The notes under the pieces are model-generated. The model saw only the letters and a program-made list of their open reading frames with translations. It was not told the DNA's origin and searched no databases. 64,000 nucleotides of DNA, taken from NCBI GenBank assembly GCA_964613395.1, contig CAZTGO010000010.1, positions 794-64,793 of the forward strand. Reading direction: 5' to 3'. This document shows positions 1 to 64,000 of the stretch, piece by piece. This DNA is from an uncultured Candidatus Poseidoniales archaeon (GTDB taxonomy: Archaea; Thermoplasmatota; Poseidoniia; Poseidoniales; Poseidoniaceae). The position numbers were made by a program, and so were the translations under genes. Every line of letters begins with the position of its first letter. Positions within the stretch are counted from its first letter, which is position 1.

Positions 1-642
1 TGCTCCATGATTTGGTTCGCTGGGGTCCCAATCGCAATACAAATCGTGCACGTCGCAACCCATCAAATGAAGCAACTTGAGCATCGACGGGCCGGGGACT
101 GCGTTGCCACAATCAACAGCGATTTTTACTGGTCGCGATATTGCACCAACGGATTCCAGAATCGCTTGGAGATATGTATCGATGTGCGGGTTGTCCCTCG
201 ATGTGCCTTCGCCATCAACAAATTCGCCGCCCAAAAAGACCTCTTTGAGTTCTTGAATTTCCTCACCTGCGAGTGGAAGTGTTCCTTTGCACATCTTGAA
301 TCCGTTGTGTGTTGGCATGGGCAAGTGACTTGCCGTGACCATAATACCGCCATCAACAGGAAGGGTCCAACATGCATGGTACACCACGCCGGTCGATACA
401 ATGCCAAGATCGAGCACATCGACGCCAGATTCGGTGAGACCCCGAATCAATTGACTGGCGAGGGCCGGTGAGGATTCTCGAATATCTCGGCCAACAGCCA
501 AGGTCTTGCAAGAAAGATAGGTCGCAATCGAGCGACCTAAGCGGTAGGCAAATTCAGGTGTGAGATCGCCTGAGCCATCGCCATATGCGTGACCACGGAT
601 GTCGTAAGCCTTGAAACAGTGTTCTGGCCAATCACTTGTCAT
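1..642 (-). CDS. Phosphomannomutase/phosphoglucomutase family (alpha-D-phosphohexomutase), N-terminal 214 aa; ORF continues past window start
   Basis: My own minus-strand translation from the ATG at 642 gives MTSDWPEHCFKAYDIRGHAYG...GIMVTASHLPMPTHNGFK...IAVDCGNA. It shows the DIRG opening motif and the T-A-S-H phosphoserine loop. The frame is open to nt 1. It is absent from the ORF track because no stop lies in the window. Confidence 0.8.
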   Translation of the reverse strand, partial: MTSDWPEHCFKAYDIRGHAYGDGSGDLTPEFAYRLGRSIATYLSCKTLAVGRDIRESSPALASQLIRGLTESGVDVLDLGIVSTGVVYHACWTLPVDGGIMVTASHLPMPTHNGFKMCKGTLPLAGEEIQELKEVFLGGEFVDGEGTSRDNPHIDTYLQAILESVGAISRPVKIAVDCGNAVPGPSMLKLLHLMGCDVHDLYCDWDPSEPNHGA

Positions 643-691
643 GTTCCTCCCTCGTACGTCATCATAATGAGTATGTCGGATAGATGAAATT

Positions 692-877
692 TCAAGTTCG
701 GGGGAGAAGTGCAGTCATTGTTCCAATGATGAGAAGACCTATGCCTGCTTCAACGAGGATATCAAAATACCAAGCGGTGAGAAGGAGGAGGCTCGCAATT
801 GGAATGAACCTTGACAAGAGGCGAGGCCATGTGAGCAAACCTTTCGGAATTTCTTCCAAATATGGTGAGCCCGGCAT
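692..877 (-). CDS. Small hydrophobic protein (about 61 aa), unknown function
   Basis: The ORF lies between RidA and PMM on the same strand. Its GTG at 886 overlaps the RidA stop (GTGA), and an ATG sits at 877. The hydrophobic stretch is IPIASLLLLTAWYFDILVEAGIGLLIIG. I recognised no family. Confidence 0.3.
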   Translation of the reverse strand: MPGSPYLEEIPKGLLTWPRLLSRFIPIASLLLLTAWYFDILVEAGIGLLIIGTMTALLPRT

Positions 878-882
878 AGTGT

Positions 883-1251
883 TCACTCTGGTTTTACTGC
901 TTGAACAACAATTTCGACCAATGCATGAGCGGGCAATGCACCCGCCTCAAATGCAGCCCGTGCTGGAGGGATGTCTACACCATCGAGCCATTTCGAATAC
1001 ACCTCGTTCAGGGCTGCAAAATCATTGATGTCATCGAGGAGAACCTGAACAAAGGTTGCATGATGCTTACTCGTTCCAGCGGCTGCAAGAAGGGCATCGA
1101 TTTTATCCAACGAGGCTTGAACTTGAGCTTTAAAGTCGCCAGCATCCGGTGCGATTTGACCACTTAGCCACACCATCGACCCAGAGGACACCCCCGGAGA
1201 ATATGGTCCATATGTCACTGCTCCGTCGAGTTCGATACGTGATTTCTTCAT
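883..1251 (-). CDS. ridA: RidA/YjgF/L-PSP family reactive-intermediate deaminase
   Basis: 122 aa, with GPYSPGV...WLSGQI...ARAAFEAGALPAHALVEI typical of the YjgF/RidA fold and length. Confidence 0.85.
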   Translation of the reverse strand: MKKSRIELDGAVTYGPYSPGVSSGSMVWLSGQIAPDAGDFKAQVQASLDKIDALLAAAGTSKHHATFVQVLLDDINDFAALNEVYSKWLDGVDIPPARAAFEAGALPAHALVEIVVQAVKPE

Positions 1252-1339
1252 GGTCCACCATCGTGCTTTACATCTTCAATTCACCGATGGACTGTTTTGG
1301 AACCACAAGCATTGAGAAGTGAATTGAATATGATGAACT

Positions 1340-2167
1340 ATGGAGAAGAGCAAATCTCGATATTCAAAAGCAGCGAGAAGGCCGATTCGCAACTTCTTCA
1401 AATTGGTTCCATTCATTGAATGGCTCTACCCTGTCGACCATCGTCGAATGTGGAAAGACGCATACAATGAGGCGTACCCGACTGGGAAAGAACTCAAGGA
1501 GAGTTACAAGGCTGTGTGGGAAGTACACACAATTGCTGCAGCGTTGGTCTTAGCCATGAATGCATCTTTATTCTTCGGGCTACTTACTGGAGAATCAAAA
1601 GATACCTATTGGGAGGCCACTCCATATTCAAGCATCGAGTGGTGGGCCATGATTTTTGGAGGTGTCATCGTGATTGTGAACTTTGTTCATCTCAATGTCT
1701 TGCTCGTCGTTCACGGTATCTATTCAGCAGTTGATGATGATAATTTCAGGGCAATCGTCAGTGCTCGAGGTCCGACTGGTCGCTTTGTGATGCTGCCAGA
1801 GTACCTCATTGTATGTTCGATGTATGGTATGGCGGGTTGGTGGTCATTGCTGCTTTTCGTACATATTCAAGATACAATCGGTGTGGTCGCTATCATAGCA
1901 GTTTTACTCACCATTGTATTCTTACTGGTCTCCTATGGTGCTTATGCTGCCCGAATTATCTATCATAGTGGAGCACACAAACCAGAGAGTATTTTCAAAG
2001 ATATTCCAAATGAGGAATTACCGACAAGCCATCAAGAATTGGGATATTTGTTGATGGAACGCGCCCTCGTTGACGCACGAGCGACGATGGAGCCTCTAAC
2101 AATCAATGCTCAAATTCAAAAAGATGTCGAAATTTCTGACACATGGAATATTGGTTCAAACGATTGA
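1340..2167 (+). CDS. Multi-pass membrane protein, unknown function
   Basis: 275 aa ORF with an ATG start and about 5 hydrophobic helices (for example AAALVLAMNASLFFGLL and VVAIIAVLLTIVFLLVSYGAY). No recognisable catalytic motif. Confidence 0.6.
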   Translation: MEKSKSRYSKAARRPIRNFFKLVPFIEWLYPVDHRRMWKDAYNEAYPTGKELKESYKAVWEVHTIAAALVLAMNASLFFGLLTGESKDTYWEATPYSSIEWWAMIFGGVIVIVNFVHLNVLLVVHGIYSAVDDDNFRAIVSARGPTGRFVMLPEYLIVCSMYGMAGWWSLLLFVHIQDTIGVVAIIAVLLTIVFLLVSYGAYAARIIYHSGAHKPESIFKDIPNEELPTSHQELGYLLMERALVDARATMEPLTINAQIQKDVEISDTWNIGSND

Positions 2168-2175
2168 ACCGATTT

Positions 2176-3174
2176 CTACCGTTTTGGGCTCCCAATCCAG
2201 CCCTTTCGCCAGAAGTAGACAAGCATCAATATGGCAAAAACTGCCATGAATGTCATGACGCCCCAAAACCCACCGATTGTGTCAGTTGGTAGATCGTCAT
2301 TATTCATGCCAAAAATTCCAGCAATAAGTGTGAGTGGTAACATGATTGCACCAATGATGGTGAGTGTGGTCATGACTTCAGTGAGTTGAGCATTTGATTC
2401 TGAAAGTTGCATGCTGATGTTCGAAAGATATGTATCTCGGGAGGACGTTGCTCCAGCAGAATAATTGTTGCATCGCTTCAACAATGAAATCGAGAGTTGG
2501 TGCAAGTCACTAAAATATTGTTGAACATTATATGCGACAAAACGTTCACCTGGTTTCATCATTCGCATGGTGACTGAGTGGAGGGATTCAATTGACCTAT
2601 TTGCCTGACGAAGTTTTCTCTTGAGGTCATGGAGTCCTTCGAGTAAATCATCATACTTCTTGCTCGGGTCAAACACTTGAAACTCGAGTTCATCGAGGTC
2701 TCTTGAGTAGCGGCCTAAAATTGGCGTCCAATCGTCAGCCACCGCATCAAGAAGTTCGTAGAGCAAGAAATCTACACCGAGTTGTTTGTCATCATCGTGT
2801 ATTTCTTCAACACGCTTTCGAAACACATTGATGGCAGGGATGGCTGAGTGTCGAAGCGTAACGATGAGATTGTTGAGAAGCACAATAGCGAGCGGTTCAG
2901 TATCAAGTCGATTATCCGCATCCCTTGCATTGATGACAATGTAGCGATGATTACTGAATTTGAGGGCAGTGGTGTCAGCGTGTCCAAAAATATCCTCAAT
3001 AATCAACTCATCAATCTCAAGACTGAGGAGAAATTCTCGAACGGTCTCATCCGGTTGCATAATGTCAAGCCATGCAACATGATCACCCTCTGTTGCTTCG
3101 GCTGTACGAGCGAGCGATTCGATTCCCGCTTCTTTCGAAGCTGAAGAGATGTCGTGAAACCGAACCTCGACCAT
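2176..3174 (-). CDS. corA: CorA-type Mg2+/Co2+ transporter
   Basis: Two C-terminal TM helices carry the signature GMN loop (IAGIFGMNNDDLP), preceded by a long cytoplasmic domain. The longest ORF starts at GTG 3192; the ATG at 3174 is preferred. Confidence 0.9.
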   Translation of the reverse strand: MVEVRFHDISSASKEAGIESLARTAEATEGDHVAWLDIMQPDETVREFLLSLEIDELIIEDIFGHADTTALKFSNHRYIVINARDADNRLDTEPLAIVLLNNLIVTLRHSAIPAINVFRKRVEEIHDDDKQLGVDFLLYELLDAVADDWTPILGRYSRDLDELEFQVFDPSKKYDDLLEGLHDLKRKLRQANRSIESLHSVTMRMMKPGERFVAYNVQQYFSDLHQLSISLLKRCNNYSAGATSSRDTYLSNISMQLSESNAQLTEVMTTLTIIGAIMLPLTLIAGIFGMNNDDLPTDTIGGFWGVMTFMAVFAILMLVYFWRKGWIGSPKR

Positions 3175-3207
3175 GGAACTCGCGTAGACCACGCATTTGT
3201 AACTGTT

Positions 3208-3408
3208 TCAGTTTGGTGGATGATTCCTTTGTTCTATGTTTTTTTCATCAAGGCGACGTTGCGTCACGAATTGATGACGAGTTTCAACTTCATTGAGTTT
3301 TGAGCGTATTTTCCAAACCAAAAACCACAGAATTAGACCGATGGCTATCAACTCAAGAACGAGTAAAACCCATTCTTGTGGACCCCACTGCTCAAACATA
3401 TCAATCAT
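3208..3408 (-). CDS. Small single-pass membrane protein (66 aa)
   Basis: The TM helix is WVLLVLELIAIGLILWFLVW. Its ATG shares one nt with the ferredoxin stop (TGATG), and it lies 15 nt upstream of corA. Confidence 0.4.
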   Translation of the reverse strand: MIDMFEQWGPQEWVLLVLELIAIGLILWFLVWKIRSKLNEVETRHQFVTQRRLDEKNIEQRNHPPN

Positions 3409-3704
3409 CAAAGTGGCGGTCGAATATCGACATCAACGGCGGTGGCAGGTTTACCAATGCAAGCAAGGCGCCCCCCGTCCGCAACATATTCATCATCTAA
3501 GCCTGGCGGCAAATCTTCATCGAGGGGAACATCGCCAGAAAGAAGTGTTACCATACACGTTCCACATGTGCCTGATGTACAATTTGTTGGTATGCTCAGC
3601 CCCATGCGAAGAGCATGTTCAACGATGGTTTCCTCTGGGTCCAATGTACACTGCCCGAGCAATTCGGCTCCACGTAGAATTCTCACCATCTTTGGCACGG
3701 TCAT
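3408..3704 (-). CDS. Plant-type [2Fe-2S] ferredoxin
   Basis: 98 aa with CTSGTCGTCMV (C-x4-C-x2-C) plus a distal Cys in RLACIG, the classic 2Fe-2S ligand pattern. Confidence 0.85.
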   Translation of the reverse strand: MTVPKMVRILRGAELLGQCTLDPEETIVEHALRMGLSIPTNCTSGTCGTCMVTLLSGDVPLDEDLPPGLDDEYVADGGRLACIGKPATAVDVDIRPPL

Positions 3705-3713
3705 GGCCTCGCA

Positions 3714-4832
3714 TCACCGAGCCTTTTCACGCGTCCATCGACCTGTTTGCTTGTTGAAGAACAAGCCCGCCTTCTTCATCCATTTGTTGAACTTGGTAGC
3801 ACCAGCACCAGTTCGGAGAATGAAATCTTCTCTGTCTTCTTGGGCTTGGATATAATTCTTGGCAGCAAGGGTCTGGTCGATCCAATCGTTGATGTCCATA
3901 AGACCACCTGACACAACAGTTTCTTCAATCGCTTTGGTCATTTCATCTGCAGAAGCACCGGTCTGTTGGAGGTCTTGCAAAATGAGGTTGTTCACACTTG
4001 AGAAATCAAGGCTTGCTGGCTTAGGTGGAACAGGAGAACGCGGTGGTTTATTTGGGTCAATCGAAATACGAGGATCTGAAAGAATTCCCTCCACGGTTTG
4101 GGTTAAATCTGGCATAAAACTTGTCTCGCACTCCCAGCAAATAAATGCCCAATCGTCAGGGCGGTCCATATCCCTGCTCTGTCTTGGGTCGAGTTCATCG
4201 CCGCACTCTGGACATGCGTGGAAAACCAAATTTGGCACATATTTTCTCCTAAAATCAACAATATCTTGTGGCGTTCCTTCTAATTCCAGCATTTCATGGT
4301 CTCGTGCTGCCTCAAGTCCACGTGTTTCAAGTTGATCTCGAATTTTCACTTTCTGGTCGTCTTTTCCCTCGTCGTGTAGGTTGTTCTCAAGTTTAACGAT
4401 AAGTTCAACCGTTTTTCCGAGGCGATTCATGATAATCTTTTGATTTCGGAATGTTTCGACTTTTGCTTGTTTAAGCCGCTCTTTTTGTTCAGCGAGCTCT
4501 GTGAGGACGTCTTTCTGCTGTCGTCGAAATTTCATCTCTTCAATTTTGGATTCTTTCTTGCGTTCTGGGGCAAGGACCTTGGCCAAGAATCGTTCTTTTC
4601 CGTGGGCTTGGGGCCCGGCTTTGATGATCTCGATAACACCTTGAGCAATATCCGGCTTCAATCCATAATTTTCGACAAGGATTGATTTGTCAATTTTTTT
4701 GAGATCCCCGATCTTCAAACCAGCATCAGCCAACTGATTTGCGGTAGTATCATCGATTCCACGACGTAATAATGCAAGATATGTGTCCTTCTTTGCCAAA
4801 TGGCATCCCCCCGCGTTCCTGCGAGAAGGCAC
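3714..4832 (-). CDS. Hypothetical protein with N-terminal helix-hairpin-helix-like region, coiled coil and CxxC...CxxC zinc ribbon
   Basis: 372 aa. It has ANQLADAGLKIGDLKK (HhH-like), a Lys/Glu-rich coiled coil, and CPECGDEL...CWECETSF. The start is uncertain (GTG 4832 or TTG 4799, with no nearby in-frame ATG). Confidence 0.6.
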   Translation of the reverse strand: MPSRRNAGGCHLAKKDTYLALLRRGIDDTTANQLADAGLKIGDLKKIDKSILVENYGLKPDIAQGVIEIIKAGPQAHGKERFLAKVLAPERKKESKIEEMKFRRQQKDVLTELAEQKERLKQAKVETFRNQKIIMNRLGKTVELIVKLENNLHDEGKDDQKVKIRDQLETRGLEAARDHEMLELEGTPQDIVDFRRKYVPNLVFHACPECGDELDPRQSRDMDRPDDWAFICWECETSFMPDLTQTVEGILSDPRISIDPNKPPRSPVPPKPASLDFSSVNNLILQDLQQTGASADEMTKAIEETVVSGGLMDINDWIDQTLAAKNYIQAQEDREDFILRTGAGATKFNKWMKKAGLFFNKQTGRWTREKAR

Positions 4833-4886
4833 TCATTAGAAAACCCTCCCTAACAGCAATGCCCACAAATCACTGCATACAACTCA

Positions 4887-5753
4887 TTATGAACCATGTT
4901 GCTCAATCGTCGAAACCAGTTGAAACCACTGCTCAAGATCGAGTTCCTCAGGGCGAAGTTCCATCACTGGTGTGTCTTTCATTGATTGATAGGCATCTTT
5001 CCAACGTCCCATATACCATCCTCGAACACGATGCAGTCGCTTTGGTGGATTCTTGAGAAGTGTGCGCAACTTCTTCCTTCGGTGGTCAAAGCAATGGCGG
5101 ATGATCATGACCAGGAGTTTTCTGTTGCATGGAATGTGCAATGAGTGAGGGGTAAATTTGACAACTCTAGAATGTACCCTTGGATGAGGGATAAATGCAT
5201 CGGGTGAGACTTTGTCCATCATTTCAACATCAAAATCAAGTGAAACAACAAGGCCAAGAGAGCCAACTGTATCTGTGTATTTCATTTCCAATCGTTCAGC
5301 AAACTCTTCTTGAACCATCAAAACCATTGTCGTCAATGGTCGATTCCGATTATGCTGTAATCGAGTCAAGACTTCGATGAGTGGAGAGGAAATTTGGTAG
5401 GGTATGTTTGCAACAACTTTTGTGATACCAAGTGGTACTTCTGTTTGTAGTGCATCGCCTTCGATGAGTTCAAGTTGTCCGCTCGCAAGTTCATCCGCAA
5501 AGACAGCATGCAAATGCTGACAAGCACCTTGGTCAATTTCAATTGATGTGACATTGCACCCTGTTCGAAGAAGATGTGCGGTGAGTGTGCCTGGTCCAGG
5601 GCCTATCTCAAGAACATGGTCATTCTCGTAAATATCGCCAGCTTCAACAATATTTTGCAGAATTATTTCATTGACCAAAAAATGTTGCCCTAAGTCTTTG
5701 TTCGCAGGTTGATGCGTCAACAATTGGTCGACATACCACCGTGCAGTCTTCAT
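4887..5753 (-). CDS. ksgA: 16S rRNA (adenine1518/1519-N6) dimethyltransferase KsgA/Dim1
   Basis: LGQHFLVNEIILQNIV...VLEIGPGPGTLTAHLL (SAM-binding motif I) and NIPYQISSPL. The ATG overlaps the upstream stop (ATGA). Confidence 0.95.
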   Translation of the reverse strand: MKTARWYVDQLLTHQPANKDLGQHFLVNEIILQNIVEAGDIYENDHVLEIGPGPGTLTAHLLRTGCNVTSIEIDQGACQHLHAVFADELASGQLELIEGDALQTEVPLGITKVVANIPYQISSPLIEVLTRLQHNRNRPLTTMVLMVQEEFAERLEMKYTDTVGSLGLVVSLDFDVEMMDKVSPDAFIPHPRVHSRVVKFTPHSLHIPCNRKLLVMIIRHCFDHRRKKLRTLLKNPPKRLHRVRGWYMGRWKDAYQSMKDTPVMELRPEELDLEQWFQLVSTIEQHGS

Positions 5754-6520
5754 GATTTCACCGGCAGGAGGAGTGAAATCAAACGCGGTTGTAAATCTTG
5801 GTCCTTCAACTCCTCAAGGAAACGTTGAGACAGGAGTTCAATGGCATGAATGTTGCATTGTTCGTTGAGTGCTTCAATCGACTCAAAGCCACGACCTCGT
5901 GCATCAACCATTTGCATCGCTTTCTTGTTCCCAATCGTTGGTAGCAATTCAAAGGCGTGCATTTTGAGTGAAATATTTGTTGCAACATTGAAAAATGATT
6001 CAAGGAAATACAGCTCGTGCTTAGATAACATATCAAGAAGAACATGAGGAAGTTGCATGGTTGCAAAACTCGACATCCGGTCTATACGTGCAAGTCCTAC
6101 GATGTGTTGAACTTCTTCACGATCAACAGCACGCTTGCCGATATTGATTCTCTTTGAAGGAGGACATGGTTCACAATCTTTGACTGCTTTTAGTCGGCAT
6201 GGCGTGAGCATTTGTTCTGAAAGCGCGGTGATGATGCCACTATCCAAGTCGTGTTCAACGACGTAAGCCCATGTTTCTGATTCCAATTGTTTCGGACGTT
6301 TCGATTCTTGAGGTTTGACAGATGTATTCCGATGTTCTCTGAATGACCGATTCGATGATTGAGGTCGGCGCTCTTGTCTTGGGTGGCGAGATTGCTGAGC
6401 CTTTGGTTGCCGTTGTGGCATTCTGCCTTCAGCTGGCCGGCTTGGCATAAACCTCGATGTGTCTTCCTGCTTCTTCGGTTGCTTCTTCGGCACGAAGGGG
6501 CGCTTACCATCATTGGACAT
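5750..6520 (-). CDS. DUF655/COG1491-type predicted nucleic-acid-binding protein with long basic N-terminal extension
   Basis: The C-terminal FFNVATNISLKMHAFELLPTIGNKKAMQMV resembles the conserved HhH block of DUF655. Its position between rpoF and ksgA is the conserved archaeal synteny. Confidence 0.8.
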   Translation of the reverse strand: MSNDGKRPFVPKKQPKKQEDTSRFMPSRPAEGRMPQRQPKAQQSRHPRQERRPQSSNRSFREHRNTSVKPQESKRPKQLESETWAYVVEHDLDSGIITALSEQMLTPCRLKAVKDCEPCPPSKRINIGKRAVDREEVQHIVGLARIDRMSSFATMQLPHVLLDMLSKHELYFLESFFNVATNISLKMHAFELLPTIGNKKAMQMVDARGRGFESIEALNEQCNIHAIELLSQRFLEELKDQDLQPRLISLLLPVKS

Positions 6521-6540
6521 TGGGGGCCCTCGAGTGGAAT

Positions 6541-6903
6541 TTATTCAAATCCAACATGCTGACGAACGAGCTCAAGGATGGTGTTCACATCATCATCGTT
6601 GATTTGAATCCTTTTTGAAGCAAGAATGGTTCGGACATCATCAGGATAAACAGGAATGATTTCGGAAATTTTTGCTGCGAGGTCCGGATATTTTGTCAGA
6701 ACCTCGAGTTCAATGAGGGCTGCTGTGAGTGTTTCAAACACCTCTGGATCAGTAGTGAAACCATTTCTGTGCTCACTCGCTGCCCATTCTGCATGTTGCA
6801 AAGCAGCTTTTTGCTCGTACGTAAGTTGCCCACGTCGTTCTTGTGCAGCAATTAGTTCGTCTCGGACGGTTGAAAAATCTAGAAACTTTTGTTCATCACT
6901 CAT
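6541..6903 (-). CDS. rpoF: DNA-directed RNA polymerase subunit Rpo4 (RpoF)
   Basis: 120 aa helical protein sitting directly downstream of rpl21e, the conserved archaeal arrangement. Length and ...ILELVRQH... are consistent with Rpo4/Rpb4. Confidence 0.85.
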   Translation of the reverse strand: MSDEQKFLDFSTVRDELIAAQERRGQLTYEQKAALQHAEWAASEHRNGFTTDPEVFETLTAALIELEVLTKYPDLAAKISEIIPVYPDDVRTILASKRIQINDDDVNTILELVRQHVGFE

Positions 6904-6913
6904 TCACATCACC

Positions 6914-7204
6914 TCATTCAAGGGGTCGAAGGTGCTCTGGTCGTGCAACAACGGTCTTTCTCATGTTGCCATCTTTGACAGCAACGACCCAAGCACGGCC
7001 TTGGCGTGATTGAATAAAGCCAGTTCGGCCATGGAACCGTCGATGTGGCATACCTTGTTGCTGACCACCGTCGAGAACGATGGCAACTCTGTCGCCTTCA
7101 TTGTATTCGTGCATGACACGAGCAATGTTGAGCTGACTTTTCTCGGACTTTCGTCGCCTAAGTATGCTACGGGTTCCCATTCGTTGTCCCTTTGAGCGCT
7201 TCAT
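6914..7204 (-). CDS. rpl21e: 50S ribosomal protein L21e
   Basis: MKRSKGQRMGTRSIL...EGDRVAIVLDG...GMPHRRFHGRTG...V matches the eL21 SH3-like core. Confidence 0.95.
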   Translation of the reverse strand: MKRSKGQRMGTRSILRRRKSEKSQLNIARVMHEYNEGDRVAIVLDGGQQQGMPHRRFHGRTGFIQSRQGRAWVVAVKDGNMRKTVVARPEHLRPLE

Positions 7205-7322
7205 TTTTTCACCTTCTTCTCCTTAAATGCACATACATACGTCTTCGGAGCAAATCGGCGACTGATATGCCCCATATAAGCACCGCGACGATTGAGGCCA
7301 CATGTTTCGAGCACAATGCAAC

Positions 7323-9053
7323 CTAATCCGCATGAATATCACCTACATCCAACCACAAAACGCGACACTTTGACTTGAGCATGGAGGCAAGGCAAGGCTG
7401 CGTTCTACCGGAATCACCATGAATCGTTTCCTTGACATACGTGCCCGACTCACATCTCAGTGTAAATTCGACTTCTCTCAAACCTTCATCATTCATTTCG
7501 ATCAATGGTGAATGGGCCTCAAAAACTGTTCGCCTCCGAATTAAATCTGCCCGTCTGTGAGCCACTCTGTCGGGTGTACGTTGAGCGATTTTGAGTCCAT
7601 TCAATTTTTCAATGGTCGAGATGATATCATCGTCGCTTGGCAGCTCAAAAAGTGGTGAAGGTCGTCTTTCAAATTCGAGAATTCGCTCGATGATTTGTTT
7701 TTTTGTCCCACTTACTGCAAGTCCATGCTCCTTGGCAATGAGGACCAATTCATCTTTTTTCAGGAGTTCAAGTTGTTCCATTGAATGACCTTCATCGATG
7801 ATAATCTCGTTTTGTATGGGTTTTGTTCGATCTTGACGCCTCTCATTTCGTCTGCGCTTTTTTCGCTTGCCTTTTCTATCTTCATCCTCGTTGGTCAAAT
7901 CGAGTGGAGCGGTGAGTACAGCATATTCCGCCTCGTTCATCTGCTCCAAAACGAATCGGATGGTGTACGACTTTTCCGCAGGCGTATCCTTGATGCGCAC
8001 GACTTCGCTCTTCGAAGATTCTCGTATTGAAGAAACTTCAATATCACCATTTGCGGTTGAATTAATCAGTTCTTCGAGTTGAGCAGTATCGATTTTCCGC
8101 TTTCGTGGGTTTTTCATCTCAATGACAAATGGTCGCCCTCTTCCAAGGCATCGTACATCGATATCTTCTCTCCCCATGCCGTGAAACGCATGCTCATCTG
8201 CATCGAAAATCTCAAGAATCGGGTTACCAATGAGGTCTTGAACACTCTTTTCATACTGTAGACCAGTTTGTTGACAAGATTCGCATTTTCTTCCTTTACA
8301 TAAGCGACATGGCCAGCGTGTTTGTGGGATCCCTCTCGTTAGTTTTCTGTATCGGCCATAAAGATATACGGCACGCAAATCTATCTCAACCGATAATGTG
8401 AGAACGTCCATGAGAACAAGGGCTTCGGGCGATTCATTCACAAGTTTTGATTTCGTCAACCGGTCGCTCAACGTGCGCCCAATGTCGTTGACCAGCGATG
8501 ATTTTAGTGGTTCAGAACCACCTGCTGCGAATTTCTTTCGTAAAGCCTCCTCTGTTTCGAGTTGATCTTTGGGAAAGCGTGCACCAAGTTGAAGTCGTCG
8601 AATGTCGATGTCATCAATTTTCTCAATGATTACATCTGCAAGTACATCCACTTCCTCAAATAAATTCTCACACATTGGGCACAATGGTGTGTCATCTCTA
8701 GCACTGGAAAGATGAGAATCTTGTGTTTCAACTTCGGAACGAATTTCAAGGCCCGATTCTTGAATCGATTGTCCAAATCTTTGTTTCCCTCCGCACCTTC
8801 CTAAACAAGCATCACAACATCCTATCCGAACGAGATGCTTGAGACCTGCTGGGGAGGGGGCCCTCGGAATTTCCTCCATGTGTGTACCGAGTTGGTCTGC
8901 CACTTCCAATGAGCCAGAGTCTAAATCTGTCTCATCAGCCTCTTCGGCCGCAACCTCTTCGACATCGTCCCATAATGAATAGTTGGTTTGACCAAAGCCT
9001 GCAGACGCATACTGCATCCAATCATCGTCGTCTTGGTTCTCCTCATCTTGCAT
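7323..9053 (-). CDS. pus10: tRNA pseudouridine(54/55) synthase Pus10 with lineage-specific insert
   Basis: N-terminal Zn module CCDACLGRCGG...CPMC, then RWPCRLCKGRKCESC, GREDIDVRCLGRGRPFV (catalytic Asp block) and RTPDRVAHRR. The longest ORF starts at TTG 9119; the ATG at 9053 is preferred. Confidence 0.85.
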   Translation of the reverse strand: MQDEENQDDDDWMQYASAGFGQTNYSLWDDVEEVAAEEADETDLDSGSLEVADQLGTHMEEIPRAPSPAGLKHLVRIGCCDACLGRCGGKQRFGQSIQESGLEIRSEVETQDSHLSSARDDTPLCPMCENLFEEVDVLADVIIEKIDDIDIRRLQLGARFPKDQLETEEALRKKFAAGGSEPLKSSLVNDIGRTLSDRLTKSKLVNESPEALVLMDVLTLSVEIDLRAVYLYGRYRKLTRGIPQTRWPCRLCKGRKCESCQQTGLQYEKSVQDLIGNPILEIFDADEHAFHGMGREDIDVRCLGRGRPFVIEMKNPRKRKIDTAQLEELINSTANGDIEVSSIRESSKSEVVRIKDTPAEKSYTIRFVLEQMNEAEYAVLTAPLDLTNEDEDRKGKRKKRRRNERRQDRTKPIQNEIIIDEGHSMEQLELLKKDELVLIAKEHGLAVSGTKKQIIERILEFERRPSPLFELPSDDDIISTIEKLNGLKIAQRTPDRVAHRRADLIRRRTVFEAHSPLIEMNDEGLREVEFTLRCESGTYVKETIHGDSGRTQPCLASMLKSKCRVLWLDVGDIHAD

Positions 9054-9255
9054 TGATTTCACCACGAAGATGGGGCCAACCCCTCTCCTCGCAATTCTCC
9101 CGCCTCGTTCATGATTCAAGAACGCATCGCTTGGTTATGATTTTGAGGTGTGCTTCAGCTATCAAATTTCAAAAATAGTGAAAGTGGAAACATAAGAATC
9201 CAAAGGAGTGCTTCTCTGTGACCCATCTCAATCAAATCTCAATACAGGTCATGGC

Positions 9256-12200
9256 TTAAAAATGTGTTTGTAAGGGAGGTTCTGTATCTATTCCTTCAAT
9301 GTTTTTTCCAATCTTTGCTTTGAGAGCATCATTAAGTCCCAAGAGTGAGGTGGTGAGCACAAGACTCGCAAAGAGTGAGAGGGCGATCATAGCTGCAGAA
9401 AAGATACCAAAACTGCTGAACAATCCCATTGGAGATAATGCAATAACACTGAAACCGACGATGTCAGACGTCGCTGAACCGAGAAGGGCAAGACCACAAG
9501 CCCCGCCAATCGAATGCAAACATTCGTCATGTGAAAGTCCATTTTTCTTGCTTTCACGGTATCGTTCAGTGACATGAATACAATAATCGATTCCCACCCC
9601 AAGAGAAATTGTTGCAATGGTCACGGTAACAATATTTAGTGAAGCCCCAAGGACAAACATGAGTCCATAGAGCCAAACGACGACGACCAAGATTGGAAGG
9701 AAGGTCACAATGGCTTGAGAGAACGATCGAAAACCAATTGACAACGAAATAAGAACAAAGAACGAACCGAGAACGAGGGATGATTGCATTTCCTCCTGCA
9801 TTGCTGTCGATGCTGCATATCTTGTGATTGGTCGCCCTGTCAGCATGACCCATGTGAGTGGCTTGTCATCTTCCTGAACGGGACCAATTGACGCATAAGA
9901 ACCGGATGAGAGGTTTGTAAAGACTTCAAGGTCGTTCCAGATTTCGTCAATTCCAGCACCTAAACTAGGGAAATCTTCGGGTTGAGTTACACCGAATCGG
10001 ATTTGCATAAGCGAATAGGAAGCTGGTTCACCATTTTCATCCAGCCAAGGTCGAAGCGGGTCAAGAGGTACGTCTGGGGTGATGTATAACCGAACAATGC
10101 TCGGAGGTATGTCCGGAATTGGACCTGTACCCGGGACGCCGTAAAGACTCAGGAAACCGTAGAAGAACGACAAACAATCTCTATCGCCCGTGTCAACAAA
10201 CAAACTTGAGCCCATATTAGGACATCCGACGCCGTGTTCAGATTCGTTGACGACCCAACCTGCTTGTTCAAAGGGTGTTGAATTGAGCACAAGAGACCCT
10301 TGGGCTGCAAGAACCATTTCATCAAGAGCGAGCAAATCTATTGTCCCATCCGGTTGTCGGGTTACTTTGTCAGGAACGCCCTCCGGTAAATCATTCATTT
10401 TCTGTCGAAATATATCGATGGAAGCATACACTTGGGGGTCAAGGACATCGCCCATAATGAGTAGATTTGCAGGCTCACCTTCGGTAGCGAATCGTTGGTT
10501 CAATTCATGAACACCTACTGCAAAGTCGGAGTCTTCGTCAAGGAAATCCTCAACAGCAAAGTCACCCTCTAGACTCGACATTCCAATGGCCGAGGGAATA
10601 CTAACAAGAAGAGCAAGGACCAAAATAATTGAAGCATATTTTGGTTGTCCTGCGAAGACAGGAACCTTCTCCAACCAATCTCGTTCAATATGCTGTTTTT
10701 CTTTTCGTTGTCCTCTGGATTGACGAGAAGCGAACCAATCATCAACCGACATTCGAATGAGTGGCGTCCAAATGCCAGTCAAGAGAAACGCAGAAAAAAT
10801 TCCGAGTGCAGCCTCAACCCCAAATGACCTCAATGCAGCAATATCGCTGAATAGATTCGCAGCAAAAGCAACCATGGTCGTGATTGACGTGAGAGTAATG
10901 GCTCGTCCAACTCGCCGTATTGTAATGAGGGCTGAATCCTCCGTCGACTTCCCATTTCTTCGCTCCTCTTTGTACCTGTGGAGAGCATGTAACGAGTCAT
11001 CAATACCTAAGGCGAGAACCAAAATGGGCAACAAATTTGAAAATTGTGAACGTGTAATAATGTGGAGGCCTAACCAGGAAGTAAGAGATGAAACATAGCC
11101 AATGAGACCTTGCATCCAAAGAAGAGCAAAACCAAGGGCAGCCATGACGATGACGACATCGCTCCACCTCCGCAAACTTACAAACAAGAGAACCGTGATA
11201 CAAAGCATCATCAAAACAATGAGGCCTGCACTCGATTGCAATTCTCGGTTGACCTCAACATTGACGCCTTGGCCGAGTAGAAGAGTGATTGTTGTTCGAT
11301 CATGGGTTCGAATTTGCCCCTCGAGGTCCATGTATGACCATTCGGTTGAGCATCCTGCACCATTCTCCATCCTCTCTTGACAGATTGTTGAATTGTACTG
11401 AGGAGGATGGAGAATGAGGTGATTATCGTGGAATCGATAACCTCCAACATGAAATCCATCATCAGAGAAATAGACCGACTTTTCCTGATGGGCATCTTTC
11501 CAAACGACTTCCCAGCCCATTTCTCGAAGTGAGGTCCGATCGAGTTGAATCAAAAGCCATGTCGATGACGCAGACCAACGCCCGCTCGCCATTGTCGCAT
11601 CACCCCACGAACCGTCCGCTTCTAATGAGCCTTCGACTGGTCCGATTTGCAGGGCTTGTTCATCGGGAAGGAATCCTCGGTCGAGAGATAACCAACGAAG
11701 AAAATTGTTGTTTGATGCATCGGCCATTCGTGAGGCGGCCATGTCGATGTGTTGCTGAGTGATATTGTCGTCATCAAACTCAAGACAATCAAGAGGGAAA
11801 CAATCGGTCCAATTGGTAGGGGCAGGGAGAGGCACTCCTAACGATGAGAGGCCCGGTTGAGTCAAAATTGAGGTACCATTCATGAAACTACGGAAATGGT
11901 TGGGTAAGGAAATAGCCCCGCTTGACTGCTGACCGGTGACATCGTTTACAAGCGGTTTCATCGCTGGTGCCAAAGGATGCTGCTGAATGAAGTCAATTTT
12001 TTCATCGATTTCCCGTAGGACTGAGAGGTTGAGGATTCCTCCAGTTGGTGCTTCTATTCCACTCCACGCATCTCCTGCTGGCAGCATTTCAGAGACTTGA
12101 GGGAGATTTGCATAATCTGCAGCTCCGGAGGATGTCAGCGGAACGGGCTCCCAATCTTCCGGTGATGGTACCAATTCCGGTTGGCGAATGCCAACCATGA

Positions 12201-12420
12201 ATCCAAGAATAATCTCGGAATCCGAAAATTCATCTTCTATGATGCTTTGAGCTGAGAGTTCTGGAGATTCCATCTCGTATGATTCCATATCAATTGGTTC
12301 AAGAGCGGTCATCGCCCCTGGTATCATTAAAACAGACAACACGATCATGGCGATGTGAATCTTTTTGACCTGAAATACAAGGACTCTGCCGATAGCGTAC
12401 GACGAATCCTCCATGACCAT
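9256..12420 (-). CDS. RND-superfamily exporter (COG1033/MMPL-like), 12 TM with two large extracytoplasmic domains
   Basis: 1054 aa with a duplicated module. The motifs LGIDDSLHALHRYKEE and LGVGIDYCIHVTERYRE each sit inside a 5-6 TM bundle preceded by a large soluble loop. Confidence 0.85.
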   Translation of the reverse strand: MVMEDSSYAIGRVLVFQVKKIHIAMIVLSVLMIPGAMTALEPIDMESYEMESPELSAQSIIEDEFSDSEIILGFMVGIRQPELVPSPEDWEPVPLTSSGAADYANLPQVSEMLPAGDAWSGIEAPTGGILNLSVLREIDEKIDFIQQHPLAPAMKPLVNDVTGQQSSGAISLPNHFRSFMNGTSILTQPGLSSLGVPLPAPTNWTDCFPLDCLEFDDDNITQQHIDMAASRMADASNNNFLRWLSLDRGFLPDEQALQIGPVEGSLEADGSWGDATMASGRWSASSTWLLIQLDRTSLREMGWEVVWKDAHQEKSVYFSDDGFHVGGYRFHDNHLILHPPQYNSTICQERMENGAGCSTEWSYMDLEGQIRTHDRTTITLLLGQGVNVEVNRELQSSAGLIVLMMLCITVLLFVSLRRWSDVVIVMAALGFALLWMQGLIGYVSSLTSWLGLHIITRSQFSNLLPILVLALGIDDSLHALHRYKEERRNGKSTEDSALITIRRVGRAITLTSITTMVAFAANLFSDIAALRSFGVEAALGIFSAFLLTGIWTPLIRMSVDDWFASRQSRGQRKEKQHIERDWLEKVPVFAGQPKYASIILVLALLVSIPSAIGMSSLEGDFAVEDFLDEDSDFAVGVHELNQRFATEGEPANLLIMGDVLDPQVYASIDIFRQKMNDLPEGVPDKVTRQPDGTIDLLALDEMVLAAQGSLVLNSTPFEQAGWVVNESEHGVGCPNMGSSLFVDTGDRDCLSFFYGFLSLYGVPGTGPIPDIPPSIVRLYITPDVPLDPLRPWLDENGEPASYSLMQIRFGVTQPEDFPSLGAGIDEIWNDLEVFTNLSSGSYASIGPVQEDDKPLTWVMLTGRPITRYAASTAMQEEMQSSLVLGSFFVLISLSIGFRSFSQAIVTFLPILVVVVWLYGLMFVLGASLNIVTVTIATISLGVGIDYCIHVTERYRESKKNGLSHDECLHSIGGACGLALLGSATSDIVGFSVIALSPMGLFSSFGIFSAAMIALSLFASLVLTTSLLGLNDALKAKIGKNIEGIDTEPPLQTHF

Positions 12421-12529
12421 TTGGAACCAAATGGCCTTTTGAATTCATGTTTGCATGGCTGCATACTTGAGGAGTTTATCGGCCAAATCTTCAAAAAAGG
12501 GAACATTTGAGGTAATATAAGGGAAATCC

Positions 12530-13825
12530 ATGATTGACGAGTATCTGGAAACGCTCAATGGCCTCGATGACCTGATTAAATGGGGTATTGCGGCATTAAC
12601 CGCTCTATTTATTTTGATGATATCTAATTTTATTATGCGGAAATATGTTCTCACCGCTATCCAAAAAACCAAGGCTCAGTGGGATGATGTGCTCTATTGG
12701 CCGACACGAAAGCGACTGAACATTTTCATCATGGTGGTTTCTCTTCACTTCGCTATGATTTGGATTTACGGTGATGGAGATGAATTGCTCGGTTCACTCA
12801 TGCCTTACATTTCCTCTACGTACATACTGCTTGCCGCTTCTCTTGCAAGTGTTGGCTTCAAGGTCATCTTACCAGCACTTCTCGACAGATATGCAAACCC
12901 TTCAACCGTGAAGGTATCAGGAAGTAATTCACTTCTGGTCTTCGTTTCAAGAGCAACGATTTGGGGCCTTGGAATTTACTTCGTGTCCAATGAACTGAAC
13001 CTGGAACTCTTTGGCATCGTTGCGTCATTAGCAGTATTTTCATTGATTATCGGTCTTGCCATGCAGCAAACGCTTGGGAACATCGTGAACTCATTCATGC
13101 TTGCACTCGACCAACCATTTGAGGTCGGCGACAGAGTGGAAGTCGAGGGGCATCTTGGTGCGATTGCATCCGTTGGTATCTTATCAACAAAAATACTGAC
13201 AAGAGAAGAGAATCTCGTTGTTATTCCGAACAATAGTCTTGTCAATTCAACAATCATCAATCACGCTCGTGGCGGTGGAGATGGTGTTGGTCGACGTATT
13301 TCACTTGTCCTTGACATTGGTGTTGAATATGACGAGGACATTGACCATGTGAAATTCGTCATCCTTGAACTCATGCGTGCTTGCCCTCTCCTGCTCAAAA
13401 TACCCGAACCTCGTGTTCTTCTCAATGAGCTTGGTGAATATGCGAAGATCTTCAGAATGTATGGATGGGTTGAGGATTACAGTGATGAATTCCTTGCAAG
13501 GGATTGGTTGCTGCAAAATATTGACTCTTACTTCGAACGTGAAGGTATCGGCATTGCATTCCCAACATCAGTTGAACTCAGTGAAACAAAGGCACCGGAT
13601 GTCAACTCTCAAGCAAAGATGGCACGAATACGCATTGCACGAATGAAGATGGCAAGGGAAAACCGAGAGATGTTAGCAGAGCGAGACGCTGCGAAGGAAG
13701 ACCTCGATTATATTTCGAACCGTCTCCTCAATCAAGATATTTCGAAGAAAGAACGAAAGTACCTTGAAAATGCTCAAGATGAACTACAACGTGTACTTAC
13801 ACAATTCGATGTTGGAAACGATTGA
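12530..13825 (+). CDS. Small-conductance mechanosensitive channel (MscS family)
   Basis: N-terminal TM helices, then LDQPFEVGDRVEVEGHLGAIASVGILSTKILTREENLVVIPNNSL (MscS beta-domain signature), and a C-terminal coiled-coil extension. Confidence 0.9.
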   Translation: MIDEYLETLNGLDDLIKWGIAALTALFILMISNFIMRKYVLTAIQKTKAQWDDVLYWPTRKRLNIFIMVVSLHFAMIWIYGDGDELLGSLMPYISSTYILLAASLASVGFKVILPALLDRYANPSTVKVSGSNSLLVFVSRATIWGLGIYFVSNELNLELFGIVASLAVFSLIIGLAMQQTLGNIVNSFMLALDQPFEVGDRVEVEGHLGAIASVGILSTKILTREENLVVIPNNSLVNSTIINHARGGGDGVGRRISLVLDIGVEYDEDIDHVKFVILELMRACPLLLKIPEPRVLLNELGEYAKIFRMYGWVEDYSDEFLARDWLLQNIDSYFEREGIGIAFPTSVELSETKAPDVNSQAKMARIRIARMKMARENREMLAERDAAKEDLDYISNRLLNQDISKKERKYLENAQDELQRVLTQFDVGND

Positions 13826-13841
13826 TTGAGGATAACTCAAT

Positions 13842-14468
13842 TCAATTGTTGTTTCGACTGGGTTGAACCCATACTTTGTGCTTGACCATCACGCTTTCGA
13901 ATAATTCAGACTCCAAATGGTGCTTGAGCCAGCCGTGCAAGGTTTTGAATGGCAACGCATCGAACCAAGACCGATCATGATTAGCAAATTGGCGAACAAA
14001 TGGAAAAACAGCGATATCAACAAGTTGCGTTGATTGACGAGAAGCGAGGACATGGTCAAAATCCAATAAAAATGTCAATGCACGTTCACGGTGATGAAAG
14101 GGGTCGACGTCCTCATAGCGATTCGGATATTTGTAACGGTCAAGATCACCTTTGAATTCATCTTCAAATCTGTCAATCCATTCTTGTTGTTGGTCAGCAA
14201 GCCAATGCTCTGGATCATTTTGCCTTAGGGCCCAAAGCATGATGTCATAGCTCTCGTCAATCACCTTGCCACCCGGAAGAACGAGAACGGGTACAGTACT
14301 TTTTGGTGAATGTTCGATTAAGGATGATGGTAAATCTCGAAGAAGAACTTCTCGGTGATTCCATTCAATTTTCGATTGAAACAATGCCATTCTCGCCCTC
14401 ATTGCATAAGGACATCTTCGGAATGAATAGAGAACTGGTAGAGATGGATCTTCGTTTTGAGTATGCAT
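13842..14468 (-). CDS. Glutathione S-transferase family protein (thioredoxin-fold N-domain with CPY motif)
   Basis: LYSFRRCPYAMRARMAL...TVPVLVLPGGKVIDESYDIMLWAL is a GST_N/Grx2-like pattern, followed by a helical C-domain. Confidence 0.75.
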   Translation of the reverse strand: MHTQNEDPSLPVLYSFRRCPYAMRARMALFQSKIEWNHREVLLRDLPSSLIEHSPKSTVPVLVLPGGKVIDESYDIMLWALRQNDPEHWLADQQQEWIDRFEDEFKGDLDRYKYPNRYEDVDPFHHRERALTFLLDFDHVLASRQSTQLVDIAVFPFVRQFANHDRSWFDALPFKTLHGWLKHHLESELFESVMVKHKVWVQPSRNNN

Positions 14469-14477
14469 TAAATCGGC

Positions 14478-15542
14478 TCACTCTGGAGGTGTTGGAGGTG
14501 TGTAGCCACCATCGATTGCCTCTTGCACGATGTTCATGTCGGACTCGACCATCATCTGAATCAGTTCTTCGAATGAAGTTTGGGGCACCCAATCGAGTTT
14601 TTCTTGGGCGAGGGCTGGGTCGCCAATGAGAAGGTCAACTTCTGCAGGGCGGAAAAACTTCGGATTTGTTTTCACTCGTACGACGCCGTTTTGATCTGTT
14701 GCAATCGTTTGAACCCCTTCGCCTGACCAAACAATTTCTAGACCAACATGGCTGAATGCGAGTGTAATCATGTCACGAACACTATGCGTTCGACCTGTTG
14801 CGACGACAAAATCTCCCGGTTCATCCTGTTGTAACATCCTCCACTGCATCTCAACATAATCTCCAGCGAAACCCCAATCGCGCTTTGCATCAACATTGCC
14901 AATCGTGAGGAATTCATCGATGCCTTTAGCGATTCGAGCAACGGTCATCGTAACTTTTCTTGTCACAAATTCAAGGCCTCGGCGAGGGCTCTCGTGGTTA
15001 AACAGAATACCAGTGCAAGCAAACATATTGTACGACTCACGATAGTTTCGTGTTATTTCAAAAGCGAAAACTTTGGCACATCCGTAGGGTGAGCGTGGGT
15101 GAAATGGAGTTGCTTCAGTTTGTGGTACCTCGTGAACTTTACCGAATTGCTCAGATGAGCCTGCTTGATAAAAACGGCATTCAGGGGCATTCTTTCGAAT
15201 AGCCTCAAGACATCGCAATGCTCCTAATCCTGTGATATCAGCTGTCATCATTGGAGAACGCCAAGATTCTGGGACAAAGGACATAGCACCCAAGTTGTAA
15301 AATTCATGTGGTTGTATTTCTTTTACCGCATTGTCAATGGAGTTTTGGTCAGCGAGGTCGCCGTTAAACAAGTGAAAATTTTCATGTCCAATCAGGTGAT
15401 TGATGAGACTGCGCCCACTGGTTGGTTGAGAAACCCGACGAACGAGGCCGTAAACGACATATCCCTTCTCAAGCAGAAGTTCTGCAAGATACGAACCATC
15501 TTGACCGGTAATCCCGGTAATGATGGCTTTCTTAGCGGCCAT
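14478..15542 (-). CDS. gmd: GDP-mannose 4,6-dehydratase
   Basis: KKAIITGITGQDGSYLAELLLEKGYVVYGLVRR, plus SSEQFG, YGCAKV and FNHESPRRG motifs. The ORF track extends to 15668, but the canonical N-terminus begins at the ATG at 15542 (MAAKKAIITG). Confidence 0.95.
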   Translation of the reverse strand: MAAKKAIITGITGQDGSYLAELLLEKGYVVYGLVRRVSQPTSGRSLINHLIGHENFHLFNGDLADQNSIDNAVKEIQPHEFYNLGAMSFVPESWRSPMMTADITGLGALRCLEAIRKNAPECRFYQAGSSEQFGKVHEVPQTEATPFHPRSPYGCAKVFAFEITRNYRESYNMFACTGILFNHESPRRGLEFVTRKVTMTVARIAKGIDEFLTIGNVDAKRDWGFAGDYVEMQWRMLQQDEPGDFVVATGRTHSVRDMITLAFSHVGLEIVWSGEGVQTIATDQNGVVRVKTNPKFFRPAEVDLLIGDPALAQEKLDWVPQTSFEELIQMMVESDMNIVQEAIDGGYTPPTPPE

Positions 15543-15660
15543 GCCTTTCCCACCCGCTTTTCTTTTTTTAATTCGGTGGTTCGAATCATCACCACTAGAA
15601 TTGTTGTGATAGGGGAAAAAGAATGGTTGATTTGAAAGGTTGAACCTCTTACCGCAAAAC
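15543..15660. promoter_or_regulatory. Divergent intergenic region between gmd and the GT-E1-JAMM operon; candidate TATA-like element for gmd
   Basis: On the minus strand TTAAAAAAAG (15572-15562) is centred about 25 nt upstream of the gmd ATG. That spacing fits an archaeal TATA box with a leaderless or short-leader mRNA. There is no experimental support. Confidence 0.3.
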
Positions 15661-16947
15661 ATGGGCAATGCAACAGAATCTCGACGACATGTTCTTGTCG
15701 TTCGTGGTTCATTTGCAACGCTTGGAGGTGCAGAGCGAGAACTACTGCAACTTATTCCGAAACTAGAGAATCACTGGAAGGTTTCTCTTGCAACCCTATC
15801 ATTTCCTGAGGATGCTCAGCAACTTCTGGAATCTACGACCGTAGAGGTATACAAGAGCAAGCACATATACAACCCTCCAATCAATGCGATATCGGAAGTC
15901 AGGAATATCGCTTCAAAACAGGCTCTTCAGTTGTGGAAAAGTGTAGAAATCCCATGGGATACTATCGATGTTGTCCACCTCTCAGTCTGTCGAGGAACAC
16001 TCGAAATTTTACCTCGCATACCCGGTCATATCCCAATTCATTATCATTGCCTTGAACCTCCACGTTGGTTGTACGAAGATGTACTCCATCGAAGGCTTGA
16101 TGGTACAATAAAGCGTCCTTCATTCATCACAAATCTTGCGTTTAGAAAACAGAAAAAAGACGATCAACGATTTGTGAAAATGTTGCTTGGTCGACCAAAA
16201 TCAACGCTCTCAGGCAATTCTCAATTTACAGCAAATCGATTAACAAGAATATACAAATTTACTCGACCATGCACGAAAGAAAATGGCCTACCTCCTGAAA
16301 GGGATGAGCAGAAAAGGCCGCTTCAATGTACCTTTCTTCACCACGCAATTGACCTTGGAAAATGGCCAGTTGAGTCATCAAATGATGAGCAAACGGCTAC
16401 GGCAAATTTGAATTTACCAGAGAAGTACGTTGCGACAATTGGCAAAATTTCCTTTGTGAAAGGAACGATGGAAAGTGTGGCCATGTTGGAGAATACCAAT
16501 ATCGCCCTCGTGCACATCGGAGGTGGAAATGAATCAGATAAACAGAAATTGACGCAATTTGCCAAAACAATTGGTGTGGATATCATCTGTATGCCACAAC
16601 TGACACAAGAGCAAATTTGTGGGGTCTTTCGAGGGTCAATTGCTGTGATTTCACATGCATACGGTGAACCCTTTGGGCTTACCCCAATCGAAGCACTCTC
16701 AATTGGTGTTCCACCCGTCATGGTACGTGATGGTGGCTTTGTTGAAACGATGAGTCTCCTTGATGAGTCGTTCTTGTTTGACAGAAACAATTTGGAAAGC
16801 TGGCATCGTGGACTCGAACGTGCTCAAAACATTGAACATAGAGACCGTTGCTTAAAATCTGGTCGAGCATTTGTCGATGCTCATTTTTCACTCGACCATG
16901 AAGCCATTCAACTTTCAAGATTGTTGAATGAGCAACTCAATTCATGA
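15661..16947 (+). CDS. Glycosyltransferase, GT4 (GT-B fold) family
   Basis: N-terminal VLVVRGSFATLGGAEREL and C-terminal GEPFGLTPIEALSIGVPPVMVRDGGFVE (the E-x7-E type GT4 motif). The track ORF begins at TTG 15640; an ATG lies at 15661. Confidence 0.85.
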   Translation: MGNATESRRHVLVVRGSFATLGGAERELLQLIPKLENHWKVSLATLSFPEDAQQLLESTTVEVYKSKHIYNPPINAISEVRNIASKQALQLWKSVEIPWDTIDVVHLSVCRGTLEILPRIPGHIPIHYHCLEPPRWLYEDVLHRRLDGTIKRPSFITNLAFRKQKKDDQRFVKMLLGRPKSTLSGNSQFTANRLTRIYKFTRPCTKENGLPPERDEQKRPLQCTFLHHAIDLGKWPVESSNDEQTATANLNLPEKYVATIGKISFVKGTMESVAMLENTNIALVHIGGGNESDKQKLTQFAKTIGVDIICMPQLTQEQICGVFRGSIAVISHAYGEPFGLTPIEALSIGVPPVMVRDGGFVETMSLLDESFLFDRNNLESWHRGLERAQNIEHRDRCLKSGRAFVDAHFSLDHEAIQLSRLLNEQLNS

Positions 16948-17606
16948 TGGTTTATATCCACTGGAACAACAACATCTGTATGGTTTTGAAAAAGCAAGTG
17001 CTTATTGTTGGTTGTGGAGGTATAGGGAGCAATGTTGTGGATGCGTTGTACAGAGCTTGTCACGCTCTACAACTTCCATGTACCATCAATGTCATGGATG
17101 GTGATATCGTCTCATCAACCAATCTTGGTCATCAACGATTTCAGTCAACCGATATAGGCCAAACCAAAGTGAGTGTAATTGAAAGGAGATACAACGAAGA
17201 GGGGTCACTGGTCAATGTGATTGGTATTGAAGATGATTTGATCGATAAAGAACAATTGATTGGATATGATTTCATCATCGTTGCAGTGGACCGCCCTGAA
17301 CCACGTCGTATGGTCCATCAACAAGAGGCCCCTTGGATTGATTTACGATGCAGCGGCGATGGATTCATGGTTCTCACATACCAGACTGACAAAAATCTGG
17401 TCGAGGCAATGACCCCGAACCATCCACCAAAAAGTTGTCAACTCGAGGGTGCCCTTGATATTGGAAATATCGAATTCGGTTTTCTCATCTCTGCGGCACA
17501 TGGGGCACAGTGGACCCTCCAACATTTACGTGGTTTTTCAGGACCTCATGAAAGCATAGGAAGCATCACGTCAGGTTCCTTTCAATTCCCGGTGGTGAAC
17601 CAATGA
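16944..17606 (+). CDS. ThiF/MoeB/E1-like adenylyltransferase, minimal (220 aa)
   Basis: VLIVGCGGIGSNVVDAL (nucleotide loop), MDGDIVSSTNLGHQRF (the D-x-D-x-V-x2-S/T-N-L-x-R/H-Q block), GQTKV and VAVDRPEPRR (Mg/ATP Asp-Arg block). The ATG overlaps the GT stop (ATGA). Confidence 0.85.
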   Translation: MMVYIHWNNNICMVLKKQVLIVGCGGIGSNVVDALYRACHALQLPCTINVMDGDIVSSTNLGHQRFQSTDIGQTKVSVIERRYNEEGSLVNVIGIEDDLIDKEQLIGYDFIIVAVDRPEPRRMVHQQEAPWIDLRCSGDGFMVLTYQTDKNLVEAMTPNHPPKSCQLEGALDIGNIEFGFLISAAHGAQWTLQHLRGFSGPHESIGSITSGSFQFPVVNQ

Positions 17607-18193
17607 TTCCTCCAGGACTCGTAGATATTGGTATTCGTGACATTGATTGGATGTATGCTTTAGAACAAGCGGCTCAAAAAAATGTTGAAGATGATATTTT
17701 ACTAGCTGTACAGGAATGTTGTGCTCAGCATGACCGGTGGGATGGCGTGTACATTCTTTCCTATTTTGCCTGCCTTGAGACATCTGTCCTCATCGATGCT
17801 GATGACCGAGTCTTCATCGACTGGGGCCTTCCTGGGAGCGTTCATTTAAGGCAACCAGTAGGAGCAAAGATTCCGTTCAAATTATGGGTTCACACCCATC
17901 CAAGAATGGACACGTATTGGAGCATGACTGATAAAAACAGTTTAGCATTCTCCACGTTGCTGCTTCAGCATGCATATGTTCTAGGGAAACAAGGCATCAA
18001 ATGCACACAAAATGCTTCTTTGTTGGAGGTCGAGCATGAAAAATCTATTTCCAATGAAGCACCTCTTCAGTTTTGGTCTGAAGAAGAAACTGAATCATGG
18101 AGCAGGTGGTATGATGCTCGAAACATAGAGTTTAACCAACAAGACTCAATTGCCAACATATGTTGGCTTTCGTCCCTCAATCAAAGCCGATAA
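17603..18193 (+). CDS. JAB/MPN (JAMM) metallopeptidase domain protein
   Basis: An exact JAMM motif H-T-H-P-R-M-D-T-Y-W-S-M-T-D (HxHx7SxxD), with an upstream candidate Glu in VQECC. The ATG overlaps the E1-like stop (ATGA). Confidence 0.8.
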   Translation: MIPPGLVDIGIRDIDWMYALEQAAQKNVEDDILLAVQECCAQHDRWDGVYILSYFACLETSVLIDADDRVFIDWGLPGSVHLRQPVGAKIPFKLWVHTHPRMDTYWSMTDKNSLAFSTLLLQHAYVLGKQGIKCTQNASLLEVEHEKSISNEAPLQFWSEEETESWSRWYDARNIEFNQQDSIANICWLSSLNQSR

Positions 18194-20206
18194 GCCTTCC
18201 AATGCATCATTGGTCGAGAATATTTTCTCAAGTCCATTCAATTCAGAAGAAAGCCCTTCGTGTAAGGGAGATGATGCAGTGTTGATGAGATCATGAGCCA
18301 TTCTCAGACCAACTGGAGCAGTGAATTTTAATGATTTCATTTGTCTTGTAACAATCTTATCCGCTTCATCGAATCCTTGAGGACATTGATGATTAAGTAA
18401 GGATTCCATATTTTCATCCGAATAGAAAGACTGTGCAAACTGAACCACTTCAGATTCCGGATTATTTGGTTTTCCTTTGTACTTTAATTCTGGTTTCCCT
18501 TGAATCGATTCGATGCAAGAATCCACATCTGAAACCTCAACGAGATGTGTGAGCAATCCAACATCGTACGCAGTTTTTGCATCCATGAAATTACCTGCAA
18601 GCACAGCCCACCGAGCAACTGCTTTACCGCACAAACGTGCTGGGCGTTGAGTACCACCTAAACCAGGGTAAATTCCAATACTTGTTTCAGGGAATCTAAA
18701 TTGTGTTTTTCGAGTGCCGATTCTATAATCACACGCCATAGCTAATTCAAGTCCGCCTCCGAGGGCAAGTCCAGTTGTGAGAGCAATTGTTGTTTTCTTG
18801 GAGTTTTCGAAGGCATTAAGGACATCGTGACCGTTGGCAGTAAAATCGTAAATATCCTGAAAATCATCTGAACGAATCTTGTCAACGAAGAATTTGACAT
18901 CTGCACCAGCGACAAAGGCCTTACCTGCTCCATCAAGCACAATTGTATGCACATCAGGGTTGGATTCTAATGCATTAAATTGTTTCATGAGTTGGTCGAC
19001 CACTTGAACATTAAGAGCGTTCATTGCTTCTGGTCGATTGATGGTGAGTGTGGCAATCCCCCCTTCAATTGTCGTGTCAACGAAGGTAAATGCCCAAGGT
19101 TGATCACCTTGGTCGATGAAAAATTGTGGTACGTCCCAACCATGTTTTGCTATGTTTCGATAAGCAAGTGCCATCTCAAGCGAACGCTGAACACCAAGAC
19201 GATTCATCAATTCAAATGGGCCAAGGGCCCAACGAAGTCCAACCTTTGCACCTCTGTCAACGTCTTCAATTGAACAAACACCTTCGTCCACAATCTGTGC
19301 TGCGACACCAAAGACCACGCCAAGAAGACGTTCTGAGATGGTAGCATACTGTTCTTCTGTGTATGATTCGTCTTCTTGGATATCCCACATGTGTTGGCCT
19401 TCGACCAAATCTCTCAAATTTTGAGCACCGGTGTATCTCGGTGTTGACAACTGAGTAGCGAGATAATCGGTAGAGTGCAATGCGATCGGTGGACCGGTCA
19501 AATTCATGAGACCAAACGGCCCTAGGCCAATTCGGAATGCTTTCCTTGCAACTGCATCAATTTGCGCTGTTGTTCCAACACCTTCCTCGAGAAGATAACA
19601 AGCCTCATTCAACCAAGGCACAAAAAACCGATTGACAACGAATCCAGGTCGATCTGCGCACGTGATAACAACTTTGCCAAGTCCTTTGCAGTACTGCACA
19701 ACTCTGTCAAGTGTCTCTTTTGATGTGCTTTTTGCTGGTATGACTTCTACCAGTCTGTTTTTTGCTGGATGATAAAAGAAGTGAAGGCCCACAAATCGAT
19801 CTGGTCGTCCAGTCGCTTGTGCTAGTTCGTTAACAGAAAGAGACGATGTATTCGATGCGAGGATTGTATGAGGAGAACATACGCCATCCAATGTTGCAAA
19901 CACCTGTGTTTTGATGTCAAAATCCTCGAACACAGCCTCGATCACTAAATCAGTGTCTTTGTTTGTATTTTCAACACCGACAACACCTGAAATTCTCGAT
20001 TGGATGGCATCAACCTGCTCTTGTCGGAAAATCCGACGTTCAATCGCTTCACTCAAAAAATCGGAAATGATGGATTGGCCACGTTCAACCCATTGAGACT
20101 CCCTGTCAACCATTTCAACGTCAAATTCCTCTTGTGCTGTTTTTTGTGCAATGCCTGAACCCATGTTTCCTGCACCGATGATTGCAACCCTTTGAATTGG
20201 TTCCAT
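18146..20206 (-). CDS. Fused 3-hydroxyacyl-CoA dehydrogenase (N-terminal) / enoyl-CoA hydratase (C-terminal)
   Basis: VAIIGAGNMGSGIAQ (NAD Rossmann) and the HAD C-domain, then ITINRPEAMNALN...GAGKAFVAGADVKFF and GGGLELAMACDYRIG (crotonase fold). The track ORF starts at TTG 20233; the ATG at 20206 is preferred. Confidence 0.9.
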   Translation of the reverse strand: MEPIQRVAIIGAGNMGSGIAQKTAQEEFDVEMVDRESQWVERGQSIISDFLSEAIERRIFRQEQVDAIQSRISGVVGVENTNKDTDLVIEAVFEDFDIKTQVFATLDGVCSPHTILASNTSSLSVNELAQATGRPDRFVGLHFFYHPAKNRLVEVIPAKSTSKETLDRVVQYCKGLGKVVITCADRPGFVVNRFFVPWLNEACYLLEEGVGTTAQIDAVARKAFRIGLGPFGLMNLTGPPIALHSTDYLATQLSTPRYTGAQNLRDLVEGQHMWDIQEDESYTEEQYATISERLLGVVFGVAAQIVDEGVCSIEDVDRGAKVGLRWALGPFELMNRLGVQRSLEMALAYRNIAKHGWDVPQFFIDQGDQPWAFTFVDTTIEGGIATLTINRPEAMNALNVQVVDQLMKQFNALESNPDVHTIVLDGAGKAFVAGADVKFFVDKIRSDDFQDIYDFTANGHDVLNAFENSKKTTIALTTGLALGGGLELAMACDYRIGTRKTQFRFPETSIGIYPGLGGTQRPARLCGKAVARWAVLAGNFMDAKTAYDVGLLTHLVEVSDVDSCIESIQGKPELKYKGKPNNPESEVVQFAQSFYSDENMESLLNHQCPQGFDEADKIVTRQMKSLKFTAPVGLRMAHDLINTASSPLHEGLSSELNGLEKIFSTNDALEGLSALIEGRKPTYVGN

Positions 20207-20244
20207 GGGATACCCGAAAGAAAAAGACTTCAAGAATGTGAGGG

Positions 20245-21489
20245 CTATGAAATTTTGAGAACTTCATTCAAAGCGTTTGAGAGTGTAGTGCAATACGTGC
20301 TTTTTGAAAACTGTTCAATGACCGACTCATCCAGCTGGAAGGGTTGTCGAAGTCCATCTCGTTGCTCCCATTTTTGATGCACTTCTTTCAAATGTTTCAC
20401 CCAAAGTGAAACATCTTTACCATCAATGCACATTTCATCGGGGACGAATTCATTGTGTGCTGCAAAATTTGAACACAAGACAGGTAACCCAGCCATCATA
20501 GCCTCAAGAGGAGGATAACCAAAACCTTCTGCAGCAGAAGGGAAGAGCAACACCTCAGAATTCCATCGCATGCAGTTAAGTGAAGAATCATCAATTGGTC
20601 CGTTATGATACAACCATTGTATACCAGCATTTCTTGCTTCCTCGGCAATGTCGAGACCCGTTTCATGACAAACCTTGGATCCTACATGATGAATGACAAT
20701 ATCTTGAAGAGATTCCGACTCTAATTTTCGTAAGCATTCGATAAGAAATTTCAATCGCTTTCGTGGTTCATTGCTTCCGACGACAAGGAGGTTACACTTT
20801 TTTTTGTCAAATTGTTGTGGAAAATTGTTTTTCGATTCCTCGAACTTATACTCCTCGGCGTTCACAGGGAATGCGATGACAGTCGTTGGAATGTCTGGGA
20901 AATATTGCTGGCAAAATCGTTGGGTAGCCTCCGAATTGCAAAAGAAAAAATCTGCTCGGGATAATCCTTTTTTCAATTTTTTAAGGTCGCGTTTGCGAAG
21001 TAAACCTGGATGACGTTGTCCGATACTCACCTCGCCTTCTGGAAAATCTTCGACCGTTGGGAAAATGTGAAACAAATCATGCACATAGATACCAACGGGA
21101 ATGTTAGAATGAAGCGGTATGAGGTGGCTTTGTTCCTGGTCTGTAACAAGCGCTAGGTCTGAGGATTGAGGAATATTGAGGTGTTTTTTTACTCGCTTCG
21201 GGTGAGAATACCACCGATTTCTTAATCTCGCTACACTTGATAGTTCTGATGTTGAGCCGTATTCCAACGTCGTGCTGTGCTTCCATCCTTTGACTTCGTC
21301 GTTCTGTAAAACTTCAAGCATATCGTGATAACCCTTGCCGAGGCCAGAGAATTTGCTCATCGCACCTCCGCGAATAAGCGTAATGCGTCGGCTCATCAGT
21401 AAGAATGGAGGGGCTTTCCTACTTGAATCAAACACATATTTGGTCAATTTGGAGTTGATTTCACTTACTTTACTAATGAAAGCACTCAT
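20245..21489 (-). CDS. Glycosyltransferase, GT4 family
   Basis: FPSAAEGFGYPPLEAMMAGLPVLCSNFAAHNEFV. The start is uncertain: TTG 21498, ATG 21489, or ATG 21396 (MSRRITLIRGG). The last would leave a more usual divergent promoter gap. Confidence 0.85.
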   Translation of the reverse strand: MSAFISKVSEINSKLTKYVFDSSRKAPPFLLMSRRITLIRGGAMSKFSGLGKGYHDMLEVLQNDEVKGWKHSTTLEYGSTSELSSVARLRNRWYSHPKRVKKHLNIPQSSDLALVTDQEQSHLIPLHSNIPVGIYVHDLFHIFPTVEDFPEGEVSIGQRHPGLLRKRDLKKLKKGLSRADFFFCNSEATQRFCQQYFPDIPTTVIAFPVNAEEYKFEESKNNFPQQFDKKKCNLLVVGSNEPRKRLKFLIECLRKLESESLQDIVIHHVGSKVCHETGLDIAEEARNAGIQWLYHNGPIDDSSLNCMRWNSEVLLFPSAAEGFGYPPLEAMMAGLPVLCSNFAAHNEFVPDEMCIDGKDVSLWVKHLKEVHQKWEQRDGLRQPFQLDESVIEQFSKSTYCTTLSNALNEVLKIS

Positions 21490-21519
21490 ATAAGCCAAAC
21501 ATGACGGTGGTTTGTTCCT

Positions 21520-21975
21520 ATGCCAGAGCCCCCTCTCCTTCTAGAAAAACAGTCATTTGAGAAGATTGAGAGGCTTATTGAGCAAACCGTCGAGAATGGT
21601 GGAGAGATTCGTTCTGAACTAGCAAAACACTCAACAGGTGTTGATCACACTGTTGAATGGGAGGTTCAGGCGGCTGTTGAGGCATTGAATGTTTTCGGTT
21701 CCCGATGGACGATTGAAATTCTCTCAACGCTATACATAGCAAAAATAATGCGATTTAATGAAATGAAAGTTCTTCTCTCTGGTATTTCTTCACGAACTTT
21801 GTCTGACAAACTGCAGTTCCTCATGAGCGAAGGTCTTGTAGAACGTATTGTCGATGATGGCCCTCCAATTCGAGTCCATTACCAACTTAGCAGTCATGGC
21901 ATCCAGTGCGGGCGATTGCTTTCTCCTTTGGTCGCTCACCTCAAAATTCTTCAAGGTTCAGTCAAAAATTCTTAG
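21520..21975 (+). CDS. HxlR-family winged-helix transcriptional regulator
   Basis: FGSRWTIEILSTL...MRFNEMKVLLSGISSRTLSDKLQFLMSEGLVERIV...VHYQLSSHG is the canonical HxlR pattern. Confidence 0.85.
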   Translation: MPEPPLLLEKQSFEKIERLIEQTVENGGEIRSELAKHSTGVDHTVEWEVQAAVEALNVFGSRWTIEILSTLYIAKIMRFNEMKVLLSGISSRTLSDKLQFLMSEGLVERIVDDGPPIRVHYQLSSHGIQCGRLLSPLVAHLKILQGSVKNS

Positions 21976-21976
21976 A

Positions 21977-22705
21977 ATGAATCAAAAGGCCGATGATTTA
22001 ACATATAGTAGGTCTGAATTCTTCTCCATGGCACTTCTCTCTCAGTGGATGAGACAGCGGCCGTGGATGGCTGCTGGCTTCGCTGGAGCTACAAGCACTG
22101 CCGTCAATATAGCAAACGGCTTCATCACCGCTGCTGGGGCAGTAGGTGCGATGGCTATAGGAAGCATTTCGACACGCTTTCCATCTTCTGAACATCCACA
22201 ACGTCGGAGAATTCTACGGACGCTAGACGAATATCCGGGGTTATGTTATCGTGAATTACAAGCAGTCCTAAATGCTGCAAATGGAACACTACGACATCAT
22301 CTAGATGTACTTCAACAACAAAAAGCGATCACCGTCGTCCCTGTAAACGGCCGGACTTGCTACTTTGCTGGGATGCCAAGTCAAATCGAAGAATTGCGAG
22401 GAGCACTTGTCAGTGTGGAGCGTGCTGCTACATACCTTCCAATCGGATTATCAACGGTGCAGAAATCAATTCTTGAGAGTATTGAATTGGATGGTGTACC
22501 AAAGTCACAAGCCCAATTAGCACGCCGCCTTGGCCGGACGAGAGCAACTGTTCACTCGGCTGTGAAGGTTCTTCGTCGACGAGGAATTCTCCATGAAGAT
22601 GTTTTGGATATCATGCCTCATATCGATCTCTCAATCAGATGGACTGGTCAAAATAAAATCGATTACGAGGCCTACGACGACCGTTACGATGGTCACAAAA
22701 TCTAA
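21977..22705 (+). CDS. Putative regulator with Gly/Ala-rich hydrophobic N-terminus and two winged-helix domains
   Basis: An ArsR-like block RRILRTLDEYPGLCYRELQAVLNAANGTLRHHLDVLQQQKAI and a second HTH KSQAQLARRLGRTRATVHSAVKVLRRRGIL. The track ORF (21848) overlaps hxlR; the in-frame ATG at 21977 is chosen. Confidence 0.6.
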   Translation: MNQKADDLTYSRSEFFSMALLSQWMRQRPWMAAGFAGATSTAVNIANGFITAAGAVGAMAIGSISTRFPSSEHPQRRRILRTLDEYPGLCYRELQAVLNAANGTLRHHLDVLQQQKAITVVPVNGRTCYFAGMPSQIEELRGALVSVERAATYLPIGLSTVQKSILESIELDGVPKSQAQLARRLGRTRATVHSAVKVLRRRGILHEDVLDIMPHIDLSIRWTGQNKIDYEAYDDRYDGHKI

Positions 22706-22762
22706 CGCTTGAGCGATAATTATTGCGTAGTATTCAAAGACTCGTGAGGCACACAGGAGACT

Positions 22763-23884
22763 ATGTTCTCACTGCGGTTAACTGAAATCGCACTCCCTGC
22801 TCAAACAAATGATGCGGATGCGCTCATTGATTGGTTGATTGAAACGCTATCACTGGTTCGAAAACGTGGAGATGAAACTTCTGACAAAGGAAGAGCAGGT
22901 CCAGTGCATCGAATGCTCAAAGATTACCTCCTTACTCATCCACAAAAGGGCTGGGATTCTCAAATTCTCGCTCATGAATTAGGGCTTACATCGGCCTCCC
23001 TTAATCACCACCTCAAACGACTTGTTGAGGCTGGAATAATCGGTTTTAGTACGGAAGATAAAGGATGGAGAAAATACTACGTTCGAGGAGGTAGTCTTGT
23101 CAATGCATTGGAGTTCTTTGTTTCAAATTGTTCTATTCTGGCCAAACAACGCCTTGCTTTCCTCGACACATATTGGAAACGCCAACCACAACCACTCCCC
23201 CTCGAATTACCCGAAGAAGAACATGCCTTATTCTCTATAGGCTTGTGTGATATGAGACCAGTTTCAAATCAGACTGGTGCAGACGAACTTAGTCAGTGGA
23301 TGGGTGACTTTGGCTTGCTGGGCGAGAGGCCCGGTAAAGAATTGATGAAGGGGTCCATTTCATCATCCCTATTTCGATGCATGCTTGAACGAAATGAACC
23401 GATATCTCTCGATGAAGCACATGAAATGTTCGGAGGTCAAAAAGCGAGGTTAGGACGAATTATGGAACGATTCCGAAGCAGCGGGATGGTCGAACGTGTG
23501 GCTCGTACAGATCGATTGCCAGTTTCACTATGGTCTGCAATGACAAGCCAATTCCAGAAAAGAGGCGAGGATTGGTTGTTGAAAAAAGGTGGATTTCAGC
23601 GCATCCTTTCCAACGACCAACAGAACAAATTGCTGACCAAACTGCAAAAGAATTCGTTGAGCGTAAACGATGTTGAGACAATCCTCAACGGTACAGATGC
23701 CTCTGAACAAATGTTGTTACTCAACTTACTCGGTGGCCGTTTACCGCTTGGATATCGGCTCGCAGGCCGAGAGCCGAAAGAAATTACAAAACGCGTGATG
23801 TTAAGATTAGAACGTCTTTTTTCAAGGTTTGAACGAGTCGCAAGAAACCTCGACAAATTACTTCTTCATGAGGAAAACACATGA
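22763..23884 (+). CDS. Putative wHTH (ArsR-like) DNA-binding protein, 373 aa
   Basis: WDSQILAHELGLTSASLNHHLKRLVEAGIIGF is followed by a second HTH-like segment (GQKARLGRIMERFRSSGMVERV). GGAG lies upstream of the ATG. The stop overlaps the dus ATG (ATGA). Confidence 0.6.
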   Translation: MFSLRLTEIALPAQTNDADALIDWLIETLSLVRKRGDETSDKGRAGPVHRMLKDYLLTHPQKGWDSQILAHELGLTSASLNHHLKRLVEAGIIGFSTEDKGWRKYYVRGGSLVNALEFFVSNCSILAKQRLAFLDTYWKRQPQPLPLELPEEEHALFSIGLCDMRPVSNQTGADELSQWMGDFGLLGERPGKELMKGSISSSLFRCMLERNEPISLDEAHEMFGGQKARLGRIMERFRSSGMVERVARTDRLPVSLWSAMTSQFQKRGEDWLLKKGGFQRILSNDQQNKLLTKLQKNSLSVNDVETILNGTDASEQMLLLNLLGGRLPLGYRLAGREPKEITKRVMLRLERLFSRFERVARNLDKLLLHEENT

Positions 23885-24912
23885 GTCAATTTATCACCAA
23901 AAAATTGGGAGAGTGGGCTGGGGAACCACGACCTCTCTTTCTTGCACCGATGGCTGGTGTCTCTGATTTACCATTTCGATTGCTTGCAAAAGATTGCGGA
24001 GCTGATGTAACGATCACTGAATTTACGAATTCAACTGCATTGACCCGCGAAGCGGCTGTCTCATGGAGAAAAATGGAGTCGGATGAGCGAGAAATTCCAT
24101 TCATTCCCCAGATTTTCGGAGGAGATTTCGACGACATGAGTACTGCGGCTCAAATGCTGGAATCAAGTGCAGATATTATTGACCTGAATTTTGGCTGCCC
24201 TGCTCCAAAAGTAACCAGAATTTGTGCTGGAGCAGCCCTGATGGGCGAACCAGACACGCTGGTTGAAATGGTGTCGAGGATTGTTGATTCGGTCTCCATC
24301 CCAGTGACTGCAAAGATGAGATTAGGTACAGGAAGAGAAGAAAATAATGCAACTGAAATTTGCCAGCGATTACAAGATGTTGGCGCTCAGCGATTGTGTA
24401 TCCACGGTAGAACCCTCAAACAACGCTACCAAGGGAACGCAAACTGGGTTGCAATCGAAGAAGCCGTTCATGCTGTTGAAGTTCCAGTCGTAGCGAATGG
24501 TGATGTGGTCGATGCAGCATCCGCAGCAGCATGCTTTGAACAAACTGAAGCCTCTGGTCTAATGATTGGTCGTGGTGCTATTGGAAGACCTTCTGTTTTC
24601 GCTGATATCAAAGTCGGCCTCGGTTGGATGAAAGAGGAAGAATTACCTTGGGTCAAAGATGAACCAAGATGGTTTGAGATGAATCGAGAACAACAACAAT
24701 TCAAAACTCGTCAATGGTGTTGGGATCGATATATTGACTATGCAAATCAAACAATTGGAATTCAACCTCGATGGATGCAACGACATGCGGTCGCTTTTAC
24801 CAAAGGTTTACCCGGTTCAAAAAAAGTGAGATCAATCATGCATAAACAAGCCACTCCAGATGCAATGGCAGCGGAAATCAGCAGATTTCTCAAAGATGGT
24901 TTTTCGCTCTAG
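23881..24912 (+). CDS. dus: tRNA-dihydrouridine synthase (Dus family, FMN TIM barrel)
   Basis: LAPMAGVSDLPFRLL...DLNFGCPAPKV (catalytic Cys block)...CIHGRT...NGDV. Confidence 0.9.
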   Translation: MSQFITKKLGEWAGEPRPLFLAPMAGVSDLPFRLLAKDCGADVTITEFTNSTALTREAAVSWRKMESDEREIPFIPQIFGGDFDDMSTAAQMLESSADIIDLNFGCPAPKVTRICAGAALMGEPDTLVEMVSRIVDSVSIPVTAKMRLGTGREENNATEICQRLQDVGAQRLCIHGRTLKQRYQGNANWVAIEEAVHAVEVPVVANGDVVDAASAAACFEQTEASGLMIGRGAIGRPSVFADIKVGLGWMKEEELPWVKDEPRWFEMNREQQQFKTRQWCWDRYIDYANQTIGIQPRWMQRHAVAFTKGLPGSKKVRSIMHKQATPDAMAAEISRFLKDGFSL

Positions 24913-25517
24913 AATGTTGAAAGCCACTGGTCGAGATCTTGTTCGGAAGCCCATTGTTCATCGGTGGTTGCACCACGAATTTTCAAAACCTCACGTGCGA
25001 GCAAGTAGTACACAAGTGCAAGAGAGCGTCGACCTTTGTTGTTTGCGGGTAGTGCAACATCCACATTTCTGAGGTTGTTGTTTGCATCAACAATGCCAAC
25101 AATAGGAAGGCCTGAGTTGACTGCTTCAATGAGTGCTTGTTGGTCGGCAGCGGGGTCTGTAACGAATAAGATGTCTGGTTCGACATACGAACGAAGCGAT
25201 GGGTTAGTGAGTGAGCCTGGAATAAATCGGCCGACAGATGCGTGTGCACCAATTGCTTCAGCAAACATTCGAGCAGGTCGTTGTCCATATTGACGAGCGG
25301 AGACGACCATGATTGAAGGTGGGTCGTATGTGTTGAGCATGGCTGCAATCGAACGAATTCGGTGGTCTGTCATGTTCACATTGAGCATGTACAAGCCGTC
25401 TTCTCGCACTCTCTCGATGAATCTTTGCATGTCTGCACTCTTTTGTTGAGTACCAATATTCACTGCGTTTTCTTCATAGAGGTCGGGTGCAATTAGCAAC
25501 TCAGTTTCTTCACTCAT
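24909..25517 (-). CDS. rps2: 30S ribosomal protein uS2 (archaeal S2/SA type)
   Basis: GRFIPGSLTNP...EPDILFVTDP...EAVNSGLPIVGIVDANNNLRNVDVALPANNKGRRSLALVYYLLAREVL. The track start is TTG 25523; an ATG lies at 25517. Confidence 0.95.
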   Translation of the reverse strand: MSEETELLIAPDLYEENAVNIGTQQKSADMQRFIERVREDGLYMLNVNMTDHRIRSIAAMLNTYDPPSIMVVSARQYGQRPARMFAEAIGAHASVGRFIPGSLTNPSLRSYVEPDILFVTDPAADQQALIEAVNSGLPIVGIVDANNNLRNVDVALPANNKGRRSLALVYYLLAREVLKIRGATTDEQWASEQDLDQWLSTF

Positions 25518-25593
25518 GTGCAATCCTCGGGGTTTGAGCCACCAACAGCCCCTATTAAACCGCTTCGCAGGATGAAATCGTTAGAGGGTTTTG

Positions 25594-26802
25594 ATGCAAG
25601 CAGATTTATGTTTCATAACTTTGCAAGAAAACTTGGGGGGTGCTTTCTTGAGTGTGGTCTACGAGAGGATAAAAGCGTCTCCAAACGAGTTTGGGTATTT
25701 CCAAGATGATTCGGGCAATGTCCTTGAAGTCAGTGCGAGCGATGTTGAGAAGTTCACATATTGCCCATTATCTTGGGCTTTGTCAAAAAGTGGAGTTGTC
25801 GGAGAAGGAGCATCGCTCACCGAAGGAATCGAACGAAACGAAGAGATTTCAAAGGCCGCATTAGAACTCACAGAAAACCAAATCCGTGAACGCAGAAACC
25901 TTGAGATTTGGACTTGGTGGGTTGGGATTGTGATTATTCTCTGCATCGATGGATTTGTTTTTCTCAACATTGAAAACTTTCAAGCAAAAACCAACGAAAT
26001 CACAAGATACCTTGCACTTTGGGCACTCAGTTCACTCATCCTTGCAATTTTGACAATCCTTTTACCCTGGCGAAGTTGGATTAATTTAGAGAAATCAAAC
26101 AACGATGACCCTGTCCTCATCGAGCCAATTTTTGAACCACCTGATTTTATCGGTGGTTGGTTTGAAGGGGGTAGGATCGAATCTGCATTACTCATTGGGG
26201 CCATCATATTAGCCCTCCATTCCATAGCATTACAGTGGGCAAACGATAAGGAAAAAGCTGCGTTTATTCTTACCGTAACTGCACTCCTATGGACCTTGCT
26301 TGCTACTTATAGACTCAAAAAAGCATTGATTGCCCACGAACAGATGATCAAATTGAGCACTGTCATTGGTATCGACTTGAGCACACAAGTTGTGTACGCA
26401 GATTCAGATGATGTGAAAGAAGCATTACTCATCGACCAAGAATCTGGCCTGCGTGGTCGACCAAATCAAATTGTCATTATCGACCAAGAATTCATTCCTG
26501 TTGAACAAAAGTCTGGAAGACCTCCCAAATTTCCACACGAGAGTCACAAACTTCAAGTTTTATCTTATCTCAAACTTGTCGAAGTTTCGACTGGCCATGC
26601 ACCTACTTACGGGGTGATTAATTACGGTAATGAGAAGGTGTTCAAGGTGTTGTGGAATGATGAAAATAAGAAACTACTTGATGATCAAATCAAGAATATA
26701 CATCACGCCATGGTGTTTGGAGACGTTCACAGGAACCATGAACGAATCGGTAAATGCAAGAACTGCTCGAGGGCACATGCGTGTCCAGAACGACTTCATT
26801 AG
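25594..26802 (+). CDS. Cas4-family PD-(D/E)xK nuclease with four internal transmembrane helices (orphan, not CRISPR-linked)
   Basis: N-terminal FTYCPLSW (Cys1), LRGRPNQIVIID...PVEQKSG (motifs II/III), QVLSY (QxxxY) and CKNCSRAHAC (CxxCx5C). Between Cys1 and the core lie four hydrophobic helices, about aa 105-240. Confidence 0.7.
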   Translation: MQADLCFITLQENLGGAFLSVVYERIKASPNEFGYFQDDSGNVLEVSASDVEKFTYCPLSWALSKSGVVGEGASLTEGIERNEEISKAALELTENQIRERRNLEIWTWWVGIVIILCIDGFVFLNIENFQAKTNEITRYLALWALSSLILAILTILLPWRSWINLEKSNNDDPVLIEPIFEPPDFIGGWFEGGRIESALLIGAIILALHSIALQWANDKEKAAFILTVTALLWTLLATYRLKKALIAHEQMIKLSTVIGIDLSTQVVYADSDDVKEALLIDQESGLRGRPNQIVIIDQEFIPVEQKSGRPPKFPHESHKLQVLSYLKLVEVSTGHAPTYGVINYGNEKVFKVLWNDENKKLLDDQIKNIHHAMVFGDVHRNHERIGKCKNCSRAHACPERLH

Positions 26803-27332
26803 AAGCAACTGTCCTCGAGAGGATACTGAATGCATGATTTTTCAACGGTGACACGCAAACTGAATTCGTCTTTTATTTGGTTGACAAAACTCTCTCCATA
26901 ACCACGTGCTTCAACATTCAGAACCCACTCGCCCATGGCAAATGACGGGGCTGGCAACAGTTGCTTTTCAGTCGGTTCATAGTCCGAACTTACATCCTCC
27001 TGCCATTGTACAACGCCCTCTGCATCTGTGAGAGAAGCCCGAACAAATTGGGTTTGGTTAAGAAGTGGTGGAGCGTTGAAATTCACTTTCAGATAGATAC
27101 TGATGCGGTTTGTCGAGTCATCAACAATGAATGTCTGTCTCGAGGTAAATGGTTGAGCCTCAATGGTGTCCCATACTTGCGAGATTGATATTTTTTCATA
27201 ACGAATACTCGGGATTGCTGGCTCTCTAAGTTCTTCGATTGACTCTCGTGCAAGGATGAGGCCCATACATCCGCTTAGCATTGATGTTGTGAGCAACAAT
27301 ATGGCTGCGATAATAGTAATTCTTCGCACCAT
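26799..27332 (-). CDS. Putative lipoprotein, unknown function
   Basis: Signal peptide with lipobox MVRRITIIAAILLLTTSMLSGC. The mature part is 155 aa and rich in beta-strand propensity. Confidence 0.65.
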   Translation of the reverse strand: MVRRITIIAAILLLTTSMLSGCMGLILARESIEELREPAIPSIRYEKISISQVWDTIEAQPFTSRQTFIVDDSTNRISIYLKVNFNAPPLLNQTQFVRASLTDAEGVVQWQEDVSSDYEPTEKQLLPAPSFAMGEWVLNVEARGYGESFVNQIKDEFSLRVTVEKSCIQYPLEDSCF

Positions 27333-27480
27333 GACTCGCCATGAACCCGAGTTTTATCAATCTCTTGGGCAGTCATCGCTGTATTGATACAACCGAAGGT
27401 CGTGGCATGTCTTGCCTGAATGACGCTAATGGAAACCGAGCCTCGGCTGTGACGAACCCTATGAATGCTGACAGGCACCT

Positions 27481-30264
27481 TCATTCGAATTGAGCACCAC
27501 AGACGTTGCACTCATTTGCACTCGCATCGATCTCGGCACCACAAGCACCACATTCGGCCGTTTCCTTCTTTTGTCGAGCCGGCCTTCTTCGGTTTGGACG
27601 TTTTCGCTTAGGTGATAATTCGTCATCTACATCATCACCAAGTTTTGACATTGGCATATCATCTTCTTCAATTGTAAAGTCCATTGAGGCTTCTTGAACC
27701 TCATTTCCTGCGAGGGAGGAATCACTGATTTGCATGCCCACTTGCACTTTTTCACCAGGCCGTACACCCTCTTCACCAGTAATTTCGAAGAGTTGTTCAC
27801 GGATATGAGCATCGGAGGCTGAGAGTTCAGAATCGTCTTCTTTGACGGCCTTCATCGATTTCTTACCTTTGATAATCGCATCGATGTCGTGCTCTGCAGA
27901 GGAGGATTTTCGAATTGTTGTGGTCACTTGAGATTTGTATGCCTCAAGTTCTTCTTCGGTCATTTCTTCTTCTGCAATCACGTCTGCATTTCTTCGGTCA
28001 TATGCAGCTTCAACTTCGGCTTCAGCAGCTTCAATGTTTTCATCCCATTCTTCCTCAAGTTGTACTTCATCATATCCAAATTCTCGAATAGTTTCGTCAA
28101 AGTTTTCTTGACCTGTAACGATTTCATCCTCGTCTTCTTCTTCATCTTCTGGGAGTGCGACGAAGGTTTTCTGAGCCTTTGGTTCTCTTCGTTCGCGGCG
28201 TTCAAAGAATGAGGCGACGTCTTGAATTGCACCACAATAAGCACAATTCTCGATGAGATCTGGAATAGACTCACCACATTCGTGACAATCGTGGAATTGA
28301 TTTCTTGCCTTCTTCAAATTAAATGAACAATGTGGACAACGGTCTTCGCCTCCTTCTAACTCCCCATCACATGCAGGACAGTAATCGAATATATCTCGTT
28401 CAACTTCCTCTTCTCTCTCGCGTGTGAGCAGATATGCTGCGATGAGAATACCGACGAGAACTAGTGCACTGAATCCTAAGATTGTTGCAGTTCCCGAGGA
28501 AGATGCGTCGCCTTCCGCATTGTTCCCATTGGGGTTAATGGTTTGGTATGACCTTGAGAGTGAATCAATGGCATTCGTGTTGTCGGGAATAATTTTGATG
28601 TTTGAAATTGAGGCGAGCGCCATAAATTGACACTGAATGTTCTTTCGTTCCCTTTCTTCATCAATTGAAAGTGAGACAACGATATCAGTGTCACCTTGTT
28701 CATCGATGCATGTCATGTTGATTGGACCCGTTGACGATTGCGCTGTTACATCGATTGAAAGAGTATACATATTTCCATGCCTGAGGGGGAATGTTGCATT
28801 TTCTCCTTCTTCGTCGAGAACTTGCAATGATGCATAATCCCATTTGAGTTTCAATGGTGAATTAACATTGATTGAACCTGTTGATACCGAGTTGGACAAA
28901 TCTGCATCGAAACTACCCTGGTCAGCAACCCATGATGCGTTGAAAACAGCAATGTGCTGCCCTAAGCCAGCATCCAATTCAACTTGGACGAATTCTGTTT
29001 TTCCAGCTTCAAATGGTGCAATTCGAATGGAGAGTACAGGGCCATCATCAAATTTGTAGTACAAAAAGCCACTCACATCTAAATCACCATTGTTTGTTAT
29101 GGTCATCAACCAAGATACGCTTTCACCAGCGTCAACTGAGGTTACATTTGCAATTGGTGGGTCCAACACTACGTCTGGAACTTCACTAATATTCAATGTC
29201 GTTGTCGCTACATCGTTATCCGTTCGCTCTTGCACAATACCTGCATCGTTAATTGAGTTGATTTTTGCAGTGACAATATGTTGGCCCGGAGGAAGTAAAT
29301 CAAGTGAGAATTCGTTGGTGAATGGCTGCTCAACCAATGCGCCACCCGACAAAGTAACCTGGAAATGATTGGTCCTCAGTGTACCACCTGATGGATTTGG
29401 AATTTCCAGTTGAAGTGAAACCGTGGTCGTCCCCTCGCCATTACTGCGAACGAGTGCACCCGAAACACTCCATGGACCTTCGAAAACATTGCCAACGGTT
29501 GTGATTGTAATGCCATCTTTGAAGTACAAATCCATGTGTGGAATGACGGTGATTTCGAGCGTTTTTGCTTTGTTTGTCTCTGAACCCTCCTCAATATCGT
29601 TGTTGATATCGGGTGTTGCAATGATTTCATGGGTGCCTGTTTGAGGTGCAATCGTTGATACATTGAGCCACGTTTCTTCACCTGCAGCAAGCGCTGGTGT
29701 TGCGAGATACTGGTCTGTCTGATCGGGCACTTGAAGGAGGAGTGTGCTTTGCTCAGCGTCAATTGTACCCGTATTTTTCACTCGCATTGCAACCTCAATT
29801 GTGTCTCCTGAACGAATTGAATCCGAAGGCGTCGTCTCGAGGTCCATCACTCGTAGTGTTGGTAATCCTAAGACATTGAAATCGTAGTAAAAACTAGCAG
29901 CACTCGAACCATCTGCGAATCTAAACCAAAGTCTCTGGTCGCCTTCGGGTAACTTATCCCATGTTGCACTGACGATTTCTGATTCTCCTGCTTGAATGTC
30001 GATGACATTACCGCCACCCATCAATAATTCTCCATTTAGAGCACTCTTGAAAAATTCATATTGAACATCGAAAACATCGACCGTACCGACATTTGTGAGG
30101 ATGATGGAAAAGGTCGCCTCACCGCCGACAACCGGTTGATTTGGTGTCATGTTTAGTTGTGCGGATGATGACTCAATGTTTCCACTCGATTCGGCTGAAC
30201 CCGTATGAATTAGAAGCGGGAGTAGAAATAAACATGCAAGAAGCACGCCTTTCTTCTGCTGCAT
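27481..30264 (-). CDS. Type-I membrane surface protein: signal peptide, multiple CARDB-like beta-sandwich repeats, TM helix, 313-aa cytoplasmic tail with three zinc ribbons
   Basis: Signal MQQKKGVLLACLFLLPLLIHTGSA. Repeated motifs of the form GE..tf...v.N.G...v (for example GGEATFSIILTNVGTVDV and GESVSWLMTITNNGDLDV). TM ILGFSALVLVGILIAAYLL. Tail ribbons are CPACDG..CPHC, CHECG..CAYCG and CGACG..CNVCG. Confidence 0.8.
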   Translation of the reverse strand: MQQKKGVLLACLFLLPLLIHTGSAESSGNIESSSAQLNMTPNQPVVGGEATFSIILTNVGTVDVFDVQYEFFKSALNGELLMGGGNVIDIQAGESEIVSATWDKLPEGDQRLWFRFADGSSAASFYYDFNVLGLPTLRVMDLETTPSDSIRSGDTIEVAMRVKNTGTIDAEQSTLLLQVPDQTDQYLATPALAAGEETWLNVSTIAPQTGTHEIIATPDINNDIEEGSETNKAKTLEITVIPHMDLYFKDGITITTVGNVFEGPWSVSGALVRSNGEGTTTVSLQLEIPNPSGGTLRTNHFQVTLSGGALVEQPFTNEFSLDLLPPGQHIVTAKINSINDAGIVQERTDNDVATTTLNISEVPDVVLDPPIANVTSVDAGESVSWLMTITNNGDLDVSGFLYYKFDDGPVLSIRIAPFEAGKTEFVQVELDAGLGQHIAVFNASWVADQGSFDADLSNSVSTGSINVNSPLKLKWDYASLQVLDEEGENATFPLRHGNMYTLSIDVTAQSSTGPINMTCIDEQGDTDIVVSLSIDEERERKNIQCQFMALASISNIKIIPDNTNAIDSLSRSYQTINPNGNNAEGDASSSGTATILGFSALVLVGILIAAYLLTREREEEVERDIFDYCPACDGELEGGEDRCPHCSFNLKKARNQFHDCHECGESIPDLIENCAYCGAIQDVASFFERRERREPKAQKTFVALPEDEEEDEDEIVTGQENFDETIREFGYDEVQLEEEWDENIEAAEAEVEAAYDRRNADVIAEEEMTEEELEAYKSQVTTTIRKSSSAEHDIDAIIKGKKSMKAVKEDDSELSASDAHIREQLFEITGEEGVRPGEKVQVGMQISDSSLAGNEVQEASMDFTIEEDDMPMSKLGDDVDDELSPKRKRPNRRRPARQKKETAECGACGAEIDASANECNVCGAQFE

Positions 30265-30401
30265 GGTACTACTAAACTATGCAAAGCACTTGAACCCATC
30301 TCTTGATTTTATCATTCTAACGTGAATGGGAGAGGTTTGATTGCACTCTATGTGAACAAAACAAGGGGAGAATTCAAGGAGAATGTGTCGTCTCCTCAAC
30401 C

Positions 30402-32213
30402 ATGAGCCGGTATGTATCCATGCATTTGGTCCTGCTCCTGCTCATCACGACATTTGCCAACACCCTGCAAAACGATATGCATTACCTCGATGATAACGAG
30501 GTTCGGCAAACATCATCAAGTCTTGAGTTCGCATTCAACAATGCACCTGAGGCTGACGAGGAAATTACTGGCTCAATGGTTCTGTCTTTTACAGTGAGTG
30601 GAACCGGCACGGCAGAGTCAATTCTTCTCGAAATATCTGATGATAATGCATCGTTTACAACTGTCAAAAACATCACCTCATCACCTTGGATTACATATTT
30701 TGATTCAACGTTGCACGCTAACGACACCTATGTCTTGAGGGCAACGCTATGGGACAGCGATGTGAGTGATTCCGTTGTCGCATTCAGTGAAACGTTCTCA
30801 ATCGTGAATCAAGTTCCAATCATCACCCAATTTGAAGCACTCAACCCCTCCTACGGAACTGGTGCTTCAAGCACTGACCGAGCATGGTACAACATTGATT
30901 CAAACGGCAGCATCAGTTTCTCATGGCAGGCATCGGATGATGACCTCAAACAAGCGACCCTCACCGCTGTCCCTGGTCCCGGTACACCTTCGACTGATGG
31001 GCCTTCAAACATAAATTACGGATGGACATGGGCGAGTGGGGCAATGAGTGAAGGCATTTGGAGCCCTCGACTCACTGTTTACGATTATTCTGGTTACACC
31101 GCAACCGAAGTGATTTACATCGGCATCGATCGTACCGCACCGACGATTGGGACGTTAACAATTGGTTCTGGCTCCACCTGGCAAAACTCAGAATCGATTA
31201 CCATTTCAGGACTGCAAACTGCTATCTCTGACGGAACTGGTTCGGGGGTATCGTACGTAGAATACAAGCTCCCAACAGAATCGATGTGGACGCAAACCAC
31301 AAGTGATACTGTGACTCTAACCTTTGAAGAAGGGACAACAAATATCTCGATTCGAGCAGTCGACCGTGTTGGCAATGTTGGTGTTGAACAATTCATTTCC
31401 ATTAATGTTGACACCTCTGCACCAGAATTCGATGATTGGATTGTGGACCCACTGGAAACCGACCGTCAAGGACTTGCGAATGTTAGTGCGGTCGCATTTG
31501 ATGCATTCTCCGGCATCGACGATTCATCGAGTTATATCCAATACGGCTTTGACAGGAATGGCGTCGGTGATGTTCCAGATTTATCTGGACGATGGATTAC
31601 AGTTGGGACAAATGGTCTAGATGCTCAAGTCGGGTTGTCAAACTGGGCATCAAAATCACGCCAATACCTCATGGTTCGAGCAGTGATTTACGATAACGCA
31701 TCGAATTCATTCACAACTGAACCTTCGGCATTCCAAATACTTCCTTCGATTGATTTCTCATGGAATTTGTCAGAAACAAACATTGACAGAATTATTGTTC
31801 GACCTGGCGAACGCTCTGGCAATATCACGATCACAAGTGTCCTTGAACACAACAAACAATTTGGTGGAACCGTCATGGTTCGACTCGAATCTGCTCCTGC
31901 GGACAGGTCCGCTTCTGTTTCATGGACAGTGCTTGAAACGCGTTCAGTTACCGTGAGTAATCAAGAGGCGGGCAATGTTACGCTGATTTGGAATTATACC
32001 GTGCCAAACACTGGACAGTTTGACCTTCGGCTCACGATTGACCATGTGAACGTGATTGATGAATTCAATGAAGCGAACAACTATCATTACCTCGTCGTTA
32101 CAGGGGCATCAATCAACAATCCCGGTTCTGTACCTTCTTTTGCACCATCGATACTCGTCCTTGTTTTAGCTGGTTTCTTTATTTCAAGATGGCAGAGAAA
32201 AACAACGGATTGA
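30402..32213 (+). CDS. Secreted, C-terminally anchored surface protein with Ig-like and CARDB-like domains
   Basis: A signal peptide; IGIDRTAPTIGTL and VDTSAPEF (Ig-like repeat boundaries); NVIDEFNEANNY (CARDB end motif); and a C-terminal PSFAPSILVLVLAGFFISRWQRK anchor. Confidence 0.8.
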   Translation: MSRYVSMHLVLLLLITTFANTLQNDMHYLDDNEVRQTSSSLEFAFNNAPEADEEITGSMVLSFTVSGTGTAESILLEISDDNASFTTVKNITSSPWITYFDSTLHANDTYVLRATLWDSDVSDSVVAFSETFSIVNQVPIITQFEALNPSYGTGASSTDRAWYNIDSNGSISFSWQASDDDLKQATLTAVPGPGTPSTDGPSNINYGWTWASGAMSEGIWSPRLTVYDYSGYTATEVIYIGIDRTAPTIGTLTIGSGSTWQNSESITISGLQTAISDGTGSGVSYVEYKLPTESMWTQTTSDTVTLTFEEGTTNISIRAVDRVGNVGVEQFISINVDTSAPEFDDWIVDPLETDRQGLANVSAVAFDAFSGIDDSSSYIQYGFDRNGVGDVPDLSGRWITVGTNGLDAQVGLSNWASKSRQYLMVRAVIYDNASNSFTTEPSAFQILPSIDFSWNLSETNIDRIIVRPGERSGNITITSVLEHNKQFGGTVMVRLESAPADRSASVSWTVLETRSVTVSNQEAGNVTLIWNYTVPNTGQFDLRLTIDHVNVIDEFNEANNYHYLVVTGASINNPGSVPSFAPSILVLVLAGFFISRWQRKTTD

Positions 32214-32238
32214 AAAACAAAAGCGATTCCGTACCATC

Positions 32239-32988
32239 ATGCGACAGACACTTCCACGTGTTCCAAAGGACAGAATTGCTGTCCTCATTGGCTCGAAAGG
32301 AGCGACTGTGAAGTCCATACGGGATGCTTGTGGTTGTCAACGCATCGAGGTCGACTCAGAGTCCGGTGATGTCGAAGTCATTTGGGGAGAAAGCGGGACC
32401 TATGACCCTATTCGTGCATTAAAACTGCCCGATGTCATCAAGGCTATAGGTCGTGGAATGTCACCAACATCCGCCATTCGGTTGTTGGATGACCACCATT
32501 TTTTTGAAATGGTGGACCTTAGAGACTTCGTTGGTAAACGATCAAACCAACAACGACGTATTCGAGCACGAATTATTGGCAGAGAAGGAAAAATTCGATC
32601 GAGGATTGAACAACTTACGAATACGGAAATCAGCATCTACAACTCTACTGTTGTCATTATCGGGGAAGAAGACGGATTATACTCCGCCCGTCACGCAATC
32701 GAAATGCTCGCAGGAGGCTCTGAACACGGTAGCGTCATTCATTTTTTGGAGAAGGACAGGAGACGTGCTCGAATCCAAGGTCGATCGCTTGAAATGCTTG
32801 AAACCCGTGAAGAATTCGTCAATACATCAACTCAAAATTTCGAAGACCTTGTTCCTGGATTAAACCTTGCAGCAGACCGGCGAAATCGACGAATGAAGGC
32901 ATCGCAAGTCGATCCAACAAATCCAGAGGAAGTCGAGGAAGTTATGGAACTTGCAGACGATGAACGAATTGTCTGGGAAGAAGAATAA
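32239..32988 (+). CDS. KH-domain RNA-binding protein (archaeal Dim2/Pno1-like) with acidic C-terminal extension
   Basis: Two KH blocks: IAVLIGSKGATVKSIRD and RIIGREGKIRSRIEQLTNTEISI...ARHAIEML. It neighbours rio1 and aIF-1A, as in many archaea. Confidence 0.85.
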   Translation: MRQTLPRVPKDRIAVLIGSKGATVKSIRDACGCQRIEVDSESGDVEVIWGESGTYDPIRALKLPDVIKAIGRGMSPTSAIRLLDDHHFFEMVDLRDFVGKRSNQQRRIRARIIGREGKIRSRIEQLTNTEISIYNSTVVIIGEEDGLYSARHAIEMLAGGSEHGSVIHFLEKDRRRARIQGRSLEMLETREEFVNTSTQNFEDLVPGLNLAADRRNRRMKASQVDPTNPEEVEEVMELADDERIVWEEE

Positions 32989-33957
32989 TTATTTCATTGA
33001 GTACTTCGAGACATCGAGGTTCAAAACATCGTACATACAATCTGCAACATCTGTTTCGACACCCATCTTTTGAGCCCAGTCAACCAGATTCTTGACATCT
33101 CGAACGAGAAATTCTTGTGCCTTTGGGTGGGTAGCAATAACTGCTTGACCTACATCAATCACCACTGGACGATTATCATGATACAAAATGTTGTATGGAG
33201 AAAAATCTCCGTGCACAAGTTCCGAGCATTGCCAAGATACAGCAAGAAATTCCACGAGTTCTGCAAAGATTTTTGCTGGATCTTCAATGTGAACCTCCCT
33301 TAATTTAGGTGAAGGAGCGTCCTTCGTACCAACATATTCCATAACGAGTACATTCTTGTGAACACCTAGCGGGGCTGGAACGTGTAACCCCCACTTATGC
33401 ATCCGAGTCAAATTTCGAAACTCTTTTCTTACCCATATCTCAACAAGATCTCGGTGTTTTTTCTTGATATTTTTAAATCGCATATCACCTTCAATGTATT
33501 GAACGAGATTTTTGAAAACTGCATTTGATGTGTGGAATATTTTGACTGCGACCTCCTTACCTTCAATCGAAGTTCCATGAAACACATGTGCTTCTTTTCC
33601 TCGTGCGATTGGGTAATCGATGGTATCCACGACACCACTTTTCATCAATTTAAACAAAGCCATAAGGGTTAGACGGTCGAAAACTTGGTCGAAAACACGG
33701 CGGTCAACCCACTCAAATTGCCCTTTACCTAGAACACCTTGAATCCCTGATTCAATTTCATTAAACATTGAACTGAAGCGTTTCTCTTTCATCCAAGCAA
33801 ATGTCCCTGCTTCTGTTTCAAGCGATTTGACAAACTTCGCACCTTCAGCTTCGATGAACTCAGCGTCAAGTCGTTCCTCTTCAGAGGAATATTGTTTTTT
33901 CTTTTTTCCCTTTTTCCGACGCGGACGGATTTCATCCCAGTGCTCATCCACGCCCAT
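32989..33957 (-). CDS. rio1: RIO-type serine/threonine protein kinase (Rio1-like)
   Basis: GKEAHVFHG...VAVKIF (ATP Lys), LVHGDFSPYNIL (catalytic loop) and VIDVGQAV (metal-binding D). There is no N-terminal wHTH, so it is Rio1 rather than Rio2. Confidence 0.9.
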   Translation of the reverse strand: MGVDEHWDEIRPRRKKGKKKKQYSSEEERLDAEFIEAEGAKFVKSLETEAGTFAWMKEKRFSSMFNEIESGIQGVLGKGQFEWVDRRVFDQVFDRLTLMALFKLMKSGVVDTIDYPIARGKEAHVFHGTSIEGKEVAVKIFHTSNAVFKNLVQYIEGDMRFKNIKKKHRDLVEIWVRKEFRNLTRMHKWGLHVPAPLGVHKNVLVMEYVGTKDAPSPKLREVHIEDPAKIFAELVEFLAVSWQCSELVHGDFSPYNILYHDNRPVVIDVGQAVIATHPKAQEFLVRDVKNLVDWAQKMGVETDVADCMYDVLNLDVSKYSMK

Positions 33958-33974
33958 ACTTGAGCCTCATGGTG

Positions 33975-34730
33975 TTAGGAAAAAAGTGCATCGATGTCGT
34001 CGTCGTTGTCATCATCTGACTCTGTTAACCCCTGTTCTTCTTCAGGATACTCTTCTTTCACGACAAAGACCTCTTCTTCCTCGACTATTTCATCAGCATT
34101 TTCGATTGATGTATCACTCAATTCTGCTTCTGATTCGTTGTTGTCTGCAAAGATGTCGTCGTCATCTTCATCGGCGGCGAACATATCGTCTTCGTCGTCA
34201 TCAGCAAATAAATCGTCTTCATCCTCATCCGAAGCAAACATGTCATCTTGGTCCTCAAATTCTTGGTCTTCAGAGATAACCTCGCTATCTTCTTCATCAA
34301 ACGACGTCATGCTAGATGCGAAGAGGTCGTCATCGCCCTCTTCATCAACCCGAACATCCATACCGAAATCATCGACCACCTCGTTCAATAGACCTTTGCG
34401 GGAAAGATACATTGCTTGAGTTTTCGTATAGCGGTGTTTTACATCCGCTTTCGAAGGTTGAAAATCCCATGGCCAAACAATGATCAAATCATTTTCACGA
34501 ACCCATTGCCTACGTCGCATTTTTCCGGGGATTCTCGCCATTCGCTCTTCACCGTCTTCACAGAGTACAGTTACGCGACGACCACCGAGAATTTGTTTTG
34601 CGAGGGCGAACATTTCATTGATTCGCTTATCAGGCATTTTGACACGAATGTTGGTCTCACCTTGACCTCCATCCTCTTCAAGTCGTGCAAGTTCCTCTGC
34701 ATCGACTTTTTCTTCATGCCTTCTACCCAA
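33975..34730 (-). CDS. eif1a: Translation initiation factor aIF-1A with about 135-aa hyper-acidic C-terminal tail
   Basis: IRVKMPDKRINEMFALAKQILGGRRVTVLCEDGEERMARIPGKMRRRQWVRENDLIIVWPW...HRYTKTQ is the S1/OB core of a/eIF1A. The only start upstream of the conserved N-terminus is TTG at 34730. Confidence 0.9.
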   Translation of the reverse strand: MGRRHEEKVDAEELARLEEDGGQGETNIRVKMPDKRINEMFALAKQILGGRRVTVLCEDGEERMARIPGKMRRRQWVRENDLIIVWPWDFQPSKADVKHRYTKTQAMYLSRKGLLNEVVDDFGMDVRVDEEGDDDLFASSMTSFDEEDSEVISEDQEFEDQDDMFASDEDEDDLFADDDEDDMFAADEDDDDIFADNNESEAELSDTSIENADEIVEEEEVFVVKEEYPEEEQGLTESDDDNDDDIDALFS

Positions 34731-34802
34731 GAACGCTCACCATTTACTCCCAAACGACAACCCTTCTTGAAGCCATCACATGATTTACACGTGATTTTCA
34801 AG

Positions 34803-36533
34803 TTAGTTCTGCCATGAAGCCTGCAATGCATCGGCAGCACTTTGACAAACTTCGATGAGACCATCGGATGAAATACCAAAGTAAAGGGTTAGGGTTAGAC
34901 AGGCGATAATGGCAAGTCGAACAGAGTTACCCTGCGGCAGCAGTGTTTTTCCTTCTGGAGCGTCATGGAAGAACATAACAATACCCACTCTTAAGTAATA
35001 ATACACAGAAATTGCAGAGTTAATGACCATGACAAGTGCGAGATACCAAACCCAGTGAATGTCGGAGAATGATATTGACTCACCATTTGCTATTGCTGCC
35101 CCAATATCGCCTGCTGCAACCTTGACAATACCCATAATCACAAGGAGTTTCGACATAAAACCTGCGAGTGGAGGGACGCCGGCAAGTGAGAGCATGAAGA
35201 TGAACATGGTCACTGCTAAGAACGGTTCTCTCTTTGCTAGTCCGCCAAGTGATTCAAGTGTGTGGCCTCCTCCTTCTTGTTCAAGGATTGAGATGACCAA
35301 GAATGCACCCAGTTTGAAACAAACGAGGACGATCATGTGGAACATTAGGGCAGTGAGCACCATTGCGGCTGCTTCTGCCGCATCACCTGAAAGTGATTCA
35401 CTCCAATTCCATGCACCAACGGCTGTAAGTGCTGCAAGCATATATCCTGCATGAGCAACTGATGAATATGCGAGCATTCGTTTTGGGTTGGTTGAGCCAA
35501 GAGCAGCAAGATTACCCCAAGTCATTGTAACGACGGAAAAGACACCGAGTGCGACAAGCCAAACCGAACCATCATCCGACATATCAGGTGAAGCGAGGAC
35601 GAGAAGGATTCGAATTAAACCAACCATTCCCATCGCTTTGCTTGCGGTTGCAAGAACACCTGCAATCGGGCTCATGGAGCCTGCGTAAGCGTCAGGTGCT
35701 GCAAAGTGGAACGGCGCTGCACTGACCTTGAAGCCAAAGCCGACCAGGATGAAACCTAGGGCAATGAGTGGAAGTGCATCCAATCCATCTGCGGCAAATT
35801 TGTCACTCAAGACATCAAATTGAAGTGAGCCTGACCAAAGGTACAGGAGTGATAATCCGTACAAACCAACTCCCGAAGCGACCGAACCAACGATGAAATA
35901 CTTCATTCCGGCTTCTGTACCCTCTTTGCTCTCCTTGAGGAAACTGACCAAGATGTAAGTTGAGAATGACGCCAATTCAAGACCGATAAACAAGAAGAAC
36001 AAGTCCTGTGAAAGAGCTACGATGGACATGCCGATTGCTGTTGTCATCATAAGAATGTAAAAATCTGCTTGCCTTCGATTGTTATAGAGACCCTGAGCGG
36101 TTCGATCATCTGAGGAGTAGGGGGCGAGTCGATTCATTGATGCGATGCATGCAAGTGCAATAGCCCCAAAGAAAATCAATTCAAACAGTCGACTAAATTC
36201 GTTGATGGTGAGAAGGTTGTGACCTGAAGCGGATGTCACCTCAACCCTGTGCATACCACCGACAAATGACAAAAGTGTCAGGATGAAGGCTATTGAGGTA
36301 AAAACAGAGGCAAGAAGGCCTGGTAGGTGCGGATTTTGTTCAAATTTGTTTCGTTTTCCGCCAAAGAACCACGGTAGACGAACATTCGTGAGAGGTAGTC
36401 TAAATTTACCATCACCGAGATTTGGAACGATGATGAGCACGAGTAAACCCACAAAAATAGTCATCTCAGGAGCAAATGCTTCAATGAAGCCTTCACCAAA
36501 GGGTTGCATTGTTTTTGTTGATGCGTTGCTCAT
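34803..36533 (-). CDS. nuoN: NADH-quinone oxidoreductase subunit N
   Basis: The last gene of the nuo operon. An antiporter-like multi-TM protein with APFHFAAPDAYAGSMSPIAGVLATASK. The ATG at 36533 lies 1 nt after the nuoM stop. Confidence 0.9.
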   Translation of the reverse strand: MSNASTKTMQPFGEGFIEAFAPEMTIFVGLLVLIIVPNLGDGKFRLPLTNVRLPWFFGGKRNKFEQNPHLPGLLASVFTSIAFILTLLSFVGGMHRVEVTSASGHNLLTINEFSRLFELIFFGAIALACIASMNRLAPYSSDDRTAQGLYNNRRQADFYILMMTTAIGMSIVALSQDLFFLFIGLELASFSTYILVSFLKESKEGTEAGMKYFIVGSVASGVGLYGLSLLYLWSGSLQFDVLSDKFAADGLDALPLIALGFILVGFGFKVSAAPFHFAAPDAYAGSMSPIAGVLATASKAMGMVGLIRILLVLASPDMSDDGSVWLVALGVFSVVTMTWGNLAALGSTNPKRMLAYSSVAHAGYMLAALTAVGAWNWSESLSGDAAEAAAMVLTALMFHMIVLVCFKLGAFLVISILEQEGGGHTLESLGGLAKREPFLAVTMFIFMLSLAGVPPLAGFMSKLLVIMGIVKVAAGDIGAAIANGESISFSDIHWVWYLALVMVINSAISVYYYLRVGIVMFFHDAPEGKTLLPQGNSVRLAIIACLTLTLYFGISSDGLIEVCQSAADALQASWQN

Positions 36534-36534
36534 A

Positions 36535-38175
36535 TCAGGCACCTCCTTCAAATCCACCGAGGATAGGTAAGATCACGGAATCAAACATTTGGTTTGTCCA
36601 ATCGCTCATCATATCGAGGGCAATCCATGGCAAGATACCAAACAGGATGGTGAAAAGAGCGAGAATAAGCATTGCAAATTTCTCAGCGTTTGTGATATCT
36701 GGTATCGCATGGCCAGCCATTGAGGCAGGAGGTTGTGTCTCTTCTCCACCTTCGAAAATTGTACGTTGCATCGACCAGAGATAGTACGCTGCTGTGACGA
36801 CAAGAACGAGCAAAGGACCAGCCATCCACCAAATACTCCAACCTTCTGCGACGATGAAATACCAGAGTGCGATGAACATCATAATTTCAGCCACGAACCC
36901 TGCGAGAAGAGGCAATCCAAGTGAGGCCATCCAAGCGAACATCATTGAGGTAGCGAGCCAAGGCGAGTGTTTTGCCATGCCACGCATGGCACCAATCTCC
37001 ATCGAATGATAGTGATGCTTGAATGCACCACAAACAGCGAAGAGCATAGGACTGATGATGCCGTGTGCAAACATCATGAAAAGAGCTGCAGCCCACCCAA
37101 GTGGTTGCATGGTCGCAACACCGATGAGAATGACACCCATGTGGGATACTGATGAGTATGCGACCATTTTCTTAAGATTGGTTTGCCCAAGACAGACAAT
37201 CGCACCCCATACAAGTGACACCATACCAAACAACATGAGGGCGAGTTGGAAGGATTCCATTGCGTGCGGGAAAAGTGAAAACGGAAGTCGGAACATACCG
37301 TAAGCACCCATTTTCAACATAACACCAGCTAGCAACATCGATCCACCTGTTGGGGCTTGAACGTGTGCATCTGGTAACCAAGTGTGGAATGGCACAGACG
37401 GTAATTTGACGAGGAATCCGAGCATGAGCATAACGAAGAGGATCTTTTGAACACTTTCGCCTAAGAACCAACCGTTTGTGTTTGCAATCATCGATGCATC
37501 GATAATCGTTGGTATGTCAAACGACCTGTTGGTCATTGAACCAGCATAATTTAGCGGCGTGGTTGTATCTTGAAGGAAATACAATGTCACTAAGCCGAGC
37601 AACATGATAACTGAGGCTGAAAATGTGTAAATGAAGAACTTTTGAGATGCATATTTGCGATCATCTCCTCCCCATTTGAGGATGAGGAAAAACATCGGGA
37701 TGAGTGTTAATTCCCAGAACACATAGAACATAAACAAGTCGAGTGCTACGAAAACACCGATTAGTGCACCACCCATCATGAGAAGAAGCGGGAAGTATGT
37801 CGCTGCTGATTTCTCATGCCATGTCGCGATAATTGTCACTGGAAGAAGGAAGGTTGTGAGCCATACCATTGGGAATGAAAGAGCATCAAGGCCAACACTC
37901 CAGTAAATCCCTAATGATTCGATCCAAAGATAACGTTCTTGGAATTCATATGTGTTGAAATTGATACCTTCCCATCCTTCAAAATCACCAAAGTATTCGA
38001 AGAACATCCCTGTTGTTAATGCGAGCATAATCAGCGAAAAGACGAGCGAAGCCATTCGGATGATTGGTCCAACACGCTGTTTTTTCTCCTCTGTTAAGTT
38101 TGACACAAACATAAGTAAAATCAAACTTGATGCAAGTGGGAAAGCGATGAGAGGTAGAGAAATGTAATCGGTCAA
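36535..38175 (-). CDS. nuoM: NADH-quinone oxidoreductase subunit M
   Basis: PFHTWLPDAHVQAPTGGSMLLAGVMLKMG is the NuoM/ND4 signature. The TTG start overlaps the nuoL stop (TTGA). Confidence 0.9.
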   Translation of the reverse strand: MTDYISLPLIAFPLASSLILLMFVSNLTEEKKQRVGPIIRMASLVFSLIMLALTTGMFFEYFGDFEGWEGINFNTYEFQERYLWIESLGIYWSVGLDALSFPMVWLTTFLLPVTIIATWHEKSAATYFPLLLMMGGALIGVFVALDLFMFYVFWELTLIPMFFLILKWGGDDRKYASQKFFIYTFSASVIMLLGLVTLYFLQDTTTPLNYAGSMTNRSFDIPTIIDASMIANTNGWFLGESVQKILFVMLMLGFLVKLPSVPFHTWLPDAHVQAPTGGSMLLAGVMLKMGAYGMFRLPFSLFPHAMESFQLALMLFGMVSLVWGAIVCLGQTNLKKMVAYSSVSHMGVILIGVATMQPLGWAAALFMMFAHGIISPMLFAVCGAFKHHYHSMEIGAMRGMAKHSPWLATSMMFAWMASLGLPLLAGFVAEIMMFIALWYFIVAEGWSIWWMAGPLLVLVVTAAYYLWSMQRTIFEGGEETQPPASMAGHAIPDITNAEKFAMLILALFTILFGILPWIALDMMSDWTNQMFDSVILPILGGFEGGA

Positions 38176-40709
38176 GACATCACCCCCCAGATGAGAGCAA
38201 ACAACATCAGTGTACCAACCGCAGCCATGAGGATGTAATCTCGAGCAGAACCAGTTGTCAACTTTCTCAACGATGTCGAAGCGCTTTGAGATGTAGATTC
38301 AATGGTCTTGATAGCCCCGTCAATGAATTTGCTGTCTGCATGGGCTGCTTTGAGTGAAAACGCAGCCACAATTTTGAGCATCGCCATGTCGTAATAATGG
38401 TCGAAGTACAATCGATTCTGCAATGCTCTTGAAAGACTTGAGGTGGCAAAAGCTGAGTTGTCCCATGAATATCGTCCTTTGATTGCTGCATTGAGCATCA
38501 AGATTGGCGTAAACCACGGTTTTGCAGTTTCTCCCTCATCCAAAGCTCCACCGTAGAGTGAGAGTGCCAAACCAGGTCCAACGATTGCACCGAGGAATAT
38601 GGCGATGTATGTTAGGGTGAAGAAGAACATGTCATGGTTGGCAAACGCATGCCCAAGTTCGTATCCAATTCCTTCGAAAAGTCCCTTCTCCGACATGAGG
38701 GCGTATCCAGAATCTGGTGCCCAGTGGGTAAAGCCCATGCCTGCGAAGAGGATTCCGCCTAAGGTCACAAAAGTGAGCGTGAAAAGTGGTATTTTGATCC
38801 ATGTATTCGTTGGACCAACGTGTGCTGCAACTTCGTTGTTTGGTGAACCTGCAAAGGTCTTGAGCCACATTCTCGACATGTAAAATCCAGTCATGGCTGC
38901 ACCGAGGAGAACACATGCTGCAGGGAAGAAGAATCGTGGGTCTTCAAGGCCAACTCGCCATGCGTTTGCAATGATTCCTTCCTTGGACCAAAATCCACCG
39001 ATGAGAGGGAAACCCATGATTGAGAGTGAACCAACCAGCATAGCCGTAGCCGTAATTGGCATCTTGGAGGCTAAACCGCCCATATTTTCCATCGATTGTG
39101 CATCGAAGTGGTCGTCATGGTGGTCATCGTGTTCGTGTTCTTCGTAGGTTTTGCCCTTGATTTTTGCAAGAACAATATCAAGTTCTGGAACGTTGATTGT
39201 GCCGTTACCGTCAAGGTCAACAGCTTTCATGAGGTCACCCATTTCCCAAGGTGGAAGGTCAGCAACTTCTGTATTCTTTAGCGCAGTTTGGAATTCAAAC
39301 ATGTCGATTTCTCCCGAGCCATCGAGGTCAATGGTTTTGAAAAATTCAAATGTGCTCAATTTCTTTGAAGCCAAGTAATCCGATAACATGTAGAGTTCCT
39401 TGGGTGTGTGATGATGGTCGTCATGATGCAAGTGGTGATGTGCATGATGGACTTCATGGATTACCGCACCACTTGCCATGAACAGCATACCCTTTGCCAT
39501 TGCGTGATTGAAGAGATGGAAGAGTGCTGCACCAAAGGCGATGATGACGATGTAATGTGCGTCGTCGTCGTGATGCCAGTCAAGTGAGTTTGCTAGCCAC
39601 AATGCACAGCCAAGGCCCGTGAAGATGTAAGCAAGTTGCGACATGGTCGAATAGGCGAGTACTTTCTTGAGGTCCATCTGAACAAAAGCAATACTTGCTG
39701 CCATCACAGCGGTGATTCCACCAATGCTTGCAATAATGAAGGCGAGGTCAACAAGTTCACCATGCATTGCTTCAGCACCAAAGAATGGGAACATTCGAGC
39801 GACAAGGTAGAGGCCTGCGTTCACCATTGTTGCTGCGTGAATGAGAGCAGAGACCGGTGTTGGACCTTCCATTGCATCTGGGAGCCAGACATGCAGTGGG
39901 AATTGTGCAGATTTACCAACTGCCCCAATGAACATCATTCCAAGAGCCCACTGAAGAGAAGCAGGGTCAACGGCTGCGATATTATCTGAATCAAAGACAA
40001 CTGCATAATCAAGGGAGCCAAACAGATGCCAAAGCATAGCAAGACCGACCATCAGGAACACGTCACCAACACGGGTTGTGAGGAAAGCCTTCTTTGCGGC
40101 ATATGCAGCACTAGGCCGTTCGTAATAGAAGCCGATGAGCAAATACGAACAAAGACCCATTAATTCCCAGAAGATGAACAACCATAGGAATGAATCTGCG
40201 AGAATCATACCGAGCATTCCTGCACAAAAGAGCACGAATTCTGCATAGAATCGATGATTTCGATTATCGTTGATCGGGTCGGTGTTCATGTATCCGATCG
40301 CAAAGGTGTTGATGAGCAAGCAAAGGAAAGATGCGATGAACAACAACATGACGGTGATGTGGTCGATGTAGAGGCCAAATCCAAATGAAATTTCTGTTGT
40401 TGTTGCTCCGCCATTCCACATCGCAGAGGAGAACCAGTCGAACACGTGCAGGGCACTTTTACTGTCATCGCCATAGGCTCCGATGTAGTCTTTGATGAGC
40501 AAAAGAGCAAGGAGGAGGCTCGTAGCCATAGTAACGAGTGCGAAAATTCCACCTTCTTTGAACGTGGAAACCCAAACTTTGTTGCCATTGAACAATCTTC
40601 CGAACAGGAGAATGATTGGGAAGGCAATCATTGGAAGGAAGACAATGTATGGTGCAAATTCAATAACACTGCTGTGGATAGTTTCTGTTGTACCTGTTGA
40701 ACCCATCAT
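38172..40709 (-). CDS. nuoL: NADH-quinone oxidoreductase subunit L, enlarged (845 aa) by an EF-hand/His-rich insert
   Basis: FPLHVWLPDAMEGPTPVSALIHAATMV (NuoL/ND5 signature), ...ASGAVIHE [insert] ...MGGLASKMP, and a long C-terminal region with extra TMs. Confidence 0.9.
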   Translation of the reverse strand: MMGSTGTTETIHSSVIEFAPYIVFLPMIAFPIILLFGRLFNGNKVWVSTFKEGGIFALVTMATSLLLALLLIKDYIGAYGDDSKSALHVFDWFSSAMWNGGATTTEISFGFGLYIDHITVMLLFIASFLCLLINTFAIGYMNTDPINDNRNHRFYAEFVLFCAGMLGMILADSFLWLFIFWELMGLCSYLLIGFYYERPSAAYAAKKAFLTTRVGDVFLMVGLAMLWHLFGSLDYAVVFDSDNIAAVDPASLQWALGMMFIGAVGKSAQFPLHVWLPDAMEGPTPVSALIHAATMVNAGLYLVARMFPFFGAEAMHGELVDLAFIIASIGGITAVMAASIAFVQMDLKKVLAYSTMSQLAYIFTGLGCALWLANSLDWHHDDDAHYIVIIAFGAALFHLFNHAMAKGMLFMASGAVIHEVHHAHHHLHHDDHHHTPKELYMLSDYLASKKLSTFEFFKTIDLDGSGEIDMFEFQTALKNTEVADLPPWEMGDLMKAVDLDGNGTINVPELDIVLAKIKGKTYEEHEHDDHHDDHFDAQSMENMGGLASKMPITATAMLVGSLSIMGFPLIGGFWSKEGIIANAWRVGLEDPRFFFPAACVLLGAAMTGFYMSRMWLKTFAGSPNNEVAAHVGPTNTWIKIPLFTLTFVTLGGILFAGMGFTHWAPDSGYALMSEKGLFEGIGYELGHAFANHDMFFFTLTYIAIFLGAIVGPGLALSLYGGALDEGETAKPWFTPILMLNAAIKGRYSWDNSAFATSSLSRALQNRLYFDHYYDMAMLKIVAAFSLKAAHADSKFIDGAIKTIESTSQSASTSLRKLTTGSARDYILMAAVGTLMLFALIWGVMS

Positions 40710-40715
40710 ACCACC

Positions 40716-41018
40716 TCAATTCTTTAACACATTGACGTCGTCCAATGTGATTGATTCATGCTTTCCATACATGGCAAGGAAAATTGCGAGTCCGATAGCA
40801 ACCTCACTTGCGGCGATAGCAATAGCAAAGAGTGTGTAGACCCATCCCGTTGTGTCTCCGTGATGAACCGCTGCTGCTGCAAATTGGAGATTTGCTGCAT
40901 TGAGCATCAATTCGATGCACATGAGTACGATAATGGCATTCTTCCGGGTAAATGCACCTGCAAGACCAATGATGAAAAGAAGTGCGGCGAGGCCTGATAC
41001 CCATGATGGATCGATCAC
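40716..41018 (-). CDS. nuoK: NADH-quinone oxidoreductase subunit K
   Basis: 100 aa with 3 TM and LMCIELMLNAANL (the conserved Glu-containing helix). The GTG start overlaps the upstream stop. Confidence 0.9.
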   Translation of the reverse strand: MIDPSWVSGLAALLFIIGLAGAFTRKNAIIVLMCIELMLNAANLQFAAAAVHHGDTTGWVYTLFAIAIAASEVAIGLAIFLAMYGKHESITLDDVNVLKN

Positions 41019-41284
41019 TCTTCCTCACCTCCAAATTCCCATAGGAGATTTTCCATTCGTTCATCTCGAACGAGGTAAGCAGCACCAATCATTGCAACTG
41101 CCATCAAAATACCGAGTGCTAGCAACGGCAAACCCCATTCGTTGAGGAGATCATCGGCTAACATCGATGTTGTAGGTGCGTCGTCACTTCCTTCTTGCCA
41201 AACTGCGTCGGCACTTACGGTAGCGATTAAAATAAAACCTAGGGCCAAAAGACCCATTCGGGTCATGAGAGAAAGAAATTTCAT
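41015..41284 (-). CDS. nuoJ: NADH-quinone oxidoreductase subunit J, C-terminal part (J2)
   Basis: 89 aa with 2 TM, and LLALGILMAVAMIGAAYLVR resembles the last NuoJ helix. The ATGA overlap with J1 and its position between J1 and K support the call. Confidence 0.7.
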   Translation of the reverse strand: MKFLSLMTRMGLLALGFILIATVSADAVWQEGSDDAPTTSMLADDLLNEWGLPLLALGILMAVAMIGAAYLVRDERMENLLWEFGGEEE

Positions 41285-41556
41285 TCAAAATCCTCCTCTA
41301 GAATTTGTCTTCTTGTCAGCATGATACCGAACAAGACGACAAGTCCAACACTCGCTAGATACACGAGAATTTGGATTGCAGCAAGGAACTCCGCACCCAT
41401 AAGGATGAATATTCCTGACACTGCCATGAAACAGAAGATGAGCGAGAGCATGGAATGGGCAACGCGTTGGGCGTAAATGAGACCGAGTGCACCCACAATT
41501 GTGATGGTGGCAAACAAAAAGAAGACTGCAGATTCAACTGTGGTTGCTATGTCCAT
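41281..41556 (-). CDS. nuoJ: NADH-quinone oxidoreductase subunit J, N-terminal part (J1)
   Basis: MDIATTVESAVFFLFATITIVGALGLIYAQRVAHSMLSLIF...AEFLAAIQILVYLASVGLVVLF is the NuoJ/ND6 pattern. The track ORF's 55-aa extension overlaps nuoI and was rejected. Confidence 0.8.
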   Translation of the reverse strand: MDIATTVESAVFFLFATITIVGALGLIYAQRVAHSMLSLIFCFMAVSGIFILMGAEFLAAIQILVYLASVGLVVLFGIMLTRRQILEEDFE

Positions 41557-41557
41557 C

Positions 41558-42520
41558 TCAGTTCCCCTCCTTTGCTGCCTTCTTTTCACGCTTGGTGCGT
41601 TCTTTGATAGCACGCTTTGCAAGTTCTTCGTCAACCGCTTCTTGATGAACAGAGGGGAGGACCCGTGTTCGACTTGCGTCGAACCATAGATCTTGGCGAG
41701 TAAATCCTGACATTCCATCATATTCGTTGGTCATGAAAAACGAAGTAAAGCCGCATGCTTCCATGCACAAACCACAAAACATGCATCGGCCAATGTCGAT
41801 TCGTCCTGAAACGATTTGATCATCTGCCGTAAGAAGGTCGGTTTGCTCAACCACTTCTTCGGAACCTGTATCATTCCAACGAATTGTTGCGGTCGATGAG
41901 GAGAGGTCGAGGACTTCGCCGAAACGCCATTCTTGTGGAACATCATCGTGGGCTGTGACGTGATTAAAACCGAGTTGAGCTTCTGCAACATCGTCGAGTT
42001 TCTTTGCTGCAAATTTACCAACCTCGAGGTCAACACCGTATCCGCCATATTCTCCTTCTGCACTGTCGAGAACATCGACTCTGAGTTCGGTTGTCATGTG
42101 CAAACAGTCATTTGGACAAATGTTGACACACATTTTACAAGCAGTACAAGTTTCCCAAATGACACCAATTCGACCATTGTAATTGCCTGGAACGAAGAGC
42201 CATGGTTCCATGTCTTCAAGTCGCTCGTAAGGATATTGAACTGTTTGAGGTTTCCAGAGTGTCGGTTTGAGGTCTGATGTCACTCTGTCCGGTGCGAATT
42301 CTTGTTTCTCAACATCGTTCATCACAGCAGATGCTTTCGCACGTGCCCGACTACCGTCATCGAGGAATTCTGGGTGTGAAGTGTTATGATATGCCCCCAT
42401 CTTCTTTCCGAATCGCTTCCCTAAGAACGGAAATGTTCGCAATGCGGTAATTAGTGTAATCTTAAATGGGTACCAAAAAAGGTTTCTGAAATTTGGTCTT
42501 GCATGTGGGTGCGTTGGCAT
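41558..42520 (-). CDS. nuoI: NADH-quinone oxidoreductase subunit I (2x[4Fe-4S]), enlarged (320 aa)
   Basis: CTACKMCVNICPNDC and CMFCGLCMEACG. These two ferredoxin-type motifs are separated by about 110 aa instead of the usual about 30. Confidence 0.85.
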   Translation of the reverse strand: MPTHPHARPNFRNLFWYPFKITLITALRTFPFLGKRFGKKMGAYHNTSHPEFLDDGSRARAKASAVMNDVEKQEFAPDRVTSDLKPTLWKPQTVQYPYERLEDMEPWLFVPGNYNGRIGVIWETCTACKMCVNICPNDCLHMTTELRVDVLDSAEGEYGGYGVDLEVGKFAAKKLDDVAEAQLGFNHVTAHDDVPQEWRFGEVLDLSSSTATIRWNDTGSEEVVEQTDLLTADDQIVSGRIDIGRCMFCGLCMEACGFTSFFMTNEYDGMSGFTRQDLWFDASRTRVLPSVHQEAVDEELAKRAIKERTKREKKAAKEGN

Positions 42521-42529
42521 TTGTTCACC

Positions 42530-44041
42530 TCACTCCGTTCCTGGGACAACTGTCCCTGCTGGTTCCACCGTGTAGACATGGAACATCCGTTCTTCATTGG
42601 CTGATTTACCTTCATCATTGAGATAGACGAGGAACAATCCTGTCCAAAAGAGAGTTGTGAGAATTGGCACAAGCATTGGGATACCAAACAGGTCCCAAGC
42701 CATGCCGCCCGATACAGAATCATCCATGCCGCTAGCGTCAAAGAAGTACAATCGGTACACCATAGCTAGAATGACTTGGAGGACTGCGAGTGGCAGGAGC
42801 ATTCGCCATCCAAACTCTAGAATTTGGTCTGTACGAATACGGGCGAGGGCAAATCGTGCCCATACGAAAACGATGAGGAACACGAGCCATGACTTGATGA
42901 GTGTTACACCCGCACCCGGAATTAATTGATATGCAGCACCAATGCCCAGCAGTTCAATACTTCCGATTGTGCCGTGGAATGGAAGATGCCATCCTCCGAG
43001 GAAGAAATGCGTGAACAAGAAACAGGCAGCATAGGTTCGAATGTATTCTGCCATAAACAGCATACCGAATCGCATGCCGCCATATTCAGTCCACCAGCCT
43101 TCAACAAGTTCGGCTTCAGCCTCCGGCATGTCGAATGGAACCCTTTCGACCTCTGCAATCATTGTAACAAGGAATAGTGCGGCACCGAGTGGCATGAGGA
43201 AAATGTTCCAAACACCCGCTGAGTGTTGGAAGTGAATGCTTTCGATGATATTGAAGGTGCCAGTGAGAATTGCGACTGAAAGAAGTGTCAAGAGAAGAGG
43301 AATCTCATAAGCGGTGAGTTGAGCAGCAGATCGAATGCCGCCAATTAACGTGTATTTGTTGTTGGACGACCAACCAGCGAAAAATACACCAATTGGTGCA
43401 ATGCCAAAGATTGCAATGGCGTAGAGTATTGAAAGGTCTGGGTTCGTTGCGTAAATGCCGCTCGATAGTGGAATCATACCCAAAATCAACAGAGTCGACG
43501 ATACGATAAGGAACGGTGAAACCTCGAAGATGAGTCTATCGGCTCTTTGAGGCACCATGTGTTCTTTCACAAGGAATTTCATACCATCTGCTACATTCTG
43601 GAAGAATCCAGGGAGAATCGTGAAACCCATCCATGAACGATTGTTCACTCGGTCGACGGTGGCGAATTTTTCATCTCGATTTCCGAATTTTTTGTTGAGC
43701 CAACTGTGGACTGCTCCGATTGGCTTTCCGAGGCCGAAGGGCAACATGTTCCACCATTCACCTGCAGTTGTACCATTTTCTCCAACCCAAAGTGAACGAA
43801 GAGCGGTTGTTGCTCCGTACCTGTCCTGCATTCGAGCAACAGCTTTTCGCTCAATCCACAGGATAGCAAATTGCGAAAAGAAGAGCATCAAGAAGACGAC
43901 ATTCACAACGAGGAATGTGCCCAAACCAAACGATAGTGCATCTGCATTATCTTCGAGAGCCGTGCCTTCAACTGCTGAATGAACAATATCTTCAACAAGA
44001 CCGGATAGAAATTTTCGGAGGTCGTATGCGTCATCCACCAT
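42530..44041 (-). CDS. nuoH: NADH-quinone oxidoreductase subunit H, enlarged (503 aa)
   Basis: WIERKAVARMQDRYG, GWSSNNKYTLIGGIRSAAQLTAYEIP and ERVPFDMPEAEAELVEGWWTEYGGMRFG. Confidence 0.9.
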   Translation of the reverse strand: MVDDAYDLRKFLSGLVEDIVHSAVEGTALEDNADALSFGLGTFLVVNVVFLMLFFSQFAILWIERKAVARMQDRYGATTALRSLWVGENGTTAGEWWNMLPFGLGKPIGAVHSWLNKKFGNRDEKFATVDRVNNRSWMGFTILPGFFQNVADGMKFLVKEHMVPQRADRLIFEVSPFLIVSSTLLILGMIPLSSGIYATNPDLSILYAIAIFGIAPIGVFFAGWSSNNKYTLIGGIRSAAQLTAYEIPLLLTLLSVAILTGTFNIIESIHFQHSAGVWNIFLMPLGAALFLVTMIAEVERVPFDMPEAEAELVEGWWTEYGGMRFGMLFMAEYIRTYAACFLFTHFFLGGWHLPFHGTIGSIELLGIGAAYQLIPGAGVTLIKSWLVFLIVFVWARFALARIRTDQILEFGWRMLLPLAVLQVILAMVYRLYFFDASGMDDSVSGGMAWDLFGIPMLVPILTTLFWTGLFLVYLNDEGKSANEERMFHVYTVEPAGTVVPGTE

Positions 44042-44047
44042 ATCACC

Positions 44048-45187
44048 TCAGCGGTCTGTCTCCCCGATACATGGGTCAAAACTACCCATAATCGCTGGAA
44101 TGTCAGCGACTTTGTAACCAATCATTGTTTTTGCAACATATGGAATTGTGATGAACATCGGTGAACGAATCGACAACCGATAGGGGTTCTTTCCGCGGCC
44201 ATCGCCGCCACCTTGAATGTAGAATTGGGAGGCACCACGAGTACATTCGTAGTTGCTGAACCCTGTGGCACCCTCCGGGGCACGTGTTGGGGCCTTGGCA
44301 ATGATCATTTCATCACCGTTGGCATAATTCGTGTTTTTCCCGCCTGGAATTTTCTCAATCGCATCGAGAATCATGCGGCATGATTGGCGCATTTCTTCCA
44401 TTCTGACTCTGTATCTGTCGTAGCAGTCCGCACCTTTGACCGAGGTTGGTTTCTCGACTGCTGGTTCCCAGTCAACTTGATCATACACAGAATAAGGATG
44501 GGCCCATCGAACGTCGTAATTGACGCCTGCTGCCCGAATGTTTGGTCCGGTAACACCTGCATTGACCATGTCCTCAGCCTGTGCATAACCTACACCTTGA
44601 AGTCGCACAAGCCAAATTGTCGATTCATCGAGCATCATCTCATATTCATCGATTCGCTTCTCAAAAAGTTTGATTTTCGCAATCAGTCTGTCCGCAAACC
44701 CAACTGGGATATCACGCTTGACACCACCGACACGAGGATAATTGTAATGCATTCTCGAACCACCTAGTTCCTGAAGCAAGTCAAGGAACATTTCTCTGTC
44801 TCGCATGCACCATGTCATGAGCGTCAGGCTGCCGATGTCCGGACCATATGCACCCAACCACATGAGGTGGGAGGCAAGACGTTGACATTCTGCAGCAATA
44901 AGTCGGATATATTCTGCTCGTTCGGGGACTTCAACTTCGAGTAAATCTTCCGCAGCATAGATGTACGAATTCGCCCATGTCATCGCACTCACATAACAAA
45001 GACGGTCGCAGTAAGGCGTGACTTGTGTGAAATCTCTTGATTCACAAATCTTCTCTACGCCTCGGTGAATGTATCCTAACTCAGCTTCTGTGTCGACAAC
45101 AGTTTCACCGTCGACTTTGACACGAAGCGTCCACAACCCATGGGTCATCGGATGCTGAGGGCCCATTGTAATCCACATTTGTGCCAT
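44048..45187 (-). CDS. nuoD: NADH-quinone oxidoreductase subunit D
   Basis: MGPQHPMTHGLWTL...YCDRLCYVS...C-terminal SFDPCIGETDR. Confidence 0.95.
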   Translation of the reverse strand: MAQMWITMGPQHPMTHGLWTLRVKVDGETVVDTEAELGYIHRGVEKICESRDFTQVTPYCDRLCYVSAMTWANSYIYAAEDLLEVEVPERAEYIRLIAAECQRLASHLMWLGAYGPDIGSLTLMTWCMRDREMFLDLLQELGGSRMHYNYPRVGGVKRDIPVGFADRLIAKIKLFEKRIDEYEMMLDESTIWLVRLQGVGYAQAEDMVNAGVTGPNIRAAGVNYDVRWAHPYSVYDQVDWEPAVEKPTSVKGADCYDRYRVRMEEMRQSCRMILDAIEKIPGGKNTNYANGDEMIIAKAPTRAPEGATGFSNYECTRGASQFYIQGGGDGRGKNPYRLSIRSPMFITIPYVAKTMIGYKVADIPAIMGSFDPCIGETDR

Positions 45188-45195
45188 GATATCAC

Positions 45196-45849
45196 CTACT
45201 TTACGCGGCCCTCATCCGCTGGTTTTCGAGCAAATCCTTGTGCATCATCATACATTTCATTGTAGTCATGATATCGGATTTTGTGTTGTTTTTGGAGTGG
45301 GTGAAACCCTTCAGGGCTGTCGTGTGGGTTGAGGACCCGGTGCATATTCTCATGACCCTCGAATTGAATTCCGACCAAATCCCACGTTTCCTTCTCATTC
45401 CAATCTGCCCCGACCCAAATATTTTGCACGCTGGGTACTGAGGGTGTGTCGTTATTCTCGAGAGGAATCAGGACTTCGAATTCCATTGGTACATCGTCAC
45501 CTTTGAGGGATTCAGCAACATGAACACAGTGTGTGTGGGGTGCTTGATTTTTCACAGGTTGACGCATGAAATGATAGGCAACTTCCCAACCTCGATCCGA
45601 AGGTCCTTCTGGGAAATGAGTTCCTGTAATCATTGAGCAATGGTTCACATCCAAATCAAATCGTAGCCATTTTGCCAGGGCAGACCAATGTTGTGGCGGT
45701 GTTGTGATTCGAACAAATGCCATCTTGTGAGCGTTCGAATGATGTTCGACCGACGATGTGATGCCAGTGCCACCAAATCGCTTCTCGATTCGGGCAACGC
45801 AATCGTTTGCAGCTGCAACATTTTGTTCAAGTGTGATGGCCATTCCCAT
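45196..45849 (-). CDS. nuoC: NADH-quinone oxidoreductase subunit C
   Basis: 217 aa lying between nuoB and nuoD, with WVGADWNEKETWDLVGIQFEGH...HPLQK typical of the 30-kDa subunit. Confidence 0.9.
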   Translation of the reverse strand: MGMAITLEQNVAAANDCVARIEKRFGGTGITSSVEHHSNAHKMAFVRITTPPQHWSALAKWLRFDLDVNHCSMITGTHFPEGPSDRGWEVAYHFMRQPVKNQAPHTHCVHVAESLKGDDVPMEFEVLIPLENNDTPSVPSVQNIWVGADWNEKETWDLVGIQFEGHENMHRVLNPHDSPEGFHPLQKQHKIRYHDYNEMYDDAQGFARKPADEGRVK

Positions 45850-45851
45850 GT

Positions 45852-46448
45852 TCAGTCCTCCCCTACAATCACTGGCTTCTCGCTCTTACGGCCTGAACTA
45901 GGCGCTGCACCAATTCGAATGATTTTCTCACGAAGCAAACCGAAACCGTCGATGAGTGCTTCGGGTCGCGGGGGGCATCCTGGGATGTAAACATCGACTG
46001 GGATGACTGTGTCGACACCTTCGAGAATATTGTAAGACTGGAAGTAAGGGCCACCGGAGATGGCACATTCGCCCATAGCGATGCAGTATTTTGGCTCTGG
46101 CATTTGTTCCCAAAGTCGAACGATTTTGTCTGCAAATTTCTTTGAAATTGGTCCGTTGACGAGAAGGACGTCAGATTGACGAGGTGATGAACGGAAAAGA
46201 ACTCCGAAACGGTCTCCATCGAAACGGGGGGTTGCTGCTGCTGCCATCTCGATTGCACAGCATTTGATACCTAGGTGAAGTGTGAACAACGATTTTCGAC
46301 CAGCCCAATTGAAAAATCGACCGGCGAGCACGCTCAAAAATTGCTTGATTTTCGTTGCTTTGAGGGCCTCATCGGTCACATCTCCAACGACTTCAAGCAA
46401 TGCTTTACTGTTGAATGCAGCATAATTCTCTTCTTGCGTTCCCATCAT
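45852..46448 (-). CDS. nuoB: NADH-quinone oxidoreductase subunit B (N2 cluster)
   Basis: GIKCCAIEM, MGECAISGGPY and YIPGCPPRPEALIDG. Confidence 0.95.
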   Translation of the reverse strand: MMGTQEENYAAFNSKALLEVVGDVTDEALKATKIKQFLSVLAGRFFNWAGRKSLFTLHLGIKCCAIEMAAAATPRFDGDRFGVLFRSSPRQSDVLLVNGPISKKFADKIVRLWEQMPEPKYCIAMGECAISGGPYFQSYNILEGVDTVIPVDVYIPGCPPRPEALIDGFGLLREKIIRIGAAPSSGRKSEKPVIVGED

Positions 46449-46454
46449 ATCACC

Positions 46455-46961
46455 TCAAATGTAAATTCGTCCTCGCTTGCGAAAAACATACCAAACACCA
46501 AGAGAAACCATGGTGAAAAATCCGAGAAGAACAAGAGATGCTGCTTTGGCATCTTCGACAGCGGTACTGCGTTCCGCGGCGGATAGTGTTTCTGAAGTTG
46601 CATCACCGACGAGCATACCTCCTAACACAAGGAACATGAAAGCAACATCGAACACAAGGAAAATAATCGCATACCAGTAGTATTGAAAGTGGAACTGTAT
46701 CATCGCTTCCCCGACAGGTTCACTACCGCATTCGAACGTCGTCAATCGACGAGGATACAAACTATGGTCTCGTTCATATCCCTCAAGCAAATAGGATTTG
46801 GTGATGTGCGGGCGGGCTGGATCAACTCGAGGCCGTACAACCCAAGTGATGATAAAATTCGTCAAAGGCATCAAAATTCCAACGATGGTTAGAATGCCGA
46901 TTGAAAGATACTCTGCAGGTACAGAATCGAATGTAGCCACTTCATTCACCCAATAGAGCAT
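46455..46961 (-). CDS. nuoA: NADH-quinone oxidoreductase subunit A
   Basis: FECGSEPVGEAMIQFHFQYYWYAIIFLVFDVAFMFL. It is the first gene of the operon. Confidence 0.85.
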   Translation of the reverse strand: MLYWVNEVATFDSVPAEYLSIGILTIVGILMPLTNFIITWVVRPRVDPARPHITKSYLLEGYERDHSLYPRRLTTFECGSEPVGEAMIQFHFQYYWYAIIFLVFDVAFMFLVLGGMLVGDATSETLSAAERSTAVEDAKAASLVLLGFFTMVSLGVWYVFRKRGRIYI

Positions 46962-47059
46962 ACGCTCTTACCCTTTCGGACTTGGGGACCCTCAATAAGC
47001 GTTGTTCATCAACCACATGCTAAAGAGGGTTCAAAGGAGGTTTAAACTTCAACGCAGTC

Positions 47060-49909
47060 CTATGTTTGTCGCCTTCGGAGAAGCAAGCTTCCAACAAGCA
47101 CAAGAACAAACACACTTCCGATGATTGATAACGTCGTGCGGTCGTCTAAACCAAGGAGGTTATCGGCAGATGTTCCCGACACTTTGAATTCAATATTTTC
47201 TCGTCCAATCTCCTCAAGTTCAACCGGTTCTGCTGAGAGTGTAAATTTGTAGATATCATCGATTTCAGATTGATATGGTGGACGAATTGAGACTTCGACA
47301 GGTATGCTTTCTCCTGGCTCAATCCAACAGATGAGGTCACCATTTTCTAGGCTGCAATCCTCATTTGGACCGTCGAGTACAACGGACCATCCTCGAAGAT
47401 CTTCTGAAGTGAATATTCGATATTCTGAACGAATATTTCCGGTGTTGCGAATCATAACATCATAGGTTGAACGCTCTCCGTATGTAATGTCGATTTTAGA
47501 AGGATCGAAATCTGTGGGATCCATAGAAAGTTCATGGATGATATTGACTTCAAGTGCAACGCTCAAAGCACCAGAGCGGTTTGCTGCATTCGAGACACTT
47601 GTCACCACCAAGTCCAGTAGGCCACCCTCTCCTTTTTCTGCTCCGGAAGATACTCGAATTGTGAGATTGACGAACACTTCATACTCTCGAGCAGTATAAC
47701 CTTCGACCTTACCGATTTCTACCATTTTATTTTCAATGCCTGCTTTCGAGGTCGCCGTAATCGGTTCACCAGTTCCATCCATTTCAAAAGACGAGGATGA
47801 TGCATTCCAAATTCCAAAACCTATCGGTACATCGATTTCATCGTCCACTGGCAACCCGTACATCGTCACTGTTCGGGTTGCAATTCCTTCAAGGCCATTC
47901 ATTGAGATGACGGCTCGGTCTGCGCCATCTCCCGTATTTCGAATCCAAAGACCGAGCGTCATTGTGCCATCAGGAGGAAGAAGGATAGATTTACTCCTCG
48001 GAGATAAATCTGGTTCATCAAAGCGAACGTCCATTGCAAAGTTTCGGTTCGAAAGGATGGCTCTGAACGTAAATTCACGTTGATTGTCAGGTAGCCCGTC
48101 TTCATCGTCATCCGCTGAATTCGGGTCGTCTTTGTTTGTAATACGGACGGTGAATCTAGAGTATTCGAGTTCTTCTTCACCATCGATGCTGACGACAAAA
48201 TACACGGTCAATGTCGACCTCGGGGAGATATCAATCTCGGTGAATGGTGTGCCGCTCTCAGTTTCAAAGTGAGTATCCCATGCAGGAGATGCTGTTTGGG
48301 ACATCATCGCAAATCGCATCGTGTCTTGTACGTTGCCTTGATTCTCAACCTCGATAGGGAATCGAACCTCTGTTGCTGAGCGGCCAGTTTGGTCTGTGGA
48401 TAGCGCTGTGGCTTCCATGGCATGGTATTCTGCAACCGTTACAGTGAATGTAACGCTGTCATACGCAGCCCCTCCACTCTGCGGTAAGACGCTGATGGTA
48501 ACTGGAATTTCATCGGTAGCGAGTGCATCGATTGGGACATCAACGGTCACTTCCACACTCGCTGTGTCATCAGACCCATGTTTCGACCCCACGCTTACAC
48601 TGGATTCTGAAAGGCGTATAGCCCACCCACTCTCCGGGGCTGATGAAGCAACTCGTAGAGTGTCGACGCCGTTCCCTTCGTTTTGCACTGTGACGGTGAT
48701 CATGCCACTTGTTCCTGGCTCAATGTTCGGTAGCAATGTGGTGGAAGCGCTAATGCTGGCTCCTCGAGATTGCCCAACGATAATACGAAGGTCAGCAGAA
48801 CATTTGACACTGTTTCCTTCTTTGCCAACGATACTGACAACTGTTTCCGAGCCTGCATTGACACTATCATCTGGTGTCACAATCATGTCCACGACACGTT
48901 GACCTTCGCCATTATCATACTCGAGAAGTCCTGAGGCGGCTTGACCTTCGTCCATTCCAATCCATGCAGCTTTTGCACCAACACCTCCGGCTGTAAGAGA
49001 CCACTCGTCATTCCCTGTGTTCGAAAAAGTGGCTTTGAATGACCCTTCTTTCCCTGGGTCAACACTCACAGAATTTTTGCTCAGAACAACATCACATGTG
49101 TGGAGTTCAGGCACGCTTAGGGAAAATTCTTCGGAATCGGTTGCTTCTTGGGAGGGGTCATTCGTCACGACGGCTTCAATCTCCCAACAGTACTTGTCTG
49201 CGGCCTGACCATTAGGAATTTCGACCGTTGCAGTGACAATTTCTGTATCGTCTCGACCTACGGTCAATGTTGTTTCGCTGAGTGTTACCGTAATATCGGA
49301 AGAGGAAGTACAACCTGAGCCAGTTCCATCATTTAGGGCAAGATTGACGTTGGCGTCTGATTGCCCAGTATTTTCGATTTCTATTGTGTAGTCGAGCGAT
49401 TCTTCGCCATCCCAGTTTCTATCTGGATTGTTTATCGTGACATCAATGGCAAAGAGAGCACTTCCAGAGCCATCACCAGCGGTAGTTGTCACCGTTACTG
49501 ATTCTTGGGCAGGTGAGCCTACAGCAGGAGGGACAAGTTGAGCATTGGCTGTAATGGTGGTGTCGCAACTTCCCTCTGCTACTTGACTGAGCGAGATATT
49601 GAGAGAGGTTTCTTCATACGAATTTGATTCGATTTGGCCTGAGATCTGTTGAATCACTGAATTGTATGCATTGCACTCTTGTGTCGCCTCTTCATTTGTT
49701 GACAATGAAACTGTGATGGGGTCAGAGCCGGTATTGTACACGCGGATGGTGTATTCACCAGCTTCACCAGGGTTCACTTCAAGCGAGGTAGGGATAGCTT
49801 GCACGGTGATTGAAGCATCTCTTCCTTCAGCCATCACTGGTGAAGACATCAGCGGCAGTACAGAAAAGAGAAGCAAACCAACCAGTGCAATTGCACGGAT
49901 TTTTGACAT
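47060..49909 (-). CDS. Large secreted, C-terminally anchored surface protein with many CARDB/NEW3-like beta-sandwich repeats
   Basis: Signal MSKIRAIALVGLLLFSVLPLMSSPVMAEG. Repeats of the type PGEAGEYTIRVYNTGSDPITVSL, PGTSGMITVTVQNEGNGVDTLRV and RSTYDVMIRNTGNIRSEY. C-terminal TM plus RRRQT. The longest ORF (50044) overlaps the upstream gene and was trimmed to ATG 49909. Confidence 0.75.
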   Translation of the reverse strand: MSKIRAIALVGLLLFSVLPLMSSPVMAEGRDASITVQAIPTSLEVNPGEAGEYTIRVYNTGSDPITVSLSTNEEATQECNAYNSVIQQISGQIESNSYEETSLNISLSQVAEGSCDTTITANAQLVPPAVGSPAQESVTVTTTAGDGSGSALFAIDVTINNPDRNWDGEESLDYTIEIENTGQSDANVNLALNDGTGSGCTSSSDITVTLSETTLTVGRDDTEIVTATVEIPNGQAADKYCWEIEAVVTNDPSQEATDSEEFSLSVPELHTCDVVLSKNSVSVDPGKEGSFKATFSNTGNDEWSLTAGGVGAKAAWIGMDEGQAASGLLEYDNGEGQRVVDMIVTPDDSVNAGSETVVSIVGKEGNSVKCSADLRIIVGQSRGASISASTTLLPNIEPGTSGMITVTVQNEGNGVDTLRVASSAPESGWAIRLSESSVSVGSKHGSDDTASVEVTVDVPIDALATDEIPVTISVLPQSGGAAYDSVTFTVTVAEYHAMEATALSTDQTGRSATEVRFPIEVENQGNVQDTMRFAMMSQTASPAWDTHFETESGTPFTEIDISPRSTLTVYFVVSIDGEEELEYSRFTVRITNKDDPNSADDDEDGLPDNQREFTFRAILSNRNFAMDVRFDEPDLSPRSKSILLPPDGTMTLGLWIRNTGDGADRAVISMNGLEGIATRTVTMYGLPVDDEIDVPIGFGIWNASSSSFEMDGTGEPITATSKAGIENKMVEIGKVEGYTAREYEVFVNLTIRVSSGAEKGEGGLLDLVVTSVSNAANRSGALSVALEVNIIHELSMDPTDFDPSKIDITYGERSTYDVMIRNTGNIRSEYRIFTSEDLRGWSVVLDGPNEDCSLENGDLICWIEPGESIPVEVSIRPPYQSEIDDIYKFTLSAEPVELEEIGRENIEFKVSGTSADNLLGLDDRTTLSIIGSVFVLVLVGSLLLRRRQT

Positions 49910-50001
49910 TGGCGACAATGCTTTCGCTCCTCCCATGAAAACGGGTGAAGGTTCTCCTATCAAAAGCCTCGCCTTCACCGAATCAAATTGACCACGAATC
50001 A

Positions 50002-53000
50002 TCACGACATCACAGGCAAAAAGTTTGAACAAGCGTTGTCGCAATTTTCACATGTTGCAGAGGATTTTGGTTTGCACGAGTCTGTATTGTGATACCTTGC
50101 TCCGCAAGTGCCACATGCGAGAGATGGTCCTTCGATTCCATCACGACATAACCAGCAAACAACGAGTGGTGGTGTTGGTTGAGGGACAGGTATTGGAGTT
50201 GCTGCTATTGCTTGGGGCTGAATGTGTTGAACTGGTGGAGCCATCATCGTTTGAGGTACGGGCGATGTTGCTCCGAGTGGGGGGAGAGGAAGTTTTGGAT
50301 TCGGTTGACGTCGTTGTTTCAACACCAATGCACCTGCGGCGGCAAGCAAACCGAAAATGAGCAGAGAAATACCTGTTACGATAACCGATGACGATAACCC
50401 GTCATCTCCACTTCCAACTGGTTCACCAAATGAGGCAACATCGATTCGGAATATGCGACTATCTGCATCGCTTTCCGATAATTCAAACGTGACTTCACGC
50501 GTGCTTGGTTTGTGAGAAATCACATTCAATCGCACGACAACATCTTGGCCTGGTTCAAGATTGAGTATATCCGTCCCATCCACTGAAATATCCCAATCTT
50601 CTACGTTCTCTATCGTGATTCGGCGCTGTAGGGCGACATTACCTGTGTTTTCCAATTCAAGAACGATGGCTCCTTCAACACCTGTTGTAAATTCTGGTTT
50701 GGATTTCAGTGTCCATGAATAACTTTCAACCGGTGCAACAACGAGGCCGACTGTACGAACAGCACTCGCATTTTCATCTGAAAACGTGACGGTAAACGAC
50801 GGTTGGGACATCGGTTCAGCGTCATATCGAATGAGAATTCGACATTTGACAGGAACAATATCGTTCATACCGATTTCACCGACCTGGTCGCAATCGCCCA
50901 CCAAATTTTGATCGTGATTCAAGAGCGTTGAAGGAGACCAAACGGTTTCTCCTGTGTTGCTGAGAATCCAGGTATAGACAAGTTCGACTCCACTCGGTTG
51001 AGCACCACCCCCTGACAATGTTTCATAGGTCTGCCCTGAATATTCAAGGGAGACAAAATCAACAGTCGGTTGAGGGAGAGCTTCGACATTCACATTTTGA
51101 TTCCACATAAATCGTGTCGACCCGTTATCCAAGTTCAGTTGAATTTGACCTGATTTAGCATTTGTATTTGCTTTAAGTGAAAAAAGAATATTTTTTGTCT
51201 CTTGCCATTCCAATGTGAATGGTTCAAGCGTTGTTTGTGATGTCCAACCAGATGGTAACTCAAGTGATGGTAGGAGATACAGGTCCTGATTTCCGGAGTT
51301 CTCAATGCTGAGCATCATTGTGATCGACGAATCGGGACGTATTGTACCCAATGATGTTTCCAATTGGACTTGTATGTCTTTGATTGCTGTAACTCGAATC
51401 GGGATTTCAAATTCCACATACTTTTGATGCTCGGTTTGACTAATCGCAGTAAGAACAACTGTTCGTTCTGCTTGGGCTGCAGTCATGATTTGTGGCGGAG
51501 TAAATGTGAGTGAAACCTCACGATAACTATCGGCGTCAATGAGGCCAGTAGAACCAGAAATCGCCCCTGCTTCACTACCTAAATCTGAAAATCCTGCTAT
51601 CCATCCAGCAGGTGCTTCAAGGAAGAGGTCGTAACCTATTGGAGCATTTCCGTCATTGTGCAATCGGACGGTGATATTTGTCTCATCGATTGGGTCAACT
51701 GGAACGATTTGGTAGTCAAATTCAAGCCTTGCCTTTGCAATTTCAGGAACTTTTAGGTGAACCTCATATGGATATGTCACCCCGTTATCGACATCAATAC
51801 CAAGCAATTCAACGACGTACAGGCCTGGACTAGGTGGACTTGGATGAACAAGTGTAACATTGAGCGTCACACTTTCTTGGCCACTGAGAGAGAAATTTGA
51901 CACACCCGTTCCGACGTACCAACCCAAATCGATTGTTGAATCAACGAAATGAACAGTGCCCGTTTCTATTGATGCATTTGTCGCCAACAAAGCTGTATTT
52001 GTCAATGCAATTTCCCATGTTGAGGTTGATTGGTTTGAGTTCGTCACAAGAATTTCTTGATTGGAAGATTCTAACTTCACTCCCGGTGTCGTCACATTTA
52101 CAACAAAATCAAATTCATTGTTGTCCTCATTGATCTCTTCCATTTCATCGAGGGGGTCGATGATGAATCGAAGTGTTGTTTCACCTGCAGTCGTTGGCAC
52201 CCAATCCCACTGAATGACCTTCGTCGCACCAGGGCCAAGGTCAAAACTCTGTGTGTCCACCTCAACTCCATTTTCTTGAAATTCAACATTAAATGTATCC
52301 GCTTTGACATTGCCTAAATTGAAAAATGGGACTGAAACGATGACATCTTCACCGACTTGAGGAATCTCCGTACTCATTTCAAAATCACCGGTGATGACAG
52401 TGATGTCTGGGCGAAGGTCATTCACTCCATGTCCACGGACCGCTACAGCATAAGGTTGGATTTTTGATCCACCATGATAGGTATCGACGACCTTGACCGT
52501 CCACACCCCTTGAACCGCATTTTCAATCAAAACCACCTCGAGATTGTTGATAGAATCACGAGTCCCAGTATTCACAGATTTTCCGCCTGAAAAATCGTTT
52601 CCGTAATATGTTGTCTGTCCATCCGGGCTCGTGACTTCAAGATCGAGATTGTTAACGAGTTGAGTGCTCGAAAATCTAGAACCACGCTCATCTGACCAAG
52701 CAAGAACGACTTTGAATTCTGCATTGGCTTGTGAAATGTTGAACGAGTATGACTTTGAGTTTCCTGTCCCTGACATGACTGAACGGTCATCAACCCAGAT
52801 TCCTTGACCATTTGACGGTGCGAGGGAATTTCGAACGTTGATTCTGCCCCATCCTTCATCGTTGTTGGGTATGTTTTTTGCACCAATATCTTGTGCACCA
52901 AGAACCATAAGTGCCTTCACAAGGGCGCCTTGAGGTGAGGGGCGTTGTGCGATTTCAATGATATATTCACGTATCATCGAGGCCACACCGGCGGCATTTG

Positions 53001-54576
53001 GTGTTGCCATGGATGTACCTGAGTACTGGATATACCATCCTCCTGGTTGAGTCGTGCCACCTGCAGTATCCGTTGCTTCTTGGGCGAGACAGGAACGAAC
53101 AAACCCTCCAGGAGCAAGGACATCTGGCTTGATTCGGTTGTCTTCTGTTGGACCACGCGATGAGCTATCTGCAATTGTATTTGGAGAGGCTTGACCGCGA
53201 TTGATGTGACTACCGACCGAAATAGCATTTTTTGCTGTTGCTGGAGGGGATACTGTTCCTGAACCGGGGCCGTCATTACCATTGGCAAAGAGCACAGTAA
53301 GTCCTTCACGACCAGTGTAATACCGGTCGTAGTAATTGGTGTTATCATCTACGTCCTCTGTATCTGAATTGTATTTTCCTTGTTGGTTCGCCTGAGAGGA
53401 GCCCCATGAATTTGTATGTATCCTTGCCCCCGCATTGTAAGATGAATCGAGCAAACTGTTGAGTGATGGAGACTGGAAATTTCCTGTATTGTCGTTTTCC
53501 ATTGCTTGAAAATACAGTTCGGCCTCTGGAGCTACACCCGCATATCCTCCACGGAAACCATCGCCAAGGACAGTGCAGGAGACATGGGTGCCATGACCTG
53601 AGTGCTTATCGGCAGTTGAACCGTCACCAATAACGTCGTATGAACCGATAACTCTCGTTCCAAAATCGCCATGGTCTTCGTCGAGTCCAGCATCTGCAAC
53701 CGCAATGATTTGATTTGACCCGTCCAAATTTGTGTTGAAATAGGTCTTCATTGTATTTACACTCATGTGACTTCTAGAATTGTCGTTGAAGATTTGGTAT
53801 TCAGGTACTAGAGAAATACTTCGAATAGCAGGTTGATTCGCTAGCGTTTTGAGATTGTTGGCATCGACATACCCGTCAATTCTACCAATATCCCATCGGT
53901 GTTCTATGTCGACGAGATGATTTGTGATCGACTCGAAATTTTGTATGACGGTTCCTCCCTCACCGTCATCGATGTTAACGCCGTCGGATATTCCTCCATC
54001 GTGACGCCAAGATTCCACCCTCAACGGTATTCCGGAAATATAGGCCTCTCCATCATTGAACAAGGTTGCATCGAGAAGACTCTCATCGAGAAAAAGAGCG
54101 AGGGGGGCTGATGAATATGAATGAATAAATGGTTGATGGACAAGTTCCAAAAGAGCAGTATGTGTTCCTTGCACCAGAAGTCCAGATGGTGCAATGAATT
54201 CTCGAACCTCGATGCCGTAAAATGCATCAATTGAATTTCTTGCATCCTTCATGTACACATCATCATCGATAATCACTATGAGACTAAAGTCCTTGGGCGT
54301 CAACCAATCTGCTGCAATTGGGCGCGATGGGGCAAAACCATTTGAGTTGAAGAGTCCGATTGAACTCCAAGCTGAAAGTTCTCTAGTTTCCGTGAGGTCA
54401 TTTGTTTCTTCTTGGCCAATAAAATCGTTGAATGTATCTGCTGAAACTGCAAATTCAACCATTTCAAAATCGCTTTGAAACTCAACTGAATTGTTTTCCT
54501 CTGGAACAGAAAGATGAGTGGACATCATTGATGCCATCATGAGCACGACGAGGAAGACTGCTTTTTGTCGATTCAT
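50002..54576 (-). CDS. Membrane-anchored subtilisin-like serine protease (peptidase S8) with P-domain-like and CARDB repeats and Cys-rich cytoplasmic tail
   Basis: Catalytic triad blocks IIAVADAGLDEDHGDF (Asp), HGTHVSCTVLGDG (His) and SGTSMATPNAAGVASM (Ser), plus the oxyanion block FANGNDG. One CARDB end motif is EEINEDNNEF. TM GISLLIFGLLAAAGALVL. The track start is GTG 54585; an ATG lies at 54576. Confidence 0.9.
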   Translation of the reverse strand: MNRQKAVFLVVLMMASMMSTHLSVPEENNSVEFQSDFEMVEFAVSADTFNDFIGQEETNDLTETRELSAWSSIGLFNSNGFAPSRPIAADWLTPKDFSLIVIIDDDVYMKDARNSIDAFYGIEVREFIAPSGLLVQGTHTALLELVHQPFIHSYSSAPLALFLDESLLDATLFNDGEAYISGIPLRVESWRHDGGISDGVNIDDGEGGTVIQNFESITNHLVDIEHRWDIGRIDGYVDANNLKTLANQPAIRSISLVPEYQIFNDNSRSHMSVNTMKTYFNTNLDGSNQIIAVADAGLDEDHGDFGTRVIGSYDVIGDGSTADKHSGHGTHVSCTVLGDGFRGGYAGVAPEAELYFQAMENDNTGNFQSPSLNSLLDSSYNAGARIHTNSWGSSQANQQGKYNSDTEDVDDNTNYYDRYYTGREGLTVLFANGNDGPGSGTVSPPATAKNAISVGSHINRGQASPNTIADSSSRGPTEDNRIKPDVLAPGGFVRSCLAQEATDTAGGTTQPGGWYIQYSGTSMATPNAAGVASMIREYIIEIAQRPSPQGALVKALMVLGAQDIGAKNIPNNDEGWGRINVRNSLAPSNGQGIWVDDRSVMSGTGNSKSYSFNISQANAEFKVVLAWSDERGSRFSSTQLVNNLDLEVTSPDGQTTYYGNDFSGGKSVNTGTRDSINNLEVVLIENAVQGVWTVKVVDTYHGGSKIQPYAVAVRGHGVNDLRPDITVITGDFEMSTEIPQVGEDVIVSVPFFNLGNVKADTFNVEFQENGVEVDTQSFDLGPGATKVIQWDWVPTTAGETTLRFIIDPLDEMEEINEDNNEFDFVVNVTTPGVKLESSNQEILVTNSNQSTSTWEIALTNTALLATNASIETGTVHFVDSTIDLGWYVGTGVSNFSLSGQESVTLNVTLVHPSPPSPGLYVVELLGIDVDNGVTYPYEVHLKVPEIAKARLEFDYQIVPVDPIDETNITVRLHNDGNAPIGYDLFLEAPAGWIAGFSDLGSEAGAISGSTGLIDADSYREVSLTFTPPQIMTAAQAERTVVLTAISQTEHQKYVEFEIPIRVTAIKDIQVQLETSLGTIRPDSSITMMLSIENSGNQDLYLLPSLELPSGWTSQTTLEPFTLEWQETKNILFSLKANTNAKSGQIQLNLDNGSTRFMWNQNVNVEALPQPTVDFVSLEYSGQTYETLSGGGAQPSGVELVYTWILSNTGETVWSPSTLLNHDQNLVGDCDQVGEIGMNDIVPVKCRILIRYDAEPMSQPSFTVTFSDENASAVRTVGLVVAPVESYSWTLKSKPEFTTGVEGAIVLELENTGNVALQRRITIENVEDWDISVDGTDILNLEPGQDVVVRLNVISHKPSTREVTFELSESDADSRIFRIDVASFGEPVGSGDDGLSSSVIVTGISLLIFGLLAAAGALVLKQRRQPNPKLPLPPLGATSPVPQTMMAPPVQHIQPQAIAATPIPVPQPTPPLVVCWLCRDGIEGPSLACGTCGARYHNTDSCKPKSSATCENCDNACSNFLPVMS

Positions 54577-54592
54577 TGTGTTCACTTATCCT

Positions 54593-55144
54593 TTAACCAA
54601 GTGGCCAAATTTTGCCATCCGCCTCATCAAAAAACATTTCTTGGGACCATTCACCAACATGATGATACCACTGTTGCTGACGTCGCTCTCCATCGTAATC
54701 TTTCCATTGCAGTTCAATGTGAATAACATAGTCATCCCAGACTGAATACCCAATAACGTGCATTTCCAGTTCGTCACCAGCGAGAGAGGAATGTGAGGAT
54801 ATTCGTTCGACATCTATTTGTGTTGATTCAAGGATGATGCCATCGATTGTTTCGAATGAGATTTGGAGGGATACATCTGTGATATCGCGACTACCATCGT
54901 TGTGAATTTGAGTCATCATGAGATGGCCGCTACGTTGCATATATCGAGTTTCAACCATCACATCGTCCCTCGGCAGAACATAATACCAACCCGACAAAAG
55001 AACACCGAGTACGAGCAAAATCATGACGCCAGCAAAACCTACTCTGGTTGGAGTCACTTCCCGACGAACTGTTTCAAGGAGTTTCGCAGCATCTTGGGCG
55101 GCTGTCCAATCATCATCATCCTGATTCATGGCTTTTTGTAACAT
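54593..55144 (-). CDS. Single-pass membrane protein with small extracytoplasmic beta-rich domain
   Basis: 183 aa with TM FAGVMILLVLGVLLSGWYYVL. It is wedged 4 nt after the 1555-aa gene and 7-16 nt (depending on start choice) before the S8 gene. Confidence 0.55.
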   Translation of the reverse strand: MLQKAMNQDDDDWTAAQDAAKLLETVRREVTPTRVGFAGVMILLVLGVLLSGWYYVLPRDDVMVETRYMQRSGHLMMTQIHNDGSRDITDVSLQISFETIDGIILESTQIDVERISSHSSLAGDELEMHVIGYSVWDDYVIHIELQWKDYDGERRQQQWYHHVGEWSQEMFFDEADGKIWPLG

Positions 55145-55148
55145 GTGA

Positions 55149-58100
55149 TCACCCCATAATCATCGATAGCCCGCTGATGACAAGCGTTGTAAGTGGTTCA
55201 ACAACCAAGATGTGCCGAGTTTCGACTCGTTGACCAGTCAACTCACCAACGATGGACAAATCAGTCACGATACCATTGATACCAAAGGAAGATGCTGTTG
55301 GTAGAACACCAGTGAATTGAGCGTCCAAAAGCACGGCTCTTCCGCTAAGATCGAACCCTTCGAGAACTGGATACATTTCTCCAGGTTCGACATAGGCCTC
55401 TGCACTTGCAACAATCCTTCCAGTAGTGATATCGTCGATGATGATTATTGGATACTGCATCGGGCCAGAATGGATATGTATGGTTGCACCACTCAAATAT
55501 TGCCCTATGACCTCGACTCGTTTGATCGTCACACCCGGGGAAGAAGGCATGTCTGTCTGTTTGAGATATACTCGCTCAACACCTTTCCCTGACGAAGCAA
55601 TTCGAAGGCCATAATCTTCTGTGGGTGATAGGACAAATCGCTGGGGGAGGTTTTCGGCGAGCATGAGCGTGTTTCCTTTCGAATCAATGGCTCGACCAAA
55701 AGCTTCGAGATACAAATCCATATCATCTGTATTTGAAGAATAATCGAGTGTTCTCATCCCTTGGAAAGCGATTTGCTCTCGGATATCAAAGCGAGAATCG
55801 GTTAAGGTCGACAAATGCATTTCGCCTGGTAGATTGCGCATGAACGCTGTTGATGGCCACCAAAACCCATCTACATATCGCATTTGTTGTATCATGAGCG
55901 AGTCTGCGGAATGCCCGTCAATCCTGAATTCCTCAGGTACTGTGAGGTCCAGAATGAGAATGTCACCGATGGTTGCCGATACATCGGTTGATTGTGGAAT
56001 ACCCATCACCAAGGCTTCAACTCGAGAGAGTGCTTGGTGGTCAACCAACAAAACATGTGCAGAATTGAGCCTCATTCCAATGTCGTAATGCAAATCAAAT
56101 GTAAATCTTGGAACGCTGAAATTATCTTGTGTTGAAAATCGTGCATTGATGAGGACATCATTGCTCTTTGACGTATCAAACCCATCAATTACAAGGTCGA
56201 TATCACGTCCCTGAAGACCGTTAATGACCATCGAAAACTGTTCACGTTCGGGTTGCCATTGACTCAATGAAATATCAATTTGATAGATTGGTACGCCATC
56301 TTCAAATGTGTATTGATAAGCCATATCGATGGCTCCCGAAGGTAAACTCGGCAACCAGGCACGCAGATGCCATGACCGACGTTGAATGATCGTAACACCT
56401 TGCTCATCGAGGAGTGTGAAGTTCAAACCTTGAATCTCTGTATCGAAAATTTTGCCATCTTCCAAGGCAAAAATGAGGTCTAATCCACCTGTTATGTTGA
56501 GGAACTCTACAATCGTGGCTGCTTGTGCTCGTTCATCTAAACTAATAGCACCATCCTCGAGAATGTTTTCCATAATCTGACGGTTAGAAAGTGTGAATGT
56601 CGGCATGCGTGTGAGATTAAACTCGAGATGTGTGTTCTCAACCGCTTCAACACCGATACCATGTTGCCAATCTGGCGTATCAGGAATATTATCACCCTTC
56701 TTTAAATCGGCGACGACATCGAATTTTTCTCCTGTGACGAGGTCAAGGCCGAAGGATATGTTGGTTTGCTCATCACCATTTACACCTGCGAGATCATTGG
56801 TCATTTGGTAGACAAAATCATTGATGACGTTGCCTACTTCAACGACATCACTAAGGAAGAATGAAACACCCTGAATACCTTCTTGGTCTCCGAAACTTGG
56901 CAACTCAATTCCATTTGAATTAATGCCGCTCGGGAAAGCAAGCGAAATATCTGCTGGGAGTGGATCGATGTGAACTCGTCCATTGAGACCTAAGAATGGA
57001 TTGTCATAGTCACTTTCATCCTCGAATAAGACAGAAAACGGCGATGAAGATGAACGTGCGAGTTCGATAATTGAATTTCCTTCGGGCCCACTAGAACCGG
57101 GGACAAGTGGACTTAATCGTTGGACAGAGGTGATGTTTGAGATTTGAACACTGAGGCTTGCCTCCTTGGTGTCGTTGTTTACCCAGTACCTAAAATGGTC
57201 GCCATCCATCGTACGATGTTCGCTTGCGTTCGACATTTGGATTTGAATTGACGACATCGGTTCCTGGGCAGAATAGCCTATGGTTTCGCCGAGGATAAGG
57301 GAGAAATTCGATGGAAGACCATCAAGACGAATCGCATTTTGCTGATTGTCAGAAGAGCCACCGTAGGTAATGGTTCCAATCGGGGAACTTGCTTCATATT
57401 CAAGCGAAACAGGCGTTTGTGTCATCTGTAATGTCGTCGGCCGATTGGAGACGATGGCAGCCTGTTTGATGGCATCATCAATATTTGTGCCCTCATGATA
57501 CACATAGCCAAGCAACAACGATTCGGTGTTTGAGCCTTCAAACATAATGTCCCGGATTTCTGTTGATGGGTCAAAATACTGTCGAACATGGTTAATACCC
57601 GACATCCTCATGCTCATTGCCACAGGAACAAGAGGATCTTGAGGCCCAAGACGACCGTCGACTATGGAATGCAGAGCATCTTGAGACAACAACACATGGT
57701 CTGTGTTCGCCATGACTGGATGCGTACTGCTTCCAAATGCAAATGCTATTGTTCCAAGCGATTCGGGTTGTCTTGAGGACGACGGCAAACTTTGCTTTAC
57801 CTGATTCCAACATGAAACATCGACTTCTCCACCTGAAGAACCTGCCGTTCCGACAATGCCATTTGGCAATCCATTCAATATCGCTCCGATATCGAGAACA
57901 ACTTCGACAAGTGTGAGGAGTGCATTGTCAAAAATCTGTGCAATAGAGTTCAAATTGGGATTATTAAAATTCACCCGACTGAGTCCAGTAGAGGGGATAG
58001 TAAAACTGCCCTGAATGACAATGACTCGTGGTAGCATCTCAACATCAAGTTGAATCGAAGAGGAATCGCTTTCATATCCTGCTCGTTTGAATGTTGAATG

Positions 58101-59816
58101 ATAGGTCAATCTTTCGATTTGCTCCGTGCCTGCAATCACAATGAGGGTGTTGGGTGGGTTTGCTGGATTGACGGGCAGTGTAGGGTCGTTGACGTTCCCA
58201 ATTTGGTCGCCTGTGAAATTTTTGATGGCGACAATAAGCGAAAGTCGATTTGGAAGTTCACCTGGAAAATTGCTGTTGCTCGGTTCTTCACCAATCATTG
58301 TAAAAATGGCTTCAATCTCATCAGGATGCATCGTTCCAGATGGCAGACCTCGAATCCACGCACGTGAGTCAGTGACATTTCCATACGGAGAATCACCTTC
58401 AGGTACTTCTGAACGGTCTTCATAATAATGCAGGTAAACATCAATTCCTGTGTCGGAAAAAATTTCGACTGTATCAAACGAATTTTTTCCAATATTGTCG
58501 TTCCGAAGGGTGATATCAACTTCGGACGGCAAAAATGTACGGTCATATTCTGGATGAAAGCCTACATCGAGGTAGGCCAATTCAAGCACATCGACATTGC
58601 TCGGGTCTTGAACCTCATCAAAGTGAATATAGCCAACACCGATGCCTAAGCTGCATTTGTGTTGCCGGCTCACAGCTCCGTGGTCCAGTATCTTGTCGTA
58701 ATGCGAATCATCTTCACAGTCAGTTTGCCGAGATGTTCCCGGTGCGTTTGGATTTCGAACAGAGATAGCATACGGTGCTGAAATTGAAGTGAGTGAAAGG
58801 TCGGAGGAATTCACATTACCGAGGCCAAATTGAAACAACAAGTCTGCAACACTCGTGAAAATTGCATTGACATCAAAGGTCATTTCTTCAATGCCAACAC
58901 CAACACTTGCTTCATGAGGTGGTTGTGTAAAACTCGTATCAACAACAATGGCATAGGATTCAGCATTGGAAAGTGTGATGTCAAAGGCTAAACCTTTCAT
59001 CATGGATACTTCAAGCCGTTCGAGATTCTCCCAAAGTAAATCATTAGGATTGATCACGTCGACTTCCCATTGGAACGTAGGACTGATCCACAACTCATCG
59101 ATCCTCGGAATTATGCCATCCGAAAACTCAACACCCCACCCTTCTCCAAATGTAGTGAGACCGTTAAGCGTTAATGCCACGGAAACATCAGAATTTGTAT
59201 CACCATCGACATCGATATAATTTTCAAACAACACAAGGTCTGTTCCAACAAGAAGTTCTCCGGTAAATGTACCGTATTCCCATGCCTCATACGATGGTCC
59301 GTTGTTTCTGGATGTGAAGTTCATGTAAATGACATAGGAGTTTAATCCAAATCCAAGCAGGTTGCTCACCCCAAAGTTATCGATTGAGAACAGTGTCTGC
59401 CACAGATTTGCTGGCAACCCATCGGGTTGAGTCGTCGAATCGAGAAGAAACTGATATGGTCTTGGATGTTGGGCGACAAGAGGTGTGGTTTCCCGCATTT
59501 CCATATCGTCCAAAAATGCTTGTGCATCAACGATTGCATCCCCGCTTTCTACTGTTCGAGCATTTGCATCAACAAGAGCTAACGCTTGGGTTGCTCCATC
59601 AATGGCAACAAGAGATTCTCCACTGTTCTTTCGCTTCTCGAGTGTCTCGGCAAGGGCTTCAAGCACGCCAAAGTCGTCTCTTTTGACCGAAAGGTCTGCG
59701 GTCACGGGTTGTGCCAGTGCTGCCAAAAAGAGGCATACAAGGAAGATAGAGAGGCCACGGTGGTCTGATTTTCTTATCAATCCCTTGACAAGAAGACGTG
59801 GCTCACGCTCATCCAT
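55149..59816 (-). CDS. Giant (1555 aa) envelope protein, N-terminal signal/anchor and C-terminal hydrophobic anchor, no recognised domain
   Basis: An uninterrupted ORF with an ATG start, N-terminal LSIFLVCLFLAALAQPVTA and C-terminal LTTLVISGLSMIMG. I recognised no catalytic motifs. Confidence 0.75.
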   Translation of the reverse strand: MDEREPRLLVKGLIRKSDHRGLSIFLVCLFLAALAQPVTADLSVKRDDFGVLEALAETLEKRKNSGESLVAIDGATQALALVDANARTVESGDAIVDAQAFLDDMEMRETTPLVAQHPRPYQFLLDSTTQPDGLPANLWQTLFSIDNFGVSNLLGFGLNSYVIYMNFTSRNNGPSYEAWEYGTFTGELLVGTDLVLFENYIDVDGDTNSDVSVALTLNGLTTFGEGWGVEFSDGIIPRIDELWISPTFQWEVDVINPNDLLWENLERLEVSMMKGLAFDITLSNAESYAIVVDTSFTQPPHEASVGVGIEEMTFDVNAIFTSVADLLFQFGLGNVNSSDLSLTSISAPYAISVRNPNAPGTSRQTDCEDDSHYDKILDHGAVSRQHKCSLGIGVGYIHFDEVQDPSNVDVLELAYLDVGFHPEYDRTFLPSEVDITLRNDNIGKNSFDTVEIFSDTGIDVYLHYYEDRSEVPEGDSPYGNVTDSRAWIRGLPSGTMHPDEIEAIFTMIGEEPSNSNFPGELPNRLSLIVAIKNFTGDQIGNVNDPTLPVNPANPPNTLIVIAGTEQIERLTYHSTFKRAGYESDSSSIQLDVEMLPRVIVIQGSFTIPSTGLSRVNFNNPNLNSIAQIFDNALLTLVEVVLDIGAILNGLPNGIVGTAGSSGGEVDVSCWNQVKQSLPSSSRQPESLGTIAFAFGSSTHPVMANTDHVLLSQDALHSIVDGRLGPQDPLVPVAMSMRMSGINHVRQYFDPSTEIRDIMFEGSNTESLLLGYVYHEGTNIDDAIKQAAIVSNRPTTLQMTQTPVSLEYEASSPIGTITYGGSSDNQQNAIRLDGLPSNFSLILGETIGYSAQEPMSSIQIQMSNASEHRTMDGDHFRYWVNNDTKEASLSVQISNITSVQRLSPLVPGSSGPEGNSIIELARSSSSPFSVLFEDESDYDNPFLGLNGRVHIDPLPADISLAFPSGINSNGIELPSFGDQEGIQGVSFFLSDVVEVGNVINDFVYQMTNDLAGVNGDEQTNISFGLDLVTGEKFDVVADLKKGDNIPDTPDWQHGIGVEAVENTHLEFNLTRMPTFTLSNRQIMENILEDGAISLDERAQAATIVEFLNITGGLDLIFALEDGKIFDTEIQGLNFTLLDEQGVTIIQRRSWHLRAWLPSLPSGAIDMAYQYTFEDGVPIYQIDISLSQWQPEREQFSMVINGLQGRDIDLVIDGFDTSKSNDVLINARFSTQDNFSVPRFTFDLHYDIGMRLNSAHVLLVDHQALSRVEALVMGIPQSTDVSATIGDILILDLTVPEEFRIDGHSADSLMIQQMRYVDGFWWPSTAFMRNLPGEMHLSTLTDSRFDIREQIAFQGMRTLDYSSNTDDMDLYLEAFGRAIDSKGNTLMLAENLPQRFVLSPTEDYGLRIASSGKGVERVYLKQTDMPSSPGVTIKRVEVIGQYLSGATIHIHSGPMQYPIIIIDDITTGRIVASAEAYVEPGEMYPVLEGFDLSGRAVLLDAQFTGVLPTASSFGINGIVTDLSIVGELTGQRVETRHILVVEPLTTLVISGLSMIMG

Positions 59817-59891
59817 GTACTACCTACGGACCACTTCCTTTGAGAAACATTTGCATTGTTGTGCAAGAAAAACAATGAATTGGTGTAAATC

Positions 59892-62468
59892 TCAACCAAG
59901 CGTTTGGTCTTGATGGCAGGAAGGGCATTCAACGAGAACTCGAGTGAGATGTGAAGGAACATCGATTTCAAATCGAATCGAGCATTCTGTGCATTGATGA
60001 ACGACCTTTCGAGTGGTTTTTTCCTCGACTTGAGGTTGTTGATGATCCTGAACCTGCGGTGTTGAAACAGGTTCTTGAACTGATTCTGGTGTTGAGGTCG
60101 AAGTTACAATGAATGCATCAGGTAAACTAACTTTTGGCGTTTGAACTTCTGTGCTCGTCATTGACTGCTCAAATACATCTGTGGATTCAAAGGATGAAGG
60201 TTCGTCATCGTCGTCGTCGAAGAGGTCTTCGAAGTTTTCAATGGTTTGTGTTTGTGTTGTCTGAACAGGTTGTTGCATTTGGACACCAAGAAGGTCTGCT
60301 GCTTCAGATGCGACTGCAGATGCTGCAGCCGACAACGATGATTGCGGTTGATACATTGTGGTGGACTGCTGGGGTTGGTACATCGATGCTTGCATCGTGC
60401 TTTCGCCAGATGGCGGTGGGGGTGAAGTTCCGTAAATATCTTCGATTTCTTTTCGGCGTTGTTCCTCTTCCATAGCGGCTTGTGTTCGCACCTCTCCAAG
60501 GTCCAGACCTGCGATGTATTCTGCTGAAGAGAATGGAGTCACCTTTCGCTTTTGGCGGACCATCTCAATTCTCAACAACGCTTCTTCTTCGGGAAGTCCA
60601 CGCTCCATCAACAGCAATTTTGCTTGCTTTTGTTGCTTCAAGCGAAACGAAAAGATTCCTATACCACCAAGGGCAATGAGCACAAGCAAGCCTGTAAAGA
60701 CCATTTGTGCAGTGTTTGAGGACACGGTCTCAGCGACTTCAACATTGACCGCAAACGCATGTGAAACTGAATTATTCGATGCATCGAACACAGTGAGGAC
60801 AACATCTTGGAGTCCGGTTTTTTCAAATGTGATTTGAGGGTTGAAACCAAGATAATCTGCATCATCTCTTGGATTTCCATTGCTATCAGCATCAAAACTA
60901 GGATTGACATCCCAATGAATCCTTAATTGCCCTAAATCATCATATTCGTCAAACACTTCTGTTTGAAATCGCTGTGCCTGACCTAATGTTGCTTTCGAAG
61001 GAAGAGCATCGAGACTGGCGTTGGAAATGATTGGTGTAGACGTATCGATGATGTTAATTGTGATCGAAGCGTTATCTTGATTCATCGCATCGTCATACAC
61101 AATGAGTTGAAGCGTATGCGTACCGATTGATGTCCAACTCAGTGTTAATGATACATTTTCATCCAGCGACTCCCCATCAAGATTCCATTCACATGCACTG
61201 ATACCAATATTATCACTGCTTTCAAGACAGGAATAAATCGCACTCTGACCCCACAACTGATTGAATGCTGTGTTAACCCAAACCGCTGAAGATGCAATAA
61301 TGGCGTTAGGAGCTTCGTTGTCTTGAACAGAGATGTTCGCACTGACCGAAGTTGATCTTCCATCAACAGAAAGCGCTGTGAGCGTGACGACTTTTGTTCC
61401 AGGCGTACTCCATGAAGTTTGAGCATTCAAGCCAACCGCATTCACGTCATTGGTGAAATTTCCATCCCCGTTGGTATCAGTAAGATGGTCAAAATCCCAT
61501 GAATATGATTCGATTTGACCCAATGCGTTCGGCGTATTTTGCGCGCTAAAATCGATTTGTTCATCGGTTGATGCGAGTGTTGAGCTCACATCCATAACCG
61601 GAGATAGTGGTGGTGAAAGTTCGATCCGAACCGTTGAACGAAGCAAGGTTGACCCATCGCCACCGCCAAGGGGCGTATCTGAATTATCGAGAATAAAATA
61701 GAGGCCTTGACCGTCAAGGTCTGATGGTATGACATAGGTGAGCGAGGCCGTGTTATCAACACCTTGAATTGCCCCTCCAGTGACATACTGAACACCAACT
61801 TCACCATTGGTGTATGTAGAGTGCATTGAAGTGGTTTGAATGAAGAGGTCGCCAACACCTTCAAGGCCCCACATCGAAATGACTACCACGGTTCCAGCAT
61901 CAAATTGGGCATCGTTTGGTGTAAGGAGAACGTGGAAATCGTCCGGGTTGACCTTGACAAGTGTGTGAAATGGGGTCCAATACGAATCGCTACTCATCTG
62001 CCATTCTAAACCGACTTTGCTTGTTGTACCACCTTGGTCACCTTGCCCCCCATCACCATCATGTGCTAAATTATCCAAAACAATGAACCATTCTTTGGGA
62101 GAAATAGATGCAGGGACTTGCCAGTGAAATTCAAGCGAACCATTTGCAGATTCGGTTGATGTTGTTTGGTCAAATGAAGCACGATACGATTGACCGAGTT
62201 GATACCCTTGGATTGAGTTTTCATCAAAGAACAGAATATCGAGAGCGTCATCAACAACGATGAACTCAAATTCATGGACACTTCCTGATTCTAACTGGCC
62301 TAATTCGACAATGACACACGAACCATCAACAACGTCAATGATTGATGGAATCGAATTGATTCCATATGCTTGGCACGTCGGGGCTGCACGTCCTTCGCTC
62401 GCAGCAATTGGAGCGAGGAGCATTGTAAGGAGGGCAATGACCACAAGGTAGCCCGAACCTTTTCGCAT
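59892..62468 (-). CDS. Type-I membrane surface protein with PKD-like domains, 250-aa low-complexity cytoplasmic tail and terminal zinc ribbon
   Basis: Signal MRKGSGYLVVIALLTMLLAPIAASEG. PKD-like blocks YSWDFDHLTDTNGDG...GTKVVTLTALSVDG and HWDVNPSFDADSNGNP...GLQDVVLTVFDASNN. TM LLVLIALGGIGIFSF. Terminal ribbon CTECS...CPSCH. The track ORF (62612) overlaps rnz and was trimmed to ATG 62468. Confidence 0.8.
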   Translation of the reverse strand: MRKGSGYLVVIALLTMLLAPIAASEGRAAPTCQAYGINSIPSIIDVVDGSCVIVELGQLESGSVHEFEFIVVDDALDILFFDENSIQGYQLGQSYRASFDQTTSTESANGSLEFHWQVPASISPKEWFIVLDNLAHDGDGGQGDQGGTTSKVGLEWQMSSDSYWTPFHTLVKVNPDDFHVLLTPNDAQFDAGTVVVISMWGLEGVGDLFIQTTSMHSTYTNGEVGVQYVTGGAIQGVDNTASLTYVIPSDLDGQGLYFILDNSDTPLGGGDGSTLLRSTVRIELSPPLSPVMDVSSTLASTDEQIDFSAQNTPNALGQIESYSWDFDHLTDTNGDGNFTNDVNAVGLNAQTSWSTPGTKVVTLTALSVDGRSTSVSANISVQDNEAPNAIIASSAVWVNTAFNQLWGQSAIYSCLESSDNIGISACEWNLDGESLDENVSLTLSWTSIGTHTLQLIVYDDAMNQDNASITINIIDTSTPIISNASLDALPSKATLGQAQRFQTEVFDEYDDLGQLRIHWDVNPSFDADSNGNPRDDADYLGFNPQITFEKTGLQDVVLTVFDASNNSVSHAFAVNVEVAETVSSNTAQMVFTGLLVLIALGGIGIFSFRLKQQKQAKLLLMERGLPEEEALLRIEMVRQKRKVTPFSSAEYIAGLDLGEVRTQAAMEEEQRRKEIEDIYGTSPPPPSGESTMQASMYQPQQSTTMYQPQSSLSAAASAVASEAADLLGVQMQQPVQTTQTQTIENFEDLFDDDDDEPSSFESTDVFEQSMTSTEVQTPKVSLPDAFIVTSTSTPESVQEPVSTPQVQDHQQPQVEEKTTRKVVHQCTECSIRFEIDVPSHLTRVLVECPSCHQDQTLG

Positions 62469-62514
62469 AGATGCGCCTTCACAGTTTTTGCTTTCAAAGA
62501 TTTGCTCAATTGCT

Positions 62515-63639
62515 TCATTGACTCCAAGCTTTGCCATCCCAATATTTGTGAACCACATGACCGGAATCTTCCACAAGAATCCTGTCGAAATCGTTTGCTG
62601 CGGTGACAACAATATCTGGATGTTCGGACTGTGCTTGATTCATCGAAAGGTCAGTGTCGCTCAACCTGTTGCTGTAGTGTGTTAGGCAAAGATGTTGGGC
62701 GTTCATTTGTTTTGCAGTTCGCATTGCACCTCTTGCTGTTGAATGAAGAAAAGCATTCGCTTGTTCCTGTTGTTCATCAACAAAGGTTGCTTCATGAATC
62801 AATGCGTTGCAACTTTGTAAGGAACATAGCGACGGTGACATCTCTGCTGTATCGCCAGAGATCACAAGCCGCAACGCAGGGCGAGAAGGTCCTCGAAACG
62901 AGGATGCGGTGAGCAAAGTACCTTCATGTTCAACATTCATTCCAGATGCTAAATCTGTTCGTTGAGCATCGGATAATCTCAATGCTGCTGCTCGCTTTCG
63001 GTCAAATGAACCTAAGCGTTCTTTTTGCAAAAAAGACCACGCACATGATGGAACAGAGTGGATGGTCCCAAAGGCTTCGATTTCAACATCTTGAAGACCT
63101 AAGAATTCTGATAATGATGTCGAGAGAATCTTCGCAGAACCTTCTCGTGAGAGTTGAACCCATTGTTGAGTATCAGGGTCACCGAGAACATATGACACAT
63201 CATACGATAGAGCATGGTCGCTATTGACCATTGACATCCAGTACCTACATTGGTGAACGAGGTCAACCGCAGGAACATCGGCCGGTAGAGCCGTTGATTC
63301 AAGCAGTGCTTCAATCACTTTGGGACCCGTAGGTCCAATGACTGCAAGTGGTTGTGTTCGTCCATCAAGTGACAAGGACTGCAGCCAAGGAAGTACCCCC
63401 CAAGTGTGATCGAGATGTCCGTGTGTGAGAAAAATAGCTTTGATCTTTGAAGGACGAATTGACGATTTAGGGTCGATGTGTTTGAGATGTTTTCGTTGAT
63501 GTTGGAACCTGGTTTGAAATCCTTCACCAGCGTCAACGACAAAATTCCCTTCGTCTGTGACGACAACAGAACCACTGACCGCTCTTGATGAGGTTGGTCG
63601 GGCAGATGATGTGCCTAAGATGTGTGATTCGATGGGCAT
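62515..63639 (-). CDS. rnz: Ribonuclease Z / metallo-beta-lactamase fold tRNA 3'-endonuclease
   Basis: LGTSSARPT...AIFLTHGHLDHTWG (HxHxDH), ...ISGDT..., HEATF and LTHYS are the motif order of RNase Z. At 374 aa it is somewhat longer than the usual short form. Confidence 0.85.
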   Translation of the reverse strand: MPIESHILGTSSARPTSSRAVSGSVVVTDEGNFVVDAGEGFQTRFQHQRKHLKHIDPKSSIRPSKIKAIFLTHGHLDHTWGVLPWLQSLSLDGRTQPLAVIGPTGPKVIEALLESTALPADVPAVDLVHQCRYWMSMVNSDHALSYDVSYVLGDPDTQQWVQLSREGSAKILSTSLSEFLGLQDVEIEAFGTIHSVPSCAWSFLQKERLGSFDRKRAAALRLSDAQRTDLASGMNVEHEGTLLTASSFRGPSRPALRLVISGDTAEMSPSLCSLQSCNALIHEATFVDEQQEQANAFLHSTARGAMRTAKQMNAQHLCLTHYSNRLSDTDLSMNQAQSEHPDIVVTAANDFDRILVEDSGHVVHKYWDGKAWSQ

Positions 63640-63648
63640 AGTACTTCC

Positions 63649-63909
63649 TCACGGATTCCTTGGAATTCGTGTCGGAGGAAACCAACGAAGAACCACAACA
63701 TCGTTTATTGCACGAATCCAGCGCCAAGGAACTGCAAGGTGAATGCCACCCTCAACGAGATCATCAGGTGTGTCTTTGACAAAGAGATGTGTGCATTTTA
63801 ACGACTGAATATCAATGACCGCATCGTGAACGACGCCCAATTTCCTTCCGTTCGGAAGGAAAACTTCGAGTCCAGCCCAACCATTGAGGGACTCGACACC
63901 TTGCACCAT
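63649..63909 (-). CDS. PRC-barrel domain protein
   Basis: GRKLGVVHDAVIDIQSLKCTHLFV is the typical PRC-barrel core (G.vlG.v.Dv.id....i..l.v). The track start is TTG 63924; an ATG lies at 63909. Confidence 0.75.
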   Translation of the reverse strand: MVQGVESLNGWAGLEVFLPNGRKLGVVHDAVIDIQSLKCTHLFVKDTPDDLVEGGIHLAVPWRWIRAINDVVVLRWFPPTRIPRNP

Positions 63910-64000
63910 GTGTGCTCCTAGCAACGACCATCAATAAATTCATGCTCAAGAACGGGGCAGAAATTGTGAAATCTGCAATTTCACTTTCCGCGATTTCGAT

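Follow-up and report, generated by a model that had tools for sequence, protein, structure and literature searches.

A minimal E1-like enzyme and a JAMM peptidase without a neighbouring carrier gene in Poseidoniaceae archaea, and their relatives in magrovirus-like viruses

Introduction

What do enzymes of ubiquitin-like protein (Ubl) activation and trimming act on when no carrier gene lies beside them? This question is raised by a cassette in the window, by which we mean the whole stretch of 64,000 nucleotides of DNA analysed here, which comes from an archaeon of the Poseidoniaceae (Marine Group II). Genes for a glycosyltransferase (GT), a minimal E1-like enzyme and a JAMM peptidase follow each other in this cassette. 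A sequence-only reading of the DNA had proposed two answers, (a) that the E1 conjugates the GT itself, which the JAMM then releases, and (b) that a sulfur carrier encoded elsewhere feeds a thio-sugar or modified glycan pathway. Marine Group II archaea rank among the most abundant uncultured microbes of the surface ocean, and magroviruses among its most abundant uncultured viruses, and the biology of both is little known.

Results and Discussion

Organization of the locus

The locus comprises the following features.

14478..15545, - strand: gmd, GDP-mannose 4,6-dehydratase, a divergent syntenic neighbour given as context only (Pfam GDP_Man_Dehyd, 2.9e-129)
15661..16947, + strand: GT1, a GT4-type glycosyltransferase of 428 aa (Pfam Glycos_transf_1, 1.3e-14, 54.6 bits against a cut-off of 26.4)
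16944..16947, + strand: ATGA stop/start overlap of the GT and E1 genes, specific to the window's clade
16944..17606, + strand: minimal E1-like adenylating enzyme of the ThiF superfamily, 220 aa (Pfam ThiF, 3.7e-18)
17603..17606, + strand: ATGA stop/start overlap of the E1 and JAMM genes, kept throughout the cellular family
17603..18193, + strand: divergent predicted JAMM/MPN+ metallopeptidase, 196 aa (invariant motif, AlphaFold2 model and weak fold matches)
18146..18193, no single strand: convergent 48-nt overlap of the 3' ends of the JAMM gene and fadB, the scar of the deletion of a small gene, s78, described below
18146..20233, - strand: fadB, convergent to the JAMM gene
20245..21498, - strand: GT2, a second GT4 glycosyltransferase beyond fadB (Glycos_transf_1, 4.3e-15; GT4-conflict, 31 bits)

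The ORF coordinates bear out the chain of three plus-strand genes joined by ATGA overlaps; the GT gene has an alternative TTG start at 15640. All three genes are under purifying selection (dN/dS 0.05-0.15; 0.10-0.15 for the GT). The absence of a carrier in cis also holds, since no small beta-grasp or GG-ended ORF suited to this role was found in the gmd-fadB interval or in the whole 64 kb. The sole free-standing ORF of the window that ends in GG was rejected as a carrier, being a NuoJ-like membrane fragment. The locus keeps its synteny and is fixed, unlike a genomic island, and its GC content is 0.435, compared with 0.456 for the window. A variable region borders the locus and holds, in some genomes, a methyltransferase, a resolvase and an HNH nuclease.

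The E1-like enzyme

The second gene product scores 66 bits against PF00899, whose cut-off is 28.1 bits, and thus belongs to the ThiF/MoeB/E1 superfamily. The housekeeping NCBIfam equivalogs (ThiF, MoeB, TcdA, UbaA and MoeZ) gave 20-49 bits against cut-offs of 152-647 bits, and the highest NCBIfam score, that of PRTRC_ThiF, was 62 bits against 145. With scores so far below the cut-offs, the protein is an adenylating enzyme of the E1 superfamily, as its signature had suggested, and no orthologue of housekeeping ThiF, MoeB, TcdA or UbaA. Its placement is based on profile scoring and an unrooted neighbour-joining tree. When we compared 73 E1 sequences of the family, the nucleotide loop G23xGGIG28 was invariant in 73/73 together with D52, D54, K75 and D116, and N60, Q64, R121, R135 and W190 were further family-wide invariant residues. 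Cys165, in the motif SCQ, was likewise invariant in all 73, which makes it the candidate cysteine for a thioester or an acyl persulfide. In the NLxRQ motif the canonical Arg is missing, as the window's E1 reads NLGHQR and His63 aligns with the Arg of MccB, while the viral relatives of the enzyme carry Tyr at this position. Because this Arg is replaced, the chemistry of the enzyme may differ from that of classical E1s.

The best PDB profile match of the E1 was MccB (9e-12), followed by Uba1, MoeB, Cap2 and TcdA. The alignment with MccB covers the Rossmann half of the E1 only, and the peptide-clamp domain of MccB is absent. In PADLOC, Cap2 profiles were the only matches of the E1, and they reflect generic E1 similarity. 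The N-terminal extension of P0031-type E1s was considered as a fused Ubl and rejected, since it matched no profile.

The JAMM protein

The third gene encodes a protein with an intact JAMM motif, as had been read from its sequence. The pattern E...HxHx7Sx2D is complete (E59, H97xH99, S107 and D110), and these five residues are invariant in 100/100 family members. The Pfam Prok-JAB match is weak (E=0.072), and NCBIfam has no match for the JAMM protein, s78 or the carrier described below. Three N-terminal helices precede the putative JAB core. The AlphaFold2 model is confident (pLDDT 89.8). Its top PDB matches were Rpn11, CSN5 and BRCC36, followed by cytidine deaminases, all of them weak (E ~0.03, TM ~0.3). 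Among viral models the best match reached E=7e-9, and the matches include named JAB, MPN and deubiquitinase proteins. The last ~15 residues of the window's JAMM are a clade-specific extension that was created by the loss of the downstream s78 gene.

Conservation of the E1-JAMM pair and its partner s78

The E1 is present in 147 GTDB species of Poseidoniaceae. Every related locus has E1 and JAMM side by side, and the two genes share 4 nt in 83 of 85 loci. In two cases, P0384 and P0392, which were reached with the JAMM profile, E1 and JAMM are fused into one protein. Both fusion loci contain a small ThiS/MoaD-like ORF directly upstream (tails ...VQIVPSLQGG-H and ...VDLVRPLVGG-SC) and an s78-like ORF downstream. 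When GTDB genomes were scanned with single sequences, neither the window E1 nor P0392 gave a hit. The catalytic residues of E1 and JAMM are invariant in host, viral and fusion members alike.

The protein s78 is all-helical, has 78-79 aa, and is encoded downstream of JAMM in 62 of 70 complete loci; in 70 of 74 loci its gene has a 4-nt overlap with that of JAMM. Apart from the window's clade, all cellular lineages that we examined have s78, the fusion loci among them. In the window's clade only, it has been deleted, and extended s78 profile searches found no homologue in the window or in the loci of this clade; where the window has the JAMM-fadB overlap, other clades have the s78 gene, which overlaps the JAMM stop by 4 nt. 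We rejected s78 as the missing carrier because of its all-helical make-up, the lack of a GG and the absence of fold matches.

A non-beta-grasp s78 might instead be the substrate whose C-terminus is adenylated by the E1, much as Cap2 primes the CD-NTase and Cap3 reverses this step. Translational coupling to JAMM and the wide occurrence of s78 in cellular lineages are in line with this idea, as is the tail in distant lineages, which consists of Trp, then 0-5 residues, then a final Ala. However, within Poseidoniaceae s78 may end in A, V, S, Q or I, the model of s78 is moderately confident (pLDDT 66), and a GG-tailed carrier stands beside s78 in the fusion loci, while the viral branch of the family has no s78. 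Moreover, E1 and JAMM stay under selection in the window's clade, which has no s78. For example, in the closest species (L007), which lacks both GT and s78, the pair is still at dN/dS 0.05-0.12. Based on these observations, we consider s78 a quite unlikely substrate.

The glycosyltransferase is a facultative neighbour

GT1 was found in 50 of 70 complete loci and is absent from 20, the closest species among these. A 4-nt overlap of GT and E1 was seen in 10 of 57 loci. The overlap depends on the first ATG as start codon, and this N-terminus is kept within the window's clade only; elsewhere the two genes are 6-60 nt or more apart. The C-termini of the GT proteins are short and unconserved: 2-8 residues follow the last helix, and nearly any amino acid can be the final one. 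In the L180 lineage, a GT2 homologue (35% identity, E=1e-39) lies directly upstream of the E1, JAMM and s78 genes, and the GT adjoining the module there is a GT4 paralogue different from GT1.

These comparisons bear on proposal (a), in which the E1 conjugates the GT via its C-terminus and the JAMM frees it. The ATGA coupling of GT and E1 in the window's clade and the occurrence of GT4 genes near the module in two lineages speak for it, but the missing GT in 20 of 70 loci, the tail without conservation, the scarcity of the overlap and the different paralogue in L180 largely refute it, and we regard it as very improbable. On the reading that we prefer, the GT4 gene borders a region of glycosylation genes and is co-transcribed with the module, but it is dispensable and its product is not the substrate; it heads the operon in the window's clade but lies outside the conserved core. 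Some link between the module and glycosylation may nevertheless exist, because GT4 genes occur near it in two lineages in different arrangements. For annotation, the lesson is that the order GT, E1 and JAMM is an accident of neighbourhood rather than a glycosyltransferase-priming system.

Viral relatives and a GG-tailed carrier

When viral contigs were scanned with the alignment of viral-clade JAMM proteins (A5), 335 JAMM relatives were found on magrovirus-like contigs. An E1 gene lies just upstream in 66 of 80 fetched loci, and its product matches the host E1 profile at ~1e-31. The genes around the pair resemble those of magroviruses, with chaperonin, RFC, ATP-dependent ligase and class II RNR genes, and the module sits within the replication module. 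Host and viral E1s share ~29% identity and form separate clades in the unrooted neighbour-joining tree. The cultured-phage records of INPHARED contained no relative of the viral JAMM and, for the E1, only distant ThiF-like matches (26-34% identity). The viral branch lacks s78; the small viral proteins c6, c14 and c13 were rejected as its counterparts, as hhalign found nothing.

At least 30 of the 80 viral loci match a carrier profile. This carrier has 67 aa and ends in AIVGG followed by 0-2 residues, and its gene lies 3-7 kb from the E1 gene rather than next to it. It resembles ThiS weakly, though over the whole length, and its beta-grasp fold is putative. A GG-tailed carrier of this kind thus occurs in the fusion loci and in 30 viral loci, and in neither the window nor any Poseidoniaceae locus; carrier profile searches of the window, 86 Poseidoniaceae loci and the other cellular loci found no such gene. 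A pattern scan of GTDB for the viral-type carrier hit only contigs of one probably contaminated MAG, a scan that a divergent host carrier would escape. PADLOC had no match for GT2, s78, x5, the carrier or the viral JAMM, and Pfam, NCBIfam, PHROGs and PADLOC contain no model for the JAMM, carrier or s78 components of the family.

In relatives, a carrier hence explains the enzyme pair independently of the GT, the very finding on which the sequence-only reading had agreed to abandon its GT-centred idea. Neither s78 nor the viral link was visible to that reading. Proposal (b) fares in part better: GG-ended ThiS/MoaD-like proteins in fusion loci and viruses make a carrier encoded elsewhere plausible, but its sulfur or thio-sugar part finds no corresponding neighbours, as none of the loci has a rhodanese, sulfurtransferase, cysteine-desulfurase or sulfur-metabolism gene next to it. 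This also weighs on the broader idea of chemistry other than conjugation, with either a thiocarboxylated carrier of the QbsCDE or CysO/Mec+ type or a non-protein or peptide substrate adenylated as by TcdA or MccB. The GG tails with 1-2 further residues trimmed by a JAMM would resemble the QbsE/QbsD pattern, MccB is the best PDB sequence match of the E1, and gmd and GT genes are neighbours; however, the viral context is DNA replication and not metabolism, only the Rossmann half aligns with MccB while the peptide clamp is missing, and the linkage to gmd and GT is dispensable. We judge such chemistry to be distinctly improbable.

A proposed mode of action

As judged from sequence comparison, the family is common to Poseidoniaceae, to a few further lineages of uncultured archaea and to magrovirus-like viruses. 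The linkage of E1, JAMM and s78, the fusion loci and the viral GG-tailed carriers indicate that the window cassette is a cellular, carrier-less branch of this family. We favour, with moderate confidence, the explanation that E1 and JAMM are the conserved core of a compact module for Ubl activation and trimming, that the pair acts on a partner encoded elsewhere, and that the GT is not its substrate.

In the complete form, which relatives possess, the carrier is a ThiS/MoaD-like protein of 67-80 aa with 0-2 residues beyond its C-terminal GG. The JAMM would expose the GG of the carrier and probably also reverse conjugates, and the minimal E1 would adenylate the C-terminal Gly. Cys165 may then take over the carrier as a thioester for E2-independent transfer, by analogy with archaeal SAMP/UbaA. 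E1, JAMM and s78, the last presumably an accessory protein, form the tightly coupled unit of the cellular branch, and no carrier is encoded nearby; only the two enzymes are left in the window's clade, because s78 has also been lost there. Their partner may be a host Ubl or a carrier brought in by an infecting magrovirus. The scheme draws on observed domain identities, conservation, gene linkage, fusion, viral homologues and GG-tailed carriers, from which we infer each catalytic step as well as the identity of the substrate in the window genome.

The second of these partners would imply that a host pair without its own carrier works on that of the magrovirus when the cell is infected. It could do so in defence, with the JAMM removing viral conjugates or the E1 diverting the viral Ubl, or it could be host machinery that the virus exploits. 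Host and viral enzymes belong to one family, the carrier is encoded by viruses and not by the host loci, the pair is under purifying selection even without s78 and GT, and the adjoining variable region holds methyltransferase, resolvase and HNH nuclease genes in some genomes, all of which would fit. On the other hand, ~29% identity and separate clades do not assure cross-recognition, matches to PADLOC defence families do not exceed generic E1 similarity, the locus with its GC of 0.435 against 0.456 is syntenic, fixed and not island-like, and a host carrier elsewhere in the genome is simpler. We therefore hold action on the viral carrier to be unlikely. Equally unlikely, in our estimate, is the wider proposal of a conflict over Ubl conjugation between Poseidoniaceae and magroviruses, in which the locus would be a counter-measure or a co-opted host factor and s78 and the GT4s would be lineage-variable accessories.

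The literature searched contained no description of the family and nothing that combines Poseidoniales with "ubiquitin-like", and the texts of magrovirus and archaeal-virus papers examined do not mention ThiF, JAB or ubiquitin. The compact family of Ubl, minimal E1 and JAMM, previously unannotated, spans 147 Poseidoniaceae species and hundreds of magrovirus-like contigs. It makes ubiquitin-like modification by genes of archaeal viruses open to testing, adds a host version that has lost its carrier, and bears on the evolution of E2-independent Ubl systems and on conflict between archaea and their viruses.

Comparison with known systems

Like the SAMP/UbaA/HvJAMM1 system, the family combines an archaeal E1-like enzyme, a JAMM and a GG-tailed carrier of the ThiS/MoaD type, with no E2 or E3. 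However, the E1 is much shorter (186-220 aa) and forms a separate lineage (26 bits against the UbaA cut-off of 450), the genes are tightly coupled instead of scattered, s78 is an additional partner, the carriers of the relatives are GG-X precursors, and the family is also viral.

QbsE carries extra residues after GG, and the GG-H and GG-SC tails of the fusion loci appear to parallel them. As in QbsC/QbsD/QbsE and CysO/MoeZ/Mec+, the JAMM is proposed here to trim the residues after GG of a ThiS/MoaD-like carrier before activation by the E1-like enzyme. In contrast to those systems, no rhodanese or sulfur genes neighbour our loci, whose contexts are viral replication modules and housekeeping and glycosylation genes.

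With Cap2/Cap3 of type II CBASS, the family shares the pairing of an E1 with a JAB and possibly a setting of virus-host conflict. It differs in that the Rossmann part of the E1 alone matches (profile positions ~300-450) and that E2 domain, CD-NTase and effector are lacking; a 220-aa protein with no CD-NTase among its neighbours is not assigned to type II CBASS. The PRTRC system is similar, being a cassette of several genes on mobile DNA that includes a minimal E1, and PRTRC_ThiF is the best NCBIfam match, but its score stays below the cut-off (62 against 145 bits), no other PRTRC component matches, and ParB is absent here.

Finally, operons in which E1 and JAB are fused to or adjoin small Ubl genes, with no metabolic link, have been described in prokaryotes (Iyer, Burroughs and Aravind 2006, PMC1779556). 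Those operons contain other E1 and JAB clades as well as multi-Ubl and E2-like proteins that are absent here, whereas the present family is restricted to archaea and archaeal viruses.

Organization of the locus

The features of the locus are as follows.

Features of the locus in the window
14478-15545, minus strand: gmd, GDP-mannose 4,6-dehydratase, divergent flank
15661-16947, plus strand: gene 1, GT4 glycosyltransferase (GT; Pfam Glycos_transf_1, 1.3e-14)
16944-16947, plus strand: ATGA stop/start overlap, GT/E1
16944-17606, plus strand: gene 2, 220-aa E1-like protein (E1; Pfam ThiF, 3.7e-18)
17603-17606, plus strand: ATGA stop/start overlap, E1/JAMM
17603-18193, plus strand: gene 3, 196-aa JAMM protein (Pfam Prok-JAB marginal, 0.072)
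18146-20233, minus strand: fadB-like gene, convergent flank

The sequence-only reading had described this locus correctly, as three plus-strand ORFs with both ATGA overlaps and with no small beta-grasp ORF between gmd and fadB, and our own search of that interval for small ORFs likewise found none. The 3' end of fadB overlaps the gene 3 ORF by 48 nt, and base composition is uniform (GC 0.435 in the cassette and 0.456 in the window). When the 64 kb were scanned for ORFs, the sole free-standing one ending in GG encoded a NuoJ-like membrane fragment.

In related contigs (L001:671-4802; L006:1-5456), insertions of variable content separate the MscS channel gene from GST/gmd, among them a D12 methyltransferase, a resolvase, an HNH nuclease and various hypothetical genes; the corresponding stretch of the window (13825-13842) is empty. 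Elsewhere in the window are a nuo (NADH:quinone oxidoreductase) operon and, on the minus strand, four very large ORFs of 994, 1527, 1555 and 906 aa (38172-46961; 47060-62612).

Conservation in Marine Group II archaea

Homologues of gene 2 carry the names Poseidoniaceae or Poseidoniales, i.e. Marine Group II archaea. When one genome per GTDB species was scanned by pattern, the E1 gene turned up in 147 species, and all 80 of the records listed from these are Poseidoniales or unclassified Euryarchaeota, Methanobacteriota or Thermoplasmatota MAGs. We mapped the window proteins onto 86 related loci and counted gene presence in the 70 complete ones. E1 adjoins JAMM wherever the DNA is present, with a 4-nt overlap in 83 of 85 loci, and JAMM is directly followed by a gene for a 78-79-aa protein, s78, in 62 of the 70 complete loci, the JAMM stop overlapping s78 by 4 nt in 70/74. 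GT is present in 50 complete loci and absent from 20, across several clades, and it overlaps E1 in only 10 of 57 loci, the others having a gap of 6-60 nt or more. The closest GTDB species (L007, 87% E1 identity) is without GT, and most of gmd is gone too. Within the window clade dN/dS is 0.05-0.15 for GT, E1 and JAMM, indicating purifying selection that includes E1 and JAMM of L007. Based on these linkage and overlap counts and on this selection, the conserved translationally coupled unit is E1-JAMM-s78, and GT is a common neighbour that the unit can do without.

The earlier proposal that GT is conjugated by E1 and released by JAMM is contradicted by this comparison, since GT is absent from 20 of 70 loci and its tail is unconserved. 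GT proteins stop 2-8 residues past the last helix and end in almost any residue; these C-termini are unlike the conserved tail expected of an E1 substrate. The companion proposal, that a carrier encoded elsewhere feeds a thio-sugar or modified glycan pathway, found no support, because sulfur-transfer genes occur in none of the loci. A looser connection with glycosylation is conceivable, given that GT4 genes are found repeatedly close to the module.

The loss of s78 is confined to the window clade (the window, L001, L002 and L007-L011), where the JAMM ORF extends 15 codons into fadB antisense and extended s78 profiles matched nothing in the DNA. The s78 model has four helices and zero strands (pLDDT 66), and s78 gave no fold match and no match in family databases including NCBIfam, PHROGs and PADLOC. 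Across cellular lineages s78 ends in Trp, 0-5 residues and a final Ala, with the last residue varying within Poseidoniaceae. We considered s78 as a beta-grasp carrier and ruled it out on its all-helical, strandless model. That s78 is instead a Cap2-style substrate is the weaker of two alternatives and seems quite improbable to us, because s78 is gone from this clade and yet E1 and JAMM persist.

In one Poseidoniaceae subclade a fifth gene, x5 (~315-320 aa; L061:7398-8360, also L034, L047, L050, L058, L063, L065, L068, L070 and L076), lies between s78 and fadB; its product has Cys/His-rich motifs at the N-terminus and no Pfam or PADLOC match, and it could be an additional component or target of the module. 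Some E1s of a GT-less subclade (P0031 and P0045 type; L003:8001-8435) carry a 140-aa N-terminal extension that matched no family and no carrier profile. The whole syntenic gmd...fadB locus occurs in two copies of different clades within each of two MAGs (L014 and L063 in CASIAW01; L075 and L083 in JAYYDY01), which suggests that the bins are mixed and that the copies are not paralogues.

E1-like and JAMM proteins

All NCBIfam models scored the E1-like protein far below their cut-offs, the best being PRTRC_ThiF (62 bits, cut-off 145), while ThiF, MoeB, TcdA, UbaA and MoeZ gave 20-49 bits against cut-offs of 152-647. PADLOC matches were solely to the E1 part of Cap2 profiles. When the family profile was compared with PDB sequences, MccB (9e-12) ranked above Uba1 (1e-8), MoeB (4e-6), Cap2 (2e-5) and TcdA (4e-5), and the matches were mostly restricted to the Rossmann half. 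In an alignment of 73 host, viral and fusion sequences, G23xGGIG28, D52, D54, N60, Q64, K75, D116, R121, R135 and W190 are conserved in at least 95%, and Cys165 is invariant (73/73), ~50 residues past the Mg-binding Asp, a position that we take to be about that of the catalytic cysteine in ThiF and Uba4-type enzymes. The canonical Arg of NLxRQ is replaced by His in host E1s and by Tyr in viral E1s.

All 100 JAMM members share E59, H97, H99, S107 and D110, and the confident AlphaFold2 model (pLDDT 89.8) places HxH at a strand end and SxxD at a helix start. Foldseek matches of the model in the PDB were weak (E ~0.03, TM ~0.3), with Rpn11, CSN5 and BRCC36 on top, followed by cytidine deaminases; among viral models the best matches were unnamed proteins (E=7e-9), followed by proteins named JAB, MPN or deubiquitinase. 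Gene 3 is predicted to encode a divergent yet intact JAMM protein.

Carriers in distant cellular and viral relatives

Among 1.84 billion cluster representatives, the JAMM profile matched 143 proteins at E<=1e-3, two of which (P0384 and P0392) are E1-JAMM fusions bearing the family E1 motifs. The fusion loci, L170 and L173, read in order a small GG-ended ORF, the fusion and an 85-86-aa helical ORF; the small ORFs are mutually homologous (E=5e-6) and end in ...VQIVPSLQGG-H (L170) and ...VDLVRPLVGG-SC (L173). Relatives encode a small protein that ends in GG plus additional C-terminal residues, and because of the gene fusion and the universal 4-nt overlap, E1 and JAMM are functionally tied. The other cellular lineages (L174/L175, L179/L180, L182, L184/L185) all have E1-JAMM-s78, next to HisRS and FtsZ in L174/L175 and to enolase, RNase H and GcvH in L184/L185.

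More distant JAMMs with N-terminal extensions form a viral clade with 335 relatives in IMG/VR. In 66 of the 80 loci used for gene context, a ~186-aa E1 (~1e-31 to the host E1 profile; Pfam ThiF 5.9e-20) lies directly upstream of JAMM on the same strand. The neighbourhood is conserved and includes class II ribonucleotide reductase, ATP-dependent DNA ligase, an RFC-like clamp loader and a Cpn60/TCP-1 chaperonin, and many contigs are 85-100 kb long, with GC of 35-37%. Published magroviruses have a chaperonin gene in their replicative cluster, and those of group B also have a ribonucleotide reductase (PMC5434244); since the gene context fits this description, we infer that the contigs are magrovirus-like.

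A carrier profile built from the fusion loci matched 30 viral loci, with E down to 6e-14. The viral carrier has 67 aa, with N(E/D)TGHT, HPTHW and AIVGG plus 0-2 variable residues, and its gene precedes E1 by 3-7 kb on the same strand. The protein aligns with ThiS/MoaD over the full length, but the similarity is weak (Pfam ThiS 0.0014-0.0044 in 2 of 14 members; NCBIfam thiS 0.043; PDB 4n6e_B 1.2). An unrooted neighbour-joining tree of E1 resolves a viral clade (52 sequences) and a separate cellular one comprising 18 host sequences, L174 and the two fusions; host E1 is 29% identical to viral, 40% to fusion and 48% to L174 sequences. Viral contigs have essentially no JAMM genes of the host type.

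Neither the window nor the Poseidoniaceae loci gave a match to the carrier profiles (best E=0.34 in the latter), and the covered DNA of the other cellular loci was likewise negative. Scanning GTDB by pattern for the carrier of viral type, a search blind to a divergent host carrier, yielded only three contigs of one 'Altibacter' MAG, probably viral contamination. Contigs of bacterial MAGs in GTDB with magrovirus-type carrier and zinc-finger genes (L168, L169, L176-L178) belong to NZ_NZTP01 'Altibacter sp. EAC109' and NZMJ01 'Maricaulis sp. IN14', and archaeal virus contamination of these bins is most likely.

Proposed function

We suggest, with moderate confidence, that the E1/JAMM family is a compact ubiquitin-like (Ubl) system. 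JAMM would trim the GG-X tail of the carrier and might also reverse conjugates, E1 would adenylate the exposed Gly, and the carrier may be loaded on Cys165 and transferred without an E2, as in SAMP/UbaA. Precedents for the JAMM role are QbsD acting on QbsE, Mec+ on CysO, and HvJAMM1 on SAMP conjugates. Because only the two enzymes are left in the window, their partner must be encoded in trans. The most interesting alternative for this partner is that the host enzymes act on the viral carrier, which we regard as unlikely; a host Ubl elsewhere in the genome would be the simplest reading.

Systems of Ubl, E1 and JAB are well known as a type. Neither this JAMM clade nor the carrier nor s78 is represented by a model in Pfam, NCBIfam, PHROGs or PADLOC, a literature search found no paper joining Poseidoniales with 'ubiquitin-like', and ThiF, JAB and ubiquitin go unmentioned in the text of the magrovirus and archaeal-virus papers checked. 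What is new is the lineage-specific variant, the host form without a carrier, and the host-virus link.

Further glycosyltransferase and viral genes

In L180, from an unrelated cellular lineage, a GT4 gene (L180:2-727) lies directly upstream of E1-JAMM-s78; its product is 35% identical (1e-39) to GT2 of the window (20245-21498), and not to GT1. GT2 scores above the Pfam 'GT4-conflict' cut-off (31 vs 26 bits).

Magrovirus-like contigs also encode a 74-aa CxxC...Hx3H protein (L093:10150-10371 and 40 other viral loci), by reading a putative C2H2-type zinc-binding protein, whose gene sits between E1 and JAMM in some genomes. In the alignment (A6) this protein invariably ends in GG plus a single residue, GG being missing in six other members, and it is a possible second substrate of the viral E1/JAMM. 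Directly after viral JAMM lies the gene c6 (L088-L167, e.g. L093:8971-9273), which showed no homology to s78 by hhalign; it encodes a conserved helical protein of ~75-125 aa (median ORF 91 aa) that starts with MVSIREIRR, ends in most members with ...FGEWN and a few acidic residues, and by eye resembles a histone-fold protein.

Follow-up and report, generated by a model that had tools for sequence, protein, structure and literature searches.

Cas4 proteins are known either as small, soluble nucleases that take part in CRISPR adaptation or as 'solo' enzymes. An open reading frame in the 64,000-nucleotide stretch of archaeal DNA analysed here (the window) carries the landmarks of a Cas4 nuclease with a block of strongly hydrophobic helices set between them. 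This raises the question of what a Cas4-family domain built into the membrane might do, and whether it can still cut DNA. The literature that we searched yielded no description of a membrane-inserted Cas4, and we refer to the protein as TM-Cas4.

A Cas4 domain encoded in two pieces

The reading frame on the forward strand encodes 402 amino acids from a TTG (25591) or an ATG (25594) and ends at 26802; its parts are set out in Table 1. A frameshift or a two-gene fusion is ruled out by the continuous frame conserved in hundreds of genomes, and the same full-length arrangement in hundreds of homologs argues that the layout is not a chance one.

Table 1 Coordinates of the TM-Cas4 gene, its parts and its neighbours in the window
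Feature	Position (nt)	Strand	Basis
rps2	24909..25523	-	
TM-Cas4, whole gene; membrane-integrated Cas4-family protein, 402 aa	25594..26802 (TAG stop 26800-26802)	+	ORF list, full-length homologs, codon re-reading
N-terminal Cas4 segment, aa 44-100; Cys57 (25762-25764), Asn82 (AAC, 25837-25839)	25723..25893	+	Membrane-block-free profile, column counts
Transmembrane hairpin 1, aa 104-160; helices ~104-126, 138-160	25903..26073	+	Hydropathy, AlphaFold2 helices 73-125 and 133-156, hhalign repeat
Cytoplasmic loop between hairpins, aa 161-193	26074..26172	+	Alignment, pLDDT, Lys+Arg counts
Transmembrane hairpin 2, aa 194-243; helices ~194-216, 221-243	26173..26322	+	Hydropathy, AlphaFold2 helices 194-217 and 219-258
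Cytoplasmic helical stalk continuing helix 4, aa 244-260	26323..26373	+	AlphaFold2 helix 219-258
C-terminal Cas4/RecB nuclease core, aa 261-402	26374..26799	+	Pfam, TIGRFAM, PDB profile matches, Foldseek
Asn291 of GRPN, replacing motif II Asp	26464-26466 (AAT)	+	Codon re-reading
Motif III, E304-Q-K306	26503-26511	+	Codon re-reading
QxxxY, Q321-VLS-Y325 (QVLSY)	26554-26568	+	Codon re-reading
C388xxC391x5C397 (CKNCSRAHAC)	26755-26784	+	Codon re-reading
177-aa protein with signal peptide and LSGC lipobox-like motif	26799-27332	-	

Profile searches assign the protein to Cas4. The Pfam family Cas_Cas4 (PF01930) matches at 34.9 bits against a cut-off of 22.7. Against TIGR00372, for which the equivalog cut-off is 65, the full protein scores 45.9 bits and a construct lacking the membrane block 49.3, while one relative treated in the same way (P0144, a four-helix Thermoplasmata protein) reaches 83 bits and thus exceeds the cut-off. 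The construct spans positions 2-179 of the 180 in TIGR00372, and the corresponding membrane-block-free profile aligns with solved Cas4 structures along their entire length (8d3l, E=3.6e-9; 4r5q; 4ic1; 7mi4). A search of PDB sequences with the full-length protein gave no Cas4 match because the membrane insert breaks the alignment, a problem solved by splicing the insert out in silico; its match to the coiled-coil and transmembrane region of Mrs2 (E=0.66) is spurious. Helicase families of Pfam and TIGRFAM were not matched by the protein, which shows a nuclease domain only.

Structure prediction leads to the same family. An AlphaFold2 model built from a 69-sequence alignment across the phylum has a pLDDT of 84.1 and a pTM of 0.78; an earlier model from 20 Marine Group II sequences (pLDDT 64.6, with the active site and the Cys region below 50) was not used. 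Inspection of the Foldseek results reveals type I-C Cas4 as the best match (8d3l_J, E=3.8e-4, target-normalised TM-score 0.49, rmsd 2.9 A over 146 columns), followed by Dna2 (5EAX), Cas4-Cas1 (7mi5), MGME1 and AdnAB (6PPU). For Dna2 and AdnAB the TM-scores of 0.10-0.26 are normalised to long targets, of which a small part is covered. The Cas4-family, Fe-S-type nuclease domain proposed in the initial annotation is therefore upheld by both profile and Foldseek searches, which agree on a nuclease fold for the C-terminal domain.

The same holds for the Cas4/RecB landmarks and the four cysteines that the annotation had listed, all of which were recovered when codons were re-read and family alignments inspected. 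Within the N-terminal segment, YCPLSW and G..xH align to the first Cys and the His of Cas4 in the membrane-block-free profile, and Cys57, within FTYCPLSW, is the first putative Fe-S ligand. C57, C388, C391 and C397 are invariant across three family alignments and align to the Cas4 cysteines in 8d3l. K306 is likewise invariant, and conservation is complete or almost complete (>=90%) at E304, Q321 and Y325. The N-terminal piece would thus supply the first Cys and the helix with the His ligand, and the C-terminal piece motif II, ExK, QxxxY and three cysteines. Most likely, the two pieces reassemble into one domain with a four-Cys cluster site, where the geometry of the cysteines and the active-site placement of N82 and N291 are taken from homology and high pLDDT. 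The sequence predicts an intact cluster site, at which an Fe-S cluster would be bound, next to a damaged metal site.

A phylum-wide family with a repeated transmembrane hairpin

The initial annotation had called the nuclease an orphan, and comparison with other genomes shows that the gene is no isolated oddity. We recovered 889 homologs (543 cluster representatives below 1e-10), and two scans matched 410 and 312 species genomes, so that the gene is present in at least 410 species genomes. By their record titles, the listed loci are all from Thermoplasmatota except for three, which carry bacterial bin names. MAGs assigned to the genera Aciduliprofundum and Methanomassiliicoccus also encode homologs. 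Sequence comparison indicates that the gene is the Poseidoniales (Marine Group II) ortholog of a vertically inherited, Thermoplasmatota-wide family. Among soluble proteins, the nearest relatives are conventional Cas4 of ~170-180 aa, such as those of Anaerolineales, and these give no clue to the origin of the TM-Cas4 family.

The four hydrophobic segments have 19-residue Kyte-Doolittle means of 1.7-2.4. Hydropathy, the AlphaFold2 helices and the full-length homologs all support the four-helix insert first noticed at nt 25903-26310, and the block behaves as transmembrane helices rather than as a buried soluble core. Across the family it is a two-helix hairpin repeated in 1, 2 or 4 copies, to give 2, 4 or 8 helices, and hairpins 1 and 2 of relatives align to each other with an hhalign probability of 98.1% (E=1e-13). 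Among 192 full-length relatives, 162 have four helices, 13 have eight and 11 have two, with the distribution of the two-helix forms judged by cluster names; other counts (0, 1, 3 or 7) occur in only six. A Pfam search with the membrane block alone returned no family, the match to WLS-like_TM being weak (E=0.013), below the cut-off and discarded.

Charge distribution orients this block. Lys+Arg density is 0.14-0.28 in the N-flank, the even-numbered loops and the C-flank versus 0.07-0.14 in the short odd-numbered loops. The even helix count and this positive-inside pattern together place both Cas4 halves, by prediction, in the cytoplasm. In the AlphaFold2 model, the helix that bears residue 82 runs unbroken into transmembrane helix 1, as does helix 4 into the stalk, such that two continuous helices would hold the Cas4 domain just below the inner membrane face and run into a bundle of duplicated hairpins. 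The loop between the hairpins is long in Marine Group II only, where it has conserved PWR and GGW motifs; it is modelled with low confidence (pLDDT <50 at aa 170-188). Conserved polar residues within the hairpins comprise a Glu at the start of each and, additionally in Marine Group II, Asp119 and His209. A Tat-type export signal at 'RERRN' ahead of helix 1 was considered and rejected: beyond Marine Group II the Arg pair lacks conservation, and a domain built from both termini is not exportable as a unit.

Two metal ligands are replaced in one clade under purifying selection

The annotation had read Asn at the motif II Asp. This reading is correct for the window protein (Asn291, AAT), but the Asn is confined to one clade, the motif II Asp being present in all other family members, whose consensus GRPD aligns to GRAD in 4ic1. 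The annotation overlooked a second change in the same clade, in which the conserved His metal ligand has become Asn82. Of 228 relatives, 212 have His at this column, where Asn is seen in the window clade only. Orthologs of the P0010 type, 71% identical to the window protein, retain both His and Asp. N82 and N291 are found together in every member of the clade, four separate genomes among them using the same AAC and AAT codons, and they make up two of only five changes specific to the clade at positions where the rest of Marine Group II is >=95% conserved.

Both residues correspond to metal ligands in characterised Cas4. The ligands in 4IC1 are His62, Asp99 and residue 113, as summarised in PMC13621843, and Sso0001 with the equivalent Asp changed (D99A) has no nuclease activity (PMC3466216). 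The Asp in 'IID' (Asp297), which the annotation had noted a few residues further on, is an implausible substitute for the motif II residue: in the model it occupies the turn of a beta-hairpin formed by strands 292-296 and 299-306, with residues 291 and 304-306 at the opposite end, and relatives beyond Marine Group II do not conserve it. The restriction of the Asp-to-Asn change to one clade, together with the accompanying His-to-Asn change, points to loss of catalysis, and the window protein is probably catalytically disabled in its lineage.

Selection on the clade has remained strong, with dN/dS of 0.05-0.07 among its members. Identity in the nuclease core is 80.9% for Asn/Asn pairs compared to 84.6% for His/Asp pairs at equal divergence, and this slight difference makes for a weak signal of relaxed constraint.

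That high conservation of the core would also suit a protein that is still an active nuclease, in which Asn82 and Asn291, or a nearby acid such as Asp297, hold the metal together with Glu304, perhaps with changed preference or specificity. Asn is able to coordinate divalent metals, and E304, K306, H318, Q321 and Y325 are all retained; non-canonical catalytic determinants have moreover been reported for one Solo-Cas4, that of M. mazei, where Cas4-family catalysis does not always follow textbook motif logic (PMC12501428). We nonetheless regard continued activity as unlikely, given that loss of the single equivalent Asp abolishes the activity of Sso0001, that in the window clade, and only there, two ligands changed together, and that Asp297 sits at the wrong end of its hairpin. 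Some residual or altered activity may persist, since Asn can still weakly ligate Mg2+ or Mn2+ and both E304 and K306 are kept.

Retention of all four cysteines in a clade without these ligands is also what a redox or oxygen sensor would show, the Fe-S cluster of a silent Cas4 domain signalling through rigid helices to the membrane bundle. The helices continuous between domain and membrane in the model would provide such a connection, and Marine Group II inhabits oxic, sunlit water. Nearly the whole family, however, has a complete nuclease active site, and TM-Cas4 has neither an output domain nor a conserved signalling partner. The cluster in AddB and Cas4 is, moreover, regarded as structural or DNA-binding. 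A sensor therefore seems to us very improbable.

A stable chromosomal context outside CRISPR loci

As first described, TM-Cas4 lies between rps2 and a lipoprotein gene, and both neighbours were found (Table 1). Neighbours in the window include Dus, HTH proteins and surface proteins in addition to rps2, and the synteny conserved in Marine Group II comprises Dus, rps2, the TM-Cas4 gene, a small protein, a CARDB protein, KH, RIO1 and eIF1A. Neither a CRISPR-like array nor a second Cas4-like reading frame lies in the window, and no cas gene was found among its reading frames scanned with Pfam or PADLOC, in agreement with the initial view that the gene is not CRISPR-associated. Likewise, no CRISPR or cas context was seen at those related loci of Marine Group II whose genes carry Pfam annotation. 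At 77 other loci few recurrent neighbour clusters are shared, with no cas gene among the annotated ones.

Outside Marine Group II, inspection of Thermoplasmata loci reveals a different arrangement, with a gene for a predicted nuclease or phosphodiesterase directly upstream at 28 of 70 loci (TPD/CDIN1-like, n=19; LTD-PLD, n=9). A search of the window and of 56 Marine Group II loci for such a TPD/CDIN1-like partner found none. These upstream genes would also fit a role in defence or in DNA scavenging.

An innate defence at the envelope would have the membrane-anchored, Cas4-type exonuclease degrade the ends of entering viral or plasmid DNA, standing alone in archaea that mostly lack CRISPR. The Cas4 family has repeatedly been recruited to defence (PMC5704561), for instance in ACE1 with Argonaute (PMC12094033), and hydropathy and the model locate TM-Cas4 at the membrane. 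The DrmC-like PLD or PD-(D/E)xK (TPD) gene directly upstream at some Thermoplasmata loci, as well as a window without a CRISPR array, would suit this role. Yet the gene occupies the same housekeeping locus throughout Marine Group II and is phylum-wide, within the window PADLOC detects no neighbouring defence gene, only the Cas4 domain, and no relatives were found in IMG/VR viral contigs or GenBank phages. A stable housekeeping context without relatives in the viral collections searched argues against a typical defence gene. Nor does a function that depends on cutting DNA sit easily with the loss of two ligands in a gene that remains under strong purifying selection, and we consider defence fairly improbable.

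DNA uptake or scavenging would assign a different purpose to the membrane block, the hairpins of ring-shaped oligomers lining a conduit and the cytoplasmic nuclease processing one imported strand, as in ComEC. Conserved polar residues in the hairpins (the Glu, and Asp119 and His209 in Marine Group II) would be in keeping with a conduit, and there is precedent for large assemblies: the title of the 2013 paper by Lemak et al., which PMC13621843 cites, describes Sso0001 Cas4 as toroidal, and the M. mazei Solo-Cas4 assembly is ~318 kDa (PMC12501428). At 9 of 70 loci outside Marine Group II, an upstream gene that overlaps TM-Cas4 or directly adjoins it encodes a secreted LTD+PLD protein anchored in the membrane. 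A helix number that varies among 2, 4 and 8 and external loops of only ~7-12 aa would nonetheless be unusual for a dedicated channel. As the conserved neighbourhoods contain neither a partner ATPase nor a pilus gene and two metal ligands are missing in the window clade, we rate uptake as quite improbable. The synteny and the absence from mobile elements instead favour a housekeeping role.

Proposed function

The explanation that we prefer for the whole, to which we give about an even probability (roughly 0.5), is a membrane-tethered, cytoplasm-facing family in which the Asn/Asn lineage binds DNA without efficient cutting. For the family at large, the most likely activity would be that of a membrane-tethered nuclease acting on DNA ends. 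It would serve as a stable housekeeping component and not as part of CRISPR adaptation or as a mobile defence gene. The window lineage would most likely bind DNA, probably its ends, at the membrane, with the protein acting as a tether or scaffold. The replacement of His82 and Asp291 by Asn, the retention of the cysteines, E304, K306 and QxxxY, and purifying selection together argue for such binding in place of efficient cutting.

A bolder extension, which we hold to be improbable and speculative, is that TM-Cas4 forms ring oligomers like the Sso0001 toroid on a collar of hairpin helices, to thread DNA or to anchor or process its ends, the Asn/Asn clade having turned from cutting to holding. 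Environmental DNA uptake and attachment of the chromosome to the membrane are examples of what such a ring machine might serve.

On the preferred reading of a tethered DNA-binding protein, the significance of the locus is twofold. Throughout an archaeal phylum, one conserved chromosomal gene encodes a whole Cas4 domain that is integrated into the membrane, which implies an undescribed DNA transaction at the archaeal membrane and gives solo-Cas4 biology a concrete, testable case. Furthermore, the replacement of two ligands under strong purifying selection amounts to a natural separation-of-function variant, and comparison of Asn/Asn with His/Asp orthologs could reveal for which aspect of the function DNA cutting is required.

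Comparison with known systems

TM-Cas4 shares with Cas4 proteins (Sso0001, 4IC1; Pcal_0546, 4R5Q; type I-C, 8D3L; Cas4-Cas1, 7MI4) the RecB-like PD-(D/E)xK fold and the motif order of N-terminal Cys, G..xH, GRxD, ExK, QxxxY and C-terminal CxxCx5C. Cas4 is a compact, contiguous, soluble domain of ~160-220 aa, whereas the TM-Cas4 domain is interrupted by ~160 aa of hairpins and stalk (aa 101-260) between the His helix and motif II. The window protein further differs by Asn at the equivalents of His62 and Asp99, and TM-Cas4 differs from CRISPR-associated Cas4 in lacking cas1, cas2 or CRISPR context.

The 'iron-staple' nucleases AddB, Dna2 and Exo5 likewise have a RecB nuclease domain stabilised by an Fe-S cluster; compared to them, TM-Cas4 is much smaller, has no helicase or soluble accessory domain and contains a membrane insert. 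In AddB the Fe-S cluster is required for DNA-end binding. ComEC offers a functional analogy only, that of a polytopic membrane part combined with a nuclease domain acting on DNA at the membrane; it is not homologous, having a metallo-beta-lactamase-type nuclease and an unrelated channel domain, and TM-Cas4 shows no evidence of a pore.

The closest parallel in genomic setting is with solo-Cas4 (PMC5704561; M. mazei, PMC12501428), which likewise lies away from CRISPR-cas loci and mobile elements and has the four-Cys site. Solo-Cas4 as described is soluble, and the text of Hudaiberdiev et al. 2017 (PMC5704561) contains no membrane form; TM-Cas4, in contrast, is an integral-membrane protein of, as far as seen, one phylum with housekeeping synteny. 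For the proposed change from cutting to binding, the TTV1 nucleocapsid protein TP1 is a precedent, a Cas4 derivative that lost catalytic residues and was retained as a DNA-binding, non-enzymatic protein (PMC4625639). TP1 is truncated and viral and has also lost the Fe-S site and QhxxY, in contrast to the window protein, which is full-length, cellular and membrane-embedded and keeps its cysteines, ExK and QxxxY.

A membrane block splits the Cas4 domain

The protein encoded at 25594-26802 (here, with its relatives, TM-Cas4: a Cas4 domain with a transmembrane insert) had initially been annotated as a Cas4-type ORF carrying the family landmarks and a four-helix insert, with rps2 on one side and a lipoprotein-like gene on the other. 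Inspection of the ORF, its hydropathy and its Pfam matches confirmed this description, as did the landmark codons, which were all re-read from the DNA (see table). Pfam Cas_Cas4 (PF01930) matches aa 296-397 with 34.9 bits (cut-off 22.7), while TIGR00372 matches aa 252-398 of the full protein with 45.9 bits, below its cut-off of 65. Kyte-Doolittle analysis resolves the hydrophobic insert noticed earlier (nt 25903-26310) into four segments at approximately aa 104-126, 138-160, 194-216 and 221-243.

A PDB sequence search with the full-length protein returned nothing meaningful because the membrane insert breaks the alignment, and the insert was therefore spliced out. The resulting construct joined aa 44-100 to aa 261-402 and included the matching columns from 19 relatives. 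This profile aligned end to end with solved Cas4 proteins: 8d3l (type I-C Cas4; E=3.6e-9, profile 6-193 against chain 12-202), 4r5q (E=2.4e-8), 4ic1 (Sso0001; E=4.4e-7) and 7mi4 (Cas4-Cas1; E=2.3e-6). In these alignments, YCPLSW supplies the first Cas4 Cys, the family G..xH pairs with the Cas4 G..xH His, GRPD with GRAD (Asp99) of Sso0001, PVExK with EIK, and CxxCSRRxxC with the C-terminal Cys triad. Against TIGR00372, the spliced window protein spans positions 2-179/180 with 49.3 bits, and a spliced four-helix relative (P0144) reaches 83 bits, above the equivalog cut-off. The membrane block searched alone against Pfam matched no family.

An AlphaFold2 model of the window protein, built from a 69-sequence phylum-wide alignment, gave a pLDDT of 84.1 and a pTM of 0.78. 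Helix 73-125 bears position 82 and continues unbroken as transmembrane helix 1, while helix 219-258 forms transmembrane helix 4 and extends as a cytoplasmic stalk, followed by a beta core (265-353) and helices 316-333 and 356-375. The top Foldseek match in the PDB is type I-C Cas4 (target-normalised TM-score 0.49, rmsd 2.9 A, 146 columns), followed by Dna2, Cas4-Cas1 (rmsd 2.1 A, 119 columns), MGME1 and AdnAB; the membrane part had no significant match. Profiles and Foldseek thus agree on the nuclease fold proposed at the outset, and the hydrophobic insert behaves as transmembrane helices, not as a buried soluble core. The four Cys are predicted to cluster, given the homology to Cas4 structures and a pLDDT >90 in both Cys-bearing segments; a main rival reading, in which the protein is an Fe-S redox sensor, would draw on the same cluster. 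We regard it as close to certain that the window protein is a genuine Cas4 domain interrupted by membrane helices and that it belongs to this family.

Positions of the features described, in window coordinates unless a TM-Cas4 locus of another genome (L058, L069, L074) is named
Feature	Position	Strand	Detail
TM-Cas4 ORF	25591 (TTG) or 25594 (ATG) to 26802	+	402 aa from ATG
Cys57 in FTYCPLSW	25762-25764	+	codon re-read
Asn291 in GRPN	26464-26466	+	AAT, codon re-read
E304-Q-K306	26503-26511	+	codons re-read
QVLSY	26554-26568	+	codons re-read
CKNCSRAHAC	26755-26784	+	codons re-read
rps2	24909-25523	-	
Helix-turn-helix proteins	21848-22705, 22763-23884	+	adjacent
CARDB protein	27481-30264	-	927 aa
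Pus10	7323-9119	-	SAP domain, aa 450-485
NuoL/Mrp-type subunit	38172-40709	-	845 aa; EF-hand at ~aa 455-509
Surface-protein series	47060-62612	-	
ORF of the surface-protein series	55149-59816	-	1555 aa
TPD/PF14811 protein	L058, 5185-6000	+	271 aa
LTD+PLD protein	L074, 3420-6026	+	
LTD+PLD protein	L069, 4095-6143	+	

A modular, phylum-wide family

Database searching recovered 889 homologs of the window protein. Of the best 120, one is a 249-aa fragment and the rest are full-length (384-423 aa); they are automatically labelled 'Cas4' or 'Dna2/Cas4 domain-containing protein', and those with a named source belong to Poseidoniaceae and Thalassarchaeaceae, the two families of Marine Group II (Poseidoniales). 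A profile searched against 1.84 billion cluster representatives gave 1287 matches, 543 of them below 1e-10. Among the best 150, every full-length match above ~110 bits, except the uncertain P0177, shares one layout: an N-terminal YCPL Cys, the membrane block, the nuclease core and CxxCSRRxxC. Total length follows the size of the block, at ~260-285 aa with two helices, ~325-410 aa with four and ~500-600 aa with eight; these counts occur in 11, 162 and 13 of 192 full-length sequences, respectively, and the six with 0, 1, 3 or 7 helices are consistent with threshold noise. Hairpins 1 and 2 of the four-helix proteins align with an hhalign probability of 98.1% (E=1e-13, 54 columns), scores somewhat inflated by the compositional bias of membrane segments, with the Glu-Arg that opens helix A and the Trp-Leu in helix B in register. 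The two hairpins are homologous, and the block is therefore a duplicated hairpin of ~56 aa with a copy number of 1, 2 or 4.

Two scans with one genome per GTDB species found relatives in 410 and 312 genomes. Nearly all titles among the matches listed are Thermoplasmatota (Poseidoniales, Thermoplasmata, Methanomassiliicoccales, Aciduliprofundum, Halarchaeoplasma and Saliniplasma), and named cluster members agree. No relatives appeared in IMG/VR viral contigs or GenBank phages, and the closest soluble relatives are ordinary Cas4 proteins of ~170-180 aa. The family is distributed phylum-wide and inherited vertically. Three Marine-Group-II-like contigs that carry the gene lie in MAGs labelled bacterial (Salipiger, Verrucomicrobiales and Rhodobiaceae), probably through binning contamination.

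The even helix count (2, 4 or 8) places the Cas4 halves on one side of the membrane, as a single reassembled domain requires. Across the 192 sequences, Lys+Arg density is 0.14-0.28 in the N-flank, even-numbered loops and C-flank versus 0.07-0.14 in the odd-numbered loops, which are short (7-12 aa), and the contrast is sharpest in the two- and eight-helix groups. By the positive-inside rule, both termini therefore lie inside, and a cytoplasmic orientation of the Cas4 halves is very likely, which fits Fe-S assembly and access to DNA. An oligomeric ring forming a ComEC-like uptake machine is a main rival reading of this membrane-embedded architecture. A Tat-like signal, 'RERRN', ahead of helix 1 was rejected; its Arg pair is not conserved beyond Marine Group II.

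Paired loss of metal ligands in one clade

The initial annotation had noted Asn at motif II. GRPN is real in the window, where the family consensus is GLRGRPDQIVIID, but it is clade-specific and accompanied by a His-to-Asn change at position 82. GRPN is confined to the window protein and relatives at 78-100% identity (P0001-P0009 and fragments; genomes L007, L035, L008 and L009, the last labelled Poseidonia sp.), while the Asp is kept in P0010 (71% identical) and all members outside the clade. Asn82 occupies the Cas4 metal-ligand His column in this clade only, with His in 212 of 228 sequences. Its codon is AAC, and that of Asn291 AAT, in all five clade genomes. According to the summary in PMC13621843, the Sso0001 metal ligands are His62, Asp99, residue 113 and the Lys115 carbonyl, and the Sso0001 D99A mutant lacks nuclease activity (PMC3466216).

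Asp297, the nearby Asp ('IID') pointed out earlier, is not a credible replacement because it occupies the turn that joins model strands 292-296 and 299-306, at the hairpin end opposite 291 and 304-306, and is not conserved beyond Marine Group II. Asn82 and Asn291 are two of only five clade-specific substitutions at positions that the other Marine Group II proteins conserve to at least 95%. The clade keeps the four Cys, E304, K306, Q321 and Y325, and dN/dS within it is 0.05-0.07, with synonymous sites near saturation. Nuclease core identity, at 80.9%, is only slightly below the 84.6% of equally divergent His/Asp pairs. The clade gene is thus clearly maintained despite ligand loss, and two metal ligands have been lost together under purifying selection. 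Catalysis is probably impaired in the clade; the main rival here, that catalysis is retained but altered, shares the kept core residues and has to accommodate both lost ligands.

Genomic neighbourhood

The window follows the conserved Marine Group II order: HxlR, HTH, a 371-aa protein, Dus, rps2 (-), TM-Cas4 (+), a small protein (-), a CARDB/zinc-ribbon protein (-), a ~600-aa protein, KH/PNO1, RIO1 and eIF1A. Downstream lies the gene for a 177-aa protein that has a signal peptide and a lipobox-like Cys. Searches of the 64-kb window found no CRISPR-like repeat array, as initially annotated, no Rfam match and no second Cas4-like ORF; PADLOC matched TM-Cas4 to Cas4 models only and found no defence neighbours. 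Envelope defence against incoming DNA is a main rival reading of a membrane-bound Cas4, and the context is that of a vertically inherited chromosomal gene, not a mobile defence island.

No gene is a universal partner across 77 unique loci outside Marine Group II. Seventy of these have an upstream neighbour; immediately before TM-Cas4, in the same orientation, lies a gene for a TPD/PF14811 protein (CDIN1-like PD-(D/E)xK nuclease) in 19, for an eIF2B/MtnA-like protein in 10 and for a secreted LTD+PLD protein with a C-terminal membrane anchor in 9; downstream, on the opposite strand, GlmS (23/75) and a small membrane protein (18/75) are usual. These patterns follow lineages and therefore represent few independent events. 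Nuclease/phosphodiesterase neighbours in some orders are a weak hint of a DNA-processing pathway.

Several neighbours are of interest in their own right. At L058, the homolog of human CDIN1/C15orf41, a predicted nuclease, lies 3 nt upstream of TM-Cas4, which suggests a two-nuclease operon in one Thermoplasmata lineage; a search of the window and 56 Marine Group II loci turned up no counterpart. The LTD+PLD protein at L074 and L069 contains Lamin-tail domains and a pair of DrmC-like PLD domains, and is possibly an extracellular nuclease; its gene lies immediately upstream of TM-Cas4, overlapping it in L074. The CARDB protein, which is membrane-anchored and has double zinc ribbons and a strongly acidic tail, adjoins TM-Cas4 at every Marine Group II locus examined. 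Both helix-turn-helix proteins keep their place in the synteny of Marine Group II; the HTH portion of Csa3/CasR models matches their winged-helix parts, with the CARF sensor domain absent. Elsewhere in the window, an antiporter-like subunit (Proton_antipo_M) contains a calcium-binding EF-hand, unusual within a complex-I-like membrane subunit, and the tRNA pseudouridine synthase Pus10 carries a SAP DNA/RNA-binding domain. Also present is a series of predicted surface proteins of very large size, among them a 1527-aa S8 subtilase with CARDB, a 906-aa PKD protein, a 994-aa Ig-like protein and a 1555-aa ORF with zero Pfam matches.

Proposed role and comparison with known systems

TM-Cas4 sequences are already public under automatic Cas4 labels. 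Full-text literature searches, and a search for terms within the 2017 paper on Cas4 phylogenomics, returned no description of a membrane-inserted Cas4; nor does the searchable literature describe its 1-/2-/4-hairpin modularity, its confinement, as far as seen, to Thermoplasmatota, or the Asn/Asn clade. An integral-membrane Cas4 as a conserved core gene of a highly abundant group of ocean archaea would surprise specialists, and the natural active-site variant poses a question open to experiment.

We propose that the family would bind an Fe-S cluster and act on DNA ends at the inner membrane face. In the Asn/Asn clade, cleavage would be lost or strongly reduced, and the protein would keep binding DNA at the membrane as a tether or scaffold. 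Taken together, architecture, orientation, impairment and role hold with a probability of about 0.5, the cellular role by itself being doubtful. In AddB-type nucleases, the Fe-S domain is needed to bind DNA ends. A precedent for an inactivated Cas4 retained as a DNA binder is TP1 of TTV1 (PMC4625639).

What the first reader, a model, noticed from the sequence alone, without database searches (positions are those of the whole stretch)
39099..39455. Canonical EF-hand pair flanked by poly-His/Asp tracts inserted into a loop of complex I subunit NuoL
Seen in sequence: in standard NuoL the conserved blocks ASGAVIH and MGGL..KMP are separated by roughly ten residues. Here about 118 aa are inserted between them. 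The insert reads HEVHHAHHHLHHDDHHH, then two helix-loop-helix units with textbook 12-residue Ca2+ loops, then EEHEHDDHHDDH. The loops are DLDGSGEIDMFE (nt 39294-39329) and DLDGNGTINVPE (nt 39183-39218). Both satisfy positions 1 D, 3 D, 5 S/N, 6 G, 8 I and 12 E. A further WHHDDDAHY patch lies at nt 39552-39578. His codons alternate between cat and cac, so this is not a simple slippage repeat. I am not aware of EF-hand or His-rich metal-binding modules inside the proton-pumping antiporter-like subunit. The insert suggests Ca2+ or transition-metal sensing or gating of the respiratory complex, or a docking site; this is inference.
Basis: partly seen in the sequence, partly recalled or inferred. 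Interest (0 to 1): 0.75.

Follow-up and report, generated by a model that had tools for sequence, protein, structure and literature searches.

The report
Calmodulin-like calcium module inside archaeal NuoL
Marine Group II (Poseidonia) archaea carry a conserved calmodulin-like calcium-binding module in a cytoplasmic loop of the complex I subunit NuoL, and relatives carry the same module on their ATP synthase and other membrane proteins, which suggests calcium-linked control or organisation of energy conversion in very abundant ocean microbes.

Summary
NuoL (window 38172-40709, minus strand, 845 aa) carries 119 extra residues between ASGAVIH and MGGL..KMP.

The core of the insert is an 88-aa EF-hand pair:
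- It scores above the Pfam gathering cut-offs.
- AlphaFold2 gives pLDDT above 90, and the model matches calmodulin lobes.
- Both loops are canonical.
- It is under purifying selection (dN/dS 0.02-0.09).
- It occurs in about 70 protein clusters and 22 species genomes, so it is not a chimera.

First, the His/Asp tracts are not part of the insert. They are an older, conserved loop found in all Poseidoniaceae NuoL, and similar tracts occur in distant NuoL. The cassette was spliced into the middle of that loop.

Second, the cassette is a Poseidoniales-wide module with several hosts:
- A-type ATPase subunit I, also between His-rich tracts;
- the C-terminus of NuoJ;
- an unknown polytopic membrane protein.

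Each placement appears to be on the cytoplasmic side. This favours a tethered Ca2+-dependent sensor or docking module over a gate specific to the NuoL channel. I found no description in the searched literature. Ca2+ binding and function remain untested.

The parts
38172..40709 (-). nuoL gene (845 aa), the distal antiporter-like subunit of an 11-subunit complex I-type enzyme
   Evidence: ORF. TIGR01974 NDH_I_L scores 430.9 bits, above its cut-off of 407.5. Proton_antipo_M and Proton_antipo_N match, with Proton_antipo_M split around the insert. PDB hits are NdhF, Nqo12 and NuoL.
39492..39494 (-). Lys406, the conserved TM11 lysine in HAMAKGMLF, about 12 residues before the insert
   Evidence: K406 is invariant among 16 sequences and present in at least 90% of 58. 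The motif aligns with HAYFKAMLF of NdhF. Its equivalence to E. coli K342 and T. thermophilus K329 is from my own knowledge. PMC5938582 names Lys-329L as taking up a proton from the N-side.
39408..39458 (-). N-terminal His/Asp tract HEVHHAHHHLHHDDHHH (aa 418-434), an ancestral and conserved continuation of TM11
   Evidence: H418, E419, H421-H426, L427 and H428 are invariant in 58 Poseidoniaceae NuoL, with or without EF-hands. dN is about 0 while pS is 0.6-0.95. pLDDT is below 50. Similar tracts occur in distant NuoL.
39144..39407 (-). 88-aa EF-hand cassette (aa 435-522), made of one extra N-terminal helix and two helix-loop-helix units
   Evidence: Pfam EF-hand families. Calmodulin lobe match at E about 1e-12. 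AF2 pLDDT above 90. Foldseek top hits are all EF-hand proteins, e.g. 4bw8_A at rmsd 1.6 A over 74 columns. dN/dS is 0.023-0.088.
39366..39401 (-). Conserved amphipathic N-terminal helix of the cassette (aa 437-448, KELYMLSDYLAS; family consensus ELxMLxxYL)
   Evidence: Helix H437-448 in the whole-protein model and H19-30 in the cassette model. L5, L8 and L12 of the cassette are invariant across hosts.
39294..39329 (-). EF loop 1, DLDGSGEIDMFE (aa 461-472)
   Evidence: PS00018 match. Positions 3, 5, 6 and 12 are invariant, and 1 and 9 are at least 90% conserved, across cassettes from all hosts.
39246..39260 (-). Inter-EF linker DLPPW (aa 484-488), the signature of this cassette family
   Evidence: PP is invariant and W is at least 90% conserved. 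The motif was used in the DNA pattern that recovered 120 Poseidoniales loci.
39183..39218 (-). EF loop 2, DLDGNGTINVPE (aa 498-509)
   Evidence: PS00018 match. Positions 1, 6 and 12 are invariant across the family. It aligns with calmodulin loop 2, DADGNGTIDFPE.
39108..39143 (-). C-terminal His/Asp/Glu tract EEHEHDDHHDDH (aa 523-534), the other half of the split ancestral loop
   Evidence: In NuoL without EF-hands the two halves are contiguous, e.g. HHDDHGDDHGDDHDDHH. pLDDT is below 50.
39057..39107 (-). FDAQSMENMGGLASKMP (aa 535-551), the conserved end of the TM11-TM12 loop and start of TM12
   Evidence: Mostly invariant in 58 sequences. Aligns with AQDMRYMGGLRKYMP of NdhF. The motif FD[AP]QDM.NMGGL appears in distant NuoL.
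38979..38984 (-). Lys576-Glu577 in GGFWSKEG, the conserved charged pair of the broken helix TM12
   Evidence: K576 is invariant and E577 is at least 90% conserved. Aligns with GFWSKDE of NdhF. The equivalence to E. coli K399/D400 is from my own knowledge.
39552..39578 (-). WHHDDDAHY patch (aa 378-386) in the TM10-TM11 loop, predicted to lie on the opposite (outer) face
   Evidence: Coordinates. Helix boundaries. The main EF clade has a longer loop here, WHEYLADGTKNPDYYVNH. The side follows from helix parity.
34803..46448 (-). Complex I operon: nuoB, C, D, H, I, J1, J2, K, L, M-like and N-like. No nuoEFG was seen among these genes.
   Evidence: Pfam: Oxidored_q6, Complex1_30kDa, Complex1_49kDa, NADHdh, Fer4, Oxidored_q3 (twice), Oxidored_q2 and Proton_antipo_M (twice).

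Best explanation
What it is (shown). This is an 88-residue calmodulin-lobe-like EF-hand pair. It has an extra conserved N-terminal helix and two canonical 12-residue Ca2+ loops. It is inserted into the middle of an older, conserved and probably disordered His/Asp-rich loop. That loop joins TM11, which carries Lys406, to the broken helix TM12, which carries Lys576/Glu577. The host is NuoL of the 11-subunit complex I-type enzyme of Poseidonia (Marine Group IIa) archaea.

The cassette is not specific to NuoL. It is a Poseidoniales-specific, domain-shuffled module. In other lineages it sits in three other hosts:
- at the junction between the cytoplasmic N-domain and the membrane domain of A-type ATPase subunit I, again between His-rich tracts;
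- near the C-terminus of NuoJ;
- at the C-terminus of an unknown polytopic membrane protein.

How it most likely works (inferred). The loop faces the cytoplasm. The cassette binds two Ca2+ ions. It acts as a Ca2+-dependent sensor or docking lobe, tethered by flexible linkers to the cytoplasmic surface of energy-converting membrane complexes. On Ca2+ binding it would open a hydrophobic cleft, as a calmodulin lobe does. That cleft would then release its own N-terminal helix or capture a partner helix, and so change the association or activity of the complex. It probably does not mechanically gate the NuoL proton path.

The His/Asp tract is a separate and older feature. It most likely acts as a proton-collecting or buffering surface, or as a divalent-metal site, at the N-side end of TM11. 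This too is inference.

Confidence. I put identity and conservation at about 0.95, the cytoplasmic side at about 0.85, Ca2+ binding at about 0.85, and the sensor/docking role at about 0.45. The overall figure reflects the full statement.
For: EF-hand identity:
- Pfam scores are above the cut-offs.
- There are two PS00018 matches in the whole window, both in the insert.
- phmmer against the PDB hits calmodulin N-lobes at E about 1e-12.
- The cassette AF2 model has pLDDT above 90 over about 80 residues, with a bridge residue (DSSP 'E') in each Ca2+ loop.
- All Foldseek top hits are EF-hand proteins, with rmsd 1.6-2.9 A.

Conservation and selection:
- About 70 NuoL clusters of 821-872 aa, 71-98% identical, carry EF-hand Pfam hits.
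- 22 GTDB species genomes carry the cassette in NuoL.
- The Ca2+-ligand positions are the most conserved columns of the cassette.
- dN/dS is 0.023-0.088.

Ancestral loop:
- Sister NuoL without EF-hands (745-760 aa) have a contiguous H/D tract.
- Distant NuoL have similar tracts.

Promiscuity of the cassette:
- Among the 120 loci, the hosts are ATPase subunit I (29), the unknown membrane protein (about 55), NuoL (22) and NuoJ (7).
- Cassettes are 64-77% identical within a named host class (58% in the unknown membrane protein) and about 50% between classes.

Cytoplasmic side:
- PMC5938582 places the N-side input channel at TM7b and the P-side output channel at TM12b. TM12 therefore starts on the N-side.
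- In ATPase subunit I the cassette lies between residues that align with the solved cytoplasmic N-domain (3rrk_A) and residues that align with the membrane domain of T. thermophilus subunit I.
- Some hosts carry C-terminal SAP/HhH-type tails.

Flexible tether: the H/D tracts have pLDDT below 50 in both models.
Against: - No metal binding was measured.
- The whole-NuoL model is poor (mean pLDDT 58). The position of the cassette relative to helix HL and to neighbouring subunits is therefore unknown.
- The membrane side rests on homology and literature. My positive-inside count was not decisive.
- No partner or target helix was identified.
- The insertion lies directly between two helices that carry key charged residues, so some allosteric effect on pumping cannot be excluded.
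- Whether a single cell carries the cassette on several complexes at once is only partly known. ATPase subunit I and the unknown membrane protein co-occur in 10 assemblies, but NuoL never co-occurred with another host in a truncated sample (Fisher p = 0.066).
Confidence: 0.55

Rival explanations
1. Direct Ca2+ or metal gating of the NuoL proton channel. Ca2+ binding to the EF lobe, or metal binding to the H/D tracts, would pull on TM11 and TM12 and switch proton translocation on or off.
For: The insert lies exactly between TM11 (Lys406) and the broken helix TM12 (Lys576/Glu577). PMC5938582 implicates the TM11 lysine (Lys-329 in T. thermophilus) in N-side proton uptake. The first 10 residues of the H/D tract are invariant and are modelled as a continuation of the TM11 helix.
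Against: The cassette is separated from both helices by tracts of about 15 residues that are predicted to be disordered. The same cassette occurs near a free C-terminus (NuoJ and the unknown membrane protein) and at a domain junction of ATPase subunit I, where it cannot act on a NuoL-type channel. Sister lineages have the same NuoL without it.
Confidence: 0.15
2. Local cytoplasmic Ca2+ buffer or scavenger. Abundant membrane complexes would carry high-affinity Ca2+ sites to keep free Ca2+ low at the inner membrane surface of cells living in about 10 mM external Ca2+, with no signalling output.
For: Both loops are canonical and the ligand positions are conserved. The cassette sits on several abundant membrane proteins regardless of their function. 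Parvalbumin-type buffers are among the fold matches.
Against: The hydrophobic core and cleft positions, an extra amphipathic helix and the DLPPW linker are conserved across hosts. Ligand geometry alone would not require this. Two sites per complex give little buffering capacity (inference).
Confidence: 0.12
3. Extracytoplasmic, constitutively Ca2+-loaded structural domain of the dockerin or cell-surface type. It would stabilise or anchor the complex on the outer face in seawater.
For: There is a weak Dockerin_1 hit (17.0 bits, below the cut-off of 22.9). Prokaryotic EF-hand-like domains are often extracellular (my own knowledge). My K/R count over the loops was not decisive.
Against: Established topology puts the start of TM12 on the N-side. 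In ATPase subunit I the cassette adjoins the cytoplasmic N-domain. SAP/HhH-type tails follow it in other hosts.
Confidence: 0.07
4. Functionless passenger. A domain was shuffled into permissive low-complexity loops, for example by recombination within His/Asp-coding repeats, and is merely tolerated.
For: It always lies in or next to low-complexity acidic or His-rich linkers. Close relatives do well without it.
Against: dN/dS is 0.02-0.09. Ligand positions are invariant across hosts that are about 50% identical. The cassette is retained throughout a genus-level clade.
Confidence: 0.05
5. Assembly chimera or frameshift artefact at 39.1-39.5 kb.
For: None found.
Against: There is one uninterrupted ORF. 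The same architecture occurs in about 70 clusters from ENA, NCBI, JGI and Logan and in 22 independent genome assemblies. L108 matches window 33184-41161 at 90% nucleotide identity across the insert.
Confidence: 0.01

Closest known systems
Calmodulin N-lobe and the EF-hand pair domain (Pfam PF13499, clan EF_hand)
   Same: It has two canonical 12-residue loops that start 37 residues apart, and the predicted helix-loop-helix pair fold. It is 31-34% identical to calmodulin lobes. Loop 2 (DLDGNGTINVPE) is close to calmodulin loop 2 (DADGNGTIDFPE).
   Different: It is a single lobe, not four EF-hands. It is embedded in a polytopic membrane protein. It has an extra conserved N-terminal helix and a DLPPW linker that define a Poseidoniales-specific subfamily.
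NuoL / Nqo12 / ND5 / NdhF (TIGR01974), the distal antiporter-like subunit of complex I
   Same: The conserved TM5 Glu, TM7 Lys, TM11 Lys and TM12 Lys/Glu motifs are present, as are the C-terminal long helix plus last TM helix and the operon context.
   Different: The TM11-TM12 loop has 119 residues rather than about 8-10. No solved or described NuoL has a folded domain at this site in what I searched.
The same cassette in Poseidoniales A-type ATPase subunit I, in NuoJ and in an unknown polytopic membrane protein
   Same: The cassettes are about 50% identical. They share the N-helix, both loops and the DLPPW linker. All are placed near the membrane on the face predicted to be cytoplasmic. The subunit I copies also lie between His-rich tracts.
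   Different: The host and attachment differ: a domain junction or a C-terminal region rather than an inter-helix loop. In the sample, genomes titled 'Poseidonia sp.' carry it only in NuoL (11 of 11 loci, p = 6e-10). MAG CMA05 has it in subunit I but not in NuoL.
Ca2+-dependent alternative (type II) NAD(P)H dehydrogenases of plants and fungi (NDB1, NDE1), which have an inserted EF-hand (my own knowledge, not tested here)
   Same: An EF-hand motif is inserted into a respiratory NADH-oxidising enzyme, giving a precedent for Ca2+ control of electron input.
   Different: Those are single-subunit flavoenzymes that do not pump and are unrelated to complex I. The EF-hand sits in a soluble domain and the enzymes are eukaryotic.
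EF-hand-regulated membrane redox and transport proteins: NOX5/DUOX/Rboh, the mitochondrial carriers Aralar and SCaMC, and MICU-MCU (my own knowledge)
   Same: An EF-hand lobe is tethered to a membrane energy or transport protein. It acts by Ca2+-dependent docking onto another part of the protein.
   Different: All are eukaryotic. The EF domains are terminal rather than inside a transmembrane loop, and none is in a proton-pumping antiporter-like subunit.
His-rich cytoplasmic loops of ZIP/CDF metal transporters, and the His/carboxylate proton-collecting antennae of cytochrome oxidase and reaction centres (my own knowledge)
   Same: These are clusters of His with Asp/Glu on the cytoplasmic surface next to an ion pathway. 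The composition is conserved while codons turn over.
   Different: No such role has been shown for NuoL. Here the tract is split by a folded domain.

Membership tests
EF-hand pair (PROSITE PS00018; Pfam PF13499, PF00036, PF13202, PF13405) | 12-residue loop consensus (positions 1 D, 3 D/N/S, 5, 6 G, 8 hydrophobic, 12 D/E) | tested here: met
   A PS00018 regex gives two matches in the window, both in the insert.
EF-hand pair (PROSITE PS00018; Pfam PF13499, PF00036, PF13202, PF13405) | Profile HMM score above the curated gathering threshold | tested here: met
   Insert alone: EF-hand_7 45.3 against 30, EF-hand_1 41.9 against 25.4, EF-hand_5 41.7 against 25.9, EF-hand_6 36.6 against 25.
EF-hand pair (PROSITE PS00018; Pfam PF13499, PF00036, PF13202, PF13405) | Paired helix-loop-helix fold | tested here: met
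   The AF2 cassette model has pLDDT above 90, helices H35-42, H52-61, H69-79 and H89-110, and a single bridge residue (DSSP 'E') in each Ca2+ loop. All Foldseek top hits are calmodulin, centrin, calcyphosine or parvalbumin, with rmsd 1.6-2.9 A. This is a prediction, not a solved structure.
EF-hand pair (PROSITE PS00018; Pfam PF13499, PF00036, PF13202, PF13405) | Actual Ca2+ binding | not testable with these tools
   Needs ITC, 45Ca overlay or Tb3+ luminescence on the expressed cassette.
NuoL (complex I subunit L, TIGR01974) | Family HMM above the curated cut-off | tested here: met
   TIGR01974 scores 430.9 against 407.5. The equivalog NF005141 scores 453.2, below its cut-off of 556, because the match is split by the insert.
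NuoL (complex I subunit L, TIGR01974) | Conserved charged residues of the antiporter-like fold (TM5 Glu, TM7 Lys, TM11 Lys, TM12 Lys/Glu) | tested here: met
   E182, K266 and K576 are invariant, and K406 and E577 are at least 90% conserved. Their motifs align with NdhF. The residue equivalences to E. coli are from my own knowledge.
NuoL (complex I subunit L, TIGR01974) | C-terminal extension with a long lateral helix (HL) and a final TM helix | tested here: inconclusive
   The model shows a 49-residue helix (767-815) followed by helix 823-844, but pLDDT is below 50 there. There is a weak alignment of aa 748-834 to the C-terminus of NdhF.
NuoL (complex I subunit L, TIGR01974) | Location in a nuo operon between nuoK and nuoM | tested here: met
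   Pfam of the neighbours: Oxidored_q2 upstream and Proton_antipo_M downstream.
Calmodulin proper | Free-standing protein of about 148 aa with four EF-hands in two lobes | tested here: not met
   There is only one lobe, and it is embedded in an 845-aa membrane protein. It resembles calmodulin but is not a member.
Dockerin type I | Pfam Dockerin_1 above the gathering threshold | tested here: not met
   17.0 bits against a cut-off of 22.9, with no stretch passing on its own.
Poseidoniales EF-hand cassette (defined here) | N-helix ELxMLxxYL, loop 1 D.D.SG..D..E, linker [DN]LPPW and loop 2 D.[DN].[DN]G.[IL][ND].PE, in about 88 aa without gaps | tested here: met
   The window cassette aligns without gaps to copies from subunit I, NuoJ and the unknown membrane protein. 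It matches the degenerate DNA pattern that returned 120 loci, nearly all from Poseidoniales.

The most novel reading that the evidence does not exclude
The most abundant planktonic archaea may have wired one calmodulin-like Ca2+ switch onto the cytoplasmic face of their chemiosmotic machinery. Depending on the lineage, it sits on complex I (NuoL or NuoJ), on the A-type ATP synthase stator subunit I, or on an unknown transporter-like protein. Cytoplasmic Ca2+ would then co-ordinately regulate these complexes or physically couple them, for example through Ca2+-dependent docking to a common partner or to each other. This would be a prokaryotic counterpart of Ca2+ control of oxidative phosphorylation in mitochondria. 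The adjoining His/Asp tracts would serve as proton antennae.
Probability: 0.15. Interest if true: 0.85.

Novelty: new variant of a known kind. Interest (0 to 1): 0.62.

Why it matters
Complex I core membrane subunits are among the most conserved proteins known. I found no report of a folded Ca2+-binding domain inside one.

The insert is conserved, under selection, and belongs to a cassette family that also sits on the ATP synthase stator subunit. That points to an unrecognised link between Ca2+ and energy conversion in Marine Group II archaea. These organisms are uncultured but globally abundant.

The cassette is small and soluble, so its metal binding and partners can be tested directly without culturing the organism.

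The finding also gives a clear example of domain shuffling into low-complexity loops of membrane proteins. In addition, it flags a widespread, unstudied His-rich motif at the cytoplasmic end of NuoL TM11.

Tried and rejected
1. Whole-NuoL AlphaFold2 with 58 close homologues gave mean pLDDT 58. That is too poor to place the cassette relative to helix HL or to read the membrane side. Only its secondary structure was used.

2. The positive-inside K/R count with strict helix boundaries was not decisive: 3 K/R in 46 residues against 3 in 117. The side was taken from the literature and from the subunit I context.

3. A profile search of the 5.8-billion-protein set with the cassette alignment returned only fragments of 151 aa or fewer. 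These served for the AF2 alignment but not for host architecture.

A hand-built degenerate DNA pattern replaced it.

5. Identifying the unknown polytopic host failed. The TM part of P0128 has no Pfam or PDB hit, full-length P0128 gave no relevant NCBIfam hit, and its neighbours in L071 are uninformative.

6. I looked for EF-hand inserts in distant NuoL representatives (P0159, P0175, P0229). None had an EF-hand Pfam hit. Clustering at 50% identity can hide such members.

7. Literature searches found no prior description. These covered EF-hand with NuoL, Poseidoniales or Marine Group II with EF-hand, and complex I accessory subunits with EF-hand. PMC9258230 notes only that Poseidoniales have lineage-specific families with calcium-binding domains.

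8. HEVHH matches the zincin HExxH pattern, but other NuoL with His-rich loops do not conserve it. I rejected it as meaningful.


Full report
**Observation**

The minus-strand ORF at 38172-40709 encodes an 845-aa protein. NuoL is its best-scoring family:
- NCBIfam TIGR01974 scores 430.9 bits against a cut-off of 407.5.
- Pfam Proton_antipo_N and Proton_antipo_M both match, with Proton_antipo_M split in two.

The gene lies in a nuoB-C-D-H-I-J1-J2-K-L-M-N operon, and no nuoEFG was seen among these genes.

- The insert is aa 419-537, nt 39099-39455.
- The EF loops are at nt 39294-39329 and 39183-39218.
- WHHDDDAHY is at nt 39552-39578.
- His codons in the insert are 8 CAT and 7 CAC.

Against solved NdhF, Nqo12 and NuoL structures the insert replaces about 8 residues. 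Query residue 422 aligns with residue 369 of 6hum_F, and query residue 537 with residue 378.

**Is it an EF-hand pair, and is it real?**

Several lines of evidence agree that it is an EF-hand pair:
- The PS00018 pattern matches only twice in the six-frame translation of the whole 64-kb window, both times in this insert.
- The insert alone passes the Pfam gathering cut-offs for EF-hand_7, EF-hand_1, EF-hand_5 and EF-hand_6.
- It aligns with calmodulin N-lobes at E about 1e-12.
- An AlphaFold2 model of the insert, built on 43 diverse cassette sequences, has pLDDT above 90 for about 80 residues. It shows an extra N-terminal helix and then two helix-loop-helix units, with a bridge residue in each Ca2+ loop. 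The His/Asp tracts score below 50.
- All top Foldseek matches in the PDB are EF-hand proteins. Examples are calmodulin 4bw8_A (rmsd 1.6 A over 74 columns) and calcyphosine 3e3r_B (1.7 A over 81 columns), both at probability 1.00.

It is also not an assembly artefact:
- About 70 protein clusters of 821-872 aa, 71-98% identical and drawn from several archives, have the same architecture. Some are named 'Poseidonia sp.'.
- 22 GTDB species genomes carry it in NuoL.
- Locus L108 matches window 33184-41161 at 90% nucleotide identity, straight through the insert.

Selection is purifying. For the cassette, dN/dS is 0.023 against L108 and 0.088 against L089. For the rest of NuoL it is 0.006 and 0.022. 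Across cassettes from all hosts, the Ca2+-ligand positions are the most conserved columns.

**Anatomy: what is old and what is new**

I aligned NuoL with EF-hands against the closest NuoL without them (745-760 aa, also Poseidoniaceae). The His/Asp tract turns out not to be part of the insert.
- Every member has HEVHHAHHHLH..., then a variable run of H/D/G, then HDDxFDAQSMENMGGL.
- The residues H418, E419, H421-H426, L427 and H428 are invariant in 58 sequences.
- Between close relatives the tracts have dN of about 0 despite heavy synonymous change (pS 0.6-0.95).
- In proteins with EF-hands, an 88-aa cassette sits in the middle of this tract.

More distant NuoL representatives also have His-rich loops at this site, for example HGVEHGHHHVHEHHGHDDDHH...FDPQDMRNMGGL. 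The His-rich loop is therefore a widespread and older NuoL feature. Only the EF-hand cassette is new to this lineage.

In a tree built without the insert, the window lineage (with P0001) branches deeply, near the split between the main EF clade and the clade without EF-hands.

**The cassette is promiscuous**

I searched the 1.84-billion-representative library with aa 390-603. It found the same module, 47-64% identical, in proteins that are not NuoL.

I then scanned GTDB species genomes with a degenerate DNA pattern for the second half of the cassette. Nearly all are titled Poseidoniales, Poseidoniaceae, Poseidonia or Thalassarchaeaceae.

Classifying the host ORFs gave the following:

| Host | Loci | Position of the cassette |
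|---|---|---|
| Unknown polytopic membrane protein (about 655-730 aa) | about 55 | C-terminal, sometimes followed by a SAP tail |
| A-type ATPase subunit I | 29 | Junction of the N-domain and the membrane domain |
| NuoL | 22 | TM11-TM12 loop |
| C-terminal half of NuoJ | 7 | Just before the terminal GGEEE/EEE |
| Unclassified | a few | |

Further observations on the hosts:
- In subunit I the cassette is again bracketed by His-rich tracts, for example NDHHHHDDDHHDDAHGKH - cassette - STAEHHDDAQPP.
- All 120 best relatives of that subunit I are 710-786 aa and carry EF-hand Pfam hits.
- Cassettes are 64-77% identical within a named host class (58% in the unknown membrane protein) and about 50% between classes. 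This suggests old, separate insertions followed by vertical descent.
- All 11 loci titled 'Poseidonia sp.' are NuoL hosts, against 11 of 109 other loci (p = 6e-10).
- No NuoL-bearing assembly showed a second host, whereas 10 assemblies had both subunit I and the unknown membrane protein (p = 0.066; the sample was truncated).
- MAG CMA05 has subunit I with the cassette (P0420) and NuoL without it (P0097).

**Which side of the membrane?**

PMC5938582 places the N-side input channel of antiporter-like subunits at TM7b and the P-side output channel at TM12b. TM12 therefore starts on the N-side, and the TM11-TM12 loop is cytoplasmic.

Two independent observations agree:
- In subunit I the cassette lies between residues that align with the solved cytoplasmic N-domain (3rrk_A, query aa 6-297) and residues that align with the membrane domain of T. 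thermophilus subunit I (query aa 412-772).
- Some hosts end in SAP- or HhH-type tails.

My K/R count over the loops was not decisive, and the whole-NuoL model is too poor to help (mean pLDDT 58). I rate the cytoplasmic location at about 0.85. By helix parity, the WHHDDDAHY patch in the TM10-TM11 loop is then on the outer face.

**Mechanism**

Shown:
- The module is a conserved and selected calmodulin-lobe-like domain with two canonical Ca2+ loops.
- It is tethered by low-confidence, probably flexible linkers.
- It lies 12 residues after the TM11 lysine and 39 residues before the TM12 Lys/Glu pair.

Inferred:
- It binds two Ca2+ ions in the cytoplasm.
- It works as a Ca2+-dependent sensor or docking lobe.
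- The hydrophobic positions that line the target cleft of calmodulin are kept as L/I/V/M (alignment).
- An extra amphipathic helix (ELxMLxxYL) is conserved in every host. It may act as a built-in target that is released, or replaced by a partner helix, when Ca2+ binds.

The same cassette works from a free C-terminus, from a domain junction and from an inter-helix loop, on different complexes. I therefore favour a host-independent role, such as recruitment, association or local sensing at the membrane surface, over mechanical gating of the NuoL proton path.

The His/Asp tract is a separate and older element. Given its position at the N-side end of TM11, and its recurrence beside the cassette in the proton-translocating subunit I, a role as a proton-collecting or buffering surface or as a Zn/Ni site is plausible. 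This is untested.

**Rivals**

- Direct gating: 0.15.
- Ca2+ buffering: 0.12.
- An outside-facing structural domain: 0.07.
- A functionless passenger: 0.05.
- An artefact: 0.01.

The evidence for and against each is given in the Rival explanations section.

**Comparison with what is known, and novelty**

The module is a member of the EF-hand pair family. Pattern, profile and predicted fold were all tested and met, while Ca2+ binding could not be tested. It is not calmodulin, because it is a single embedded lobe. It is not a dockerin either, because that score is below threshold.

The host is a NuoL. The closest functional precedents, all from my own knowledge, are:
- the EF-hand-bearing, Ca2+-dependent type II NAD(P)H dehydrogenases of plants and fungi;
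- EF-hand-regulated membrane proteins such as NOX5 and the Aralar/SCaMC carriers.

None of these is a complex I core subunit, and all are eukaryotic.

Five literature searches found no description of an EF-hand in NuoL or in any core complex I subunit. One paper notes only that Poseidoniales have lineage-specific families with calcium-binding domains (PMC9258230).

I classify the finding as a new variant of a known kind and score its interest at 0.62. The architecture is surprising and conserved, it occurs in globally abundant archaea, and it extends to the ATP synthase. Its function, however, is inferred only.

Noticed in passing
window 41558-42520 (-): NuoI is 320 aa, about twice the usual size. 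Its two 4Fe-4S cysteine motifs (about aa 125-139 and 246-258) are about 105 residues apart, and there is an N-terminal extension of about 100 aa. This is another lineage-specific expansion of a core complex I subunit.
   Followed up: no
window 42530-44041 (-): NuoH is 503 aa. The Pfam NADHdh match covers only aa 145-426, so there are large N- and C-terminal extensions.
   Followed up: no
window 41015-41721 (-); loci L004, L007, L020, L041, L060, L098, L103: NuoJ is split into two ORFs. In other Poseidoniales, including a Thalassarchaeaceae MAG, the same EF-hand cassette is inserted in the second half, between ...LENLxWNE and the terminal GGEEE/EEE. The window's NuoJ2 lacks it.
   Followed up: partly
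L078 (CM001443.1), L010, L017, L052 and 25 other loci; P0135; P0345-P0463: A-type ATPase subunit I of many Poseidoniaceae (770-786 aa) carries the same EF-hand cassette, flanked by His-rich tracts. It sits at the junction of the cytoplasmic N-domain and the membrane domain. Some of these proteins are seen on dozens of contigs, including Tara Oceans data.
   Followed up: partly
L071 5205-7184 (+); P0128; about 55 loci: The commonest cassette host is a polytopic membrane protein of about 655-730 aa. Its transmembrane part has no Pfam, NCBIfam or PDB sequence match. Some copies end in a SAP/HeH-type tail. Its function is unknown.
   Followed up: partly
P0143, P0159, P0175, P0185, P0194, P0219, P0224 (TM11-TM12 loop): Many distant NuoL representatives have long His/Asp/Glu-rich loops at the same site (consensus about HG.EHGHHH.HEH...FDPQDM.NMGGL). 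This is a widespread motif whose function I do not know.
   Followed up: partly
L009, L013, L019, L021, L024, L004, L041, L060 (C-termini of cassette hosts): Many proteins with a C-terminal cassette end in the tripeptide EEE, and the window's NuoJ2 ends in GGEEE. This may be a conserved C-terminal signal.
   Followed up: no
L023, L057, L092, L110: Four loci that carry the cassette come from MAGs titled as bacteria (Flavobacteriales, Verrucomicrobiales, Salipiger, Salinimicrobium). Their host ORFs are of Poseidoniales type, so these contigs are probably mis-binned.
   Followed up: no
P0155 aa 199-344; L098: Some NuoJ2-cassette proteins carry a further C-terminal domain. It resembles the C-terminal extension of alphaproteobacterial NuoE (NF009040, 72 bits) and has an HhH-like motif.
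   Followed up: no
window 39552-39578 (-), and alignment A1 columns 395-412: The TM10-TM11 loop (predicted outer face) reads WHHDDDAHY in the window lineage and in the clade without EF-hands. In most of the main EF clade it is expanded to WHEYLADGTKNPDYYVNH, a second loop difference that largely tracks the clade.
   Followed up: no
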